The notes beneath the pieces were generated by a model. That model ran no database searches. It saw only the letters and a list, made by a program, of their open reading frames with translations, and was not told where the DNA came from. From Girardia tigrina (Eukaryota): a DNA stretch of 64,000 nt. This document shows positions 1 to 64,000 of the stretch, one piece after another. Location of the stretch: assembly GCA_001938485.1 (NCBI GenBank), contig MQRK01230377.1, forward strand, positions 1 to 64,000, written 5' to 3'. A program made the translations under genes and the position numbers. Each line of letters begins with the position of its first letter. Positions within the stretch are counted from its first letter, which is position 1.

Positions 1-47
<47 letters not shown>

Positions 48-655
48 ATTTAGAAACCTATTTCTGAAATCCTTCTACTCAATCAATTTTCTTCAAACTT
101 TGCACACTTACTCATTCTCGATGACAATAAATGATTATGTAAAAATTTAATCAAAAAAAACTTTTTGAGATCCAAAAATGTGAAAAAAACAAAAAATTCG
201 GAGTTCCCGAACAATATTAATCGCAAGATATCTATTTATAAATTATAATTAGTTTATATTGATTTTTATTGTTTTTTTAATTAAAATTTTTAAATTTTAA
301 AAACTTTGTTGGAAAAGTAGAGTTTGGATATAAAAATATAAAAGAATGGATATAAAAATTTTTAGTTTTTGATTTACTAGTTTTTGAAATTAAATTAATT
401 AACATCCAACAGTAAATTATTTATAAAGAATTATTGTGTCCTGTGTACACAAAATCAAAATGTACATGGACCATATCATGAGATTAAAAATATCTCATAA
501 CATGTTGTCTTTAAAATTTAAATCCATAAATTTTGTTTTCAGATTTATATATACATATAAAAATTTTTATGTATATAAGGAATTATTTATCTGCAATTAT
601 ATTTACCATCTTATAAGTTTCTAAAATTTTAAAAAATCAAATAAGAATAACAAAC

Positions 656-1226
656 CCTTGCAGCCTTGCTATTTGAACCAGAGGACATAATTTTATATAA
701 GGATTTTCTATATCGAAAGCTACACTGTCCTTCAACTTCAACAAATCTCTTGTTTTTTTCACTATCTTCACTGTATTTTTTAAGCTTGTTACTGGCTATT
801 TTATATGTCTGATAATCACTCCAGCAACATGGTTCCATAAAGTGTTCATTAATTCCCCAAAACAAAAGTTCTTCCTCGAAAAATGTCAGGCACACATTTG
901 GTGGAGAATGGAGTCTACCTGTTCGATAGAAATTTAAAACGGAATTAAAGCACACTGGATCACGATCAATAAACACAATGTCATCATAGTTGTGATCACC
1001 TAAACATTTATGGAGTTTGGAGTCGGAAATATTGTATAGTGTTTCATCAAATATTTCAAATATTTTCCCTCCGACGTTAATTTTCTTCGTTTTTGCTGGT
1101 GTTTTAGATTCATCCTTATAAGCCCAAACTGGAAATGTTGGTGCTTCTATATTAAATATTTTTAGAAATAGATCAAAAAATGAAACTCTTCTGTTCCACC
1201 CTCATCAAGAAACTTTTCTTTGCCAT
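656..1226 (-). CDS. Voltage-gated K+ channel, Shaw/Kv3-like, 5' exons (T1 domain); gene continues beyond the left edge
   Basis: The frame extends upstream of the called ORF to KINVGGKIFE...FIDRDP...LNFYRTGRLH...FEEELLFWGI...EPCCW (T1/BTB domain; the C-terminal part is most like Shaw). Predicted exons 1187-1226 (ATG) and 656-1146 are joined by a 40-nt GT-AG intron; donor GTTTGT follows SKAAR. Confidence 0.85.
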
Positions 1227-1350
1227 TATATTTTAAATCATCTTGAATTATATTTTAATATATATTTGTCTAAAAAGTTTGTTAGTTTGCTTGTCGGTCA
1301 AGCTTTTCAATGTAAAATTGCGGACGAACTGGAGTGAATCCATTTATGTA

Positions 1351-2439
1351 CGTGGTGCAATCCCTAAGTCCTTAGACTCGTTGATAAATAAGAGTATGAT
1401 GTATATGCGGTTGATACTATAAATAGATGAGCTATCATTGGTTACAGATATGACTTACCGTACCCAATCTGTGTGTGTTAGTGGTGCGTACAGCCATTAT
1501 TTCACTTTTTACTGTAGACATGGACAGTAACGTCGAATATCGCAGCGTGATAAAATTTCTGCTCCTGCGCAATACTAAAAGCTGCGATATTTTGCAGCAG
1601 TTGCAGGAATCTTACGCTAACCAGTGCTCATCACGTGCCACAGTGTATAATTTGATCAGAGACTTTAAACATGACTGACAATCCGTTTTTGATGCTGAGA
1701 GGTCAAGACGACCGTGTGAAATTTTACCGGGAAAAGTGATTTGTGCATGAAGATCGTGTCGGAAGAGAGACGAATAAGTATCCGTGAACTTGAACTGCGA
1801 TATCCATCAGCTACCTACATATGATATTCTGCAATCATTTGAATTTCGCAAACTATGTTCACGTTTTGTTCGCCGATTCCTATCCGGTGAAATGTGTGAC
1901 AAACATTTGTAGTGTTGCACTGCCAATATGGAGTTGTTTCGCACTCATATTGATCGCTTCCTCAACAACATCGTTACACAAGATGAAACCCCGGTGAACT
2001 TGTGTGTGCCTGAGAACAAGCGTCAATCTTCTGAGTGGTGCTTCCCCTGTGAAATTGCTCACAAAAACTTCGAAGCGGCACCTCACACAAGCGAGCAGCA
2101 ATGCTAACTTTGTTCTGGGATTCCCAAAGCATTATTAAAATATATTTTCTTGAGAAAGGACTGACAATGAATATTGAGTACTATATTGAATTAGTTCGTG
2201 ATGTTAGAAAGTCTCCTAGGAAGCCAAGAGGGATCCCATTGTGGCTCCTTCAAGACAATGCACCCATTCACACTTTGCGAGCAATTTTGATTGCTGTGGA
2301 TGACTGTGGCTTTCCGTTGGTTTTTCACCCCCTTATAGCCCTGACCTAACCCCAAGTGATTTTGTGTTGTTTAAATACCAAAAGAAACATTTGAAAGGTG
2401 TCCACTTTCATTCAGTCGATGTCCTCAAGGAGAAAGTCC
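1351..2439 (+). mobile_element. Degenerate mariner transposon, 3'-truncated
   Basis: TA followed by a TIR-like start. Frameshifted transposase with HTH N-terminus (EYRSVIKFL...RATVYN), LLQDNAPIH and HPPYSPDLTPSDF; it breaks off at the inverted repeat of the next element. Confidence 0.85.
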
Positions 2440-3180
2440 TTTTCAATGTGCTAGCACAATGCTTTTTAAGTTGCACATATGCAAAAGTGCAAAAATCAAT
2501 ACATAAAATTTTTTAAAAGTGCTAGTGCCAAAAATCGATATGATGTGTTTGATGCACATTTTGATTCTCTATCAGAATGTGCAATTAGAAATTTCATATA
2601 TTGATTACTTTTCCCTATAATTAGCATAATGTGCAAATTTACACAAAATGCATATCGATTTTAGAGGTACAAGGAAGCAGAACATCAAAAAAGCGCTGAT
2701 GCACTTGAATAGGAACCCATATACATACATTCAGATTCCATGTCAACATTTTCGAAAAAGTGCTTAAAAATCGATTTTTTCGTATATTTATGAAACCAAT
2801 GTATTCCATGTGTGTTATTTAACATCAAACAATACCTCGTGAATCGCCTAATGTACCCCCTCAACAATCACAAGTACCTTGGTTACCGTAACCAAGATAA
2901 ATAACCTTTTATCTTATATTTAAAAACTACATGTATAAAACTCCTATTATACTTAAAACGTGCATAGACATTATACATAACATGTACATAATCAGCTAAA
3001 TTAGCTGAGCCTAGGCATCACCTATCACAAGTACCTTGGTTGCCGTAACCATGTGACATAACCTTTTAATATATATATAAAAACCTATGTAATACCTAAA
3101 ACATGCATGGGTATTCTACACCACAAGACCCCTTACGGAGGGTCGACATCTACCTACATTGTGAAAGTTCATTACATTCA

Positions 3181-3215
<35 letters not shown>

Positions 3216-3546
3216 AAAAGTGATACATTAAAACAAACTATTATTAAAATAATTAATATATCTATTTAAATAATATGATATCTATTATATTGTTATATTA
3301 TCAACCATTACCTTATCAACCATTTACAAAAGTTACCGTATCCAAGGTGATATGGTCATGTCAGCTTATTGCACTCATCGTGTCAATGTATTGCATAGTT
3401 AACATTTTATAGTATATATTAATAGTATATATTAATATTATATATAACAAAAGTTGTTGTTTGCAAGGTTTTGAATGAATACATGTATACGACGACTATT
3501 TTCAACAAACATTTATTTGCATAACATGCACAGATGTAACAAATTT

Positions 3547-3587
<41 letters not shown>

Positions 3588-3676
3588 TAGGTTTTGAATG
3601 AAGATATAACAATATATTTGAAACACAACTTATATAGTTGTAATCACATGTCACTGTAATAGATTGTAAAATAACA
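2440..3676. repeat. Left arm of long inverted repeat
   Basis: Its reverse complement aligns with 8550-9668 with indels and (TA)n length differences; the mirrored ORFs 2685-2867(-) and 9242-9469(+) are near-identical. Confidence 0.95.
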
Positions 3677-3731
3677 ATTCGTTGTATTTGATTGTTGATG
3701 CAAGTTTTATTGTTGTGTTAATAGGTTCCAT

Positions 3732-3789
3732 GACAATTCGACACAAGACAATTCGACACACGACAATTCGACACAGACAATTCGACACA
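3732..3789 (+). repeat. Four tandem copies of GACAATTCGACACA
   Basis: Units start at 3732, 3747, 3762 and 3776 with 0-1 nt between them. Confidence 0.9.
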
Positions 3790-4104
3790 ATTTAACACTG
3801 GTTACCGTGTTAATAAATCTTCTAATAATTTAGTCTTGATTTCATAAAAAATAGGTTAATACATTTTGTTAATTTGGATTTAGAAACACAAATGAAATAT
3901 GTTTTTAAGACATTGAAGCTGAATTTAGAAATGAATGGATAAATATTGTACTTGTTAATATTATCATCAAGAGTTGTACGTTAATAAATGTTTTCCATAT
4001 TATTTTCTGTAATGATTATTTAATTAATCTATAATTGAATTTAAACGTAACAAGATTATATTAAACATTTATTTACAAATGTTCAATATATACAAGTAGA
4101 TCAT

Positions 4105-7100
4105 TCACAAAAAATAATGTCCGTGATGTAATGTACTTATTCCATCTGTTAAAATATGTCGTTTATCGTCAAACCAATTTAGGCTTTTCTTCCGCATCAT
4201 TACTGTGGAGACTTTATGTTCTCTTGATTGGATCCTTCGCATTTCAGAAATTATATTGATTTGTTCCCGCAGCACTCTCATATAATCATGGAATCCGATT
4301 TGGTTTGCTAACATTGCCCGTTGAATTCCCTTTGCCCTTTCTTTGATATTACCATCCACATCAATGGCATACATCTTAGACGGTAGTGCCACGAATCTAG
4401 AGATGATTTGACCATTGATTTCATCCTTAAACTTTCCAAGGACCTTTTCATTTGATATTCGAATAATTTGGATGGTCCTTTGGATAGTCTGAGGTATCCA
4501 TATGTTGAGCCATTTGAAAAAACTCCGCAAACAGAACTTCTGTATGAATCTGATAGACAAGGCTATCAGTATCCATATACATTAACTGTAAATCTTGGAA
4601 TTTGGGGACCATGATGTCATAGTGGAAGTCATACATCAAGGTCTTGGATAGATCCAGGATTGACATCCCCACATATATTGGTTTTCAGTGTATATAATAG
4701 TTCTGTGGAAGATTGATTTGGCAATGAGCTTCTTTGCCCGCTTCCAATCATATACCAGTTCGATGTTGATTCTGTTGCGTATATTCTCCATTGTTTTGCC
4801 AAAAACGCTGTTATTGTACAGTTTGAACTGATCCTTTTCAAAGTCGTTTTTGGCATTGGTCCTCAGATTGGTATTAAAGTCAATATATGGCTGAAGCCAT
4901 TTTAACTGACTAAACTGAAGAGCCCAATGTATTTTTATGATTATGAGACCATTCTTAATAGCTTGTTGAAGATTGATGTAGTGGGCTACATATTTTTGTT
5001 TATTTTCCAAGTGACAGAGCAGCTTCTTATGTTTTCTATTAGGTGGACATTTTCTCTCAGCAGAAAAGGCAGCTGCTCATGTCTTGTATGGAAGGATTTG
5101 GGATATTCAACATCAACTTCCAATATGTAACCCACATCTCCATTAGGGTCCATTTTTTCTATTGGAATTTCTTCTGGTTGATCCATCCATTTGAAATTGT
5201 CGTAAGGCAGTGGAGCACTCATTACCTAATCATATAAGTTATTGGCATTCAAGTATGTTTTGTATGAAAATGCCTTGGACGGATCATAAATTTTCATGTA
5301 TTTGTTGTTTACTTCACTGTATCGATGAATAGATTGACAGATTCCACCTGGGATAACTTTTTCCAGCATGATGATCATGTCATAATCTTTCAGGACTTGG
5401 AGCCTTATGCATGTATATTTCAGCATTGCTGCCAAACTCATACCTGGTTGTGTAAAGAAATGAGCTGGATATAACTTGTGGCTCTTAAGTGTCACATCCC
5501 GAAAGCTCTCAAAGACATCCGTAAGAAGCGGCTTAACAACACATCACTATATTCCCCAAGTGTTTGGCATTTGAAAGCTTGCCAGACATTTTGTGCATAC
5601 TGATAATCAGCATCACTAATGTCAGTGTCATTAAGCTTGTTGTAAAATGCCTCTTTTGCTGGCAATGTTGTTTCATCCAGCGATCTCCATGATGTTTTGT
5701 AGCCATAGGGGAATATTCCTTTCCTTTTTACCAAGTCAAATTATTTGGGAAGAACTTTTTAGTTTCCTTCAGTTCATCTGCTGGAAGATTCTTCACACGG
5801 CTGTCCAGCGATGATGACATGAACCCGAAACTATCGATGAATCGTAGCTTAATTCTTCCCACATGCTTGGTAAATGTGATGTATTTTTCCTCACTATTTG
5901 GAATAACATCTATATTCCCTTGGATTTTTCCAAGTTCTCTTACTATGAAGTGGGAGTCATATTCACTAAGACTGTGGAATACAACAGGAACATTTGTAGA
6001 TGTTTTACATCGCAAATTGCAGTTATTACATACTGCTCCTCGATATTTTCTAGTAAAATGACAATGATCTTTGACTTTGTTATTGTCATTTGTGAATGGC
6101 TTTTCACACATGTAACATTGTGTTGTCTTGTTCAATTGATATTTTTCTCGCAAAGTCATCACCATATTTAGCTTGTGTTGTTCCAGCATGTCTTCAATTG
6201 TATGGGCATAAGTTTCCATACGTTGCATAAAATGTTCCGCTGCATCTGGACCTCTGTATAGGAATGACTCCTTGTCAATACCCAATGCATACATACAGTA
6301 TGATGATAGCTCATGATACTGGTATGCTGTCGTACGGCTACGTTGCGGATCCGGATTGCACGTTTGGATTGGGCTTAGAATGGCTTCAAAGTCACAATAT
6401 ATGATAATGGGAACTTTCTGCATCTTTTCATATTCTTTGAATTCGATATAATCTTCCTTGGGAAATTCTGCTCTGATACAATGAGTGTTATTGCAGTAGG
6501 CTTTGTGCTCCTCTAAATTGATTGTTGCATCATCACCATTGAAATGAGTAAAGCATCTTTTACAAATCTCTTTACTTTTGTTATGTTTTGATATTTGGGA
6601 GCTTAAGAGACGCTCAAAGTTCTTGATCCAGATGAAATTCCTCTTTTCTTCATGATGTAGCAGAAGCAAATCTCTATGATCCTCTAATTCTTCCTTATAT
6701 ACAAGTAAGGGATAAAAATTTTCATTCTCTAATCCAAAGATTTTGATTGAGATATTGTTGATGCCTCCAAATTTAGTGACTTCATCAAAGCTCGGTGGGA
6801 ATGATATGCAGTTGAGGTCATGTGTGCTGCAGATTGTTGTATTTAGATACTCATGATGCATTGTTTTGATCTTTAACGAATTTTGATAGTATCGCATACT
6901 TGAAGCACATATTGTCATTATTTTTTACATTGACGCATACCTTTTTTATTAGATATCCATTCAGTAAGTGACATGTAGGAGGTGCCTGTCATTGGTGAAT
7001 ATTTATGAACATAGATAATCAATTGATCTTCAGATGACAGAGTCCATCCACTTTTCTTCTCCTCGCTATCGTAAGCTTCCTTTATTATTTTGACATGTTC

Positions 7101-8030
7101 TTCATTGAGCCACTCCAAAATATCATCGGATTCTAACATTGGCCTATTTTTGTCTTGAAGGCTCTTTGTGACAGTTCATCATCAACATTGGTGAATGTTG
7201 CCTCCAATTTAAGTTTGACTTTGATAGCCTTGAAATCAACCATGTTGTCTTTTAGAATCTCTATGGCTTCCTTCTTGTAATATTCCAGAAACTCATGGAG
7301 ATTTGTAACCTTGCTGCCTTGGCTGTCTAGGTTAGCCTGGGGAGCCTTGATAACATATTGACGTACCTTCTTATTCAATGAAGCTTTATGAATTGGTCTC
7401 AGTCTTGAACTTTTTGATGGAACATTTATGATATTTGTATCATTTGCACGTTTTGATAGAATATTTACAGCCATGACAGTATTTGAAACATGTATCTCCA
7501 TTGGAACTTTTGTAAAATTGACATGTTCTAAGGGAAATTTTGTTGTATTTGAAAGATTTTTCTCTATTTGAACATTTGAAACATTCTTCTCAATTGAAAA
7601 GTTTGAAACATTTGGTGCTGCAAGAACTGGATACATTGATGATGTGAATAAAGCCTTCTTGGACTTCACTGAAAAGGCGCCCAAGGGGTCCTTGTGACAT
7701 TCATAAAATTGATTATAGTCGCCACTACTTGCATTTTGACACACTGGACAAATGTAATACTCACATCTATTGAACACATATCCATAGTAATGCTTTATTG
7801 TATCATGACAATTTTGCGGATTGTAAACATTTGCCACACAGCATGAATATACTGAACATTGCGGAATTTTTGTTTGTATTTTCTCTTGAATTATCTTCGA
7901 CATATTTTCTTTAAATATATTCTTTTTCGATTTAGTGAAAGGAACCAGATGTTGTTTATGGTCATTGTAAAATTCTTCAAAACTAGTTCTGTACACTGTC
8001 TCGCATGTTGGACATATAAAATATCCTGTT
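4105..8030 (-). pseudogene. Type B DNA polymerase (Polinton/protein-primed type) with endonuclease VII-like Zn domain, frameshifted
   Basis: About ten consecutive ORF fragments carry the motifs in order: ExoI IIYCDFE, CYMC...KVKDHCH...YRGAVCNNCN (EndoVII-like), ExoII FHSLSEYDSHF, RFIDSF, RKGIFPY, motif A YLNANNLY, GYILEVDVEYP, motif B KLYNNSVFGKTMEN, motif C YMDTDS, LGKFKDE, KMYA, C-terminal TLHHGHY. Confidence 0.93.
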
Positions 8031-8328
8031 GAAGAGAAACTCTACTTGTAGTATTGGGATAAATTTGAATTCTAAAAACATATATATTGACGGAGCTGAC
8101 CAAAAACTAACCGTTTTCTTAACAGGATTTTGAAATAATGAAAAAATGTCTGGATGTCACGATATCTTATAACGTTTATTATATTTATTTTATTTGATGC
8201 ATTAAAACAAAACATACTATTATAATAATAATACTTATTACTTTAAATATAATAAAACAAACACTTGTTATTAATTTGTTTTAATGAATCACTTTTAATA
8301 AAGACACAAGGCGGGAATTTGAATTGAA

Positions 8329-8647
8329 ATGAATACATTGATATTCATTTTTAACAAAATGCTGCGTAATATCAATTATAAAGGATTTACTGGTGATTGT
8401 CTGAAAGATCTCCATTTTGGTACTAAACCGTGTCAATGTGTTTTACACTTTGCGGAGTACACTATCATATTCTTCCGCAATGGAAAATGTAGAATAATGG
8501 GCTGTAAGCAACATGGTGATCCATCCACTTTACCTTACAATATCACTAATGTTACTTTATAATCTATTACAGTGACATGTGATTACAACTATGTAAGTTG
8601 TGTTTCAAATATATTGTTATATCTTCATTCAAAACCTAGTATATAGT
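8329..8647 (+). pseudogene. Divergent TBP-like (TATA-binding protein fold) ORF, one repeat plus the start of the second, with a premature TAA at 8560-8562
   Basis: MLRNINYKG resembles TBP LQNIVST; TIIFFRNGKCRIMGCK resembles TALIFSSGKMVCTGAK; read-through gives NVTL[Q]SITVTCDYN, resembling DFKIQNMVGSCDVK. The left inverted-repeat copy has CAA at the stop position. Aligned by eye only. Confidence 0.65.
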
Positions 8648-9668
8648 CGTCGTATACATGTATTCATTCAAAACCTTGCAAACAACAACTTTTGTTATAT
8701 ATAATATTAATATATACTATAAAATGTTAACTATGCAATACGTTGACATGATGAATACAATTCGCTGACACGATGAGTGCAATACGTTGACGTGACGATA
8801 TCACCTTGGATACGGTAACTTTTGTAAATGGTTGATAAGGTAATGGTTGATAATATAACAATATAATAGATATCTTATTATGTAAATAGATATATTAATT
8901 ATTTTAATAATAGTTTGTTTTAATGTATCACTTTTAATATATATATATATATATATATAAATTGAATATAATGAACTTTCACAATGTAGGTAGATGTCGA
9001 CCACCCGTAGGGAGTCTTGTGATGTAGAATACCCATGCATGTTTTAGGTATTACATAGGTTTTTATATATTAAAAGGTTATGTCACATGGTTACGGTAAC
9101 CAAAGTACTTGTGATAGGTGATACCTAGACTCAGCTAATTTAGCTTATTATGTACATGTTATGTATAATGTCTATGCACGTTTTAAGTATAATAGGATAA
9201 AACGTTATATATTTTAGTTACAGTAACCAAGATACTTGTGATTGTTGATTGGGTACATTAGGCGATTCACGAGGTATTGTTTGATGTTAAATAACATACA
9301 TGGAACACATTGGTTTCATAAATATACGAAAAAATCGATTTTAAGCACTTTTTCGAAAATGTTGACATGGAATCTGAATGTACGTATATGTGTTCCTATT
9401 CAAGTGCATCAGCGCTTTTTTGATGTTCTGCTTCCTTGTACCTCTAAAATCGATATGCATTTTGTGTAAATTCGCACATTATGCTAATTATAGGGAAAGA
9501 TAATCAATATATGAAATTTCTAATTGCACATCCAGATAGAGAATCAAGATGTGCATTAAACACATCATATCGATTTTTGGCACTAGCACTTTTAAAAAAT
9601 TTTATGTATTGATTTTTGCACTTTTGTACATGTCCTACTTAAAAAGCATTCTGCTAGTACATTTAAAA
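8550..9668. repeat. Right arm of long inverted repeat
   Basis: Mirror of 2440-3676 (e.g. atcgatttttggcactagcacttttaaaaaatttt vs aaaattttttaaaagtgctagtgccaaaaatcgat). Confidence 0.95.
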
Positions 9669-9774
9669 TGTGTGGCACAATGTGCACTATCGATCAACAC
9701 TTAAAAATATCAATTAGCACATTTTGGCACTGTGCAGTGATCGATTAGCACTTTTCTTCAGTTGCAATGTAAAG

Positions 9775-10212
9775 GGTCACGGTTCCCATGGATATGGGTA
9801 CCGTTACCATGGTTACAACCAGCTTGAATGACTGTATCAGTTGCTAATGAAAAATGTCCCTTGGTTACCGTTGCTAAAGATATTAGGACCTTGGTTACCG
9901 TTGCTAGGGTGATCGGAACCGTTGCTATGGTAACTGTGACCGTTTCTATGGTAATCTGAATCGTTTCTATGGTAACTGCGACCTTGGAAACGACCTCAAC
10001 GTTTGGTAACCTATACTCGTTGCTATTGCAAACGGTAAGCCCTCGCAACGTTATGAGATTTCGAAGGGGGGAGGTCAGTAACACAACTACCTTTTACCAT
10101 GGCTACAGACATGTTTTCATTGGTTACTGTACCGATTTCCATAGTAACTAGGCAATTTCATTTGTTATCGTGGTCCGTTGCCATGGTGACGTCACCCATT
10201 CCATGGTAATCA
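9775..10212. repeat. Array of X-box-like palindromes (GTT.C[CT]ATGG.AAC), partly with 21-bp period
   Basis: gttaccatggttac 9803, gttgctatggtaac 9921, gtttctatggtaat 9942, gtttctatggtaac 9963, gttgccatggtgac 10177, plus degenerate copies. Confidence 0.8.
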
Positions 10213-10354
10213 AGATTATTGGAAAATTTATTGATTGATGCAGAACTCTCATTATCCCCCTACTAAATAAAAACAAAATCAATTAACCAAGTTTTCAAAA
10301 TAATTACTTTATACCTAATAACTCGATAACTATTGACTTTGGAAGAAACCTTTC

Positions 10355-13300
10355 TGTAATATGAATTAAAATTAATAATTCATTTGTTTTAATCGTGTAA
10401 CATTATTCTTCCCGACGACAAGCTATCGCGGCATCGATGAAGGGGATAAAATTCATATATTCGGTGCGGCTGTTCAATGGGATGGGAGATTTCGAATCAT
10501 GGTCCCGTAAATTTGAAGTATTGGCAACCATATGCGGGATTGACAAGGCGAACGCGATTGAAATGACGTTAGAAGGCCGTGTGTCCGAGCTGTTCTCAGG
10601 TATGGAGAGCAGTGCCTGTGAGGAATATTTTAAATTGTTTGAATGTGTGAATGTATTGATGCTGTATGTTGATTTGAGTATGCTGAACTTAGAATGGTGA
10701 TTCTGCCACCCATATGGAAATTTGTATTTCTTTTAAATTTAAAATGATTGACTATTCGAACATAATTAAAATAATAAGTTTTTATTTTTTTAAATTAAGT
10801 TTAATATTTGTTTTAAGAAAAGAAAAGCATTTAATTAAATTTAAATAAATTTAATAAGATTTAAATTAAAGTCAATTTAAAAATTTGATAACGTTTTTAT
10901 AATTTTGTGTTTTTATATATTTAGAAGTGATTTAAATTATTATTTTTAATTAATATTTTTAAAAATTTATGTGTTTTTAAAAGATTAAGAAAAATTGTTC
11001 GAATAAACATGATTAAAAAGAGAAATAACGAAACCAATTAGAGCGATGTCAAATGATGAAAGATCTTCGGAGAGTTGTAATAACTCTAAATGTTGTAATA
11101 AAAATTCAAATGAGAATTGTCTCAATGTTCTTAATAGTGCCCAATGCGACTACGAGACGGTAAAATTGACGCTAATGGATGCGTTCGGACATGACTCGAA
11201 AACCGCTTATGATGATTTACGCATGAGAGTTCTTCAGCACGTTGAATCTATTGATGAATTCGTTGCAGCATTAAGGTGATCTGCAAAGATTGCGTGCCAC
11301 AATTAAGAGCTGCAAGAGCCGCTGGTCAGACAAGCCTTCCTGGCGGGTCTTCCAGATGAAGTTGCAAGGTACATCGCATCGGAAGCCGTGAAAGACGGGG
11401 TGACGTAGCAGCAATTAATTGCACTTGCACGTGCTCTACTTAGCACTAATCGATTGAGATCTGGAGTGACTGGGGCCACGACAGTGTCGGGGAACGACAC
11501 CGCCGGGAAAAAGAAGGTACCGACATCTGCAGTGACATCAGAAGTCAATTTGGCAATTGCGCTGAGATGCTTCAATTGTGGCAGGAATGGAAACCGGTAA
11601 AGCGACTGATGGACCGCACTGAAGTGGGTGGTGAATTCTACGGTTGCACGCCAGTCCAGGGGTTCTTAATTTGCAGCGCGAGGGGCTTCGTTGCAAGGAC
11701 TGCCCACGCAGAGGCCAGCCGGCGGGAAACAAATAGGAGGATCTCATGGTTGCGCGAGTGTAATGCCGCGAGGCATTGCGCAAAATTATCAATAGTTGAT
11801 GTGCTGATTGAAGGGCAGTGCGTGAGAGCGCTCGTGGACTATGGATGTTCTACGTCGATGATCGACGAGAAATTGGTGGATTCAGAAAAGGTAGAGTGAG
11901 TATCATGGTGGACCTTGTTCGCGAAGAACTTCAGCGGGATCGGAGATGGATGTAATAACCCAACTAAGGGGGGTCGCAATCCGTGGAAATGGAATTCTGT
12001 CGGCTTTCACGGCTAGCCAAACGAGTGAGTTTGCCCTGTAAAAGAACCGCAGTCAAACGACCAGAACGGGACATTCGTATCGGAATCGAATGGGGTTCTG
12101 TGATACGGTCCGGCTCGAATAACCGATACGAACTTCACTGCGAAATTTGAGAGGGTTTCTTGGTCTGTTAAGTGGCACTGGAATGGGGGAAAAGTACCCC
12201 CGGTACATGATAGTGTGGTCCAATACGCATCTGTGAAAATCTACCAGGAAGAAGTTAGTGCAGAACTTCATGAGAGAAAAAAGAGGAGGTGGTGGTCAGA
12301 ATGTGAAGGCCTACGGAAGCCAGTACTGCCACTTATGGCCATAGTTCAAAAACCCAAGGAGAAATTCTGTACGGTTCTCGATTTCAGAAAGCTGAACGAG
12401 TCAATATCGAGTCACACAGCAGAGATTCTTGTCTGTGGAGACAAGATCAGAAAGTGGCACCGCATGGGAAGATATTTGAAAATCGTTGACTCAAGGCGTG
12501 CATATTTGCAGATCAAGGTCGATAAATCGCTATGACCCTATTCGGTGGTGAGACATCAGGGCCGATCTTGGTATTTAACTCAGCTGGGGTTTGAACTAAG
12601 TGTTGCTCTGAAGATAATCCAGAAGAACATGTGCTCGGATCAAACCCAGCAGTTCAGTTCAGTACCGACGCGTACTAAGATGATATTGTAGTGGATACCG
12701 CCAAGATTCCGATAGAGAGGCTGATGGCAGTACTTAAGCGATTTTGTCTGGAAGCCAAACCCTCGGTGGCAATAGATGACAGCCGCATCCTGGGATTGGC
12801 GGTGAAAGCAGAGGCAAACGGTACGCTTCAATGGAGGCGTGATGGTGATGTTCCGGAACTCCCAGAAAAATTAACTCGCCGCAGTATTTTTGCATGGACA
12901 GGACGGATACTGGGTCATTACCTAGTGTGCGGGTGGTTGAGGCTGTCTTACAGTATTATGAAGAGGGTCGCTGGAGAAGGAAGGTCGAACCAGAAGCGAC
13001 TACAATGGCAAAGCAATTGGCAATGAGAATCAAAGAATAAGACCCAGCTCGAGGCCCTTTGGAAGTCCCGAAGACTGAGAAGTGTAAAGTGTGGTTTAAT
13101 GCCAGCTCAATGTTAATTAGTGTATCGAGATCGGGGGAGAGATTACTGTAGATTTTTGCTGGCTCCGGTCAAAAGAGGATTGTAACCACATAAATTTGGC
13201 TAAACTCGACTCGGCAAACCGGGCCATCAAAGAGGCGATGAAATGGTGACTCAGAGGGATCGAGCTTTTAACAGACTTGGTAGCAATTTGCAAGTGGCTC

Positions 13301-14718
13301 AAGAACGCAGTGTCCGGCGCAGGACCCATCAGATCTCAGGCGCTGAGTGACTTATTAATCAGACGAAGGATTATTTTTTTAAACAGGTCGCTGAAGAGGA
13401 GCTGCTTGTCATTAAGATCACCCTGGTCCAATCAGAAATGAACAAAGCAGACAGACTAACTTGTGTACCAGATCATTGTTGGAGTATAGTCCAACTGAAG
13501 CAAGGAATAGCCAGGGTAGCATTAGCAGAGATAGAAAAAATGGAAATGAGTGATGCCCTGAATCGGCTGCATAACATAAACCACTTCGGGGTCAGGTGCA
13601 CTATGTTCCTGGCAAGGAAGGTGTGAGGTCCAAGGAAAGTCACCGAGGATCAAGTGAAAGCCATCGTGAATGGTTGCAATCAATACATGTCAATTGATTC
13701 AGTGCCAGTCCAGTGGGACAAAGAAGAGATCAACTTAAGGAAAACTTGGCAGCGGCTGGACATGGATGTCACACACATGGGGCAGCGAAATTCTTTACAG
13801 TCGTGGATTGCGGGCCAGGGTGCTTCATGGTGTGGAGCTAAATAATCTCAGAAAACGAATCCGACATATATGCTGCGATGAATAGAATTTTGTGTGAGTT
13901 CTGACCCCCTGAAGAAGTCCTTTTAGATAATTTTAGCACGTTCAAAGGAGCAAGGATAAAGAGCTTGCTTCAAAAAGCTTGGGTTGAGGCGAGATATCGA
14001 TGAGTGAACCATCCGAGCGGCAATAGCATTGTAGAACGGAGCCATCGCACGATTAAAAGGATGGTTGTTCGGAACGGCAGAGACGTAAAAGAGATGGTCA
14101 CTTGGTATAACACGACAACAAATACGGATGGTATAATCCCAGCGTCAACAGTTTTCAACCAGAAAAGGAGGCTGCTACTACCAAGGACATTTTTTTCAGG
14201 TAGAGCCAGAACAAATTTGAAATTTGCAGTCGGAGACGAAGTATTCGTCCAGCCCGCATCGCCATACAACTGCATGACCAAGTGTAAACGCGAGAAAGTG
14301 ACAGAGATTCCATCAGTACAGCAGGTGGAAGTGGACGGAACTCCATATAACATCAGCCATGTTCACCGATTGAACCCGACATCAGCAGCCGAACTTGAAT
14401 ATGAAGTGGGCAGGGATGAGGCAACTGAAGAAAATGGTGTAGTGCAGTTCGAACAAGACGAGGGGATGAATCTGAAAATGAGGATGCAGAACTGCAGCAC
14501 ACTGTCTCAGAGGAGAAAAAACCCAGCAGGGCGGTGCGTCGACCAGTGCATTTTGATGATTATGTCTGTGCGAGTGCTCGAAGAAAAAGTGTAAAATGAA
14601 TACCCCCTTGCTCAGACATTGCATATCTATGTGCCTTGAGGGAAAGGGTGTGTGTAATATGAATTAGAATTAATAATTAATATGTTTGTATCGTGTAAAT
14701 TTATTCTTTCCGACAACA
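10355..14718 (+). mobile_element. Ty3/Gypsy LTR retrotransposon, degenerate, 66-bp LTRs
   Basis: LTRs 10355-10420 and 14653-14718 (TG...CA), TSD CTTTC, PPT gagggaaagggtgtg. Contains gag, CCHC remnant, protease (ALVDYGCS), RT (VLDFRKLN; Y*DD), RNase H (NKADRLT) and integrase (SGNSIVERSHRTIK) in Gypsy order. Confidence 0.93.
10617..11136 (+). mobile_element. Solo LTR (TG...TA family) inserted in gag
   Basis: TGTGAGGAATAT...GTTCTTAATA flanked by TSD GTGCC; removing it rejoins gag (SGMESSA|QCDYETVK). Confidence 0.88.
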
Positions 14719-15099
14719 CTTTCTCTAAAAAATTGTTTGTCTTTTAACTTTTTTTTAATTGACACCTTATTTGACCAAAAATTAGGTCATTTTTGTAAAA
14801 ATTTTGTTGCGTCATAATTATATGATGCTATATCTGAAATCAATTTTCTCTTCGATAAACCTTCTCTATCCACTATGTCTATCATAATATGCAAAAATAA
14901 GCTTTTGAATACCCTGTGAGACACCATGCAGATAAAAGTACTTACTTTGTAAAAAAAATCATCATTTTAGGCTGAAAAAACACAAAACTTTGCATAAATA
15001 TGAACGCATTTTTATTATTAAATGTCGTTTTAAGTCTACTAAATGCATACAACTGTGTTTGTGGAATTATATCACTGTTCATGAAAAATTGTGATAAAT

Positions 15100-17166
15100 T
15101 ATTAATATTATAATAGAATTATGATTTCTGTCATTCTGTCTGTGTGAAATTCCCGAAGTTCAGTAAAACAAATTTAATTATTTTTTTAAATGACAACACA
15201 ACCGATTGATCCGGAACCTACGCGATGAGGCGATTACAACGATGTGCCTCTGCCGCCGATCCGACGAGAAGTCGATGAATCAACGATGAAAAGGGTCAAC
15301 ATAAATACAAAAAAATCAATATCAACAATACGAAACCCAAATAAGGAAATATGATGAATTTGATGAAAAATCGATTGATCCTAGACCTACATGACGAGAG
15401 GAGTCAGAAAATCTTGCTCCGCCGACAATTAGAGAAGTAGAAGTTGGTGAATTCGGTAATAAAAGTATTAATTCATTTTATAAATCGATAAATGAATTAC
15501 ATTACATTACTTCCGATCTGCCTCCCCACAAAAATTAAAAAGAAAATCAATATCATAAATTTTTCTAAGACTTGACATCAATATAAAAATAATTTATTTA
15601 TTTAGTTAATTTATTAATAATTTATTCATGCAATTAATTATGAATTATAAATTTGTGTTGGGGCAGATCGGAAGTCTATCCGTTTTTCCAGATATGCTGA
15701 ATATATTTAACTAATTATTAATACTATAATAGAAATATGATTTTTGTCGGTGTGAAGTTCCCAATGATTAAAGTGATTTTTTAAGTTTTTAAAATTTTTT
15801 ATAATTATTTTTATTTTTATTTAAATTTTTTTGTGACATTATTTATTTTTATTTTATAAATATTATTTAAAAAATAATTAAAAAGATTAACAATAATAAA
15901 AAGCATTTTAAAAAATTTCTATATTTAATAATTATATAAAATTTTATTTGATTATTTTTGAAAAAACAATTTTAAAAGGAAAAATATTTTTCTAATTATA
16001 ATATTTTTTTAAAATTAAATTTTTGTACGATAATTTAAAATTAAAAATTGTCATTGATTTATTTGAATTTAAAAAAATTAATTAAAAATAACTTTCAAAA
16101 TTTTGAATATTTTTTGTATTAAAAATTGTTTAAAAGTTTTTTTTATTTTTAATAATTAATTTTATTTTTTTCATTATTTTGTGCCATTATTTATTTTTAT
16201 TTTTTAATACTATTAAAAAAATAATTTGAAAAATTAATTACAATTGTGAGGAATATTTTAAATTTGGTATGTTGAAATTGGTTTGTTGAATTTTGTATGT
16301 TGAGTTTAGTATTTGGAAATGTGTTTCTCCCACCCAGATGGAAAATTGATATTTTAGATGTTCACGATAAATAATTATTCGAGTATAATTTATATTTTAA
16401 AGTACAGCATAAGATATGTAAAAACATTAAAAATATTAAATTGTTTCAAATCTTCATATTAAAATTTAAATAAAATAAATAGTTTTAACTAAGTTTCGAA
16501 TTAATTAAATGTTCTTTCTTTATATAAAATAATTTTTAAATAAAATTAATATGTAAATAAAAATTAATACTAAAGCTACAAAATTTGAACTTTAAAAATA
16601 AAGTCAGAAAATAATGAAAAATTTGTTCGAATAATTGTTTATTAACAAACATTAATAAAAAATTATCAATTTCGAACGATGTCGAATGACGAGAGTTTTG
16701 CTGAGAGTTGTCCAAAAGACAATTCTGATTGTAATGAAAATAAAAGTTTGAAAACCCATGTTGATGTTCTTAATAACAATAATAAATCATTTTGAAAAAA
16801 AATCTCTATTTTTTAATAATTAATATAAATTTTTATTTGAATATTTTTGAAAAAAAAGAAAATAAGAAAAATATTTTTTTTATAATTATAATATTTTTTA
16901 AATTGAATTTTTGTACGATTATTTAAAATTAAAAATTGTTTTTGATTTATTTTAACTTTTCAAAATAATTTTTTTAATTATAATAAATAAAAAAATAGCT
17001 TGAAAATTTTTTTTAGATCGGAAATCTTTCCGTTTTTCTAGATATGCTTAATATATTTAACTAATTATTACTATAATAGAATTACGAATACTGTCTGTGT
17101 GAAGTTCCCGATGATTAAAGTGATTCGTTTATAATTCGCCAGACCTGGCGAAACGGTTCACTCTAG
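15100..17166 (+). mobile_element. Non-autonomous Helitron(s) with internal duplications
   Basis: Repeated 5'-end-like motif tataatagaa...gtgtgaa at ~15108, ~15725 and ~17072; 3' hairpin ttcgccag-ac-ctggcgaa followed by CTAG|T at 17135-17167. Confidence 0.6.
16245..16775 (+). mobile_element. Solo LTR (TG...TA family)
   Basis: TGTGAGGAATATTTT...GTTCTTAATA with TSD ACAAT. Confidence 0.85.
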
Positions 17167-17245
17167 TATATTATATAATAGACTAAAAAAAATGTGTTCG
17201 CGTCATGCTGAAAGATCTACTACTTGCAATTGTAAGTAGACTATG

Positions 17246-17285
<40 letters not shown>

Positions 17286-17706
17286 TATTATTATTAAAAT
17301 TAAATAAATAGAAAGTTCAAATGTTGAACATCATAACTGAAAATAAAGATTGTAACAATTTAGTTTTAAATTGAAAATGATAATATACTATTAAATATTA
17401 ATTATTTGACTAAATATTTTGTTTGTTTGTAGATTTGTTGATCTCGCTAAAAGTTTATTACGATCAACTTTTTTCATTCATAAACAAAGATTTCTTTTCT
17501 TTACTGCCAATGCATTCATTCATGCTTGAATCAGCTGCCTTTATTGGTAAATTGCTATTTATAAATGAAGAGTAGTTGATACAGATAGCTGAAGTGTACT
17601 AATGTACAAACTTCGAATTTACAATTCTTTAATGAAAACATGTAAAATGAACTGAATTTTTATTGGAATTTTTTTAAGTTAAGTGTTTTAAAAATTAAAA
17701 AATTTT

Positions 17707-18385
17707 CTAGATTTTGAAATTTTTGTCACGGGCGGCTCGCCGCCTGTAAGTTTCTTGGTTTTTAAAAAAATGGCAAAGAAAAAATTTTAACACAAAACAT
17801 ATTTTGGTGGGTGGGCAATACAAAAGAGTTGCGTTGGAAATTTTGTCAATAATTAACCAACCTCTACTGATTCTTGTTGCCGCTTGGAATACACTTTCTC
17901 TATATCTGACTACAGTTATTTCTTTATTAATTTGTTGGTCCATAGATAAATCATTCGGATTTATGTCCTTCAATCTCTGTATCGAATTCAGCGTGTTTTG
18001 CGAACTAATGTCGTTATCGCTGTATTGACGTTGATTTTCTTCAATTCGTAAAGGAACATGAAGTAAATCGGCTGGAGGTTTATTCAGGAGTCCTGTGTCG
18101 GTTTTTTGAATTTCGTTTTTAAATTTTGAATCTTTTACTTCACTATGTGCATCTTTTTTATGTTGTTTAGGCTTCTCTAAATAAAATTTGTCTAAAATAT
18201 CAATAAAATATTGTTTACTGTGAGCAAATTTGTCTCGCATCCTCACAATATCCTCGTTATGCAGCCGTTTGTCTAAGATATACGATATGGACTTTTCTAA
18301 ATTTAGAATTCATTAAAAGTTCACTAAAAATCCACTTATAAAAATAACCGGTTATTTCGCTTTGAGAGATATTTTTTAGTTCCAT
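17707..18385 (-). CDS. Possible carbohydrate sulfotransferase (CHST/Sulfotransfer_2) 5' part
   Basis: A long hydrophilic stem followed by LIIDKISNATLLYCPPTKIC, resembling the IVDD...LLYCxVPKVAC 5'-PSB motif. A possible ATG exon at ~18349-18385 joins in frame via a ~51-nt GT-AG intron. Downstream exons were not found. Confidence 0.4.
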
Positions 18386-19178
18386 GTTTAAAAAAATAAT
18401 CGGCTTTTTTATATATATAATTATATATAAATATGTTTATATCTTTTAAAACAGTTTTTACGATTTAAGGTAAACAATAAGTTGTTAGTATTAATTCAAC
18501 AACTTTATTTGTTATTGATAAAATAAAATCTTTAATATTATGAAAATTAAATAATTTGAAATTACAATTCACAAATATAATTTCCATTTGTACAATCTGT
18601 AATAATTAAATACTGTAGAGAATCTCTATAATGAATTTATCTTTAACAAAGACTTTAGCAGATTGTGTTGAGCAAATTTTCCCATTCAAACGAATTTTTT
18701 AGTCTTACACTATGCAAAAGAATGCGGAGAAACCCATCACTTTATTTTTAGGTCACTAAGTCATACGTCCATACGGCGCTGCACTATTAAAAAATAAAGA
18801 ATACACTGTGTTAGGATAGACTAATTTATAAATTTTTGAATATTTGATAATATTTAAAATCAGAATTTTATTGAAAAGAATTTTTATAAATAAATCATAT
18901 TTTCTAAATAATTAATTGAAGTTAATTTTTAAAAAAGTTAGAAATTTTTATTCAAAAGAATTTTTATAAGTGAAAATACTCTCTAAATAATTTATAAATA
19001 AAAAGTTCTTTCCTAATCCAAGTTAAATTAAAGAATAACTCGAAAATTTAAAAATGGAGTAAAATCAAATAATATAACTCCAAAATTAATTTAATATTTA
19101 AACATATGGCTAAATAACGAAAGTAAAACATTACGTACAGAAGATTTTATAATGGTGTTTAAAATTGGGTTAGTTAAT

Positions 19179-22040
19179 TGAAGAAGGCCTAAATAGAAAT
19201 ATATTTTTAAATACTCTAATATTACAGCAACTATTAATTTAAACAAACGGATTTATTAATAATTTAATAAATCCATATAAAATCACACCACATGCCCCCG
19301 TACCCTTGAGGCAAATAAGCATACTCCGCTTGAACAAGGGGAAATTTTTTCACCATCGCATACTGTTGCGCCCGCACACATGAAGTCTTCAAATCGGGTC
19401 GGTCTGCGAATGGCTCTGCTAGGCCGCTCCACAGCGGGCTCCTCGGTTGGTCCAGATTCATGTACAGGTTCTGATTCATCAACCCGAAGGCCATCGCGAT
19501 GCGCCGATCGCATTTCAACGTTTTCCCTCACTTCGTGATCTGAACGAAACCGAGCTGATCCTGACGGTGCATGCCGCACATGGTTGACGTGATACGGCCT
19601 CCCATCCACTTCCACTTAATGTACTGATTTCGTCCCCGTGACTGTTCCGCGCTTTCACCTCGACATGCAGCTGAATGATGGCGTCGGTTTTACGAACACC
19701 CCGTCCCCGACAGCCAGCTCCGTTGGTGATGGATTATGCTGCGATCCCGGCTATGCTTGATTGAAAGTTTTTGGCAATCGTAATCTTCTCTTTTGTGCAA
19801 AAACCGTCGACGCTGGAATTACTCCATTTGAATTTGGAGTCGTATTGTACCAAGCAACCATCTCTTGGGCGTCCCTGTGCCCTGAGCGACCATTCTCTAG
19901 ATCGTTCGGTGGTTGCGTTCCACAATGTCATTGCCACTTGGCCGGTTTACGCATCGAAATCGGGCCTCAATTCCAACCTGAGCAAGGAGGCCCTCCATCC
20001 CGATCCACTGAAGGTGTTATAATTATATAACAGAACTTCTTCTGGTGGCCCAAACTCGTTCCACACGCTGCTCATGGCTGAACATTTGTCCGGTTCGCTC
20101 TCTGATGCGATTTGGTGCCATATTGCAAACCGCCCTGGGCCGCAATCGACCATTGTGAGGAATTTTTTCGGTCCGACAAGTACCACGATTGACCCTCATG
20201 ATGTACTACTTGATATTCCAACAATGATTGATCCACCTTGATCTGCAGGTAGGCACGCCGTAAGTCCAATATCGCTAATTTGCGTCCCATGCGGCACCAA
20301 TTCCGTAGTTTCTCTACGCACACTAGACTCAATGCGGTGTAGCTAGAGATTGAATCATTCAAGTTCCGGTAATCGAGGACCGGCCGGACCTTCTCCTTCG
20401 CCTGTTGCATGACCGNCCGCCATTAAAGGCAGTGACGGTCGCCGTGGACTCTCGCATTCCACTAACCCCCCATTTGATTTCCACTCTTTTAACTTCAAAT
20501 TTACTTCGGCTTGATGCTCTTTGACCGATGAATATTCTGCCGCGCTGTTGTGCACTGGAGGAGCTCGTCCTTCCTTCCAGTGCCACCGCACCGTCCAGAA
20601 TTGACCGTCAAAATCTGCGGTAAAATCGGTGTCCGAAATCTGAATTGTTGCCCCCTGTCTGGCGGCCCTCTCCTGCTTCGAATCAACCGTCATCACTCCG
20701 ACAGGTGACGACAGTACTGCTACCGTCGGATCCTTCCCGTCGATCTCTCCCTGGCTTCTGATTGGAACCAGTTGATTCACCCAGACCGAACGTTGGTTTC
20801 GCTCCGCTTTTCCCGACGTGGACACCTCCCAACATGGAAATCATGTCCATTCCCAGCAACATATCCGCGCCTATTCCACTCAGGTTTCGGGCGAGCAGAA
20901 CTCAACACCGCATCTGACACCCGGACACGCTGACGTCCAGCCAGGAACCGAATTTAATCACTGTTGAACCGAGAACAGTGTTTAGCTTCTCGGATACTCG
21001 TTCTGAGTGATTCTCCGGAACCAACCGCTGGTTGATCATTGATACCGAGCACCCGGTATCCACCAGTGCTCTCACAGAGTGACCACCTACTCGGATTTCG
21101 ACTGTGGGCAGATGCGTGGCATAACCCGCAGATACCCCACCCACGAAACGGTGAGGGTCTGCTAGTCTTCTCCCGGATGCTGCAAGCGGCGTGGGCATTC
21201 AGCACAAAGGTGGTCTGCTAAATTACAGATGCAGCAATGCCTCTGCTTGCCCTTGATGGTGGATTGATCCCATTCTTCGTCCTTCTTTCGGCTCCGCTGC
21301 CTGCGGCCCAACCGGTTGTAGTTCGAGTGATGCGCTTGATTTCCTCCATTTTTGTATTTTGTCGCCGCCGCCGTCACGTTTGCCGGTTCATTGTTTCCCG
21401 GTGTGTTATCATCGGCAGCAAACGATGACGCCATTGTCCTCGCGTTACTTATCCCCCGCTTGCTGATGCGAAGCAGCACGCGTGCCATCGATATTATTTC
21501 CTCAAGCGAAAATTCTTTCCTTACCGCTTCTGCCGATAGATGCTTTGCGATCTCGTCTGGTAGACCGCATATAAAGGCCTGTCTCAGAAAAAATTCCTGG
21601 GACTCTTGCCCGTGACAAACCGTTGTTACGAGCCGTCGCAGATTCTTTAAATGCTTTGCCTGGTCGAAGATATCTCAGGTCAGGACCGTAGGGGCTCAGC
21701 AGCGCTTCTTTTACCGCCTCGTTGCATTCCTGCTTTCCGCTCGATAACCCAGAAAAAAATTCAAACGCTCGACCCTCGAGTAGCATTGGCAGAGCAACCG
21801 CCTTTTCAATGTCGCAAACGGCTGCCGTCACCTCAAATTTGCGACACTATTCTGCGAAATTTCCGGATCCATCGAACAACTGGACTACATCCGTGAATCT
21901 TATTTTGTTCATCAGCCGCGATTGCTTGAAGAAGACCTGAATAGAAATATATTTTAAAATACTCTAATATTACAGCAACTATTAATTTAAACAAACGGAT
22001 TTATTAATAATTTAATAAATCCATATAAAATCACACCACA
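19179..22040 (-). mobile_element. Ty3/Gypsy LTR retrotransposon, internally deleted, 114-bp LTRs
   Basis: LTRs 19179-19292 and 21927-22040 (3 mismatches), TSD TTAAT. Contains gag, CCICNLADHLCAEC knuckle, protease ALVDTGCS, and the RT N-part fused to the integrase core; same lineage as 10355-14718. Confidence 0.93.
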
Positions 22041-22294
22041 TTAATAAAAATATTAGGGTTTTAATTTTATAAGTCGTAAATAAAGTCGCAAATTTATAAT
22101 ATTAAAATTTTTAATAAATAACGCATAAATAATTATAATTTAATTAAAATTATATATTTATATTTATAGTTAGCAATTTTGATACCTAGCTTGCGTAATT
22201 TAAGAAAACATCGTTCCTCATAAATTTGTTTGAATTATAATTAATTGTTAAATTAATAAATGTTTGTGTTACGAATATGATCACGAACCCAACA

Positions 22295-23190
22295 CACGGG
22301 AAAATAAATTTTAATTTTTTTCTCCATACTTTTCAAAATAGTTTATCTTTAGGATTTTGTTGAGCTGATTTCAAATATGTATTCAGAATTTCCTTAACAC
22401 ATACCATTGCAGAGAAATTTTTATTTTACAGATTATAATTATATATAATTATACAGCGAACACAAACACAAAAAAAATCTTGTTGCTGCAACATATTTTG
22501 TCGTTCCTGTAAAGTTGAAAATGATTTGCAAAAAAATGATTTTCTCTTTTTGGCGTTGCCTGGTTTATCCTTGATTAGATTTTATCTGCAGACAGCTTGC
22601 ATAGATGCATTTCAGTTACCCTGGAATCTTCGCTCCACTATAGCAATGTCTGGTGAAATTCTTCTCCGTGTTTGTCCCTGTTAGAAACAAATCGAGATGC
22701 GTGTACTGGAAATGTATTTTGAGGGACACGTTACATTTTAACTGCATGTATGCTTTGATTATATATTCAACCAGCTGTACATAGTTTGATGCCTTGTTGT
22801 TATCGAAGAACATCTGAACTACATCTTTGAACGCATTCCATGTCATTAGTTCAACTCTTTGTAACAATCTTTCAAATTGTTGGTCGCTAAGAACTTTTTT
22901 TTTAATATATAGTCCAACAAAAAAAATTTAATTTATGTAGGCATCACTGATCCGGGGAAACAGCCCTCTTGTATATTCAAATCCTTCTCTGCCCTTATTC
23001 ATCGCTTTAACAAAGTTTTTCATAAGCCGAATTTTGATATGAAGTGTCGGTAAAAGAATCTGAATGCTATCACCTTCTGTATATCCGCTGTATCAATTTT
23101 AGCTTTGGGGAAATACTGCCGGGTCAAATACAATGTTTTCTCGACACAAAAAAGATGCTGATAGTAAATATCCGCAGATCAAGTTCACTC
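22295..23190 (-). mobile_element. DNA transposon remnant, Chapaev3-like (CMC) transposase C-terminal part
   Basis: HIKIRLMKNFVKAMNKG...WNAFKDVVQMF..NNKASNY..LV...CNVSLKIHF..HLDLF; CAC-type terminus near 22295. Family assignment is from recalled motifs. Confidence 0.6.
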
Positions 23191-23194
23191 ACCG

Positions 23195-23590
23195 GAAAAT
23201 TCGGCCCCGTCGTTGCTACGGTAGCCACAGCTGAAGACCCTAACCACTAAAGAGAAACTATGGTCAATCGATCTGCTTTGTTCACATTGAATGGAATCAA
23301 TGTCACCTGAATGTCTAATTTGTATTTGTTGATGATATTTGATATTATCGCCAACAACCTACCTGCCAATTCCTCGCCAAGTCTTTTCACTTTCATAGGC
23401 TTATCACCAGCAACTGTGGACCTCACCTACCCAAACATTGATTTGGAATCAGTAGATATTTCGATTGTACAAAATCTCCACGCGCATAATAAGTTCAAAC
23501 CTTTGATCACCGCTTCAAAAATTTTAATGTGCTGTCCATCGTCAATTTTCATGAGCCAAGCAGAATCTTTGATGATTTTTGTTTTGAACT
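23195..23590 (-). mobile_element. Gypsy RNase H fragment
   Basis: Manual translation gives DSAWLMKIDDGQHI..FEAVIKGLNL..W....ISTDSKSMFG*V...NKADRLT, matching the RNase H of the 10355 element. Confidence 0.75.
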
Positions 23591-23944
23591 TAGGTAATTT
23601 TTGGATTTTATTTCCTTTTTTTGAAGTTGATGGAGGTTGGGGAGCACCTCAAGGCTGCCGATCTGTCGATAGATAACGGTAGGGGCTTATAGTTCCTNNN
23701 NNNNNNNNNNNNNNNNNNNTAGGGAATATGAACAGGTTGTGAGGTAATTTGATGACTGCCGATCCGTTAATAGATTAACGGCAGGTGCTTATAGTGCCTG
23801 CCGAGACTATTGACGATCTGGAAGTTTGAGAAAGTCCTTGTCAAGTTTCATTTCTAGAAGAGAATTCGTTTCTCTCAGCCTCCATCAATTATTCTTTTTG
23901 TTCTTTTATTTTTATTTTTAATCCACTCATCGTCCTTATTCAGC

Positions 23945-24591
23945 ATGGATAGAAAATATAAAAGCAAAGAACAACAAAGAGAACTGCTGCTGGAGTTGCA
24001 GAAATGGAAAGGCGAATGTGACAAACTGAACGACGAATTGACGAAGAGGACAACCGAATTTGAAGACTACAGAAAGAATTCCGTTCCTCTATCAATTCAC
24101 AAACCGGTCGTGGACAAATATTTGCTAGGACAACAAAAAATAAAGTCCTTACAAAACGAGGTCACCGAGATAAGAATTCAGCAAAATATGTCAGCTACTA
24201 CAAGAAGGTGATCGAAAAGGTTTCAGAAGAGCAACCGGAAATAATTATAGAAACAGAAAACAAGATTGGATTAAATACAGAAAAGAAGCCTCTGGTGACG
24301 AACCCGAACATTTATGGGTCAATTATGAAAGAGGATATGGCATCATCTTCCTCTGGGGTGCTCAGCCGATCCCAGAAGCGGCGAGAGCAGAGGAAGCGAA
24401 AGGCTCAAATGTTTCAACAGGCCAAGAATGAGCTACAAGCTGTTTTTAAAATCAGTCGTATTGAGGTTGACGTCCAAGATGGAAAGACGGTAATCAGAAA
24501 TGACACCAGTCAAAGAGAGTCTCCTGATTTTGATACCTCGCATCAAATTTCGCTACTTTTTCCAACAAATAATTTTCAAGAGACTGAATAA
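23945..24591 (+). other. Orphan coiled-coil/basic ORF pair (one frameshift), probably TE-derived
   Basis: Overlapping 88 aa and 127 aa ORFs with a heptad-like N-terminus and basic SRSQKRREQRKRK; no recognised domain. Confidence 0.35.
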
Positions 24592-25049
24592 TAATAATAA
24601 TTCAGTGAATTCACTTTTGAAAATAAATAGATTAAGAAATAATGATAATTGTAATACAAATTGTATTAATACTAACAACAACTAGAAACAGAAAGCATAA
24701 AAAAGAAGATTGATATTTTCATCACTATACAAATAAAAGGAAGAAGGATGGAAGAGATTTTTAAATAAATTAGTTGATTTAAATTGTTCGTGAAATAATG
24801 ATCAATATTTCCCTTGAAGGCAGAGCTTTTTAAATGTGTGATTAATTATGGCTGCAATAAATCGGATTTGAAGAGGATGATGATAAGAAAATAATTAGGA
24901 TAATTTGAGGTTGAATAAAATTGGTATTTGCAGAAGTCTTTCTTTGGATTGTATAGTAAAAATACCTGATCGTTGATTTGGTTTTATTTTTTTACTTCGT
25001 TCGTTTTCTTTTGATGTGATTGATTGTTCCAGGATGAAATATTTATCTT

Positions 25050-27770
25050 AATGAATTAGATCATTTTATTTGAATTGTATATTTTCAATGGATATTTGGT
25101 CTTAAAAGAGCTTCCATCGACAGACTTTGGTCAGTGAATTTTGGATGTCTCTATATTTGAGAAAGAGTGAAACAAGATCAATATGAAAAAATTCTACCAT
25201 TTTTGAGATTCAACGATACTTCTTCTAAAAGACAAAGAGTGGAAGATGAAAATTTCTTCCATTCTGTGAAGTGTTGAACATGTTTGAATATAACTGGCTC
25301 ATGTCTACACTCCTTATCTGTTTTTAGCAGTCAAAGAACAATTACTTCCGCTGAAAAACTGATATGGTTTTATTCAATTCATGTCTAAGAATCCAGATAG
25401 GTTAGGTATCAAGTGTTGGGTATGCTATGAAGCCCAAACAAAATTCTGTGTAAATATGTTTTCATGACGTGCGTATGACGTAAGTAAAAGACAAAGAGAA
25501 CGTTTGGGTGATCTGCTGGAACAAAAAAAACTCTCGTCGGAACCATGAGACAAAATATACGTTATTTATCATCCATTCACTTTGAGAAGAAATCTTTTTA
25601 TAAATTTACTTTTCTCACTAACATTTGAGGTGTGCTAACAGTTTCTTATCAATGTAAGAAAACTAAAAATGTTATTTTTTATCTACTTACCATAAAACAG
25701 CTACTGTAGACGTCAGTCGGAAAATGAAACCGAAAATTAGTCAATTTTAAAATCAAAACAAAGGAGGAGTTGATACAATGGACAGTATGCTGCGCGGCAA
25801 AGAGGTGATGGCCAATGGCGGCTTTTTATAAACTTTTATAATAACCTTTTTATAACGCTCATGTTTTGTTCAAAGAAGTCACAGGTTCGCGCATTTCCAT
25901 ATGGACTTCATTTTCCAGCTTTTAGTCTCACTTTCCCATGATGAATCAAACAAAAGTCAGCAACAGAATGCCAGTGCTAAAAAAGCACAAAACATGTTCA
26001 GCCTTCCAATTTGAAAATAAGACTTCTACTATTTGTTCCAAGTGTGCTGTGACATAATTGTGACTTGTTTAAATTTTATTTCGCGTGAATAACTGCAGAT
26101 TATGTTTTAGAAAATAAGCATTTGATTTTCGGATTGGATTCATGGATCACCAGTCAAAATGACCGGTTCCGCTTTTGATGGGTGTACTCAAAAATTTAAC
26201 CCGATCCCTATAGTTTAGAACAGTGCTGCCCAACCAGGCGATCGCGATCTACGAGTCGAACGCGACACGACTTTGAGTCGATCTTCTACTACAGACTGAA
26301 AATGAAAAAAAATGTTTGTAAAAAAAATTTGTAAAAAAATTTTTTTTTGTAAACACAAATATTAAAAAAAAATTAAAACAACGCTCTGTCCTGACTGATT
26401 CCATACTCATTATTATTATCTTTGACAGGATATACGCCTAATTAGGATTCTTTGGTTAGAGACATGTAAACACAATCTTCTTCTTAATATTTAAAAATAA
26501 ATTCTTAGTCTGTCTTTTTTTTGTAGCTAATTTGAATAATCAAATATTGTTAATTACTCATATTGTTTAAAATTTATCTTCAAAATGTGGAAACACGGAA
26601 TTTTTGCAGTAGTGTATCTTGTATTATAAAATAATGTAAAAACATAGTATGTATTTCTAACTTCCCAATCTCCCCTTAAGCTACAACTATGACAACAAGT
26701 CCATCGCGACACATTTTTAAGAAAAAAAGTCGATCTTACGTACGCAAAAGTTGGCCACCACTGGTTTAGAAGGTTGATTTTAAGAAGGACTGTATATCCG
26801 CATAAATAAATAATTATCATAAAATAGTAGTATTGGGTTCTTGATCAAAAGACATTATCATGAACACAAAAATTTATTTCTATAACAATTTGAATTTTTT
26901 AAACAAATATTTTTGAGGAACTTTTGCACTTTCTTTTTACACAACCATTATAAATAAAAATAGATATAAATAAAAATATGGTTAGTATATTTTTTACAAA
27001 TTAAAATTCTTTTTTTTTCAAAAAAATTATAGTGAATTAAAATTTTGTCACAAAGATTTTGTTGCGTCTTTTATTAATTTTTCAATTTTATGATACATTT
27101 AAATTTACCTGTTTCTCAATTATATTTTCCAAAATAAAATTAAAATCGCATTTTTCATTTAAGTCGATTTAATGGTTTTACAATTATTTTGTTAATTCCA
27201 ATTACCATTTCCAAATAAAATTAAAATTACGTTTTTCAAAATAAAATTAAAATCGTATTTTTCAATTAATTCGATTTAATTGTTTTACGATTATTATTTT
27301 TTTAATTCCAATTACCATTTCCCAAAAGAAAATTATAATTACATTTTTAATTTACTTTGATTTAAAAGTTACAAAAATAGTTTAGTTTACTTTTATTTCG
27401 CAAATAAAATATCAAACTTTAAATTACTTTTTATTTTATTTCAATTAAATATTTTCATCAAATTTGAAATTAACTTTTTTTACTTTATAATAAATAATTA
27501 CATAAATCTTTTAATAACCCTATCGTAAAATTTATTTTATTTCTGACTTAAATTAATTTTTTACATTAAATTTCTGAAAATCTTATTTTAACATATTTAT
27601 AACAATATTTTACGGAATGTAATTGTTTATTTAATAATTTCATAAGATTCAAAAATTTTATATTTTATGAACGCTCCCAACAAGCCGCTTTAAACTACTC
27701 ACGGTTTTCAAAATGACACAAATGTATAGCATACCGGTCACAATGACCGGGCTCACTGTTCTAGAGGTAA
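25050..27770 (+). mobile_element. Highly degenerate piggyBac remnant (interrupted)
   Basis: FIQFMSKNPDRLGIKCW (~25370), TKGGVDTMDSML...WPMAAF (~25757), Cys-rich tail, and a subterminal palindrome ccggtcacaatgaccgg followed by an ...agagg terminus (~27735-27768). Confidence 0.65.
26221..26763. mobile_element. Non-autonomous hAT (Charlie-like) element
   Basis: CAGTG...CACTG imperfect TIRs with an exact 8-bp TSD GTTTAGAA. Confidence 0.9.
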
Positions 27771-27837
27771 AAAATATTTTCAAATTTTAAATATTTTTGA
27801 ATAAAAGTGAAATTTTCAAATATGAAAATTTAGCTTT

Positions 27838-27866
27838 CCCGTCATACATGACGGGTCCTTTTCTAG
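27838..27866 (+). mobile_element. Helitron 3' terminus
   Basis: Hairpin cccgtca-taca-tgacggg followed by CTAG|T. Confidence 0.7.
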
Positions 27867-28034
27867 TATATAAAAAAGGCAAAACGTTACCACTGGTTCT
27901 AACAGATGTCGAAAATCGCGATCTGCTACCAATGTCTTTTTGATTTTTTTTCTCTCCCAGATTTTTGACATTGTATTTTTTTAATATACAAAATGATTTT
28001 CGTTCCTAGGCCAATCGGTTCGCTGCTTTCTGCT

Positions 28035-29002
28035 TTATGGATTTGCTACTGGTGACAAAATAAAAATAGCGAACTTTTTATCATGTTCAAACATTCTCGT
28101 TTGTATTTCTTCAATCTCATCAGTTTTCGTGATACCTTGAATGGCTATTTGTTTTTGTACGTCATCATCATCTATCAAATTAGCGCATACTAAATTCGAT
28201 AGTTCTTTTTTATCTAAATCTTTCTCTACCAATGTTTCTATTAGTTGTTCTGCTTTCTTAAATATTAATTTTGGATCGCTAGAGCAAATTCTCAAATATA
28301 ACATTTCTTTCATTAAATCTAGTATGTATTTTTTCTTGGAGAAAGCTGCTTTTAATTTCTCTTCACATGTTTCACTGGGTGCTGTTTCATACTTTATTAT
28401 TGCATCTGGAGTCATGTATGGCGTTACTAAAAGGATTTTCCTTTCCTCTGAAAATCCCATTATCTTCGAATACCTGTTGAAGTTCTTTATAAATGCTTCC
28501 ACTTTTGTCTCAAATCCGTCGAATGTCTCAGGACTTTTGATGTTCGAAGTCGCGCGTCGTGTGTCGCCATATTAAGAACACCAATATGACTTTTAACAAT
28601 TTTATTATTTCAACAAGTTTGATTGTTCTCAGGGCAATATTTATTAAAGCTTTACTACGAATTAACCCTACGAATTAATGACTTTAATCTTATTATTTAA
28701 GCAAATGGAGAATTAAATAAATTGTTAAAAAATTTACTCAAAATTTTATTGATTAAAAATTAAAATGATTATTAATTATTTAAAAAATATTAATTCAATT
28801 TATTTATTTAAAAATCGTAAACAAAATTAAAAACTTATTTAAAATTTACAATTATTTAAATTAGAAATAAATATAAACATTACATATTTTCATATAATAA
28901 GAATTCAAATACTAATCATCCATCTGGGTAGGAGAGACACAGTTCCAAATCAACATACAACATTCAAACACAAAATATCAAACATTCAAAATATTCCTCT
29001 CA
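28035..29002 (-). mobile_element. 5' LTR (TG...TA family) + PBS + gag, 3'-truncated LTR retrotransposon
   Basis: LTR 28570-29002 (TGAGAGGAATAT...GTTCTTAATA) is followed directly by TGGCGAC; gag-like PETFDGFETKVEAFIKNF. Confidence 0.8.
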
Positions 29003-31038
29003 ACAATAAAATTAAATTTATTATGAAATGGAGCACAAACTTCTACAGTAAATTTTGATTTAGTTTGTAAAGACATTTTTCACAAGAAAAATGCAAAAAT
29101 ATCACTCTTTAATTATCATTTTGGTAAACACATTACTAACTATTCATTATTCAATGTTGCTTTTGTCATTTCATTAGCTTCTAACATTTGTATACTATGT
29201 CGTTCTGAATAAACAAAATTTTAAAAATTGTTTTCCTATTCACAATTGTTTACTAATGGCCTTACACCAACGTCAGTCAAATATACACATAGAAAGAAGA
29301 GCATCTCTTGAGTCGCAATTGAGCCAATTATGCATGTAACGGACCTGGTTACTTTATGGTAGTTTAAGAATTTGATAGGTTATCTAAATTTTCTGAATTA
29401 GAATTGGTGTTAGTGGAAAATCATCGATATTTTATTATGTCTCAATCAAGTCTGCAACTTTAAATAATAATAGATTCTGTAAATTTATCGCATATACAAT
29501 TAATTACTTAATACAATTATTCTCCACATTAGAAATGCAAACATTCTATTACTTTACTATTACATAAATGAAGTTTGTTTTTAATAAAAACCTATTCGCA
29601 GTTTTTGTAATTCTATTGATTTTATAGTTCAGTTTTGATGCATCTAGTACCTACACCATATCAATAAATTTCAATTACGATACGAAAGAATAATAAATTA
29701 TTTGAACTAAAAATTGTACGAATGAAATTTACAATTTTTATTATATAAGCAATGATAGATTATTATTTAGATCGACATGATGTTGAATAAAAAACAATTC
29801 ATTGACAGAACACTATTATAATTCATAATTATTTAAACCCCTGAGTACAAGAAAATCTGTTAACTGCACTTTCAGAAACAATCTTTACTAAAACAAAACT
29901 AAAAGGAGTAATCTAAAAGACAGACAGACATTGTCAAAGCTTATTTGTAATATATATTACAATTTATAGACATATTGTACTAATCATATGTAAAAAAACA
30001 AAATCCATTCAAAGGAAAAAAAATTGAACACGAGAAAATCGCAAATCCATAACAAACAAAACTCAACATTACCAGCAGATATGAAACACCAAAAAACAAT
30101 CATCTTCAACACAATAAAATGATTTACTGATCGTTATTAGATTTCATTGTAACAAAAATTGCTGCTGAATGAAAGCAGTAAACAGTTTTGTCAATTTTTA
30201 TAAATTCAATGAAAACAAATAGCAACACCAGCAGCCCAGTGAATGAGAACCAAACCCAGTTGACACTGGGATCTCAAGTCAAAGATGCTATTTGTCAGTC
30301 AAAATGGCATTTAAATTGTTAGAAATAGTTTTGAATTTGCTTTCAGAATGCTTTTTAAACGAAATGAACAAACAAAATAACTAGAAATATTTCAAGTACA
30401 AATGAAACTGCTGTAAGACATTAAACGTATAATTATTAAACTTCATTCAAAAAAATTAAATTCTTTTCTTCATTCATTTAAAAGATATAATTAATTATTT
30501 AAAAAATCATATAACTTTAATAAATTATTATATTTACAAACACCCTTTACGGGTCTAAAAAAATAACGTTTCCATTTCAGATATCATTGTTGACAATTTG
30601 GTGTAACAAGTATAAATATTGTCGATAATACAAATAAATACTACAATTATGAGAATCAGAAATTACAAATTTGAAAATTACAAAAGAAATAATAATAATT
30701 AATATAATAAGTCAAACTACAAATAAATGAACCAGAAAATTGCAATTTCGAGTTTTAATATATAATATCCATTATCATACAAAAAAACGATTTCTTATCT
30801 CAACCAAATAAAGGCTTTTACACAGTAATTTATACAATACGAGATGAAGAAGACATGAAATCAATATCACACCATACTCGGTTTGTACTTCTTTTCCGAT
30901 TAGAAGAATAGCAAAACAAAAACCAACACATTGTTTAGAACCACTATATTTCTATGTTCATACAAAAATGCAATTATTGATGAAATCTCATTTCACCATT
31001 TATTAATAATAAATAATAATTATTGTTATTATTTGAAA

Positions 31039-31069
<31 letters not shown>

Positions 31070-31672
31070 TTGAATCAGTAAATAATTGATGCTTCAACCA
31101 AAGATATACGATATTGTATATACAGGATTTACAAATTCCCAAACGAGCCGCCAACACTCACTCGGTCACAAGATCACACGATCAACAGTCACAGTGACAG
31201 TCACAAAATAATTGGTGTGAAATACATTCTCCTTCAAATAGAAACTAAGTAGACATTTACACAAACACACGAACAACACTCAAATATACAGAGACATACG
31301 GATGCCGAGAGAGACACACGTTCACAGACTGCCTGTGTGAGTGTGTGTCTCTGTATGTCTGTCTAATATAATAAATGGATATGATTGAAAGACTCAGGTT
31401 TGAATAGTGAACCTGATATGCCACCAAATCAGCGCATCGGTTATTGATCAATATAATTAATATTTTGTAATTGTAAATTGTCATCATTGTTTCAATTGCA
31501 ATTGTGTCGTGTTTCTTGTGTGGAAGTTGTTGTTGTGACGATGGTGATGATTGTGGTTTTATTGAAAATAGTAATTGCGGTGAGACGAAGATTAAAAAAC
31601 GATATTGATGACGAAAATCTGTAGAAACACCGAATCTGACGACGTTAATTTTTGAATAGTGAAAAGTAAATG

Positions 31673-34600
31673 TCATTCATCATCACTGTCCGAGTCTGAA
31701 TCGGATGAATCGGATTTGGATGATGAGGATTCCGATGAGTTGGAACTTGATTCACTGGCTGCTCCCGCGTCTCCTGAGCAGTAAATTGTCTTATTAACAT
31801 TTGAACAAAAAAATCCTAGTTGACATTTATAGCCATAACCATTTCTTGATTAAAAAGTGAACGACATTTTCAAAATTTATTGTAATCAATTTCAGCGGAT
31901 TACGCAATGCCATCTTCAGGCTAAATTAACATTAGTTTTTGCAACTTATATGAAAATAATGGATTGTGTAATCGGTTATGTAATAAATGATCTATTGGGT
32001 GTACAACTAATTAATTTCGTATTTTTTTGTTAAAAAATACCATTTATTTAAGTATAAAAGTGAAAAAAATACGAAATTAATTAGTTGTACACCTAATATT
32101 TGAAAAATTAATAATACGAAAATCTAATAAATTTTCAATTATAACAGACTCTATTTTTGACCAAAAATTTTCATCGAAAGTTTAGAAACTAATGTCTGAA
32201 GATGTCGAGTTATCCGCCGAAATTAAATACAATAAATTTTAAAAAATGGTGTTCGGTTTTTCATCAAGATTATAAATTGCGATTGCTTTTTTTACATTCC
32301 TTAATTACCATTTCTAGTTAATTTATTTCATGATTTATCTTTAAATCTGTATTAATGCCACGAAAAATACTTATTGAATAAGTATCATTGACAAGGTGTA
32401 TTAGATTTATTGCAATTCTTTCTAAAATAAACCTTTTATTGTACGTACTTTAACTATTCGACATCTTTTATAACCAAAAAAAACTTAATTGCTAAATAAC
32501 AGATTAATTTGTGGTTATTTTAAATATCATAATAATTTAATCAATTAGAAACATGTTAAAAAAAGTATCTAAAAAATATCATAAATTAAAAAATACAGAA
32601 AATAAAACATCATATTAAAAATCTTTTATTGTATAACACCTTCGATCTAAAAGCTTACCTTATTGTTTGACGAAACGGCAATTAACGTTTTAAGAAAAGA
32701 TTATAAAGACATGATAAACAGTTATTACTGATTATTTGAATAAAGAATAGCATGGAGAGTTTGTCCGCGAATGTATTAATAATTCTTTTTTTTCTTCTGC
32801 AAAATACAACTAAGTGTCACTAAGTGAATCATGACTTAAAATCTGTGTTTTGTAGCCATCCTCATATTTCGCGTGTCTGCGAATGTGTTAAATACAGGCT
32901 TCACTAAAGAGCATCTTCAGTTGTTAGTAAATTAAAAATTACAGAAATATAGCAGATCGACTGATGCAATACATCAAAATTTAAAAAAATGTGTTAACGT
33001 ACCGTGTCTCCCTATTACAAGCCACTTATGCTTTTTTCTTCCATTTTGTAAAAAATAATACAAACCACTACCTTACTAGTCACTAAAGAATATATTGTAA
33101 AAAATTCAAAGTATTAAAAAAACAGGCTCTTTTACTCATTTACATGAATTTTTAAATTTTTTTGAAGTGGTGGAACATTTTCAAAAAAAATGTAATAATA
33201 ATTAATTTTTTTCAAAATATCGTGGCTATTTTAAATGACATATTCATTACTCTTCTTAAAAAAAATACAAAAAAAATTGCTTAAATATTGTTATTTTTTA
33301 AAAAGCAAAATATGACACCCAGTCCAGGGAAAAACTATACTATTGAGTTTAAAGTTAAAATTCTAGAAGAACTTCATTCTTCTAACCAATCGATGGCTGC
33401 GTTTTGTCGTGGAAAAATGCTTGATTTACGAATGGTAAAACGTTGTAACTCCAATGAAATTAAATATAGATTCAACAATGCAAGGAAGAACATCTAGAAT
33501 CGAAGATGGCGGGAGAAAAGTCCTCCTTCCTATGTTTTAAGATATACTTGAGTGGATAAATAAGCCATTCAGTGATTATTTAAGAGAAGATATAAACAAC
33601 TACATTGAATATATAAGAAACGCCCGAGGAAATCATACCAAACCTACAATCGATGAAGTTACAGGATGGATTACTAAAGCATGGACCATGATCACCCCGG
33701 AGATAATACAAAATGGTCTTCTTGCATCATATTTAGTGTCTGGTCAAAGCTTTTCAGAAACTTTAATTTATAAACATCAAATTTATAGTGAGAAAATTAA
33801 AAATACTTTGGAAAAAACAACAGAACAAGTCCGTGAATAGGAGAGATTTGGCGAGGATGTTGACTTACATGATGAAACTGTTGTTTTTAAATATTTTTTT
33901 TATTTATCGTTAGACTTATTTGTTGAAGTTATAATATATTATATTTATTATGCTTATTGTTGATATGTTAAAGTGATGTATTATATATAATTCTAATATG
34001 CGAAATTTTATTTAAATTTTTTATATTTTTTTAATAAAAATTATTACATGACACTAACTCATTACAAGCCACCATTGCTTTTTTGTCAAAAATTTAATGC
34101 AAGCCATGGCTTATAATAGGGAGAACATAGTATAATTGGACAAATAATAAAACGAAAAGCAACTATAAATTTTAAATTACCTTTAAAAAGTGTGACTTAG
34201 AAAAAAGTTTACTAAAGAGGATTCCCTTATGTTTTAATTTGCGGGTAATTTGAAAAATTAATAAGTAATAGAGATATTTCTCAAATAAATCTAAACTCAT
34301 TTGGTGTTCAAGCTAACCTTGTATATTAATTTAGTTATCAAGTGTCAATCCGGGTGCATTGGAGAAACAAATCGTGATCTTCACATTAGAATAGCTGAAC
34401 ATACTCATTCGATGAGAAATTGCTCGGTACTTGATCACTTTAGAAAATTCGAAAATATTATGAAACATGAATTCTCAATATTAAGCAGTAACTTTGATAT
34501 AAGTGGTACACCTAATTTAAATAATCAAGTAATTAGTCTAGGTCTAAATCGCCAATTTCCGAGTATATAAGCATTATGGTACCACGTCCAAAATTATTAA

Positions 34601-34759
34601 GACACTTTAAAGTGTAACATTCAAGTTATCATTTAATACTTTTTGATACATGATTAAATTTCTCAAAGTTCATTGTCAGTAATGATGAAAAATATATTGA
34701 GAAAATCTAAAAAATATATATTTAATAATGAACTATATCTTACTTTCAAATTAAAGTAA

Positions 34760-34796
<37 letters not shown>

Positions 34797-37700
34797 ACAT
34801 TACACAGCTCTTATAAACAGATCGCAGCTCTTATAAACAGATCAATTTATCGAAAGACGAAATAGATAGAAAATTAGGTGATTTCGGGAGCACAAATTAC
34901 TAGATAGTATAAGAATCTCACTCAATAATATTACTAAATGCAAATATTTTCAGATCTTAAGATGCATTTCTTAGAAAAGCAGAAAACAAAAAAGTAACAA
35001 ACAAAAGATTGATGATTGTAAATTATATTTCAAATATATTTGCAGTTCTACCACGTGCGATCAATCGATCTTCATCGCCAAAAGTCATCTATATTTCAAC
35101 GATTGCATCCCTGAATATTGAGTAAATTATACTAATTTTAATGGCATTAATTATTATTAATTCAAAAAACAAATAAACTCTAGTTGTTGGAAAGAAATAT
35201 GTAAATGAGAAATAGAAGTTGGTTTATTGAGGTATAAATTCTTCAGAGAGCGTTTAGTACTGACAATCATTGTACAATACGAAAGCTAGAGCGAATTACA
35301 GATATATACCATTATATTGGTTTCAAAAATTTGGATTGGTATTAATTGACATTAATGAAATTTTTGAAATGTTAGGGATTTTCAATCTATGAAACAGTGG
35401 AAACTACATGTAGTAATTCCATAAAATCAATTTATTTAAATATTTATAAAAATATTCTGTAATAATGAAAACCCTATATATTTATTTATAATTAATTATT
35501 TTAGATAAAAATCAATAAAGAATAATGCTACTTGTTAAAAGTAAATCTTACAATATTGACTGACAAACGATTGTTTTAATAATACAAGTAATTTTTTTCG
35601 GGAATTTTAAATTTTACTTTTAAATGAATAATACCCATCATTTATTGGGGAATAATATCGATGCGTCTCACATTGCCCCGGCAAAGATCACGAGGACGAC
35701 TTAGACGATGATTTCAAAAAATAAAATTAGATCGAATCTCGACGACGTTATCGAATCGATAATTCAAGATGCTCTGGATTATGCAGACGCGCCTCAAGAC
35801 AAGTGTATTTTGTCGTCGCTCCTCAATAAATCGGTAATGGGCGCGAAAGACGTGTGCCTCGAGCACGTGCTCACCGAGCGCCAACGCACCCCAATCAAAC
35901 GGATCGCGGCACGTTGTAGCAAGTAGGTATGACGGTAGCCTGGACCTCAATCACCAAATAACATCCATCACCGGTGAATTTTATCTTATATATACCGGCC
36001 TTTCCCCCCTCATTTTCAGATCTTCACACTACATATAGTTAAAGTCTTCATATATTCACACTTTTAGGTAGGTTTATAAGTGTGACCATATGGAGGATCC
36101 ACTGCGAAAAATTTTCTTATATGTAATATCTTTCATTGTTTCATGTTTAAAAAAAACGAAAAATCAAATTTAACTTTTTCAATTATAAAAAAATATAAAA
36201 TTGTTTATTAATTTTAATTGATGACATTTTTTAATCTTTGATGATTTCTATCTTTTTGCATAATTTTGAACAAAGTTAAAAATTTTAATGAGTTTTTTAT
36301 AATCTTTGTTTTATAAAAAATAATGTTATTGACTTGTAATATCCGTTAGTTTCTATTGTAACGTTAATATTTCAGTAAATCTTTTGATAAAAAAATTTAA
36401 ATTAATTAAAATGCAATTTATAAATAATAAATATAGTAAATAAAGAAAAAATATCATTGATGTACACATTTAAAAAAATCCGTTTCGAATTGAACTTCAG
36501 GAACAGAGTGGTCCGTTTAAATTGTGACTAAATTTACCATAAATTCAAAAATGATATTTCTTTTCAGACTTCGCACAAATTGAAACAATTATTTTTCATA
36601 TTTCACTAAAAGTTAATACATATAATAAATACTGTTGGAAGACATATTGGCGGACAGCATTGATCATCGAAATCCACTTTACATTGTTGCGATATCAGAT
36701 CGTATGAGTGGTAGTGCAGATCATAATGGATGAAATATTGGATGGGTCTAGACACGAACTTGCAGTCGAGCTGAAAATCGTATATCTTGTAAATGATGCA
36801 AGAAGGTTGCACTGCGCTTCCAAAACTCTGATCGGTTGTGTGACTTCATAGTGGACGTCGCCGAGCCCTCTTCTTTCTTATTCACCCGAAATGGCTTCGC
36901 GATCCGGTACACGGTCACTTTTGACAGCCTGGTGGAGTTGATTATTTCAGCCGACCTGTGTCTGGTGCGAATACAAACCAAATCGTTAAAGTGGTCGTCT
37001 TGCTCAGTTAACATTGCTGAAATTGTTCATTGAAAATGATTCTGGGATATTAGACAAAGGCTACCTAAAATGTTACTTGACTTGCCCATAAATCTGACTT
37101 ATACAACTTCAAAATCTGTCTCAATTTAAACGGAACACCTGTAGTTCTATTCTTAAAATAATCATGCCAAAAAAATTTTTGGAGTACAAGCTTTTATAAT
37201 TTGTCATATGTTTGCGGTTCTGTATCTATTTCACCCACTTCCCACATTAAAAGACTTGGATTGTAGTGATTTGTAATGATTTGTTGTGTTGGGTATTACA
37301 ATTAAATTTAGTTTTAAATTTGTTTTTTTAATCTGACTCTCAAATAACCAAAAGGCTTCTTCCAACAATAATATATGAAGAATGAACAAGACCTTTTAAT
37401 AACAATTTATTCTGCAAACAACAATTGAAGCACAAATGTAAATTCAACTCTATCAACACGCTAAAATTCAAAGATCACACTTCGATCAAACAGTTACAAC
37501 AACTTCTTAGTTCGAGCGATGCTAGAATGATTTATTTAAAACTTAACTTATCCTTTATAGGATACTAATACTTTCTTAATATTACAAATTATTTAAAACT
37601 TAACTTCTCCTTTACAGGATACTAGATTATTTCTTTAGTAAAAAAAAAGATATTAACAAAACCAAATTAACTACACATATAATTCAAATTTAATTCTTCT

Positions 37701-40700
37701 TTTGAGTGGTAAAATGTGTTGTTTGTAACTGAAATAACTATTGCTTATATACTACTTTTTCCTAACCTTGAAAATTGAATAACTAAAACAAATCTCAAAA
37801 TATTTACAAATATTTTATAAATTTTATTAAAATAACTATTATAATAATCAAAAATTATTAATTTTAACCAGCGAATTATTTTAAATTTTTTATTAGATTT
37901 TAAAATTTAATTTATATTTTTCGGAACCCCAACAGTTGTATAAAAATTTATTCAACTGAATAATTTTGTTTACAAAAACCAAAGTTCATAGAAGTGTAAT
38001 TTAAATCTGAAACAAGAAAGAAAGTTTTTGTTAAAACGTGGTCTCAATTGTCTTTAAGAACACTTTTCAAGAAAATATAAGAAAATGATGAGAGAAAAAA
38101 GTGAAGTGTATTGTCACCTAGAATACATCAGTCTTGAAAGTTTCATGTCGCTAGGTGAACGAGAGGTGGATGAATTTTCGAATCAAGATTTGATGCATCC
38201 AGGCAGACAAACAAACAAATGAAACGTAATAAAAGCTTGTAAAAATTGTGCAATTTGATTATTTTATAAATGTTAATAAAAATTTTTTTTAATATTAATT
38301 TATTTCATTAATTTTTATTGTACGATTAGGTTCGATGTTCCAAAAATTAGCATAATTTTTCTATGAAATGGTGCTTAATGAGTTAATGAAAAATCGCTCC
38401 TAAAAATAGAGATCTAAAGTAACAGTGAAAAAATATTCAAAATCAAAGATAATCACAAATCTAATTCAAAATGCTAAATTTCAATTTCAAGCGACAAGAT
38501 ATCAATTAAAATTGATAACAATCCTACTTTTACTTTCGAGAAAACATAATTTTTTTAATTCAATTGACTTTTTATTCAATTAATTTTAAGATAATATCAA
38601 AGGTAGAATTATGCATTCCTAAGAATTTCGACACATCTATTATCAGTTTTAAAGTAAATCCTTCGAATTTCGCGTGTTTGAATAATTGCCGTAATTGAAA
38701 TAATAGTTTTACGTTAAAGATTTCCATGAATCATAATAAAAACTAACTTTTCGGTTGATTATTGAATCCCGGTAATTCTTGGAAACCTTCAAACGGTTCT
38801 TTTCGAGATTCTTCTTTAATTTTTGGAACTGGTTCTTCAGTACTGGTATTTGTAGTTATTACCCCATCAGATGTCATCCCAACTTGACCATTTGATCTCT
38901 TAGCGGATTTCCGGTTGTTTGTAGATTTTTGACGACTTAGAACTGACTGAACGAATCTCTGCAATTCACGCAGAGTAACAGGATGAAGAACCTCAAAATC
39001 AATTTCTATTTCATCAGGATTTGAATCCCTCAAAGTGGGTTCTCTTTCTTGAATTATTTGAACTATTCGGCCTAGTTTGTCCCCTGGTAATTGATTTATA
39101 TCCATGCTTAATTTTCGTTTGTCATCATATGACATCGGTTTGCAATCTTCTGTTACACGATCTGAATCATAAATGATATGATAAAAAAATTAATAATCAT
39201 ATTTTAAGGTTTTTTTATGAAATTAGTTTAAGATATAGAGGTAGAGATATTCAAAGGAAATATTTAGATTTTTAATAATTAATATTAATTATATTAAATC
39301 ATGTAATTTTATTAGATATTTCAGGACCATATTTTGTATCAATTAATAAATTCGCTGATTATGAGTCTATAATTATGAATCTATCTTTAAAAATTATTTC
39401 AGTAATTAATTTCGGCAGATTACCCCAATTCCAAATGCCCTTCTTCAAATTAAAATTAGCCATGAAACTTAAATTAAAGTCATGATTATATATTCAATTC
39501 AGGTGGAATCAAATTAAATTATTAACAGAGGTTAAGTGTGAGGCATGGATATTAATTTTCGAATCAATTATATAAAATTAATTACTGAATGTAAAATCCA
39601 CAATCCTTAGACTTAAGCTAAATTTTTTAATTGGTGATTTTGAATTAATGTAGACATTCTTTTTAGAACCGATTCATATTTGAATAAACGAACTACTTTT
39701 TAGTTTAAATATTTTGACTGAAATCATTAATGAAACGCAACAGTCCTGGAATATAATGTGTTGTTCATAAATGGCTTTATTAACTAACAAAATTATCGAG
39801 ATTACTTTTGTATTAGCTATAAACATTTAAATGTCATTGCACCATATCTTCTAATAAGAAAAATATAAGCAGTTCAAACAATTGAATGTTATAGTTTTCA
39901 TGTTAAGTAGAATTAATTGAACCAGCATTTGAAAGGTGCGAATTGGTAAGACAATTACATAAACTACAGGTGATAATTAGTCATTCAAACATTTACAGAT
40001 TCAAATATCTTCGGCGATTAATTGGACTGCTTCGACCGAACTACGGAATCATATATTTGATAGCTGGTGTCTACCATCAACTTATACGATTTATTGTAAA
40101 AATGTATTGGAAATAATATTCGTAAAGTCATTGATATTAAGAAAAATAATTATATTAACGTTGGAAAATTCTGTAATAAAATTTTTCTTATAAAACAAAC
40201 AATTTATATAAAGAGAAAAAAATTAAATATTATTTTATAAAACTTACAAAAATACGCTTATTTTTGTATGGTTTGTATAATTGATTCGTTATGATTCCTA
40301 AAGCCAGTTAGGTGAATATAAGTTTTTGTTTAAGTAAACGATTGTGTTAAGAACATCCGTACCAGAAAATTAAACCTTCCTTGTAAAAAAATATTATAAT
40401 GTTATAAACAAATAATAAATTTGTTATGAACAAAAAGTGTTCAACGATTGTAAATATCCTCGACCTAAAACATACCCAGAAATGCAATTTAACTTAAGAA
40501 AAATAAACAATGTTACATAATGAGAATACGTAATAGTAATGTTTTGTATATATTTTATATAGAGGTTTTACATAAATTTATAAAAATGAATTTTTATTTA
40601 TTTTAAACTGTTTAAATAATATTTTATTAAATTACTTATTTTTTACTATTTAATACTTTTAATAATTTGAAATAACTGTTATTAAATACAAATATATAGT

Positions 40701-43700
40701 TCATGAAATTGTTAAATATTAATTTTATTAACATCATGATATAAAGCAGATTATAATTTATGGTGATAGATATTTTATAATTTTTTATACATAAAAAATC
40801 CTGTTAAAAATCAAAATGAAAGAAATTAAATCCATCTAATTTTTATTTAATCCTAATTATTATTAACTTTAACTTACATCTTTGCGAATTTTTTAATTTA
40901 TTTTAATTTGAAACTGATTGTATTTATATTCATATTCATATGAATGACGTTTGCAAAAAAAATCTACAACTTTCTATAAAAGTTGTCTTTAATTATTACC
41001 CTATGAAATGGTAGATCACCATGGTTTCTATGTACGCTTGGGTTTCTCCAAAAAAGCTCATATATCAAAAATAATTCCTAGTACGATTTCCACTATTTTG
41101 TAGAAAAAATATAACTCGTAAAAAATATGAAATACAATTGTTTAAACGTATTTGCTTATCATATAAAAATGCTGACTAAAATACATGTAATATGGAACAG
41201 CCCTGCTTTCGAATCTTTGATTTGAAATCAACACTCTATTAATTTAGACTGTCCTCGAATACATTAACAAGGTGGAAGCCGAATCGTATTCAATACAAAA
41301 ATATAAATCCAATTTAGGTCTGATATAATGATTACGCGGATTATTTCGTACTCTAAAAATCATTTCATAATTTTTTTAAATATTTTTGTAAAAAAGAAAC
41401 TGAAAAAAATAAAAGCCCGATTTTGACCAAGCAAGATGAATGAATATCCTGAGTGTGTCAAACATGAAGAGAGCATATCGTAAATACATTTCCGAATTAA
41501 TTTCTTTATTTGTGATACATTTTGCAATTATTACAAGGGTAAATAAGATAAACGTATTTCTCGCTGGAGAAGTAAAATAGAAACTCTGATTTATCGAATT
41601 TTGTCATATACGTCAAAACAATAACTATCACATTACAGTATGAATATTTGTCACACTATTGTGATAATATAAATACTTGAACTACATCTTACCAGATATT
41701 TACGAAAAAATAGTAATAAAAAAAGCAAGATTACTGACTTGATTTTGTTGCTGATAGTTCCATATTCTGATATGATTCATTTGAAGGCATTCTGAGTGTT
41801 GCCGGTACTGCATTTGTTACATTACTTTCGGATCGAGACGGTTCTTGCGGTATTATATTGGATCCTGATTCTATTATCTGTTTCTTTTGGCGAGTAGATT
41901 TTGTATTTGCATCAGATACTATAACGTGATTATTTAGAACACCATTAGCTTTAGCTATCACAGGAGATGGGGACATGTTCCTGTTTCGTTTCTTTGATTT
42001 ACTGCTAGAAAACACAGAATTCGAGTTAACGTTAATTACAGATAAATCAAATTCAAATGGGATCTTGAGAGTTGCAGAAAGTTCTCGAATAAGGATATTT
42101 TGTTTAATGATTTTTTCTGCTACTTTGTTGTGCTAAAATGAAGAGTAAATAATGAAATAATGTTATGAGAAATAATTGGTAACCAAACATTTTATATGTT
42201 AAATATTAATCTAATGAAACCGGAATCGTTTTAAAGAATATAGAAAATGTCCAATAAATCATCATAGAGTTATTTAAATTCTTTTAATTAATTTGATATT
42301 TTAACCGTCATCAAAAGAACAGATGATTTTGTAAAGATTGTGTAATCAATGGATCAGGTATAGAAGTAGAGTGAAGTTTGGAGGTTCATGTCAGGATTGA
42401 AAGATCTGTGAGGGTCACTCTTTGAATAATTCTTAAATTGAGTGCAAAGAACCGAATTTATAGAACGATTTACGATCTATACTTTTTTTCTATACCAAGA
42501 TCAATACTTTAGAGATGACGCATTCTCTTCAATAATTGTGTTACATAAGGAGATCCTAAGGGTGTAGGTAATTTTTTCGGCAAATTTTCATTCACTTTTT
42601 TGTCCATGATATTATTATCTAATTCTTTTTTTAATTATTTCTTTTAATTCGAAATTTAGTTCGAACAATCTGAATCATAAACCACTACATCTGGGTGTGA
42701 GAGGATTTCAAAAATAAAAACCAAATACGAAATAAAATACATGAAATATAACAATAAACGGAATACAGCACATACTACACTCTAGCTTTTTTGGGACTTT
42801 TAAGATGATCTGACGAGGTCTTGATTGACCCTTTCAAAATTGACAACGTATGTAATATATTCATTAGTGAATATAAAATATATTTTTTATGTAGTTATAT
42901 CAAAAGGATGATACTAATATACATAATAAATTACTTGCAGATGATTATTTGTTCCTGTAAAGTACTTTTATAGACTTCAATTTATAAAGAAATTAGAATA
43001 TGTATAAAGAAGTTGTGGAGATGAAGCAGAGTAAAAAATACAGTGTCTTTGCAGCGATACATAAGTAAGAGGCGTATTATTTGAATATACAAGAAGATAG
43101 TGTATTAGTTGTAATATTACATGTCCAGAGCTCAGAACTAATAATAACTTAAATAATAATTATGCTAAATCAAATAGATTCTGATAATAGTAAAATTAAA
43201 TTGGTTATTAAATATAGAAAATTCTGATTTATATGTACCAATATTTAAAATTTAATTTAATAATCTTAACAAATAATTATAACAGAAAAAATTTTGTTAC
43301 CAATAAATAAAAGAAAACATCAATAATCTTTTTATCTTTGTATTTTATACAACTATATCGCATGAATTTGAGCCCCCAGAATACATTGTGAAGCTGAATG
43401 TGTTTTTACTGTACTTTGCAATTTTACTGTACTCAACCAATTCAAAGCTGTTTTAAATATGAAAGATATAATAATTCTAAAAATTGTGAAAATTGTCTAT
43501 TAAAAGATTTAATTTTGTCGCATTAAAAAATATTTGATATCAATTTTCAAATAAAAAGTAATCATTATTTAATTTAAATATTCCGTCCCTTTCTAATATT
43601 GGTCATTATAAAACGTGTGGTAAAAAAAGTTATTGTAACGTCTGATGAAGAGTTAATTTCGGATTTTCTTTTTTTCGAAACTGATTGAACGTTTTTCTAC

Positions 43701-46569
43701 ACCTCTTTAACTTCTACTCGCTTTCATTTCTTCATCACCATTGTCTATCCTGTCATCCTCATTATTATCTAACTCATCATCTGAATTGGTTCAGCTAAAT
43801 TTCAATCGTTATCATTACTCTATTCAATTTAATAGGCTTCCTGGATAAAACAAGTTAATAAAAAGTCTAGTGACAATTTAAGCGCAATTTCCTTATGTTA
43901 TTCCGTGCCCAAATATTAAAACGTTTATATCAGTATTTGACTATGATTAATTTTTTGTTACCGAACGAAAGGATATTTTTGAAAACTTTCTTCAGCAATA
44001 TTGTTCTAAATTATTGCAGGAATNNNNNNNNNNNNNNNNNNNNNNNNNNNNNNNNNNNNNNNNNNNNNNNNNNNNNNNNNNNNNNNNNNNNNNNNNNNNN
44101 NNNNNNNNNNNNNNNNNNNNNNNNNNNNNNNNNNNNNNNNNNNNNNNNNNNNNNNNNNNNNNNNNNNNNNNNNNNNNNNNNNNNNNNNNNNNNNNNNNNN
44201 AATTATTGCAGGAATCGATTGGTAAATGTTTCAAGTCGCTAAGTGGTCTGGTTGCCGAGATATAGGCCAAAAACTGCATTTTTTCGAGGTTTTTTGGCTT
44301 TTCCAGGAAATCAATAAAGAAATTCCGGGAATTTTTTTGGTCCACAATCATCCTCCGAACTTGCTTAACATATTTGCTTTTGGAACTAGCCCTCGATATT
44401 GCTTCGTTGAGGAGGAGATACGACTTAAAGCTGCGGACACACATCCACACAGAAATAACCAATTAATAATCGCAATTGTCAGTATGGAAATTGCGCTAAA
44501 AATTGGCGATATAAGTGATCCTTATTATTTTGATAAAACAGTTAATGCAATCAAATACAAAAAGATTTTAGGGCTATGTAAAGTTGAAATGTTTTATTAC
44601 GACAGAGTGATGCGACACCACATTGGATACAAGTAGTATTCGATTTCATTATCGGAACATTTTAAAGCAAGGATCATTAGATACAAAAAGATGATCAGAT
44701 CGAGGAATAGAATGACTTCCGTATACTCCGGATTTCAACCTCTGATTTTTTTCTGTGGTGTTTCTAAAGAGAAGATATTGTCAAAAATGCTCCAAGCATC
44801 ATTTCAGACTTGATAAAAAGCAAAATACTTTAAACAGTTTTTGAAAGATTTGAGATCAACTACATTTTATGGTTGCATTTCTAAAATCTCATCTCTTATT
44901 CTGCAAAACGTGCTCTTTTGAAAGACGTTAAGAACCACTTTCTCTTATTGCGAATTTTTCAAAAAGCTCACCCTTATTTGGTAGTTCAGCGTGCGTGAAG
45001 TAAGAAATTTTGAATCAGTTACCATACTTACCAGTCGATGTAATCAAAACTTTTTGGAGAAATCAAAATCGTTTTAAAAGATAAGAATTTCTTACTTCTA
45101 TGAATCAGTTTATTATCTAAAATATTGGTGAAGGTTGTGGCCTGTAATCGCCGATATTTTGATAGAATTTTTTCACTTTGATAATTATAAAATTATATCT
45201 TATTTCCTCAAAATGTTTCCTCGTGTTTCAATATACAATAATAAATAAGTGGGATTTAAAGTATAAGTAATGTTTTAACAATATGATCAAGATAAACGAA
45301 AATCAATTAATCAAATTACCGTTTCAACGAGGGATTTTTGTTCTTTATGAATTCTCTGAAGAAGCTGGATTGCATCTTCACTGACACTCTCTGATTTCTG
45401 TTTTATATTTGGAATTTGAGTCGGCTGAGGTTTGCTCAAATTAAACTGTTTGTTGAATATGTCATCAAAAATATTTTGTAAATCTTTCGCTAGTTTTGCA
45501 ATATCACTGTCCTTTCCATTATATTCATAGCAATTGTCGAAGATCAATTTAACATCATCAGCAAAATCGGATTTAGTTTTATAGCTGCCTTCATCAAGAT
45601 TCTTGCGAATTGTCGTCAAATCCATTGGTTTTTTAATAATGTTAAAATAATCCGTAAGATTTGGGAAGCGAACAACTACTGGTTCCATAAACATGTCGTT
45701 CAGGTGCTAACAATCGAATTGATAAATGTTATTAATCAATTAGAATATTTGAACTATTGATAATAGAAGAATTTTAATAACATTATTATAAACATTGAAA
45801 TTCAAAAAAATAAAGTAAAACACTCAATTATTATTGTTCTATATTCTATTACCAAAATTTCGAAATTATTCATATTATTTTGAAAATTATTCACGTTATA
45901 AGAGTCATTAGCAATTTATAATGAAAATTTTTCATTTCTGTTTTTTATATAATTTGGAGTCTATAATAAAAATACAATTTAATTTAATTTTAAAATTTAT
46001 TGTGTTGATAACATTGATTAAGCGTTTCTTATGTTTATAAGTTCAAAATGAGCATGAAATTATATGTTCAACTATCAACAAATAATAAATCTATGAAAGG
46101 GATCACAACCATGATCTTTGCCTAATTAGTGATATCATTAGATTTTATGGTTTTTTCTTTACAAAAAAAACCCTTTTAACTAAAGAAATATTATATAAAA
46201 AATAAAGGTTAAATGAATATTTATATCGACACTTATTAAAACGAATTCAAAATAAAAATTTTGTATTAAAATCATTCCGCCTAATTATTTAAATTTACTA
46301 AGTTTTACTAGACACCGAAGTCTTTAGTTATAAAATGGTTTAGGACTACCTTATATACCCAAGGGATAAATAAATGTCAAGAGAAATTTATTACAATAGT
46401 CCATCGCAAATGCTGCACCTACATGAAAATCGAATGTTAAATAAATAATAGATGGAATAGAGAACATTATTTCCTATTTCAATAATTCAAAATTTGAATC
46501 TATTATATTCAAAAATAAACTTAGAAATAATAATAACTAAATTCAATGAAGAACGAAAATTTATGATAT

Positions 46570-46609
<40 letters not shown>

Positions 46610-49600
46610 NNNNNNNNNNNNNNNNNNNNNNNNNNNNNNNNNNNNNNNNNNNNNNNNNNTATATATATATATATATATATTATCTAGAACTGATAATGGC
46701 ATTTTTAATATTAATGAAAAGAAAGTCCATTTTTGAATAGTAAATTTATTCGCAACTATTTTTCAAACAAATCAAAAACTCCTTTGTGTATTAAGGCAAA
46801 TTTAGTTTATCAATTTAAATGTCACAGTGTGAAGCCTTGTACATTGGAGAGACAAGTCGTCATCTCCGCACTAGAATTGCTGAACATACTCAATCGAGTA
46901 GAAATAGTTCGATATTGAGCCATATTAAAAGATGTAAAGGTAATCTTAAGGATTACAATAACGATTTTAAAGTGATTTTAAATAATTTTGACACAAATTA
47001 TGAAAGGATTATTGCCGAAGCATTGTTAATAAAGCATCATAAACCATGCTTAAACGTGCGAGGTGATTCATCTAATCATATTAAAGTTTTTTAAATATCA
47101 TTAAAATACTTTTTTTAAAAAAGAAAAAAAGCATGTTTTTGAGACATATGATGTAATAGTTTTTCAACTATAAAAATAATAATTAATCACTTTATTTCAT
47201 TGCACTGAAGATACCGAAATGGTGAAACGCGTATGTATTGCGAATAAATTTAATATTCTAAAATTTCTTTTGTTCTATTATACATGACGGAATTTAAAAA
47301 GAACATAAATATAAAAAAATATTTAAAACAATCCACAAAAATCTTTTTTTACATTTTTATCACTTTTTATACTTAAAATATTAAAAAGCAATAATGTGCA
47401 AAAAAAGTCCGCTTCTTTGAGTTGATCTATGCACCTGGATAAGCAATTTAAAAAATTAATAATTATATATATATATACATACATATCAAGACGGCAATTC
47501 TTGATTCAGTTCTATTAAAATATATGTAATAATTCAATAAATATTGAATATTAAACTATTCTAGACAATTATATCATTAAGTATGATCGATCAAACTAAG
47601 AAGCGATTGAATCAGTGATATGAATGAACCAAGTAAATACGCTTCGATGAACATCCCAATACATAAAATTACAATATAAATTTTTATTTGGTTACATAAA
47701 TTAAATGGAAATAAAAAAATTAAAATTATAAAATATCAAAAAATAATAATTTTGAAATAAAATTTTGCGTAAACAGATATATAATAATAAATACCATTTG
47801 AAATATTATTTGAAGATTAATTTCAAATCAACTTTACGATTTTTTTCCTCAAAAAGATGTACAGCCATTATTGGTTACGTAATCATTTCTTCGGTGTAGA
47901 AACTGTGAAAATAATGTGATGTATCCTGTGTAATCCATCAAAGTTAATTATCTTAAATGGCGTCTCAATTTTAATTGTAATATTTCGATTTTATTTTATA
48001 AATTTGATACTGTTTATACCATTAATTTATAAAATTTAATTATTAAATAACAATAATAATAAACTTAATTAATAAATTTGAATTTAAACCTTTCTAGAAA
48101 ATATTATTATAATATTATTATAGTATTAAATTAATAATAAATTTATTGTTAATTAGATGAAAAAAATAAAAGCAAAGAATAGTTTCAAAAATTAAAAAAA
48201 TAATAATTAACCCATTGTAGCCTAGTGTTATATTTATAGGACATTGCGTAAAAATAACTTTTTGTATTTATGCAGTTTTACTTTTTTAAATAATTTCATT
48301 ACTCTTAGGTTACATCCGTTGTTCACATTTTTAATTTTTTTCTTAAAAATTTCCCAGTTATTTTATTCAAAAAAAATTTTCACCAAAAAAATACTTCTTT
48401 TCTTAATTTTTAAGTTGGTATTTATTGGACTAAAAATATTTAAAAATTTTTAAAAAATAAAAATAATAAATTTAAGTTCATTAAATTAAACTTTGAAAAT
48501 TATTACGAGAAAATAATGTAATATTTAACTATTTAAATAACTGTTACTGTGAGGATTATTTCAAAGTTCAGTTTGTATGTATTATCTATGTTCTATATTG
48601 TTTAAAAGTGTTACTTCTTCATATCGTGAAGGTTTCATTAGACCACTAGAACTATTTAAATAATATTTGTAAAATGTTAAACTTGTAATTGAATATTTGA
48701 AAATCCTTAAGTAATCAAGTGCAAAACAACTAAGAAAGTCTTTTGTGTTATTGGGAAAGCAATTTCGGTTGTAGTAATAGTAAATGTTGTACTATTTGTT
48801 TGTTACTATTCAAACTAGTGAAACATGTATATTTAAGTAATTTTTAAAATATTTTTTCTATCTAAAATATTTTTAGTAAAATATTTAATTTTGCAATATC
48901 TAAATATTAAAAATTGATAAAATATATACTTTTGGATATGTAAAAGCGAAAAAGATAACCATAACTAATAGTAAAAATCCTTCAAAATTTATTATCGATA
49001 AGGGTTATATCATAATAATTAATAATAAATCTTTGATGTAAATAAATTAAAATGATTTTTTATTGATAAAGATTAATTTTAATAGTAATTGATATTCAAT
49101 AAAATGATAAGACAATAAAACTGTAAAATAGTAAAATTAAGTCAATACTTAATTCATTGTTTCACAAAAAGTATTATTTTTTATTTAATTTAAGCAATCA
49201 TTTCTTCCATTTTACATGTAAAAAATAAAAAGATTTCATTATTTTAAATAATTTAAATATTGATATTAGTCAATATTTCGTCTATTTATATACGATTGTA
49301 GAAACCCTTATTTCGCAATTCATCTATTTATTGAAGTCGATGACTTTTTAATAGCGTCAAAATTTAAATATATACGACTTCAGAAATAGTATAGCAGCGA
49401 ATCGATCTGGTAGCATCGATTAATTAAGCACCGCGGAGAATGGTGATTCTCCACCCAGATGAAAATTGGTATTTTTTTAAATTTAAAGTGATTGACTATT
49501 CGAACATAATTAAAATGTGAGTTTATTTTTAAATTAACAATTAAAATTAATTATAATATTTTTTTTAAAAAAATAGAAAAGCATTTAATTAAGTATGAAT

Positions 49601-52600
49601 AAAATTAATATAATTTAAATTAAAAATTAAATTTATTTTTAAGAATTTGATAACATTTTTATTATTTTGGGTTTTTATTCAGATATGGTTAAAATTATTT
49701 TTGATTAATATTTTTAGAAATTAAATATTTTAAATAGATTTAGAAAAATTGTTCAAATAATAATGATTCAAAATAGAAATAACAAACATAATTAGAGCAA
49801 TGTCCAACAGTGAAAGATCTTTGGAGAATTGTAATGACTCTAAATGTGATAATAATAAAAATTCAAATGAAAATTGTCTCAATGCTCTTAACAGGTTTAT
49901 TGGAGAAGAAACTTTAGCTCTGTTGTAGAATCCAAGAACATGGTCGTAATATGGTTGAAGTACTTTTGCAGAATACATAAAGATTTGCAAGTACAACGAA
50001 AATATAAATAATTTTAAAATTTTGAGTGCTTACTGTAATAAATATTAGTAGGGTGACCTGTGGAGATCTTTATGAGATATATATATATATGAGATCTTTA
50101 AACCCTAAGACGGGTCTCTCGACGACCTTATTGAGTTTTTTTTCTTAAAATAAATCGATTAGGGTTAACAGAAAATGTTCGTTATTTAAGAGCTGAATTA
50201 ACGAAAAATTGTTGCTTTAAAAAATCATGGGCCAATGAAATAAGAGATGGAAATTAAAAGACACTTTAACGGTAACTAAATTAAATTTAGTAAATTTATT
50301 TAACATTGGGAAAATATACATAATAATTCGACAGATTTTTAAACCCAACTAACAAATTGAATTAATTATTAATTTAAACATTAATTATTAATTTTAAATA
50401 AAAAATAGAATTAAAAATAAATTTTAAAAATTTGTTTCAGGTCTACTGGTTCGGTCGCAACCGGTTTTAAAATATAAATTTATGGATAATGTAAATTTAA
50501 ACTTATATTGGGCTTTCCTTTTTGGACAAGTTAATTCTGTTATTTTATAATAATTTTAAAAAAATTAAGAAATAATTTTAATTAAATTCTAAAAATTATT
50601 TTTGAATTTTTGAATATTATTTATATTTTTTCAATTATTTTGTTTTATTTTTTTTCTAGTCGATATTTGATAATTTAAAAATATTTTTCCTAAAATAAAA
50701 ATTAATTTACTCTTCTTAATTTTTTAATTTTCAAAATATATAAATATTAAAGACTTAAAAATTCCGAAAGAAATTAGTATTAAATTAAAATAATTTATTG
50801 AATTATTTGAAAATTATCAAATGTTTACTGCAAAAGTAATAATAATATTTTTTAAATTAAAGTAATTTAATATTTTAAAAATAAATAGCAGAATCAACTT
50901 TCTAATTAAACTGAAACAAAAGATACATTCAAACAACTCAATTTTTCCCTAGATTTAAAGTTCCTAATCGATAACCTAATACAGCTAAAATATAATTAAG
51001 ACTAAAAGAATATTTTAAAAATTCAAAAAAAAACATCTAGTATTAAATTAAAATAAATCATTGAATTATTTGAAAATTATTAAATTTTTAATGAAAAAAA
51101 TACTAAAATTAAAATAATTTATTTAATATTTTTTTTAATTTATATAAATTTATTTATAAATAAATTTGAAAAAAAATTGAGAGATCGTTAAAATTAAAAT
51201 TAATAAGCCAAATAAAATGTTTGAAATTGTTTATTAATTTTGACGGATTAACCGTCATTTTCAGAACAACTGATGGATATAGTTCCGTACGGGCCCCAGC
51301 AAAAATAAAAATATGACAATGTATAAAAAATATCAGCATTCCAGGAAAAATAATTTTAAAAAATTAATATAACATGTTTTTTAAGTCACAAAATCTCAAT
51401 GGAAAATATATGTATTGATCATGCAATCACTGACTTCACTAACTTTGCTAGAAATTATTATTTTATTTAATAATAGCATTGATATGTTTCTTTGAACAAA
51501 ACCTCAAAACGTGATCTTTTCCTTTACCAAATTCATTGGTATTTTAAAATCTAAACGCGACTCGCCAATATCTGGCACCCCCAACACCAAACTCCAAAGT
51601 CTCTGTAGCGAGTCAAAGTGGATTCCGCGAGATAATTCCGACATGATTCTGTAGTGATTAATGAGGTGCGGTTTCGATTCAGCTAAATCCGAGTTGATAC
51701 TGCCTGACTTGTTTATGTAGCCAATGTTTTTATCGTAAACATCGGAAATCTCAGAATTTGATTTACATTTCCAGGAACGTCCCAGTTCGCATTTACGCAT
51801 TATGCAGAGCGAGCAATCGAGAACGCTGTTGCTTCATTCTTTTGTCATATTTTCAATTTATATAATCACAGATTTAATTCGATATCGATAATTAATACAT
51901 ATTTTGTCATATATAAATGTCTTTGTGGCATAAATAAATGAGAATGGGTGTAAGTCGGAGAAGCTTGTGATTGTGTAATCAACATAGGTATTTTACTTTA
52001 AGGTTAGATTACTTAAAAAATTAAATAAAATTTTTAAATTAATTTTCCTGGAATACCGATAATTTTTTATATATTGTCATACTTTTATTTTATCTGGGGC
52101 CCGTACGGAACTATGTCAGAATATATATCATGAATAAATCATTTAAAAATCCTATATAAAGTTTGCGAGAGTGCATTTTGAACGTTCATTTTAGGATCCA
52201 AAGATCTTATACAGTGAGGTCCATTTATTAGTATCAAAAATTCATTCGATAATAGAAAACCTGGATTTTTATGTTGATTTTTTTGATTGTTGGAATTTAA
52301 TTGAAGGTAAATATATATTTTTATATCTATTAATTTAAATATAATAAATAATATTTTTTTCAACATTTTGTAATTTAAATATAATAAATTCTAAAGAAAA
52401 ATTAAAAGACAATTTAATTTTCCATCCATAAATATTATGTATTCATTTTTTAATAAAAATCGATATTGAAATTATGGAAATAAACAATTTTAATACATTT
52501 TTTATTCATTTACTTTTTTTCCATTAAATTATTCAAATTATGATTCAGATTTATAATTATAAGATTAATGAAAATTTTAGAAATATTTTTTCACTGTCGA

Positions 52601-54234
52601 ACTTTTTTTAATTTAAATTGAAAATTCAATTTTTAAAAATATTTATTTATTTTTATTATTTTTTTAATAAAATTAATTTTATTTTTTACTTATGCAATTA
52701 TTAAAAGAAAATTTTTTTTGAAAAAAATGATTGATTTTTGTATTTTAAATTTGATTAATTAAAATATTTTGATTAAAAATTTGATTAAAAATTTTGATTA
52801 ATTGAAAAATTTTTGAAAAACATACAAAATTTTATATTGTTAAATGGACATTATATTAACAAATGGTTCTAATATTATGTGTGTTAAGGGGTAGAAAATA
52901 TTGTTTCATATATTTTCTATTCTCAAATGGACATTTTATTATCAAATGGACATTTGAGTGAGTACGTTTTTTTAATTAACATTTTGATTGGTTAAATTTT
53001 ATTTTTCTTTCAATTTTAGATATGGATTTATTATCGAATGGATTCATGTTATAATTTAATGGACCTCACTGTATATAACGCTTCACGTGTCACTCTCTCC
53101 CAATAATTCCTAAATTATATATTAAAATTATCAAAAATTAACTAAAAAATAATTAAAAACTAAAAAGAATATTAAAAATCCTAAAAAAATAGTATTATAT
53201 TATATATATAATCTATTATAATTGGCTTGTTAATTTTAATTTAAAATTAAATAACTTATTTATTATATTTAAAATTCATTAAAATAAACGATTCAAATTT
53301 ATAATTACAGCGAACCAAAAAAGATATGAAACTAAATCGAATTTCCCCTACATTTACACTGTCAAACCCAATGATAACCAAATACACACGAAAACAAAAA
53401 CCAAATGTCACTCACCCGATATCGATTCGACGAAATATCCTTCAAAATATTACTGCAAATTTTCAACTCGTCCGACAATTTCACGACCGGAATTTTCACG
53501 AGCGCGATCTGCTCATCGAGCGACTCGTTCTTCAGCGAAATCGACGGACTGGGAGTCGGCGACAAATCGTAACACGATTCGACTTTCCGTTTTTTCGATT
53601 TGGATTTCGCGTCCGGAGAAATCGAGCAATTGCTCGCATTGGTCGATGTCGCTTCGTTGTAATTCGAGGTCGATTTGATGCGCTTAGTGGTCGGCCGGAG
53701 CGATTTCTTTATGTCGCACACTGGCGGCGGCTCCGAGGACGAATCGTTGTTAATACTGCTGGATTTCGTGTCTTTCTTGGCGCTGTTGGTGTTGCTGGCG
53801 CCGGAGGAGATGTCGTTTTCTTGGGACGGCAATTTTTCGAGTTTCGAGTTGAAGATGTTCTCGAGCGTCAGAGTCATGCTGATCAGATCGATTTCCGGAG
53901 GATTGAAGATGTAGCAATTCTGGAACACGAGTCTCACATCGGTGATGCACTCGTCGGCGTTGTAATAGAATTTCTTGATCAATCGATTTTTGATAGTGGT
54001 AAAATCCATTGGATAATGCACGATTTTCGGATAATCTGGGATATTGAGCGCCGTATGATCGACCGGATGGAGAAACGGAAAGGAATATTTGTGTCGCATT
54101 AGTTGCGGAAGGATTTTCTTTTTGATAAATTGAAGTCGATTGGTGAGAACATTGGCCGGACGAGGCAGACCGGAACTATCGACAGATTTGTCGATTTGTT
54201 GCGTGATTTCGACACAATCATCCGAAACGAGCAT
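31673..54234 (-). CDS. BET-family bromodomain protein (BRD2/3/4, fs(1)h-like), short form BD1-BD2-ET-SEED, ~704 aa
   Basis: Exons 53416-54234 (BD1: [35 protein letters not shown]), 45320-45706 (BD2), 41739-42132, 38748-39161 (ET: [30 protein letters not shown]) and 31673-31773 (Ser/Asp tail, TGA). All introns are GT-AG with compatible phases 0,0,1,1; total 2115 nt. Confidence 0.92.
31879..32233. repeat. Inverted pair of Penelope-type pLTR fragments with degenerate minimal hammerhead motifs
   Basis: CTGAAGATG...GAAATT.A.TACAATAAATTTT at 31879-31923(-) and 32192-32233(+). Confidence 0.55.
31995..32096. mobile_element. 102-bp mariner-type MITE
   Basis: TA|ttgggtgtacaactaattaatttcgtattttttt ... 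aaaaaaatacgaaattaattagttgtacacctaa|TA. Confidence 0.8.
33002..34130 (+). mobile_element. pogo/Tigger-like deletion derivative
   Basis: TIRs (ctccctatta.aagcca) with TA TSD; HTH N-terminus [12 protein letters not shown] and C-terminal NKPF..YLR...GWITKAW..ITPEII. Confidence 0.8.
34200..34620 (+). mobile_element. Penelope-like GIY-YIG fragment
   Basis: [21 protein letters not shown], paralogous to 46819-47094. Confidence 0.7.
36504..37141 (-). mobile_element. Tc1/mariner (maT/DD37D-like) deletion derivative
   Basis: TIRs cag.gt..tccgtttaaattg.gac; transposase N-terminus RSAEII...KVTVYRIAK...EGSAT...HNRS. Confidence 0.7.
37287..37934. mobile_element. Solo LTR
   Basis: TGTTGGG...CCCAACA termini with 4-bp TSD GTTG. 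Confidence 0.75.
43851..44497 (-). mobile_element. HINE/DINE-1-like non-autonomous Helentron
   Basis: Subterminal inverted repeat agcgcaatttcc/ggaaattgcgct, microsatellite-like tract and ACTTG|TTT end; near-identical copy at 61899-62601. Confidence 0.7.
44520..44960 (+). mobile_element. Tc1/mariner transposase C-terminal remnant
   Basis: [20 protein letters not shown] resembles WPPYSPDLNPLDFFLWG.LK. Confidence 0.55.
46733..47280 (+). mobile_element. Penelope-like element 3' end (GIY-YIG endonuclease + pLTR)
   Basis: [29 protein letters not shown]...[13 protein letters not shown], followed by a hammerhead motif and AATAAA. Confidence 0.85.
47201..47237 (+). ncRNA. Minimal type I hammerhead ribozyme (Penelope-associated)
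   Basis: tgca-CTGAAGA-t-acc/gaaat/ggt-GAAA-cgcgT-A-tgta: core intact, palindromic ACGCGT stem III, 4-bp stem I. Confidence 0.75.
49437..49893 (+). mobile_element. 5'-truncated solo LTR (same family as 10617-11136, ending in CA)
   Basis: Colinear with ~10691-11136 (agaatggtgattct...aattgtctcaatg.tcttaa); a matching 5' piece starts at 48548 but the TSDs do not match. Confidence 0.75.
51276..52117. mobile_element. Unclassified long-TIR DNA element with internal Cys-containing coding remnant
   Basis: atagttccgtacgggccccag ... ctggggcccgtacggaactat with ~90-bp imperfect TIRs; related copy at 62915-63480. Confidence 0.7.
52212..53071. mobile_element. Tc1/mariner-type MITE
   Basis: TA|cagtgaggtccatt ... 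aatggacctcactg|TA. Confidence 0.8.
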
Positions 54235-55158
54235 TTTCGATTAATAATTGATGAGTGACAACTGAAAATCGGCTTTAGAAAAACCGTAAAATCATAATTT
54301 GAAAATAATATTGAAAATGGTGAACAGAAAGTGAAATCAAAATTTACATTAAACATAAAAGTAGTAAAACAAAATTGTTTGGAATTTTTTTCGTTTGTTT
54401 TTTGTTTTTTATGTGTAAGATTTTGCGATATGAATTTCGACAAAAAAATATAAATATGAATTTTTCTTGGAAGAGAGAAAAAAATTTTTTTAAATTTCTC
54501 TTTCTGTTGATTTTTTGTGGATGTTAGGAAAATTTGAAAATTGAAATGTTTTTTGTTTTCATTTATTATATGACTTTGATAGAAGTGGTTTTATTTTAAT
54601 AATAATTTTTTTTAATTTTTTAGAGAAATAATTAAAAAATATATTTTTATTTTCATGGTGCACTTTGTATGGATTCTAACTTATTTTTTTATTAGATTTT
54701 TCAAATTTTACCATTATTAAAATGGTAAAGAATTACTAAATTTATCATACTTAAAAATAATTACTTCCTATCAAATTTTTGAAAAACTATAAAAAATTAT
54801 TTAAATTAGTGTAAAATCGAATCAAGGAATTAAATCGATATTTGCTTAAAATTAAATTTAAATGTATAAAAATAAATTACAAATTCGAATGCATAAATCA
54901 AAAGTTAAATATAGTTTATTGAATACAAAGTAGATTAATATAAAATACCATGATATGTAAAATATTAGGGAATAAAAAAGTTTTTTTGAAAAAAAAACTG
55001 TACTTAAATTATTTTAGGGAAATACCTTTGATAATACATTAGTTTTAAATACATAACGTTTTCATTTTAAATTTTAAACTGAGAATTATTCATTTTAAAT
55101 TGAAATTTCCTGAAAATTTTTAAATATTTTTATTTCAAGAATTTTAAAATCTTTTATA

Positions 55159-56117
55159 TTAGGTTGTTCGATATGAAACGGGTCAAACTTCACACCTTAC
55201 ATTTCAATCGCGTATAACTTAACTTTGAACTATCGTATGAAAATAAATAAGGTATTTCTTGACAGATANNNNNNNNNNNNNNNNNNNNNNNNNNNNNNNN
55301 NNNNNNNNNNNNNNNNNNNNNNNNNNNNNNNNNNNNNNNNNNNNNNNNNNNNNNNNNNNNNNNNNNNNNNNNNNNNNNNNNNNNNNNNNNNNNNNNNNNN
55401 NNNNNNNNNNNNNNNNNNNNNNNNNNNNNNNNNNNNNNNNNNNNNNNNNNNNNNNNNNNNNNNNNNNNNNNNNNNNNNNNNNNNNNNNNNNNNNNNNNNN
55501 NNNNNNNNNNNNNNNNNNNNNNNNNNNNNNNNNNNNNNNNNNNNNNNNNNNNNNNNNNNNNNNNNNNNNNNNNNNNNNNNNNNNNNNNNNNNNNNNNNNN
55601 NNNNNNNNNNNNNNNNNNNNNNNNNNNNNNNNNNNNNNNNNNNNNNNNNNNNNNNNNNNNNNNNNNNNNNNNNNNNNNNNNNNNNNNNNNNNNNNNNNNN
55701 NNNNNNNNNNNNNNNNNNNNNNNNNNNNNNNNNNNNNNNNNNNNNNNNNNNNNNNNNNNNNNNNNNNNNNNNNNNNNNNNNNNNNNNNNNNNNNNNNNNN
55801 NNNNNNNNNNNNNNNNNNNNNNNNNNNNNNNNNNNNNNNNNNNNNNNNNNNNNNNNNNNNNNNNNNNNNNNNNNNNNNNNNNNNNNNNNNNNNNNNNNNN
55901 NNNNNNNNNNNNNNNNNNNNNNNNNNNNNNNNNNNNNNNNNNNNNNNNNNNNNNNNNNNNNNNNNNNNNNNNNNNNNNNNNNNNNNNNNNNNNNNNNNNN
56001 NNNNNNNNNGTTGACAACATGGGGGGATATTTTGATTAAAAATAAAATGTTATTATTTAAAAAAAATCGATTTACATTTTACTTTAATTTTGACCCGTTT
56101 CATATCGAACAACCTAA
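55159..56117. mobile_element. Young mariner-type element spanning an assembly gap
   Basis: Perfect 29-bp TIRs ttaggttgttcgatatgaaacgggtcaaa with TA TSD; interior mostly N. Confidence 0.85.
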
Positions 56118-56989
56118 TAATAAAACAATTTTTTACGAAGTAAAAATCTTTTACTAAATAATCTTCTCCAATGCAAATAATTTCAACGATTACCCGAAGA
56201 ATAAAGATTTATTAATTAAGAATATAAATCTCTTTAAAAAAAATGTTTAAAAGTAAAAATTCTCAATTTTAACTTTAAACCCTACACTATAATTATTTAT
56301 ATCAATGCGTTTATTAATATATTTATGTATTTTACTAATCAGTTTACCAAAGATACAAATTAATTTCAAAAAGGTGAAAATAAAAGTAAACTTTTATAAA
56401 AAGAAATCAAAATAAGAATATTATTTTGCTTTTAAATATTTATTTATTATGTACAGTTTACAATAGCTTGTTTAGACAGTTTAATCTTATTCTGATATTT
56501 TAGAGTTTGAATAGATGGGGAAATGAAATTCACTTGCCTTAAAATATTTAAATATATAAAAATATATTAATAAAATATATAAATTATATGTTGATCAATG
56601 GCTTCAATTTCAAATTTTCGTACTTCGAATTAGACCTTGATTCTTTTCAATTTAATTTCTCTATTAATTTATTGAGTACTAACTCAGCTTTATACGTTTT
56701 TAATTCTGTGTGGTATAGATCGTCACGCACTTTAACCCTCAAATTATAATTCTTCTTCTTTCAGATAATCTTTTGTATGTGGTCATTTTGTCACGTACTT
56801 TAACTTTCAAATTTTCTTTTAAAATTAGTTGAACTTTTAAAAATAATAATTTTTTTGGGTGCCCTTTTATTGGGGTTCCAAAATATTATTTAAAATTTTT
56901 AATCAAAAAAATCTTGTAAAAAATTAATTGAAAACAATTCTCTTTTTAAAAAATCAATAATTTTCGATCTACATTATTTTAATAAAATA

Positions 56990-58687
56990 TGTAGAATAAT
57001 TAGAAATATTTTGAGATTCGTTTTATCTATTCAAATTTCAAGTTTAGAAAAAGCTAGTATTTAAACAACAACGAATTCAGTCATAAACAATGTTAGGATA
57101 ATTAAATTAATATCAATACATATTTATATTTAAATTCATATCTCTATTTATAAATATATAAAGGATCCATTATATGGTTATATAGACTCCTGAAATTGTT
57201 TGAATCAATCAACGTAATTATAAATTACGCGCATAATTTAATTTTGATTAGAAATAAATATTTCTTCTAGTTTCGATTTTTAAATGAATAATTCTTACAT
57301 GGCGACCACGCCTAGCATCGTTAATAATTTAGCACCGAAGATATTCGATGGGAACAGCGATCTAGAAGACTTCATCGGCGATTGTCAACAATTTTTCGAG
57401 GTATGTCAAATCAATGAATCAATCCAAATGCTTATGGTGAAAGCATTTATCGGAGGAGACCTACTCGCAACATATGAAGCAGTAGATTCGAAAATCGTGG
57501 ATTTTGCAAAATGATTACGGAAAGCGTTCAAAAAACCAACATCGTTGATCAAAGATTTACAAAACCTGATGACCTATCGTAAAGGATCAGACTCGGCTCC
57601 TGCATTTTTCAATAAAGTGGAAAAAATGTTCGATAAAATTCTGAATCACAAATGGAACAAGCAAGAACTCATGTCCTATTTTTTGACCCATTGTGTGGAA
57701 GATGTCAATATGAAGACTCAAATTTTAATGCATGAAGCAAAATCACCAGAGGCAATAAAATCGGTTATAGAGAAGATGGAGACTATCAAATCGGAGGTGG
57801 AAGTCAATGAAATCGCTAATATTCAAAGACAGAAAACCTTCGCAAATGTCTTGAAAGACCGTACCCAATTTCCGATCCACCAAAGTTTTCAAAATCAAAG
57901 AAGCAATCCATCAAGAGATTTTAAAAGATATGCAACAATTCCAAAAGGATCCATACAACAAAGTGGTGAAAAGGATGGTAAANNNNNNNNNNNNNNNNNN
58001 NNNNNNNNNNNNNNNNNNNNNNNNNNNNNNNNNNNNNNNNNNNNNNNNNNNNNNNNNNNNNNNNNNNNNNNNNNNNNNNNNNNNNNNNNNNNNNNNNNNN
58101 NNNNNNNNNNNNNNNNNNNNNNNNNNNNNNNNNNNNNNNNNNNNNNNNNNNNNNNNNNNNNNNNNNNNNNNNNNNNNNATATTAGTAGTTGTAAATGTAT
58201 TTATAATAGTAATAATATATATCGTAATTATGATATTGGTAGTATTTATAATAATAATAATAATAATATTAATAACAGTGATGTAACTAATGTAGAGTGT
58301 ATAGCATTTATAGAGAATACTAGAGGTAGTACAATCTTGAAGAGCGCAGATCGATATTTATTAACATTTGTAATGAATTCGAAAGATAAGTTAAGTTATA
58401 ATGTTTTTAATGGGAGGCCAAGCATGTTGACAAAAATTGGCGGTTTGGAATTAAACTGTTTGCTTGACACAGGAGCTCGAATTAATGTATTGGATGAAAA
58501 GATTGTTAAAGAGTTACAGATTTTGATAGATATTAAATCTATAATGAATGTAGTTTGTGCCAATGGTAGTGGTATGGAGTGGTCAGGAACATGTAGAATT
58601 AATGTTATGTGGCGGAGTGTAAAAATAAATGCATTATTTTATATCGCGAAGAGAGTATTTCCATCTGTTATTTCATCTAAAGTGTAG
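56990..58687 (+). mobile_element. Truncated LTR retrotransposon: LTR end, PBS, gag, protease
   Basis: ...TTCTTACA|TGGCGACC at 57292-57307; gag APKIFDGNSDLEDFI (one stop), gap, protease CLLDTGARIN. The LTR 5' start is uncertain. Confidence 0.75.
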
Positions 58688-60440
58688 ATATCATGATACA
58701 ACAATATAATAATGCAATAAAAAGAAATCTTTTAAGATTTTTTTGGCTCTTTTTAAATAAATTAATAAAGTAGAAATTATACATTAAGTTAACTGATTAA
58801 TTTAGCAGATATGTTTTATTAACCACAGTTAAAAAAACAAGATAAAGAGACAACACCAAAAATTATTATGAACATTGGATAATGAAATTTAAAATACCAA
58901 TAATAATTCATGTAAATAGAGGAAAAACTTTCAAATAATATAGAATATTTGTAAAAATTTTCAATTCATGCAAATTGAATAATTATAATGAATTTCAGAC
59001 AATTCTGGAATATGTTAACTTGAAAGTTTGCACAAAATAGAATAAAAATATAGTTGATTTACTGAAATTCCATTCGCATAAAACCATTAACATCAAACAG
59101 TTTGTTTATTTGCGATCACAAAAGCAATAATGTTTGTCAGGACTAAAAATATGATCTGTGAAGATTTTTTTCATGTTAACATTATATCATTAATAGATTT
59201 GCAACACTTTTGGCATGTTATTGCAATTGAATAAATAAATTTTTAAATGATAAAAAACGTTTTATAATAACATTAAGAAGTAGAAGGATAAATAATTTGG
59301 GGAGTTTTCAGTTCGTCCAAGTGAAATAAAGTCTTCCCAATCTGATAATGGAGAGGTTAAAATATTTAAAAACTTTTGAATCAGTAAATAATTACTTGAA
59401 ATTTCATTTTGTCAATCACATAAGTATTGTATCCTATTCTACTATTAGATATAAATGCACTTTTATTCGAAGAGTACATCCAACATTTTTATAGTTAGAA
59501 AAATTCTGTAAATTATATAGATAACAATTGATAGTGCAAATCAACATTTAACACATTATCCAGATATAGATCATAATTCCATGATTTATATGACAATTTA
59601 TAGTAAATTTTTAATACATATAATATCGATTTTAATTCACAGCTGTAAGATAATGCAGACAAAATGTAGATATTAATGACTAGTAGTATTTGGAAGGTAT
59701 GTAAATAATTTTTTTCAAAGAAAAAATTAAAATTTTTGTAAAATAAATTAATAAGAATTACGATAAAAAATACATAGTTTCCTTCCGTATAAAACTCGCT
59801 TTTTTTGAAATAGATTAACAGGTGTGGGCTACAATGAATTCACGAAGTGACACTTAGTTAACAAAAATTTAGACAGCTTTAGTTATTTTATTAGCTTTTA
59901 AAATTAATGTTACCCTTACCTCATAGTCAAACTTGTTGAAAATCATTTTACTTATTATGATCAAATGTCATGCTTAAGTAACTTACATCAATATAGTTTT
60001 CTGCAAATAGTTTTTTTACAAAAAAGCATAAGAGCAAAATGATAACGCTATAAATTTTGTTAGAAAATTGTTAGACGCTTTTTACATGTCATTAAAATGA
60101 TTATGTATATATAAATTAAATTTAATAGTTTTCAAATTTTTTACATAGTTTAACTTTATAAAATTTCTCTATTCATATAAGAAACCGAAAAATGATTATT
60201 AATTAATAAATTTTTTACAATAACTTATTTTAATAAACTTCTTAAGCTTTCAAGCTAAATTTAACGAATTAAAACGATTCACGACAATAATTTATTTTTT
60301 ATAATTGACTAATTAAAAAAACATTAATTTTCAGCGTTTTTATTAAGTCTTTTATCAAAAAAATATCTTCCCAACTATTTAATTAAAAATAATTGTTGTT
60401 TAAATTAGTTCAAAATTTGAATCGATAGACCATTTTAACA

Positions 60441-60920
60441 ATGAAGCTGGTCAGGTAATGGATTAAAAACGGAGAAAAACAAATGCAATGAATATTTAAA
60501 AATTTTTATTAAGATTTTTAATGCGCCTGTCTCATGAAACTGTGACTATTGAAATGAAAAACGGTTCAATTGTCCATGGGACAGTCGCCGGTGTCGACAT
60601 GGCAATGAACACGCACTTGCGATCAGTTAAATTGACACTGAAAAATAAAGAACCGATAAATCTCGACACATTCAGTATCCGCGGCAACAATATCAGGTAT
60701 TTCATCTTGCCGGAAACACTCCCGCTCGATACGATGCTCATTGATGACACCCCGAAAGTCAGCAAGAAGAAGAAAGAAAGTTTGTTTTTATTGATTTATC
60801 GCAATCGCTGGGTTTACATTTCGATATTCAGCGACGTCTCTGGCGCGAGGAAGAGGCCGTGGAGGACCGCGAGGTCGCGGACGAGGCCCAAGAGGCAGAG
60901 GACGCGGCAGACCGCGCTAA
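60441..60920 (+). CDS. SNRPD1: Small nuclear ribonucleoprotein Sm D1
   Basis: Exons 60441-60454, 60514-60779 and 60832-60920 (59- and 52-nt GT-AG introns) give [22 protein letters not shown]...[12 protein letters not shown]...[24 protein letters not shown]. Confidence 0.97.
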
Positions 60921-61482
60921 TCGATTGTATATCTGTGTGTGGCAATAAATATGCGATTGTTTGCTCTTGTTCTTTTTGATATTAATTTTTAATTAATTGA
61001 AATTCATTATTATCTTTTTGTGAGATCGAATAGTTAATTTGGTGTGCGGTCTCCGCCGCTTCGAGAGTGCAAATCGATGGAGTAATTTCTCTTCTTTCGG
61101 TTTTATTGGAAATTTAATTCATTTTAAAATAATTATTAAAAAATATTTTAAATCATTTCTAAAATTATCCGTGGGGGTATTTGTTTATAGGCCCCACTAG
61201 TTCGTGAGTATAGATTAATGGTCAAATTTTTGAATTAGAAAGAAAGTGAAAAATAAAATTTTTTTCAGAATCAAATATTATTATTATTATTAATAGATTC
61301 TATTTAAAAACCCAAATTCAAATTTTCTCCAAATTGCAAAATTTTGATTTTATTTTCTCCTAACGATTTCCAAAGCAAAAAAACCCTTTCCCCCCCAAAA
61401 AAAACAAATTGTCCTCAAATTTCACCCCGCAAAAAATTAATTTCATTTGTCGCCTGATTTCACAAAGTGTCGTTTTTCGAAA

Positions 61483-61704
61483 ATGAAATCGAAAAATTTC
61501 CTATCGAAATTTAATCTAATGAACGGGAAAATGGAGAACCGCTCGGAGATCCGGTCCTCGGGATACGCGGACATGCTGAATGACAGCGACAGGAACCACA
61601 AGTTCTATCGGGCGCTGAGGGACGTGATCGCGGGACTGAAGCGCGACAACCGCACGATCCACGTGCTCGACATCGGGTGCGGCAGCGGCATCCTGTCCAT
61701 GATG
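61483..61704 (+). CDS. PRMT7: Protein arginine methyltransferase 7, exon 1 (gene continues downstream)
   Basis: F.SKFN..NG..E...EIRSSGYADMLND.DRN.KFY.AL...VLDIGCGSGILSMM matches the PRMT7 N-terminus and SAM motif I; GT donor at 61705. Confidence 0.88.
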
Positions 61705-61898
61705 GTTGATGATTGAACGCGTGTTTATTATATTCGCTTTTGTACAACATTTTCTTAATTCTTAAAATATATTTTTCAGTATAAATTAAAGTAAAAGAAT
61801 TGATTCGGTCAAATGACCAAATTACTAAAGACTGAAATTATTACAATTTTTTTTCATAAACCAAATAAGGTTATTTTCATTTTAAATTGAGATTTTTT

Positions 61899-62601
61899 AG
61901 CGCAATTTCCATACTGACAATTGCGATTATTAATTGGTTATTTCAGTGTGGATGGATGGATGTGTCCGCAGCTTTAAGTCGTATCTCCTCCTCAACGAAG
62001 CAATATCGAGGGCTAGTTCCAAAAGCAAATATGTTAAGCAAGTTCAGAGGATGATTGTGGGCCAAAAAAATTCCGGGATTTCCTTCCTGGATTTCCCGGA
62101 AAAGCCAAAAAACCTCGAAAAAATGCAGTTTATGGCCTATATCTCGGCAACCAGACCACTTAGCGACTTGAAACATTTACCAATTGATTCCTGCAATAAT
62201 TTAGAACAATATTGCCGAAGAAAGTTTTCAAAAATATCCTTTCGTTCGGTCACAAAAAATAATCATAGTCAAATACTGATATAAACGTTTTAATAATTAA
62301 TATACAACTATTAATTTCATATGGAATAATTAATTAATTTTATATGGACATTGTTTACTTGATGAAGTTGCTTTTTAGCGCAATTTATGAAAATTAAACC
62401 CCTAGATTGACCCTCTTCTCCTGAATATAAGCTTTTACTTGTGCGGATTATGCTGATTATCGTAATCCGATAAAAATATCCTTTCGTTCGGTCACAAAAA
62501 ATTAATCATAGTCAAATACTGATATAAACGTTTTAATATTTGGGCACCGAATAACATAAGGAAATTGTGCTTAAATTGTCACTAGACTTTTTATTAACTT
62601 G
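61899..62601 (+). mobile_element. HINE/DINE-1-like element with internal duplication/insertion
   Basis: Reverse-complement match to 43851-44497; (GGAT)n tract, subTIRs and T-rich flanks. Confidence 0.7.
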
Positions 62602-62914
62602 TTTTATTTAAGATTGAGAATGTTTCATTCTCTTTATTTTTTTCACTTTAATTAATTAAAATCTGAATTTTAATTAAAATAAACTCATTTTCAAATAAAA
62701 AAATCTCAATTTAAAATGAAAAATAACAATACTACATACAGCGACGTACATAACATAAAATGTTCCTCATAACAACTTATTTTAAATTTATTGTATTTTA
62801 GAATGTTAAATTTTGTAATAATCTTTTTTGGTCTTTTGGGATTCGGTCATTTGACACAAACCCTAAAAGAATTATTTGAAAGTTATCTATTTCGAAGTCT
62901 AATGAGAAATTTGG

Positions 62915-63480
62915 GGTATAGTTCCGCACATGCCCCAGCAATAATAAAAGTATTACAATATAAAATTACAAGCATTCCAGGAAAAATAATTTTAAAAAAT
63001 TTATATGAAATGTTTAAGTCACAAAATATCATAATCATTGGCTTCACTGACTTATTCTAGAAATTATTCAACTTAATTTAGGAATTATTCGTACCACGAT
63101 TTCAGAATGAAATAAATGTTTAATAATTTGTTTTATATTTTTTAGGTATGCTTAATATATTTTAAAAAATAAAATTTTTATATTTAAAATTAAATATTTT
63201 TTTGGATTTTTTATATTATTTTTAGTTAATTTTTTATGCAAAAATAAAAATTAATAAAAATAGTTTTAAAAAATGAGACGAAAAACAAGTTTAATTTAAA
63301 AATTTACATAAAATAAGTCGGAGAAGCTAGTGATTACATAATACATATGGGTATTTTTCGTTGAAGTTAGATTACTTAAAAAAAATTAATAAAATTTTCA
63401 AATTATTTTCCTGGAATGCCGATAATTATTTATATATTGTCATACTTTTATTTTTGCTGTGGCCCATATGGAATTATACC
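62915..63480. mobile_element. Unclassified TIR MITE related to 51276-52117
   Basis: ggtatagttccg...agcattccaggaaaaataatttt and its mirrored end ttttcctggaatgcc...ggaattatacc. Confidence 0.65.
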
Positions 63481-64000
63481 TATAAGATGAAATTAAGTGA
63501 TTCCAGTTCATCAATACTAAAGAAAAAGCTATGCTTCGAAGGCGAAAAAAGATTTTCTTGTTATAAACTGTAAGAATTTTTTGAAATAATTACTGATACT
63601 TGCTAATGAACTCAGTTAGTTTGTTTAAAGAAGCTCTGGTCGAAAAATAACGGAATATATAGATACACATCTCAAGATTCTTTTATGTTATAAAAACTCT
63701 AAATCACAAGTTTTTAAAACTGTTTTAAGGTAACTTAGAAAGGCAATAGTGGTATATTAACTTTATTTAATAAGCAACTTTAACTTTATTTAACTTCAGT
63801 TATAAGCAGATATTGTTCCTTAGGAAAAGGTCTTTGATAGCTAAAATTTTGAATGATTTATTTTTCATTTTCTTTATAGAAAATTATGTCTCATGAGCTT
63901 CGAACGTCAGAAAATATGCATTTATTTTAAATTTATTAAAATCAAGTCAATTTGAACATAACACAAAAATGAATATTAAAACACATTTAAATAACTCAGT

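Follow-up and report, generated by a model that had tools for sequence, protein, structure and literature searches.

Polymerase and integrase–capsid genes on separate elements with shared termini in a Polinton family of Girardia tigrina

Introduction

Polintons (Mavericks) duplicate 6 bp of their target site and, in the replication model applied to them and to adenoviruses, the linear molecule forms a panhandle after excision, by pairing of its terminal repeats. Both the formation of particles and the mode of replication of Polintons are still largely inferred. Small replicons with terminal repeats and a protein-primed PolB are also found among the linear cytoplasmic and mitochondrial plasmids, and the killer plasmids of yeast constitute a dependent pair.

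As far as the accessible parts of the respective sources tell, the polymerase PolB and the integrase are the two defining Polinton genes (PMC6431247), and in Pieris mannii, Polintons lacking polB have stayed mobile while complete polB-bearing relatives coexist (10.1101/2025.02.07.637071). The same parts describe bidnaviruses such as BmBDV (PMC4061559) and the Drosophila Vesanto virus (PMC8363768) as segmented, with terminal repeats that match between segments and, on one of these, a PolB derived from Polintons, and MELD viruses as Polinton-like genomes carrying a gene labelled TBP (PMC8502044; 10.1101/697771).

The locus investigated here lies in a stretch of 64,000 nucleotides from Girardia tigrina (the window). 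It is a copy, both decayed and rearranged, of that half of a Polinton which carries the polymerase. The family to which it belongs resembles Polintons in its kb-long terminal repeats beginning with AGTAG and its 6-bp target duplications, in a protein-primed PolB that is found on one element only (segment 1), and in the rve integrase with chromodomain, A32-type ATPase and predicted double jelly-roll major capsid protein (MCP) of another (segment 2), which likely encodes a cysteine protease as well. It differs in that PolB and integrase reside on separate elements of 7-9 kb instead of a single one of 15-25 kb. With linear plasmids it shares the small protein-primed PolB replicon with terminal repeats and, with the killer plasmids, the pairing, whereas it lacks an RNA polymerase, inserts into chromosomes with integrase-type duplications and carries a capsid module on the partner. 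The Pieris mannii elements contain genes duplicated within their terminal repeats, as is the case for the TATA-binding protein (TBP)-like gene in the arms of the window copy, whereas the accessible part of that report describes no reciprocal polymerase-only family. BmBDV and Vesanto virus, in the portions of their descriptions at hand, combine ssDNA with a parvovirus-type capsid and an NS1-type helicase and have no integrase. In contrast, the partner described here encodes a predicted double jelly-roll capsid protein, an ATPase and an integrase, both parts integrate with 6-bp duplications, and segment 1, which holds only PolB, a predicted SSB (a protein binding single-stranded DNA) and TBP, contains neither a Bidnaviridae-type parvovirus capsid gene nor a superfamily 3 helicase. 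The 6-bp duplications, together with an integrase of retroviral type and a double jelly-roll capsid that the partner contributes, identify a Polinton system, and the link to bidnaviruses or linear plasmids considered in the original prediction is unsupported. Nor is novelty of the pairing of PolB with TBP as such supported, in light of TBP relatives in full-size Polintons and the TBP label in a figure legend of PMC8502044. The likeness to MELD viruses concerns this legend label only and does not imply the same TBP family, and the accessible text of PMC8502044 and 10.1101/697771 mentions no segmented form.

Results

The window copy (positions 2440-10264, Table 1) is organised around inverted arms that enclose 4,873 nt, in agreement with the kb-long arms around about 4.9 kb of the original prediction. 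One alignment of the arms spans 1,069 columns at 90.0%, of which 55 are mismatched and 52 contain gaps, and a further 96 nt match at 96.9%. On the right, the element extends to a Polinton-type terminus, whereas the left terminus has been lost where a mariner remnant abuts, so that a target duplication is unreadable for this copy. The TBP gene overlaps the arms, both of which contain its 3' stub with an identical deletion of about 195 nt. As predicted, a decayed PolB occupies the minus strand, with frame shifts between its pieces and an endonuclease VII domain (Pfam, E 1.6e-7), and PolB of a sister copy matches PF03175 (E 9.7e-8). Equally confirmed was the TBP-like ORF on the plus strand: its 79-residue stub in the window has no Pfam match, and the 153-residue open frame of a sister copy matches PF00352 in two stretches (E 1.2e-15) and solved TBPs in the PDB (E 5e-12). 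Neither the element nor the rest of the window contains a gene for integrase, ATPase, protease or capsid, which also conforms to the initial description. The unit is natively not restricted to two genes, as the last four codons of a third, encoding the predicted SSB, survive at about 3677-3691. In the spacer at 3807-4104, the first approximately 90 nt match DNA upstream of the ATPase of the partner element at 74-78%.

Table 1. Features of the window copy, in positions of the window
Feature	Position	Strand	Remarks
Left arm, repeating the right-end region in inverse orientation; its terminus and outermost ~600 nt are lost	2440..3676		Mariner remnant abuts at 2440
Stub of TBP-like gene within left arm	3581..3676	-	Inverted pair 97%; ~195-nt deletion same as in right-hand copy
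Predicted ssDNA-binding protein gene (ORFx), last codons and 3' flank, remainder deleted	3677..3723	+	92% to L110
Small insertion of four GACAATTCGACAC repeats flanked by two GTGTTAATA copies	3724..3806		Missing in sister copies, whose alignment begins at 3807
Non-coding spacer separating the ends of the PolB and SSB genes	3807..4104		Comparison with sister copies and partner element
Decayed PolB	4105..8041	-	Pieces in changing frames; endonuclease VII domain; PF03175 in sister copy
Short segment that the usual layout has 5' of PolB as well as 5' of TBP	8125..8152		PolB-side matches stop at 8152, TBP-side matches begin at 8125
TBP-like gene, 5' half	8323..8585	+	Stop at 8560-8562, then ~195-nt deletion
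Right arm, portion pairing with left arm	8550..9668		Outward of about 8733/8900, terminal inverted repeat of the family, common to partner element
Outer terminal repeat	9669..10264		GGTTACC/GTTGCTA-type short repeats; ends CCCCCTACT

The divergent arrangement of PolB and TBP is real in the window copy, and its junction recurs on three contigs (C241605, C202178 and, for the promoter only, C2041), but it represents a minority form: among 29 other PolB 5' flanks, three run into the TBP promoter and 13 into a terminal repeat. The layout thus offers no support for the self-sufficient two-gene replicon that had been proposed. The short segment shared by the 5' regions of both genes probably marks the switch point, where a change of template would have placed the TBP-bearing right end in the position of the left end. 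Copying between the arms, which we propose because one deletion is common to both, and later deletions may then have followed. A fold-back mis-assembly, which the original prediction had named as a potential refutation, or a unique local rearrangement without wider meaning might be suspected in a fragmented assembly for a layout found in a minority of copies. Such a reading is already largely refuted and retains next to no probability, given arms that differ by about 5% and several indels, a junction that is found on other contigs and matches to the family in the thousands.

In its commoner layouts, segment 1 reads terminal repeat, PolB, predicted SSB, TBP, terminal repeat, or lacks the last genes, with PolB alone between repeats in many copies. 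Complete copies measure 7,379 and 7,710 nt, and no segment-2 protein was found in 115 segment-1 loci (594 kb). A search with its PolB found 601 longer relatives, one of them an adintovirus PolB (40% identity). The protein is closest to PolBs of Polintons in insect genomes (41-47%) and shares 24-40% with two further PolBs, those of the closest full-size relatives, between which the identity is 57%; these relationships are expressed as pairwise identities and include six metagenome PolBs. PDB and family alignments of the TBP-like family reveal both half-repeats of a TBP and, within these, NIN/QS and FxxGK motifs, which places the protein in the TATA-binding protein superfamily with putative roles in TATA binding and TFIIB recruitment. 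The third gene is complete in L028 (6335-6988). Its structural model (pLDDT 86), searched against 48,161 chains, retrieved DUF2815 (Z 8.2), the Enc34 SSB (8.0), T7 gp2.5 (7.8) and ASFV CP312R (7.1) as top four folds (rmsd 3.0-4.5 across 106-125 residues; next hit 5.1), and Foldseek matches in the PDB reached E 0.1-0.7 only. The protein is thus predicted to adopt the OB fold of the T7 gp2.5/Enc34 class and to bind ssDNA. Sequence searches of Pfam, NCBIfam, PHROGs and the PDB gave no name to the SSB, gene X, orf85, orf114 or an ORF at the PolB N-terminus.

A second element, about 9 kb in size, is likewise present in the genome at high copy number. We detected it with queries that came from a metagenome Polinton with TBP, and with these alone, after a Pfam A32 search had at first returned unrelated full-size Polintons only. 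As in segment 1, its ends start with AGTAGG and are flanked by 6-bp target duplications. Segment 2 carries a packaging ATPase (Pox_A32, E 5.6e-7), an integrase with chromodomain (rve, E 7.6e-13), a capsid protein, a likely protease and a last gene, X, and has no PolB. The MCP model matches the MCPs of iridovirus, Sputnik and mavirus (best E 4.5e-16) and is thus assigned as a double jelly-roll major capsid protein. The protease is suggested by HW/FD/Q/CG motifs, recognised by eye in an ORF of 117 residues located 3' of the MCP gene, which matched only ASFV S273R (E 0.78) and no Pfam family. A putative minor capsid protein of the single jelly-roll type is assigned from where its ORF lies and from 28-36% similarity to L139/L132 ORFs. 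None of 29 segment-2 stretches with arms at one or both ends contained matches to PolB, TBP or SSB. The original prediction had proposed that the same arms around a different gene set would support a segmented element, and this expectation was borne out by arms that also flank ATPase, integrase and capsid genes without PolB. Contigs of all four public runs inspected, which cover four organism codes from four studies, account for 30 of 30 bins of a segment-2 stretch and document presence, not expression or linkage. For positions 7300-8600 of the window, the best runs contain a third of the words, and the junctions of the window copy are without read support from these.

Joined copies of both gene sets were absent from our samples. 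Downstream of PolB, 40 flanks, drawn from protein-search hits as DNA queries that contain a junction favour their own, contained the repeat in 24, SSB in five and TBP in five cases and, among the matches listed, no segment-2 gene. Gene X is followed by the terminal repeat in 28 of 30 flanks, the other two being too short, with no PolB in any of the 30, and its junction with the repeat lies at a constant place in most copies. Upstream of the ATPase, the repeat was found in 19 of 30 flanks (seven were shorter than 900 nt and four unmatched) and in 15 of 20 flanks of a second sample. PolB and the capsid module were not joined in any of the 40 + 30 + 20 + 50 flanks, in which one of 20 ATPase flanks showed a PolB fragment beyond the repeat and one of 20 MCP flanks (C207158) the protease joined to a piece of TBP. 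Among the matches listed, the 217 PolB contigs and the 374 capsid-module contigs had none in common, in a comparison where TBP and PolB shared 10 contigs, X and MCP 28, and X and ATPase 10. These counts under-sample young collapsed copies, since each search was scored on its best 40-150 matches and long contigs of a fragmented and gapped assembly were over-represented among the flanks.

Both elements are bounded by long terminal inverted repeats with AG-type ends. In six copies with both ends, four show perfect 6-bp target duplications (three of segment 1 and one of segment 2), one a duplication matching in five of six positions and one none, and many further deletion forms retain intact ends and target duplications. 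The identity of 49 terminal repeats amounts to 83.0% across segments, compared to 83.5% and 82.8% within. In their tree, the repeats of both segments intermix, with 13 label changes versus 13.5 after shuffling and one pair with 97% support that unites a segment-1 and a segment-2 repeat, although this intermixing in part reflects a lack of resolution, since the tree is mostly star-like.

In metagenomes, full-size TBP-bearing relatives (L132, L139, L173, L185) hold SSB, TBP, orf85, ATPase, integrase, MCP and PolB on one molecule, and the two gene sets of the planarian elements are therefore complementary parts of one plan. Further metagenome contigs with 83-94% repeat identity read repeat-orf114-TBP and TBP/SSB-pZ1. 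Scans of viral contigs with the TBP alignment, ATPase and PolB gave no matches. A sister subfamily on short contigs of the assembly shares the repeats, with an identity that reaches 94% over 211 nt. Thirteen of its contigs contain a gene X at 66-72%, and on the six mostly stop-free contigs C237904, C170784, C172054, C27115, C181848 and C179118 its SSB is located 255-461 nt from an ATPase. Among the matches listed, none of 111 sister-SSB contigs appeared in the PolB lists. The genome also contains several elements of other full-size Polinton families, in which the frames for PolB, ATPase, protease, capsid and integrase are long and open. Their ends also read ...TACT, and their repeats share no DNA similarity with the arms.

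Selection was estimated from pN/pS of variants common to at least three copies, which amounts to 0.10 for PolB, 0.12 for TBP and 0.44 for SSB on segment 1, and to 0.34 for ATPase, 0.30 for MCP and 0.33 for protease on segment 2, compared to 0.7-1.0 for singleton variants. Fisher tests, uncorrected for multiple testing, gave p values of 4e-18 (PolB), 4e-10 (TBP), 0.015 (SSB), 0.015 (ATPase), 0.10 (MCP, not significant), 0.007 (protease) and 0.017 (integrase). Shared variants are thus under purifying selection in both gene sets, weakly so on segment 2; they could predate the split or have entered by recombination.

Discussion

The gene contents of both elements, their shared termini and 6-bp duplications, the absence of joined copies in our samples, the intermixed repeats and the purifying selection together point to a two-component Polinton, in which a replication and transcription half and an integration and capsid half complement each other in trans, an interpretation that we consider probable. 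Since the same-ended partner has integrase and capsid genes and no polymerase, each of the halves has likely multiplied with proteins that it lacks itself and obtains from the other. PolB and SSB of segment 1 would copy, and the integrase of segment 2 would insert, any molecule bearing these ends, while transcription from AT-rich promoters on both segments is probably driven by the TBP-like protein. Should particles be formed, the proteins of segment 2 would package both kinds of molecule. We refer to both as segments as they combine shared terminal sequences with complementary essential genes, as in a multipartite virus, and are known from integrated, mostly decayed copies. The distribution of polymerase and integrase over two elements would be new for Polintons. 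The literature searched contained no bipartite Polinton; a prior description is possible, as the search did not extend to most papers under subscription or to Repbase entries, figures and supplements.

Both elements could alternatively be non-autonomous deletion families, whose complementarity reflects where deletions fell, and for which a full-size Polinton with the same ends, present in the genome formerly or to this day, such as the sister subfamily, has supplied all proteins. The proximity of SSB and ATPase in that subfamily, the gene order and repeats of the related metagenome contigs, the many deletion forms with intact termini and the mobility of polB-less Polintons beside complete relatives, as described in the accessible part of 10.1101/2025.02.07.637071, are all compatible with such a helper. 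We nevertheless regard it as unlikely, if still a serious contender, as no joined copy appeared in the flanks or contig comparison, the sister SSB was never found on a listed PolB contig, the junction between X and the repeat lies at one place in most copies, and the strong purifying selection on shared variants of PolB and TBP would not be needed in passengers. Mobilisation of both halves by the unrelated full-size Polinton families of the genome appears highly improbable: several of these have long open frames and similar ends, but their repeats are unrelated to the arms and selection acts on the halves' own genes.

A different origin of the partnership, by capture rather than fission, would make segment 1 a polymerase-only satellite that has obtained its repeats, SSB and TBP from a PolB-less capsid element and its PolB from another Polinton lineage. 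The affinity of its PolB to those of insect-genome Polintons rather than of TBP-bearing relatives, the many copies with PolB alone between repeats and the polymerase replacement known in Polintons (10.1101/2023.08.22.554363, in its accessible part) are consistent with this origin, which we hold to be improbable, as the replacement could have taken place in a one-piece ancestor before the split and the comparison relies on pairwise identities to six metagenome PolBs. An identity of just 24-40% between the segment-1 PolB and its counterparts in the two closest full-size relatives does not establish a simple fission either, and a partnership built by capture would work in trans just as well.

Beyond the complementation in trans of a two-component Polinton, the family might constitute a bipartite polintovirus, a dsDNA virus of an animal with a double jelly-roll capsid and a genome divided into one segment for replication and transcription, with protein-primed PolB, SSB and a TBP of its own, and another for integration and the virion. 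Both segments would integrate and be packaged, and the SSB-TBP cassette would shuttle between them via the shared repeats, an appreciable possibility that falls short of being probable. Within a lineage for which only genomes in one piece are known, such a virus would be a segmented representative, and it would offer a living model for how Polintons gave way to segmented viruses with protein-primed PolB and to capsid-less linear plasmids. The split family itself already offers a possible path by which segmented viruses and polymerase-only replicons could arise from Polintons in one piece. With PolB and integrase on separate elements, each amplified, with its ends intact, to a copy number in the hundreds or thousands, action in trans and the cis signals of the repeats become directly testable. 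Annotation pipelines in which the presence of both genes is a requirement would overlook the two halves or label them wrongly. Finally, the assignment to the polymerase half of an SSB and a TBP, both under purifying selection, suggests that a replication aid and a basal transcription factor of its own belong to the gene set of this Polinton clade.

Structure of the window copy

The element in the window is a real but dead and rearranged member of its family. Its inverted arms, 90.0% identical over 1,069 columns with a further 96 nt at 96.9%, enclose 4,873 nt. Within them PolB survives as fragments in shifting frames, an endonuclease VII domain (E 1.6e-7) among them, together with the 5' half of the TBP-like gene; on the right side the element extends to its terminus CCCCCTACT at 10264. 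The arms and the TBP-like gene described in the original prediction are confirmed by the arm alignment and by the 153-aa open TBP-like frame of a sister copy, which matches PF00352 (E 1.2e-15) and solved TBPs (E 5e-12). Equally borne out was the claim that no integrase, ATPase, protease or capsid gene is visible in the element, and the rest of the window revealed neither further family DNA nor any further Polinton protein.

On its minus strand the copy reads PolB, a spacer, the last codons of ORFx, a jump to mid-TBP and the arm; on the plus strand, starting from a short segment (8125-8152) that in the usual family form occurs 5' of PolB and also 5' of TBP, it reads TBP, arm and terminus. A TBP deletion of ~195 nt is identical in both arms, and the 3' half of TBP is kept in two other copies having the divergent junction. 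This layout is not unique to the window copy: the PolB 5' flank leads to the TBP promoter in 3 of 29 other loci, with 13 leading to the terminal repeat. A template switch probably put the TBP-bearing right end in place of the left end, and copying from arm to arm, which the established model of panhandle, strand-displacement replication would yield, would have followed. In three PolB-only copies (L454, L443 and L456), the first with a perfect 6-bp duplication, the repeats have extended inward, so that the 3' end of PolB is now also present in them in inverted orientation. Genes located within Polinton repeats are described in parts of 10.1101/2025.02.07.637071.

Neighbouring features are listed in the table. 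The ends of the small insertion may be Merlin-like, and the Gypsy-like element, flanked by 66-nt direct repeats (86%), starts 90 nt from the Polinton end.

Features of the window and of related loci
Feature	Location	Strand	Remarks
Left arm	window 2440-3676		
Right arm	window 8550-9668		
Mariner transposase remnant	window 1454-2439	+	PF01359, E 5.8e-7; truncates the element's left side at 2440, where the left arm starts
Small insertion	window 3724-3806		two GTGTTAATA copies enclosing a fourfold GACAATTCGACAC repeat; resembles tiny DNA-transposon remnant
BTB/T1 domain frame, potassium-channel type	window 629-1201	-	PF02214, E 1.9e-21
Similar T1-like stretch	C208708 (L029 ~2150-2300)		by eye; directly adjoins element end
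Gypsy-like decayed retroelement	window 10355-14718		by eye, pieces of gag, protease, RT and integrase
292-aa frame	window 53365-54240	-	bromodomain-like motif by eye
265-aa frame	window 53305-54099	+	overlaps 292-aa frame on opposite strand
Gene X	L255 6350-6867	-	
Gene X	L132 9576-10052		
Ubiquitin-conjugating-enzyme-like ORF	L132 225-722	-	by eye
Dual-specificity-phosphatase-like ORF	L135 4008-4319	+	by eye
RING-like ORF	L173 13315-13914	-	by eye
Sister subfamily	C79276, C74939, C237904, C170784, C172054, C27115, C181848, C179118; L126-L128		
Unrelated full-size Polinton families	C234723, C220222, C224481, C197927, C69532, C222732, C222998		long open frames

Two elements with common ends

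In the same genome, first-look candidates numbered 4,322 for the terminus, 1,133 for TBP, and 3,554 and 4,233 for PolB, figures that do not equate to copies. With a query covering the 3' end of PolB plus adjoining sequence, which biases toward the PolB-ORFx junction, 26 of 29 other loci run into the convergent ORFx, and 12 of the 29 extend further to TBP, oriented like PolB. Downstream of PolB in 40 loci, chosen for ~2 kb of flank from the best 150 listed in the PolB search, the repeat is reached in 24, ORFx in 5 and TBP in 5. Segment 1 thus varies in form: some copies are PolB-ORFx-TBP, others PolB-ORFx or just PolB, and in others the ends are swapped. Its complete copies measure 7,379 and 7,710 nt, with 6-bp duplications.

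A structure model of ORFx, built from an alignment of 15 relatives (pLDDT 86) and compared with 48,161 chains, is closest to DUF2815, the Enc34 SSB, T7 gp2.5 and ASFV CP312R (Z 8.2-7.1, rmsd 3.0-4.5, 106-125 aligned), the fifth best reaching Z 5.1; Foldseek agrees weakly in the PDB and finds giant-virus proteins at E 5e-6. ORFx is thus a predicted ssDNA-binding protein, and segment 1 would combine a polymerase, this putative SSB and a TBP-like basal transcription factor.

The original prediction had proposed that the same arms around a different gene set would support a segmented element, and such a partner was found. With the ATPase and MCP of L139, a TBP-bearing metagenome Polinton, as queries (796 and 706 candidates in the same genome), we identified segment 2, an element of ~9 kb with the order repeat, orf114, orf85, ATPase, pZ1, integrase, minor capsid, pVI-like, MCP, protease-like, X, repeat, whose repeats are 73-87% identical to the window arms. 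Its integrase matches rve (E 7.6e-13) and carries a chromodomain, its ATPase matches Pox_A32 (E 5.6e-7) and its MCP model (pLDDT 72) resembles the capsids of iridovirus, Sputnik and mavirus, with E 4.5e-16 for the closest match; the protease-like ORF is assigned by motifs and a match at E 0.78 only, and the pZ1, minor capsid and pVI-like labels are our presumption from position and naming. A 6-bp duplication surrounds one copy and none another. Gene X, the end of the capsid module, is conserved in several Polintons and starts with an acidic motif, nuclease-like by eye; family searches returned no family match for it.

A probable two-part Polinton, or possible deletion families

We consider it fairly probable that the window copy leads to a two-component Polinton system, whose halves would complement each other in trans. 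Among 53 excised repeat cores, from which 4 duplicates were removed, mean identity is 83.0% between segments and 83.5% and 82.8% within them, the segment label changes 13 times on the tree versus 13.5 when shuffled, and the closest repeat to the window arm is a segment-2 arm; one pair with 97% support unites both segments in an otherwise star-like tree. Singleton variants show pN/pS of 0.7-1.0, consistent with decay after insertion, and variants in at least three copies 0.10 in PolB, 0.12 in TBP, 0.44 in SSB, 0.34 in ATPase, 0.30 in MCP and 0.33 in protease (shared versus singleton, Fisher test without multiple-test correction: p between 4e-18 and 0.035 in eight genes, 0.10 in MCP). Judged from these low ratios in shared variants, both halves seem to have retained working genes while the family multiplied.

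Alternatively, both elements could be deletion families served by a full-size helper, an explanation we regard as rather unlikely. It gains from a sister subfamily on short contigs, found with a metagenome SSB query (111 contigs at ≥59%), which is mostly stop-free and has the family repeats and an SSB, ~50% identical to that of segment 1, adjoining the ATPase (255-461 nt upstream of its match on 6 contigs), with X at 66-72% identity on 13 short contigs, and from related metagenome contigs with the orders repeat-orf114-TBP and TBP/SSB-pZ1 and repeats up to 94% identical. This subfamily, possibly a younger or active form, may include a full-size helper; it may equally be a capsid segment that bears an SSB-TBP cassette and is partnered by the PolB-only form. 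Against a helper, PolB was never joined to segment-2 genes in the sampled flanks or contig lists: 3' of X the repeat follows in 28 of 30 loci and PolB in none; 3' of MCP (n=20) X appears in 14, the repeat in 10, a TBP piece in 1 and PolB in 0; and none of 40 loci shows a segment-2 gene 3' of PolB. The repeat lies 5' of the ATPase in 19 of 30 loci (7 too short, 4 unmatched) and in 15 of 20 of a second sample. None of 29 long stretches of segment 2 has a match to PolB, TBP or SSB, none of 115 segment-1 loci has one to a segment-2 protein, and among the matches listed 217 PolB and 374 capsid-module contigs have none in common, with 5-28 for pairs within segments. These counts pertain to a fragmented assembly and to the best-scoring matches of each search. 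Exceptions are a protease piece joined to a TBP piece (C207158), a PolB fragment on the far side of a repeat (C192071), and TBP and X 60 kb apart (C225259).

Relation to known elements

In a two-component system, the two elements taken together display the Polinton hallmarks tested, with a putative protease, and would work in a Polinton-like manner, although neither carries PolB and integrase on one 15-25 kb molecule, the pair of genes by which parts of PMC6431247 define Polintons. Segmented pPolB viruses are described, in the portions consulted, among ssDNA bidnaviruses and for Vesanto virus (PMC4061559, PMC8363768, PMC11071296), and mobile Polintons lacking polB alongside complete relatives in 10.1101/2025.02.07.637071. 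The passages searched of PMC11161782 and 10.64898/2026.10.13.758929 do not mention a segmented Polinton.

The segment-1 PolB is 24-40% identical to those of L139 and L132, which are 57% identical mutually, and 41-47% identical to PolBs in insect genomes, which points to probable replacement or capture of the polymerase; such replacement in nematode Polintons is described in parts of 10.1101/2023.08.22.554363. A TBP alignment search found 79 metagenome loci. Among the first 66, 20 span at least 4 kb, of which 18 have matches to PolB, ATPase, integrase, MCP or protease and 4 have all of PolB, ATPase, integrase and MCP; in several loci TBP is flanked by SSB and orf85 homologues. This makes TBP an accessory gene in a clade of full-size Polintons, and it appears as a gene label in legends of the adintovirus paper (PMC8502044, 10.1101/697771). 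The combination of PolB and TBP, taken as undescribed in the original prediction, is thus not in itself new. No bipartite Polinton was found in the literature searched, with Repbase, subscription papers, figures and supplements lying outside the scope of the search. Three host-like cargo ORFs were seen by eye in TBP-bearing metagenome Polintons (table).

The unrelated full-size families of this genome encode PolB, ATPase, protease, capsids and integrase with parvovirus-type PLA2-like repeats (by eye), and have no repeat DNA in common with the window's family. On C222998, a copy of the latter lies within the end of a full-size Polinton.

Follow-up and report, generated by a model that had tools for sequence, protein, structure and literature searches.

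Mavericks/Polintons, the viral TBPs of herpesviruses, the TBPs of large dsDNA viruses and the segmented bidnaviruses are the closest described counterparts of the element analyzed here, and the comparisons with them draw on the available portions of the cited papers. With the Mavericks/Polintons (adintoviruses), the Girardia tigrina element has in common a pPolB, an rve integrase with a chromodomain, an A32-type ATPase, an adenain-type protease and a putative double jelly-roll capsid, as well as long inverted ends starting with AGTAG and 6-bp target duplications (PMC8502044). Unlike the elements described there, its gene set appears divided over two separately inserted units, termed A and B, and it has a lineage-conserved TBP with a matching promoter motif and an adjoining gene of the gp2.5-type SSB fold (PMC8502044). 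The TBP, here called mini-TBP, does have a prior notice in print: in the available text of Starrett et al., TBP stands as a label in the legend of a MELD-virus figure, without analysis, and one supplement of that paper, as far as available, gave no match for TBP (PMC8502044).

The combination of a viral TBP fold with a non-canonical TATA element before structural genes is known from the beta/gammaherpesvirus proteins BcRF1, ORF24 and UL87 (PMC4893493). These proteins are large, belong to a complex of six proteins and contact Pol II directly via an N-terminal domain (PMC7498053), whereas mini-TBP has 145 aa, lacks the Pol II-binding N-terminal domain and keeps the TFIIB-binding glutamates; the changed TATA base is position 7 (C) in the mini-TBP motif and position 4 in the herpesvirus TATT. 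By analogy, mini-TBP may work like the herpesvirus TBPs without being a member of that group, and since BcRF1 binds TATA and TATT equally in vitro (PMC4893493), the specificity of mini-TBP may need partners. Like the TBPs of large dsDNA viruses (Ravarani et al., PMC7221094), mini-TBP has lost the lobe-1 surface for Mot1/BTAF1, TAF1, TFIIA and Brf1; however, the lobe-1 helices are deleted whole in mini-TBP and just substituted in the large-virus proteins, in which the two TFIIB glutamates mostly vary (about 40% kept at one) and a viral TFIIB is present (PMC7221094). In the mini-TBP family both glutamates are kept (55 and 57 of 59 members), and no TFIIB was found among the 61 neighbouring proteins scanned.

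Bidnaviruses and the Drosophila Vesanto virus likewise have a segmented pPolB genome with an inverted terminal sequence common to the segments (PMC8363768), but bidnaviruses are ssDNA viruses (PMC4061559). The G. tigrina element is an integrating Maverick with a putative double jelly-roll capsid. Bidnaviruses have parvovirus-type genes and are not known to encode an integrase. In the accessible literature, from which Repbase Reports, most subscription journals and bioRxiv supplements are excluded, the matches listed for TBP in Polintons, Mavericks or adintoviruses included nothing on the mini-TBP family, those listed for Maverick promoter motifs did not include YATAAACR, and those listed for bipartite or segmented Polintons included no A/B split. 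The main texts of PMC11161782, 10.64898/2026.06.19.733378 and 10.1101/2023.08.22.554363 mention neither TBP nor TATA.

The mini-TBP pseudogene and unit A

The window is a stretch of 64,000 nucleotides (positions 1-64,000 of contig MQRK01230377.1, G. tigrina, assembly GCA_001938485.1), and the assembly, referred to below as the own genome, was searched over 1.43 Gb in 255,254 contigs. The original prediction, made from the letters by eye, proposed a highly divergent TBP-like protein in the frame 8329-8647 (+), and the three named sequence blocks are present there. Because the window copy alone, with X at the stop, gave zero Pfam matches and zero TBP matches in a PDB sequence search, the by-eye match is not demonstrable on this copy. 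The evidence comes from its relatives. The own genome has 1,486 mini-TBP candidates; all of the 150 that were scored matched, and the window copy is 74-85% identical to the other 149. Many copies have an open 145-aa frame that runs on into a clear second repeat, which is the kind of intact paralogue that the original prediction proposed to look for; PF00352 was matched by all three open copies tested (E 1e-15 to 4e-15, 56-58 bits, curated cut-off 22.9), and one of them has 35 solved TBP sequences among its matches, the best at E 4e-12. The TBP fold read by eye is thus recovered by profile and structure searches with the open copies.

The start common to the copies is the Met at 8359, the in-frame ATG at 8329 being absent from most of them. 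The window frame is interrupted by a TAA at codon 78 (counted in the frame of the original prediction), and, compared with one open own-genome copy, about 194 bp are deleted after 8585. The window copy is evidently a dead copy of a real TBP gene. The missing remainder of repeat 2 was correctly noticed, but it results from this deletion and concerns the window copy only. A host TBP paralogue or a domesticated gene was considered and rejected, since the gene has no intron, adjoins an element arm and is represented by more than a thousand candidates. With the insertions, TBP genes and X-box-like arrays have become dispersed over the own genome, and these gene copies can be mis-annotated as host TBP paralogues.

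Features of the element in the window (strand given as + or -; a point stands for none)
Feature	Position	Strand	Remark
Left inverted arm	2440..3676	.	Cut at 2440, outer end lost
Repeat of deleted TBP tail, junction included	3581-3676		Inside left arm
PolB region	4105..8041	-	Pieces matching PolB of Maverick L052 at 25-44% identity; PF02945 E 1.6e-7
Fused promoter repeat	8102..8211	-	Matches regions upstream of PolB and of SSB in fuller copies
Motif TTGTTTTAATG.AT	8276..8300	+	Upstream of TBP gene
mini-TBP pseudogene	8359..8647	+	Covers lobe 1 plus the first lobe-2 strand; matches to open own copies
Right inverted arm	8550..10264	.	Terminus at 10264, AGTAGGG-type end on minus strand
Palindromic GTTRCCATRGYAAC-like site array	9803..10190	.	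Outer arm

The mobile-element origin proposed for the gene agrees with its position beside the element arm and with the Maverick gene sets that surround its metagenome relatives (see below). The carrier, taken in the original prediction for a small stand-alone PolB element, turned out to be the replication unit of a Maverick/Polinton. The gene set of this unit A consists of pPolB, an SSB-fold gene and mini-TBP; the window element has PolB and TBP, and the SSB gene is absent between its two promoter repeats. A fuller own-genome copy, L032, contains TBP, SSB and PolB, the last cut at its 3' end, within 8,221 bp, and no unit A copy among the mapped own-genome loci combines both ends with a complete PolB. 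The motif TTGTTTTAATG.AT also precedes the SSB and PolB genes and occurs in the arms; four B copies were scanned for it, and none had it upstream of the unit B genes. The gene adjacent to TBP is predicted to have an OB fold of the T7 gp2.5 type: T7 gp2.5, Enc34 SSB and DUF2815 are its structural matches, with Z values between 8.5 and 9.1 (9.1, 9.0 and 8.5) and an rmsd of 2.8-3.1 for 106-109 aligned residues, the next match, an unrelated one, having Z 5.4; in the Atlas it scores 0.90 to clusters with DUF2738 on 10-13% of their members. We regard it as a putative T7 gp2.5-type SSB.

The junction of the TBP-tail deletion occurs in both arms of the window element (3581-3676 and 8550-8645, 97% complementary) and is absent from every other locus retrieved. 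Its presence in both arms implies that the damaged end was copied to the opposite arm, which fits replication with help in trans and suggests that the window copy was replicated after the loss of TBP and SSB.

Several further features of unit A were observed. PolB lies in either orientation relative to the SSB-TBP pair (own-genome loci L026, L028 and L033 versus L032, L022 and the window), and the two orientations may represent two subfamilies or an invertible segment. The 5' ends of PolB and SSB start with the same short reading frame (for example, L032:3990-4200), which in PolB is followed by a GT(G/T)AGT donor-like site; the common frame and the site suggest a spliced leader. The arms of units A and B contain tandem palindromes, with CCAAT-like words interspersed, and 13 of the 16 GTTRCCATRGYAAC-like matches in the window, on both strands, fall within the array, while 1.39 were expected in the whole window. 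These palindromes have the shape of RFX X-boxes, and the arrays are possibly a host-factor enhancer carried by thousands of insertions.

The mini-TBP family and its Maverick lineage

Searching 1.84 billion representatives yielded 773 matches at E<=0.001 and, with the cut-off set at E<=1e-10, 94 clusters; the matches at these cut-offs are almost all short proteins, and one (P0077) is a cellular TBP. A family alignment of 59 near-full-length members, hand-picked from the match lists, was aligned with seven cellular TBPs for residue mapping. The predicted model of a natural open copy (pLDDT 97) has two lobes of five strands each, forming a ten-strand saddle, and the entire length of the 145-aa protein is modelled as TBP fold. 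Foldseek against TBP structures gave E 2.5e-9 and TM 0.68-0.83, and the top 44 structures listed at E<=0.001 are all TBP. It is virtually certain that mini-TBP is a member of the TBP family.

In the model, lobe 1 lacks H1 and H2, with no helix of at least 4 residues before residue 82, and the corresponding lobe-1 spacers of the family mostly measure 14-19 and 17-23 residues, versus about 25 and 32 in cellular TBPs; a second group of elements retains the helices in shorter form. The original prediction was correct in noting shortened helices. They are a family trait, and decay as their source is ruled out by the model, the 59-member alignment and the evidence of selection: dN/dS is 0.26 for mini-TBP over 33 own copies, broken ones included, versus 0.24 for PolB, and 0.06-0.36 among the closest 30 metagenome pairs listed. 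The purifying selection looked for by the original prediction is therefore present; an earlier dN/dS value of 0.17, from 9 open copies picked by motif, was biased and is superseded by that over 33 copies. Helix H2 of lobe 1 bears the surface for TFIIA, TAF1, Brf1 and Mot1/BTAF1 (PMC7221094).

The residue columns combine conservation with replacement. Three of the four intercalating Phe are kept (F190 and F207 in 59 members, F116 in 58), and the column of yeast F99 is Pro in 57 of the 59. Both TFIIB-binding Glu of the lobe-2 stirrup are kept (E188 in 57, E186 in 55). The DNA face has fixed non-cellular residues, namely T124 to M and L205 to N in all 59 members, V122 to R in 58 and the above F99 to P, and further changes at V203 (C in 53), I194 (R in 52), V71 (N in 52) and N159 (S or T in 58). 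The columns are numbered after yeast TBP. Positions 194, 203 and 205 are the three specificity-changing positions of yeast TBPm3, and the 3' half of the TATA box is read by lobe 1 of TBP, according to the available text of PMC1636458.

A metagenome scan with TBP retained 80 of 89 loci, of which 72, mostly short contigs, were examined. They contained a packaging ATPase (25 loci), an integrase (12), a major capsid gene (11) and a homologue of the SSB-fold neighbour (17). PolB, whose linkage to the TBP elsewhere the original prediction had anticipated, was found in 8 loci; three of the six PolB frames scanned have DNA_pol_B_2 (L084, L092 and L105), and the PolB of L052 is 40% identical to that of L084. 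Near-whole Maverick gene sets surround mini-TBP in L052, L092, L105 and L113, and in two one-piece relatives, L052 (12.6 kb) and L219 (12.7 kb), the core genes lie between one pair of ends. The TBP and ATPase trees of 17 elements, midpoint-rooted and with the inner order mostly unsettled, have the identical two groups, and the own TBP and own ATPase both group with L046, L052, L053, L069, L071, L082 and L219. Mini-TBP is almost certainly a Maverick gene, and the gene is evidently conserved across a lineage of Mavericks/Polintons.

Scans of IMG/VR with the capsid gave no loci. The scan with the TBP alignment gave 5 giant-virus-type contigs, which were set aside as weak matches in a context unlike that of the mini-TBP family, and the scan with the ATPase gave three distant loci, L212-L214, without integrase or PolB; in L212, TATAAACG lies 10 nt upstream of the ATPase ORF. 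The metagenome elements also have KilA-N/DUF3627, RING, LRR and PLA2-like accessory genes. In the second group, a longer gene follows the integrase (L105:13512-15424, L092:7692-9598), one piece of which weakly resembles Tet_JBP, at E 0.002 and short of the cut-off. L219, L220, L221 and L222 are Maverick contigs inside bacterial genome records, a placement that is likely due to binning contamination.

The YATAAACR motif and unit B

The relevant motif was scanned for as ATAAAC within 130 nt of the gene start in 46 metagenome loci; these loci are related, so that the counts below are not independent trials. Of 143 genes in the packaging, capsid, integrase and accessory classes, 102 have ATAAAC upstream in sense orientation and 3 in antisense orientation, with 13 expected from shuffles; by gene, it precedes 22 of 24 ATPase, 9 of 9 capsid and 10 of 12 integrase genes, while four accessory classes counted as late have it in just 4 of 21 cases. 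Before the TBP, SSB and PolB genes it was found in 8 of 86 cases on the sense strand and 7 on the antisense strand. KilA genes (2 of 5) were counted in neither class. The sites are positioned, 63 of 111 lying 30-49 nt upstream of the ATG, and with the preceding Y present in 103 of 111 their consensus is YATAAACR. For comparison, the TATA consensus is TATAWAWR, with the broad form YWTAWADN, in which C at position 7 is excluded (available text of PMC1935006). The odd base of YATAAACR, the C at position 7, would face the remodelled lobe.

In the own genome, the motif precedes 48 of 59 copies of six unit B genes on the sense strand and 0 on the antisense strand, and 0 of 33 TBP genes. In 17 of 23 cases the own SSB gene of unit A has ATAAAC, preceded by A (AATAAAC), at 7-10 nt upstream of its first ATG, which blurs the early/late distinction. 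In a blind test, L219 and L220, retrieved by the ATPase alone, both proved to have mini-TBP, and the motif precedes 7 of 8 genes in L219 and 3 of 5 in L220. Five partial elements without mini-TBP in the available DNA have the motif before 0 of 11 such genes, these controls being few, partial and distantly related; in two of the five the motif occurs before other ORFs, and L212-L214 were excluded from the count. A second, TBP-less Maverick family of the own genome was sought as a control: a family search with PF00770 gave no match, and a search with a distant ATPase led to apparently the same unit B loci. Contigs from RNA-labelled runs (2 metatranscriptome, 2 of presumed type) span all 30 bins, intergenic DNA included.

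Own-genome candidates of the same lineage numbered 714 for the capsid and 782 for the ATPase. Unit B has the order ATPase-C7-integrase-C5-C18-capsid-protease-C3 with an arm at either end, and both ends are fixed: an arm lies at most about 350 bp from C3 in 11 of 14 loci and at most 1.1 kb from the ATPase in 8 of 9. In copy C223974 the whole B gene set lies within 9,045 bp, with one 50-base gap. The own unit B genes match rve (E 6e-13) and Pox_A32 (E 3.5e-7), and the protease is 42-60% identical to those of the relatives L071 and L219, which have Peptidase_C5. In the Atlas, the capsid scores 0.98 to a cluster of which 30% of the members have PF21738; since Pfam gave solely Capsid_N, at E 0.007 and for a single member, and a sequence search of the PDB no match, the call of a putative double jelly-roll major capsid protein on unit B is single-source and comes from the Atlas.

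Genes of both units were found together in 0 of 61 own-genome loci, mapped on chosen long contigs (20 each from the capsid/ATPase, PolB and TBP lists, and the window). In the four match lists (150, 83, 98 and 149 contigs, comprising the best-scored candidates only), contigs were shared within units (TBP and PolB 5, capsid and ATPase 4) and none across units A and B. These two null results indicate a split variant rather than a standard Maverick/Polinton, and it is very probable that this Maverick lives as two segments in the own genome. Both units have the same kind of ends: the arm cores of 22 arms are 87% identical between units, versus 88% and 86% within them, and are intermixed in the tree. 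Target duplications of 6 bp were looked for in 7 copies with both ends; 4 are perfect (L032, L030 and L022 of unit A, the last within a microsatellite, and C203575 of unit B), two B copies are near matches (5/6 and 4/6 bases), and L038, a composite, has no match. Exact matches to the terminal pattern number 10,257 in the own genome, against 0 for the reversed control, and correspond to about 5,000 or more insertions. Unit B genes have a pS of 0.06-0.09, versus 0.17-0.27 for unit A genes, which may reflect one recent B lineage and several A lineages; strict co-amplification would not be expected to leave the B copies so much less diverged.

Proposed mechanism and alternative explanations

From the fold, residues and motif we infer that mini-TBP binds TATA-like sites and nucleates a pre-initiation complex, and we consider it likely that it is a late-promoter factor. 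As a whole, the reading of the window gene as a dead copy on a split Maverick replication unit, the intact protein being a late-promoter factor that reads YATAAACR, is somewhat likely. Under the proposed mechanism, unit A, with TTGTTTTAATG.AT upstream of its three genes, would be the early unit, transcribed first by host factors, and pPolB and SSB would copy units A and B from their common ends. Mini-TBP would bind YATAAACR via its remodelled concave face and use the stirrup glutamates, which are kept, to recruit TFIIB and Pol II of the host, while the lack of the lobe-1 helix H2 would let it escape Mot1/BTAF1, TAF1 and TFIIA; unit B would then supply integrase, ATPase and capsid to both units. 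A late-promoter role would imply a preference of mini-TBP for TATAAACA over TATAAAAG or a scrambled site. The chances are evenly balanced for the most far-reaching version, a segmented integrating dsDNA animal virus with an early and a late segment and a private TBP/TATAAAC code that recruits host TFIIB.

The original prediction had mini-TBP redirecting or competing for host transcription; the evidence favours control of the element's own structural genes, and competition stays as a rival. As a decoy, mini-TBP would titrate TFIIB or block host TATA boxes, and the motif would be read by a host forkhead factor or host TBP. The kept TFIIB glutamates and the lost intercalating Phe are compatible with a decoy, the X-box-like arm arrays suggest use of host factors, and ATAAACA also fits a forkhead site. 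However, the strict strand and distance bias of the motif fits a core promoter element, the motif tracks the presence of mini-TBP, and the new DNA-face residues are invariant, not decayed, so that this explanation appears unlikely. A role of mini-TBP in replication or integration, by bending the AT-rich terminal repeats, would agree with its place beside pPolB and SSB on unit A, but in the one-piece relatives L219, L105 and L071 it sits among structural genes, and the motif marks gene starts. The motif could otherwise be the late promoter of a helper virus, as virophages are reported, in the literature available, to share promoters with giant viruses, yet an element that owns a TBP needs no helper promoter factor. 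These last possibilities are very improbable.

For the two units, the competing explanation is that A and B are independent deletion derivatives mobilized by a rare one-piece Maverick. One-piece relatives do exist, A and B are unequally diverged, and the fragmentation of the assembly into 255,254 contigs, with many element ends at contig edges, makes a long joined element harder to find. Against such a hidden master stand the fixed position of both unit B ends, the purifying selection on unit A genes across copies, and the absence of a joined locus from the 61 mapped loci and the match lists. We judge it quite unlikely, and prefer the two-segment Maverick.

If the segmented-virus version is true, the late-gene strategy of herpesviruses would have been invented a second time and independently, and mini-TBP would be the smallest two-lobe TBP and form a natural orthogonal pair with its TATA variant. 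For the timing of capsid genes in animal Mavericks, both a specific protein and a specific DNA site are now proposed. By retaining the TFIIB contact within 145 aa but not the Mot1/TAF1/TFIIA surface and one intercalating Phe, mini-TBP would show which TBP parts are dispensable, and together with its motif it might be put to use as an orthogonal TBP-promoter pair. A two-segment Maverick would be intermediate between Polintons in one piece and pPolB viruses with segmented genomes, for example bidnaviruses, in which case capsid-less or polymerase-less genomic copies would not all be debris.

The surroundings of the element in the window include other sequences. A BTB_2 exon of the potassium-channel T1 type (629-1201, minus strand, E 1.9e-21) identifies the host as an animal; its distance to the cut left arm is about 1.2 kb, and this arm is abutted by a piece of a mariner transposase (2053-2349). 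To the right of the element are two GC-rich broken elements, labelled by eye as Gypsy-like, at about 10400-14700 and 19200-21900.

What the first reader, a model, noticed from the sequence alone, without database searches (positions are those of the whole stretch)
10421..10440. Gypsy PBS without TGG that reads as the complement of a tRNA 5' end
Seen: right after the 5' LTR, element 1 has AGCTATCGCGGC and element 2 (21915-21926, minus) has AGCAATCGCGGC. Their LTRs are not similar, and the shared sequence stops after 12 nt. The reverse complement GCCGCGA-T-A-GCT has the form of tRNA nt 1-12 (acceptor strand, U8, R9, G10, C11, U12; cf. tRNA-Phe/Thr GCC..GATAGCTCAG), and the one difference between elements maps to position 9, which is often methylated. 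Known primers are tRNA 3' ends, anticodon-cleaved halves (copia, Ty5) or self-priming (Tf1). Inference: priming by a D-arm-cleaved 5' tRNA fragment, an unusual mode.
Basis: partly seen in the sequence, partly recalled or inferred. Interest (0 to 1): 0.72.

Follow-up and report, generated by a model that had tools for sequence, protein, structure and literature searches.

The report
Retrotransposons primed by tRNA front ends
Thousands of jumping-gene copies in this genome, and relatives from other hosts, carry a primer site that matches the first 12 letters of a host tRNA instead of its usual tail, so they likely start copying themselves with a short piece cut from the tRNA's front end, a priming mode that our searches did not find described.

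Summary
Confirmed and extended. Both window elements have TG..CA LTRs, 5-bp TSDs and the 12-mer directly after the 5' LTR. CA+AGCWATCGCGGC occurs 1,015 times in the genome (control 0). It complements nt 1-12 of the host tRNA-Phe(GAA), a gene seen only in two overlapping pieces. Elements picked by pol similarity alone show two more classes in the same register: the exact complement of intact tRNA-Lys(UUU) nt 1-12 (about 2,200 sites) and of tRNA-Tyr nt 1-12 (81 sites, one G-U pair). Relatives from other hosts carry AGCTATTTCGGC, the complement of the published human-type tRNA-Phe 5' end. No TGG site and no self-priming complement were found. The position-9 'methylation' idea fails: 28 of 29 siblings of element 2 have T there. 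The lineage (DUF7047 pol; sponge to nematode) is Gypsy-like in layout, but membership was not shown. A cut is needed to give a 3'-OH; I favour the element's own RNase H (Tf1-like, in trans) over a host-made fragment. Neither the cut nor the fragment was observed. The reviews read list three primer types, not this one.

The parts
10350..10354 (+). Left 5-bp target-site duplication of element 1 (CTTTC); right copy at 14719-14723
10355..10420 (+). Element 1 5' LTR, 66 nt, TG..CA
   Evidence: 86% identical to 14653-14718
10421..10432 (+). Primer-binding site AGCTATCGCGGC, complement of host tRNA-Phe(GAA) nt 1-12, no spacer after the LTR
10437..11800 (+). Decayed gag region (first ATG at 10437; boundaries approximate), interrupted by an AT-rich repeat at about 10617-11137
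   Evidence: sequence; repeat matches; gag identity inferred from position and a CX2C motif, no Pfam hit tested
12119..14390 (+). Decayed pol (RT, DUF7047, RNase H, integrase) with stops and frameshifts
   Evidence: tblastn with P0004, 24-41% identity in six pieces
14637..14652 (+). Polypurine tract and 2-nt spacer before the 3' LTR
14653..14718 (+). Element 1 3' LTR
21927..22040 (-). Element 2 5' LTR, 114 nt, TG..CA; TSD ATTAA at 22041-22045 and 19174-19178
21915..21926 (-). Element 2 primer-binding site AGCAATCGCGGC; the A at its fourth position is a private mutation
   Evidence: 28 of 29 siblings have T
19541..21111 (-). Element 2 pol remnant, internally deleted (protease, part of RT, integrase)
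   Evidence: tblastn with P0004
19179..19292 (-). Element 2 3' LTR
   Evidence: 97% identical to the 5' LTR

Best explanation
The 12 bases after the 5' LTR are complementary to nt 1-12 of a host tRNA (Phe, Lys-UUU or Tyr, by family), and this lineage likely primes minus-strand DNA with that 5'-terminal piece after it is cut from the tRNA, most likely by the element's own RNase H. Shown: position at the LTR edge, complementarity, ends of the motif at tRNA nt 1 and nt 12, three tRNA classes in one register, change with host, absence of TGG and of a self-primer, conserved RNase H active site. Inferred: (1) the tRNA 5' strand is opened and anneals to the site; (2) since the tRNA runs on beyond nt 12 into the rest of its body, a cut in the D-stem after nt 12 (possibly 10 or 11) is needed to give a 3'-OH; (3) RT's RNase H makes that cut at the edge of the RNA:RNA duplex, as proposed for the Tf1 self-primer, but here in trans on a tRNA; (4) RT copies U5-R from there and the rest of the cycle is ordinary. 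I put about 0.95 on the site being kept for pairing with tRNA nt 1-12, about 0.85 on priming by a cut 5' piece, and about 0.55 on the whole chain with the element's RNase H as the cutter.
For: Counts: Phe class 1,015 (control 0); Lys-type pattern 2,247 (control 7; 98 of the 100 listed are AGCTATCCGGGC); Tyr class 81 (control 4). Unbiased set: of 40 loci picked by pol similarity, 20 carry a class motif upstream of pol (6 exact Phe, 2 decayed Phe, 10 exact Lys, 1 Lys with one change, 1 Tyr). Of the 16 with a credible LTR pair, 14 have it directly after the 5' LTR, 1 has an N run there, 1 has neither, and none has TGG. Against 28 distinct host tRNA genes at every offset, the Lys site pairs 12/12 and the Tyr site 12/12 (one G-U) at tRNA position 1; the best 3'-end match of any class is 6-7 of 12. 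tRNA-Phe: four loci begin GCCGCGATAGCT and continue as a D-arm; two loci hold a GAA-anticodon tRNA body whose acceptor strand TCGCGGC-A pairs with that head, with a 16-nt overlap. Other hosts: AGCTATTTCGGC in 5 of 13 metagenome loci and in one MAG contig, AGCTATCGCGGC in 1, AGCTGTTCCGGC in 1, AGCTATTCCGGC in 1; GCCGAAATAGCT opens the human Phe(GAA) tRNA primer in PMC10505166. RT-RNase H tree of 37 copies: Lys and Tyr classes each form one clade (UFBoot 100); Phe-versus-Lys identity is 19-42%. RNase H D468, E503, D527, D586 are kept in 86, 85, 86, 86 of 86 relatives. Duplex -23.5 kcal/mol against 14.2 to open nt 1-12 of unmodified tRNA-Lys. Precedent for an RNase H cut in an RNA duplex: title of Levin 1996 in the reference list of PMC4600332.
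Against: No fragment, particle RNA or RNA-DNA junction was observed. No intact tRNA-Phe gene was seen in the served assembly; its 5' end rests on two overlapping partial copies. Twenty of the 40 pol-picked loci and 6 of the 13 metagenome loci gave no motif (truncated, decayed or too short upstream; not each resolved). The 3' LTR is preceded by 2 variable bases after the G run (8 different dinucleotides in 17 elements, at least one a mis-set boundary). This suggests 2-nt ends processed by integrase, so the 'AG' at the site's LTR side could be that overhang and the primer only 10 nt. The tRNAs of the other hosts were not seen. An intact RNase H is needed by any LTR element, so it does not single out step 3.
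Confidence: 0.55

Rival explanations
1. Same primer, but made by the host: a pre-existing 5' tRNA fragment (cut in the D-loop and trimmed, or cut in the D-stem) is captured by the site, with no cut by the element.
For: Copia and Ty5 use tRNA halves with internal 3' ends (PMC10886601; PMC6317226); a free fragment need not be unfolded. Only some tRNAs that share the same nt 7-12 are used: 0 of 100 listed hits were Thr-type although Thr genes are present, which could reflect which fragments exist.
Against: The end point is the same in three tRNAs and in several hosts, and lies inside the D-stem exactly at the LTR edge, which fits a cut measured by the duplex. 5' fragments are usually longer, 14 nt or more (recalled, not from a call).
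Confidence: 0.27
2. The tRNA stays whole and RT primes from a 2'-OH at about nt 12, giving a branched RNA-DNA, as retrons do.
For: It explains the same complementarity with no nuclease; the nucleotides next to the LTR edge are the same in all classes.
Against: No such priming is listed for LTR elements in the passages read; the retron parallel is recalled. The shared bases are simply the conserved D-stem.
Confidence: 0.07
3. The 12-mer binds tRNA or tRNA fragments for another purpose (packaging, dimerisation, control of gag translation), and priming happens by some other route.
For: The gag ATG often follows within 0-8 nt.
Against: The motif sits with no spacer at the LTR edge where minus-strand synthesis must begin, and no other primer site was found there. 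The ATG distance varies from 0 to 32 nt.
Confidence: 0.06
4. Self-priming as in Tf1, or priming by the 3' end of a tRNA or another RNA.
For: The lack of TGG usually points to self-priming (PMC5006619).
Against: The longest exact complement between site and own 5' LTR is 3-7 nt in 24 elements with LTR pairs. The best tRNA 3'-end match is 6-7 of 12, in a partial set of 13 anticodon types. Another RNA would have to vary in step with three tRNA 5' ends; rRNA and snRNA 3' ends were not tested directly.
Confidence: 0.02

Closest known systems
Half-tRNA priming of Drosophila copia, yeast Ty5, plant Osser/Bryco/Bianca and fungal Copia/Helenus (PMC6317226, PMC10886601; passages)
   Same: The primer is a 5' part of a tRNA with an internal 3' end; no TGG; families switch tRNA type in a fixed register.
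   Different: There the site pairs with the anticodon stem-loop and the mode is reported only in Ty1/copia lineages and their dependants. Here it pairs with nt 1-12 up to the mature 5' terminus, the end falls in the D-stem, and the pol order is PR-RT-RH-IN.
Tf1/Tf2/Tj1 self-priming, Tf1/sushi group (PMC4600332; passages and reference titles)
   Same: A short 5'-terminal RNA piece pairs directly at the LTR edge and has to be cut free; RNase H is implicated (11-nt primer length recalled).
   Different: The primer is the element's own transcript; here no such complement exists (3-7 nt) and the partner is a host tRNA in trans.
Canonical Ty3/Gypsy and retroviral priming by a tRNA 3' end
   Same: Overall layout, TG..CA LTRs, PPT, TSD and use of host tRNA.
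   Different: No TGG; the opposite end of the tRNA is used.
Troyka / Kuafuorterviruses (PMC12440569 parts 1 and 3 of 5; PMC11673190 parts 1-2 of 3)
   Same: Animal LTR lineage with an RT far from typical Gypsy.
   Different: CG..CG termini, 3-bp TSD and IADD/VADD/LADD there; TG..CA, 5-bp TSD and YIDD here. The Troyka text has no occurrence of PBS, primer or tRNA.
Oikopleura Tor-4 elements, suggested to be primed by spliced-leader RNA (recalled; not confirmed)
   Same: If the recollection is right, a non-canonical host small-RNA primer in a Gypsy-like animal element.
   Different: Not a tRNA; PMC4402516 had no passage on priming, so this stays a lead.

Membership tests
LTR retrotransposon (general) | Direct LTRs with TG..CA ends, TSD, PPT, pol with PR/RT/RH/IN | tested here: met
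   (24 elements with LTR pairs; TSD exact in 13, one mismatch in 4, 2 or more mismatches in 7)
Ty3/Gypsy (Metaviridae) | Domain order PR-RT-RH-IN | tested here: met
   P0004 and P0096 against Pfam
Ty3/Gypsy (Metaviridae) | RT/RNase H groups with Gypsy | tested here: inconclusive
   RVT_1 below its cut-off (28.1 and 23.1 bits); RNase H hits RVT_3 and RNase_H, not PF17917/PF17919, which are also absent from all 120 rows listed in each; the profile meets Ty3 Gag-Pol in one stretch, over integrase. No tree with named reference RTs could be built.
Canonical tRNA 3'-end priming | TGG-initiated site complementary to a tRNA 3' end | tested here: not met
   0 of 16 LTR pairs; best 3'-end match 6-7 of 12
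Half-tRNA priming (copia/Ty5 type) | Site complementary to the anticodon stem-loop | tested here: not met
   Best matches lie at tRNA position 1
Half-tRNA priming (copia/Ty5 type) | Ty1/copia domain order (IN before RT) | tested here: not met
Tf1/sushi self-priming | Site complementary (10 nt or more) to the element's own 5' LTR | tested here: not met
   3-7 nt in 24 elements
Tf1/sushi self-priming | RNase H-dependent release of the primer | not testable with these tools
   Active-site residues conserved; activity untested
Troyka / Kuafuorterviridae | CG..CG termini, 3-bp TSD, non-YxDD motif | tested here: not met
   TG..CA and 5-bp TSD; Y322 in 82 of 86, DD in 86 of 86
BEL/Pao | Peptidase_A17 and other BEL-type Pfam domains | tested here: not met
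   Absent at E<=0.01 in P0004 and P0096
Named invertebrate Gypsy clades (Mag, CsRN1, Tor2, MolGy1-16, PolGy) | Placement by RT/RH tree with the clade's references | not tested
   Reference sequences not available through the tools; PMC6238403 and PMC8556966 have 0 occurrences of PBS or tRNA in the main text

The most novel reading that the evidence does not exclude
A pan-animal LTR lineage (sponge, Hydra, bryozoan, molluscs, arthropods, nematode), distant from typical Gypsy RTs, is defined by a fourth, undescribed priming mode: it uses the first 12 nt of tRNA-Phe, -Lys(UUU) or -Tyr and its own RT/RNase H cuts the host tRNA in the D-stem, so the element itself makes 5' tRNA fragments and escapes silencing by 3' tRNA fragments aimed at ordinary primer sites.
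Probability: 0.4. Interest if true: 0.88.

Novelty: new variant of a known kind. Interest (0 to 1): 0.8.

Why it matters
The review passages read name three primer types for LTR elements: whole tRNA, anticodon-cleaved half tRNA and self-primer (PMC6317226). A site that pairs with the 5'-terminal 12 nt would be a fourth, and it links the other two odd modes: a tRNA fragment as in copia, with the geometry of Tf1. It marks a large and old lineage, with thousands of sites in this genome and relatives across animals, that primer searches built on tRNA 3' ends would score as lacking a primer site (3'-end searches are the stated method in PMC6317226 and PMC13524379). It would give very short 5' tRNA fragments a defined role, point to a new cutting activity of RT/RNase H or of a host nuclease, and predict that these elements are not targets of 3' tRNA fragments but may be targets of 5' ones. 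The predictions are sharp and testable with small-RNA and junction sequencing.

Tried and rejected
Position-9 modification as the cause of the T/A difference: rejected (28 of 29 siblings have T; 99 of 100 listed hits have T). A mismatch spectrum failed because only exact hits were listed (2,049 sites within one mismatch, control 14). Search for an intact tRNA-Phe gene: none found; the Rfam search scored only 63 of about 57,000 candidates and returned no Phe; no read-level view of that gene was obtained. An exact tRNA-Tyr partner: heads beginning CCGATG exist (24 of 100 listed), but none of the three fetched was called as a gene, so the G-U pair with the intact gene is the safer reading. Thr and Lys(CUU) classes: 0 of the 100 listed; Cys, Ala, Ile and Thr(AGU) classes were not searched. 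Sequencing runs: no RNA holder listed. Viral contigs: no relatives. Rfam on the window: nothing. Structure prediction: machine busy three times, no model. Atlas search of a host bromodomain ORF did not place the host. Earlier scan findings: none on this mode. Literature: ten searches; the exact-string search listed 17 of 21 papers holding one of five 12-mers, none by title or abstract on a retrotransposon primer site of this kind. One paper look-up timed out. Repbase, GyDB, subscription journals and all supplements were not seen and could hold a prior note.

Full report
Observation. The window holds two decayed LTR elements. Element 1 (+) has LTRs at 10355-10420 and 14653-14718 and the TSD CTTTC. 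Element 2 (-) has LTRs at 22040-21927 and 19292-19179 and the TSD ATTAA. Each 5' LTR ends in CA and is followed with no spacer by AGCTATCGCGGC or AGCAATCGCGGC. Two matches in the window compare with 0.04 expected. The window lies in G000, a 1.43-Gb eukaryotic assembly; its host was not identified and is probably an invertebrate animal (inferred from the relatives below). CAAGCWATCGCGGC has 1,015 matches there against 0 for the control, and 2,049 sites lie within one mismatch of ACAAGCTATCGCGGC against 14. Thirty fetched hits come from many LTR families and vary freely after the 12th base.

The partner tRNA. Four loci begin GCCGCGATAGCT and continue for about 30 nt as a tRNA D-arm before breaking off; ARAGORN calls no gene there. 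Two of three loci hold the rest of a tRNA with a GAA anticodon, ending in the acceptor strand TCGCGGC-A, which pairs base for base with GCCGCGA; head and body overlap by 16 nt. So host tRNA-Phe very likely starts with the exact complement of the site, but no intact gene was seen; the tRNA arrays of this assembly carry many N runs.

The decisive evidence does not depend on tRNA-Phe. I searched the genome with a related pol (P0002) and took 40 of the 54 matches with longer flanks (L099 is one of them), then looked upstream without choosing by motif. Twenty carry a motif: 6 exact Phe-type, 2 decayed Phe-type, 10 AGCTATCCGGGC, 1 with one change from it, and 1 AGCTATCATCGG. The other 20 gave none. 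Of the 16 loci with a credible LTR pair (two microsatellite pairs, L134 and L161, left out), 14 have the motif at the LTR edge, 1 has N there, 1 has neither, and none has TGG. AGCTATCCGGGC is the exact complement of nt 1-12 of intact host tRNA-Lys(UUU) genes, and AGCTATCATCGG pairs with nt 1-12 of intact tRNA-Tyr with one G-U. Tested at every offset of 28 distinct tRNA genes (13 anticodon types, a partial set), the best match of each class lies at position 1, and 3' ends reach only 6-7 of 12. Genome counts are 2,247 for the Lys-type pattern (control 7; 98 of 100 listed exact, none Thr- or Lys-CUU-type) and 81 for Tyr (control 4). Pol similarity follows within the locus in 4 of 5 Lys and 9 of 14 Tyr loci long enough to test. 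In an RT-RNase H tree of 37 copies (L073 dropped for lack of a hit; midpoint root only, so no direction is claimed), Lys and Tyr each form one clade with UFBoot 100, while Phe-type sites are spread over several deep branches, with 19-42% identity between Phe and Lys copies. At least two switches of tRNA thus kept the same register.

Other hosts. The lineage has 849 relatives at E<=1e-50 among 8,000 candidates scored. Named ones come from Watersipora, Hydra, Oratosquilla, Trinorchestia, Trichuris, Plakobranchus, Sycon, Aplysia and Nymphon. Of 13 metagenome loci, 7 carry a motif about 0.9-1.1 kb before pol: AGCTATTTCGGC in 5, AGCTATCGCGGC in 1 and AGCTGTTCCGGC in 1, at a verified LTR edge in 4. 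Four others are too short upstream, L223 has an LTR pair with the site region deleted, and L222 gave none. Of 12 loci in MAG contigs I examined the 7 with a full pol match: L271 has AGCTATTCCGGC, L272-L274 (one contig) AGCTATTTCGGC, and L268-L270 none. GCCGAAATAGCT is the start of the human Phe(GAA) tRNA primer in PMC10505166 (one passage). The tRNAs of those hosts were not seen, so host-by-host agreement is inferred.

What does not hold. The A of element 2, opposite tRNA nt 9, is private: 28 of 29 siblings have T, as do contigs of depth 9,366 of 9,696 in run X1. Self-priming is not supported: the longest complement between site and own LTR is 3-7 nt in 24 elements. 'Gypsy' holds for domain order only: RT scores below the RVT_1 cut-off, RNase H hits RVT_3 and RNase_H and not the Gypsy-type models, DUF7047 lies between them, and Ty3 is met over integrase alone. 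The lineage is not Troyka or Kuafuorterviridae.

Mechanism. With nt 1-12 paired antiparallel, nt 12 sits at the LTR edge and the rest of the tRNA runs on from it, so a 3'-OH there needs a cut in the D-stem (logic, not observation). The far end of the motif coincides with the mature 5' terminus, which explains why conservation stops at 12. For unmodified tRNA-Lys the duplex gains 23.5 kcal/mol against 14.2 for opening nt 1-12. I favour a cut by the element's RNase H, whose four acidic residues are kept in 85-86 of 86 relatives, by analogy with Tf1 (PMC4600332, passages; Levin 1996 seen as a title only), because the end point is fixed relative to the LTR across tRNAs and hosts. A host-made fragment is the main rival; 2'-OH branching and a non-priming role are minor ones. 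The exact end is open: 2 variable bases separate the PPT G run from the 3' LTR (8 dinucleotides in 17 elements), so integrase probably trims 2 nt, and 'AG' could be the matching overhang of a 10-nt primer. Its constancy wherever the motif was intact, against the variable PPT side, argues that it pairs with C11-U12. The retained G-U in 80 of 81 Tyr sites fits inheritance of the site from the template, as described for Ty1 and Ty3 (PMC7472051, passage).

Known systems and novelty. PMC6317226 (passages) lists three primer types and confines half-tRNA primers to copia lineages; PMC10886601 (passages) says the same for anticodon-loop priming. PMC5006619, PMC3315495, PMC4402516, PMC12859917 and PMC13524379 (passages) and PMC6238403 and PMC8556966 (term counts and passages) contain nothing on 5'-terminal priming in what I saw. 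Ten searches, one with the exact 12-mers, found no description. Repbase, GyDB, subscription journals and supplements were not seen; I put about 20% on a prior note there. The earlier scan findings returned concern self-priming or primer overshoot and are not support.

Verdict. A real, lineage-wide and well co-varying primer-site class. It works like fragment priming (copia) with the geometry of Tf1 but meets the defining features of neither. New variant of a known kind; interest 0.8.

Noticed in passing
L001-L004, L087-L090, L092: tRNA-Phe is seen only as 5' heads and 3' bodies that share a 16-nt overlap; in L090 a head and a body lie about 1.8 kb apart, and L092 has an RT fragment (RVT_1, E 1.5e-11) about 4 kb after a head. 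This may be an element that inserts into tRNA-Phe genes with a 16-bp duplication.
   Followed up: partly
window 2440-3676 and 8550-9668: Long inverted arms (about 90% alike) around ORFs, one with Endonuclease_7 (5728-6924, minus; E 1.6e-7): probably a DNA transposon of unclear type.
   Followed up: no
window 9776-10200: Short 21-nt-period repeats with a GTTGCTATGGTAAC-like core just upstream of element 1 (family D10); they resemble RFX X-boxes (label recalled).
   Followed up: no
window 23130-23576 (-): A third pol fragment of the same lineage (RNase H region, 37% to P0004).
   Followed up: no
window 57515-58687 (+): ORF of 390 aa with a weak retroviral-type protease hit: another LTR element.
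   Followed up: no
window 629-1201 (-), 53362-54240 (-), 60500-60979 (+): Host-type ORFs with BTB_2, Bromodomain and LSM domains.
   Followed up: no
L268-L274: Animal-type LTR elements of this lineage sit in contigs of three bacterial MAGs, most likely host DNA binned by mistake.
   Followed up: partly
P0004, alignment A1: The pol has a weak RVT_1 match, DUF7047 between RT and RNase H, and an RNase H of the RVT_3/RNase_H type; it may be a separate deep lineage rather than typical Gypsy.
   Followed up: partly
L257-L267: 106 tRNA-Tyr heads in the genome, many truncated or decayed, some with a short intron-like insert.
   Followed up: partly
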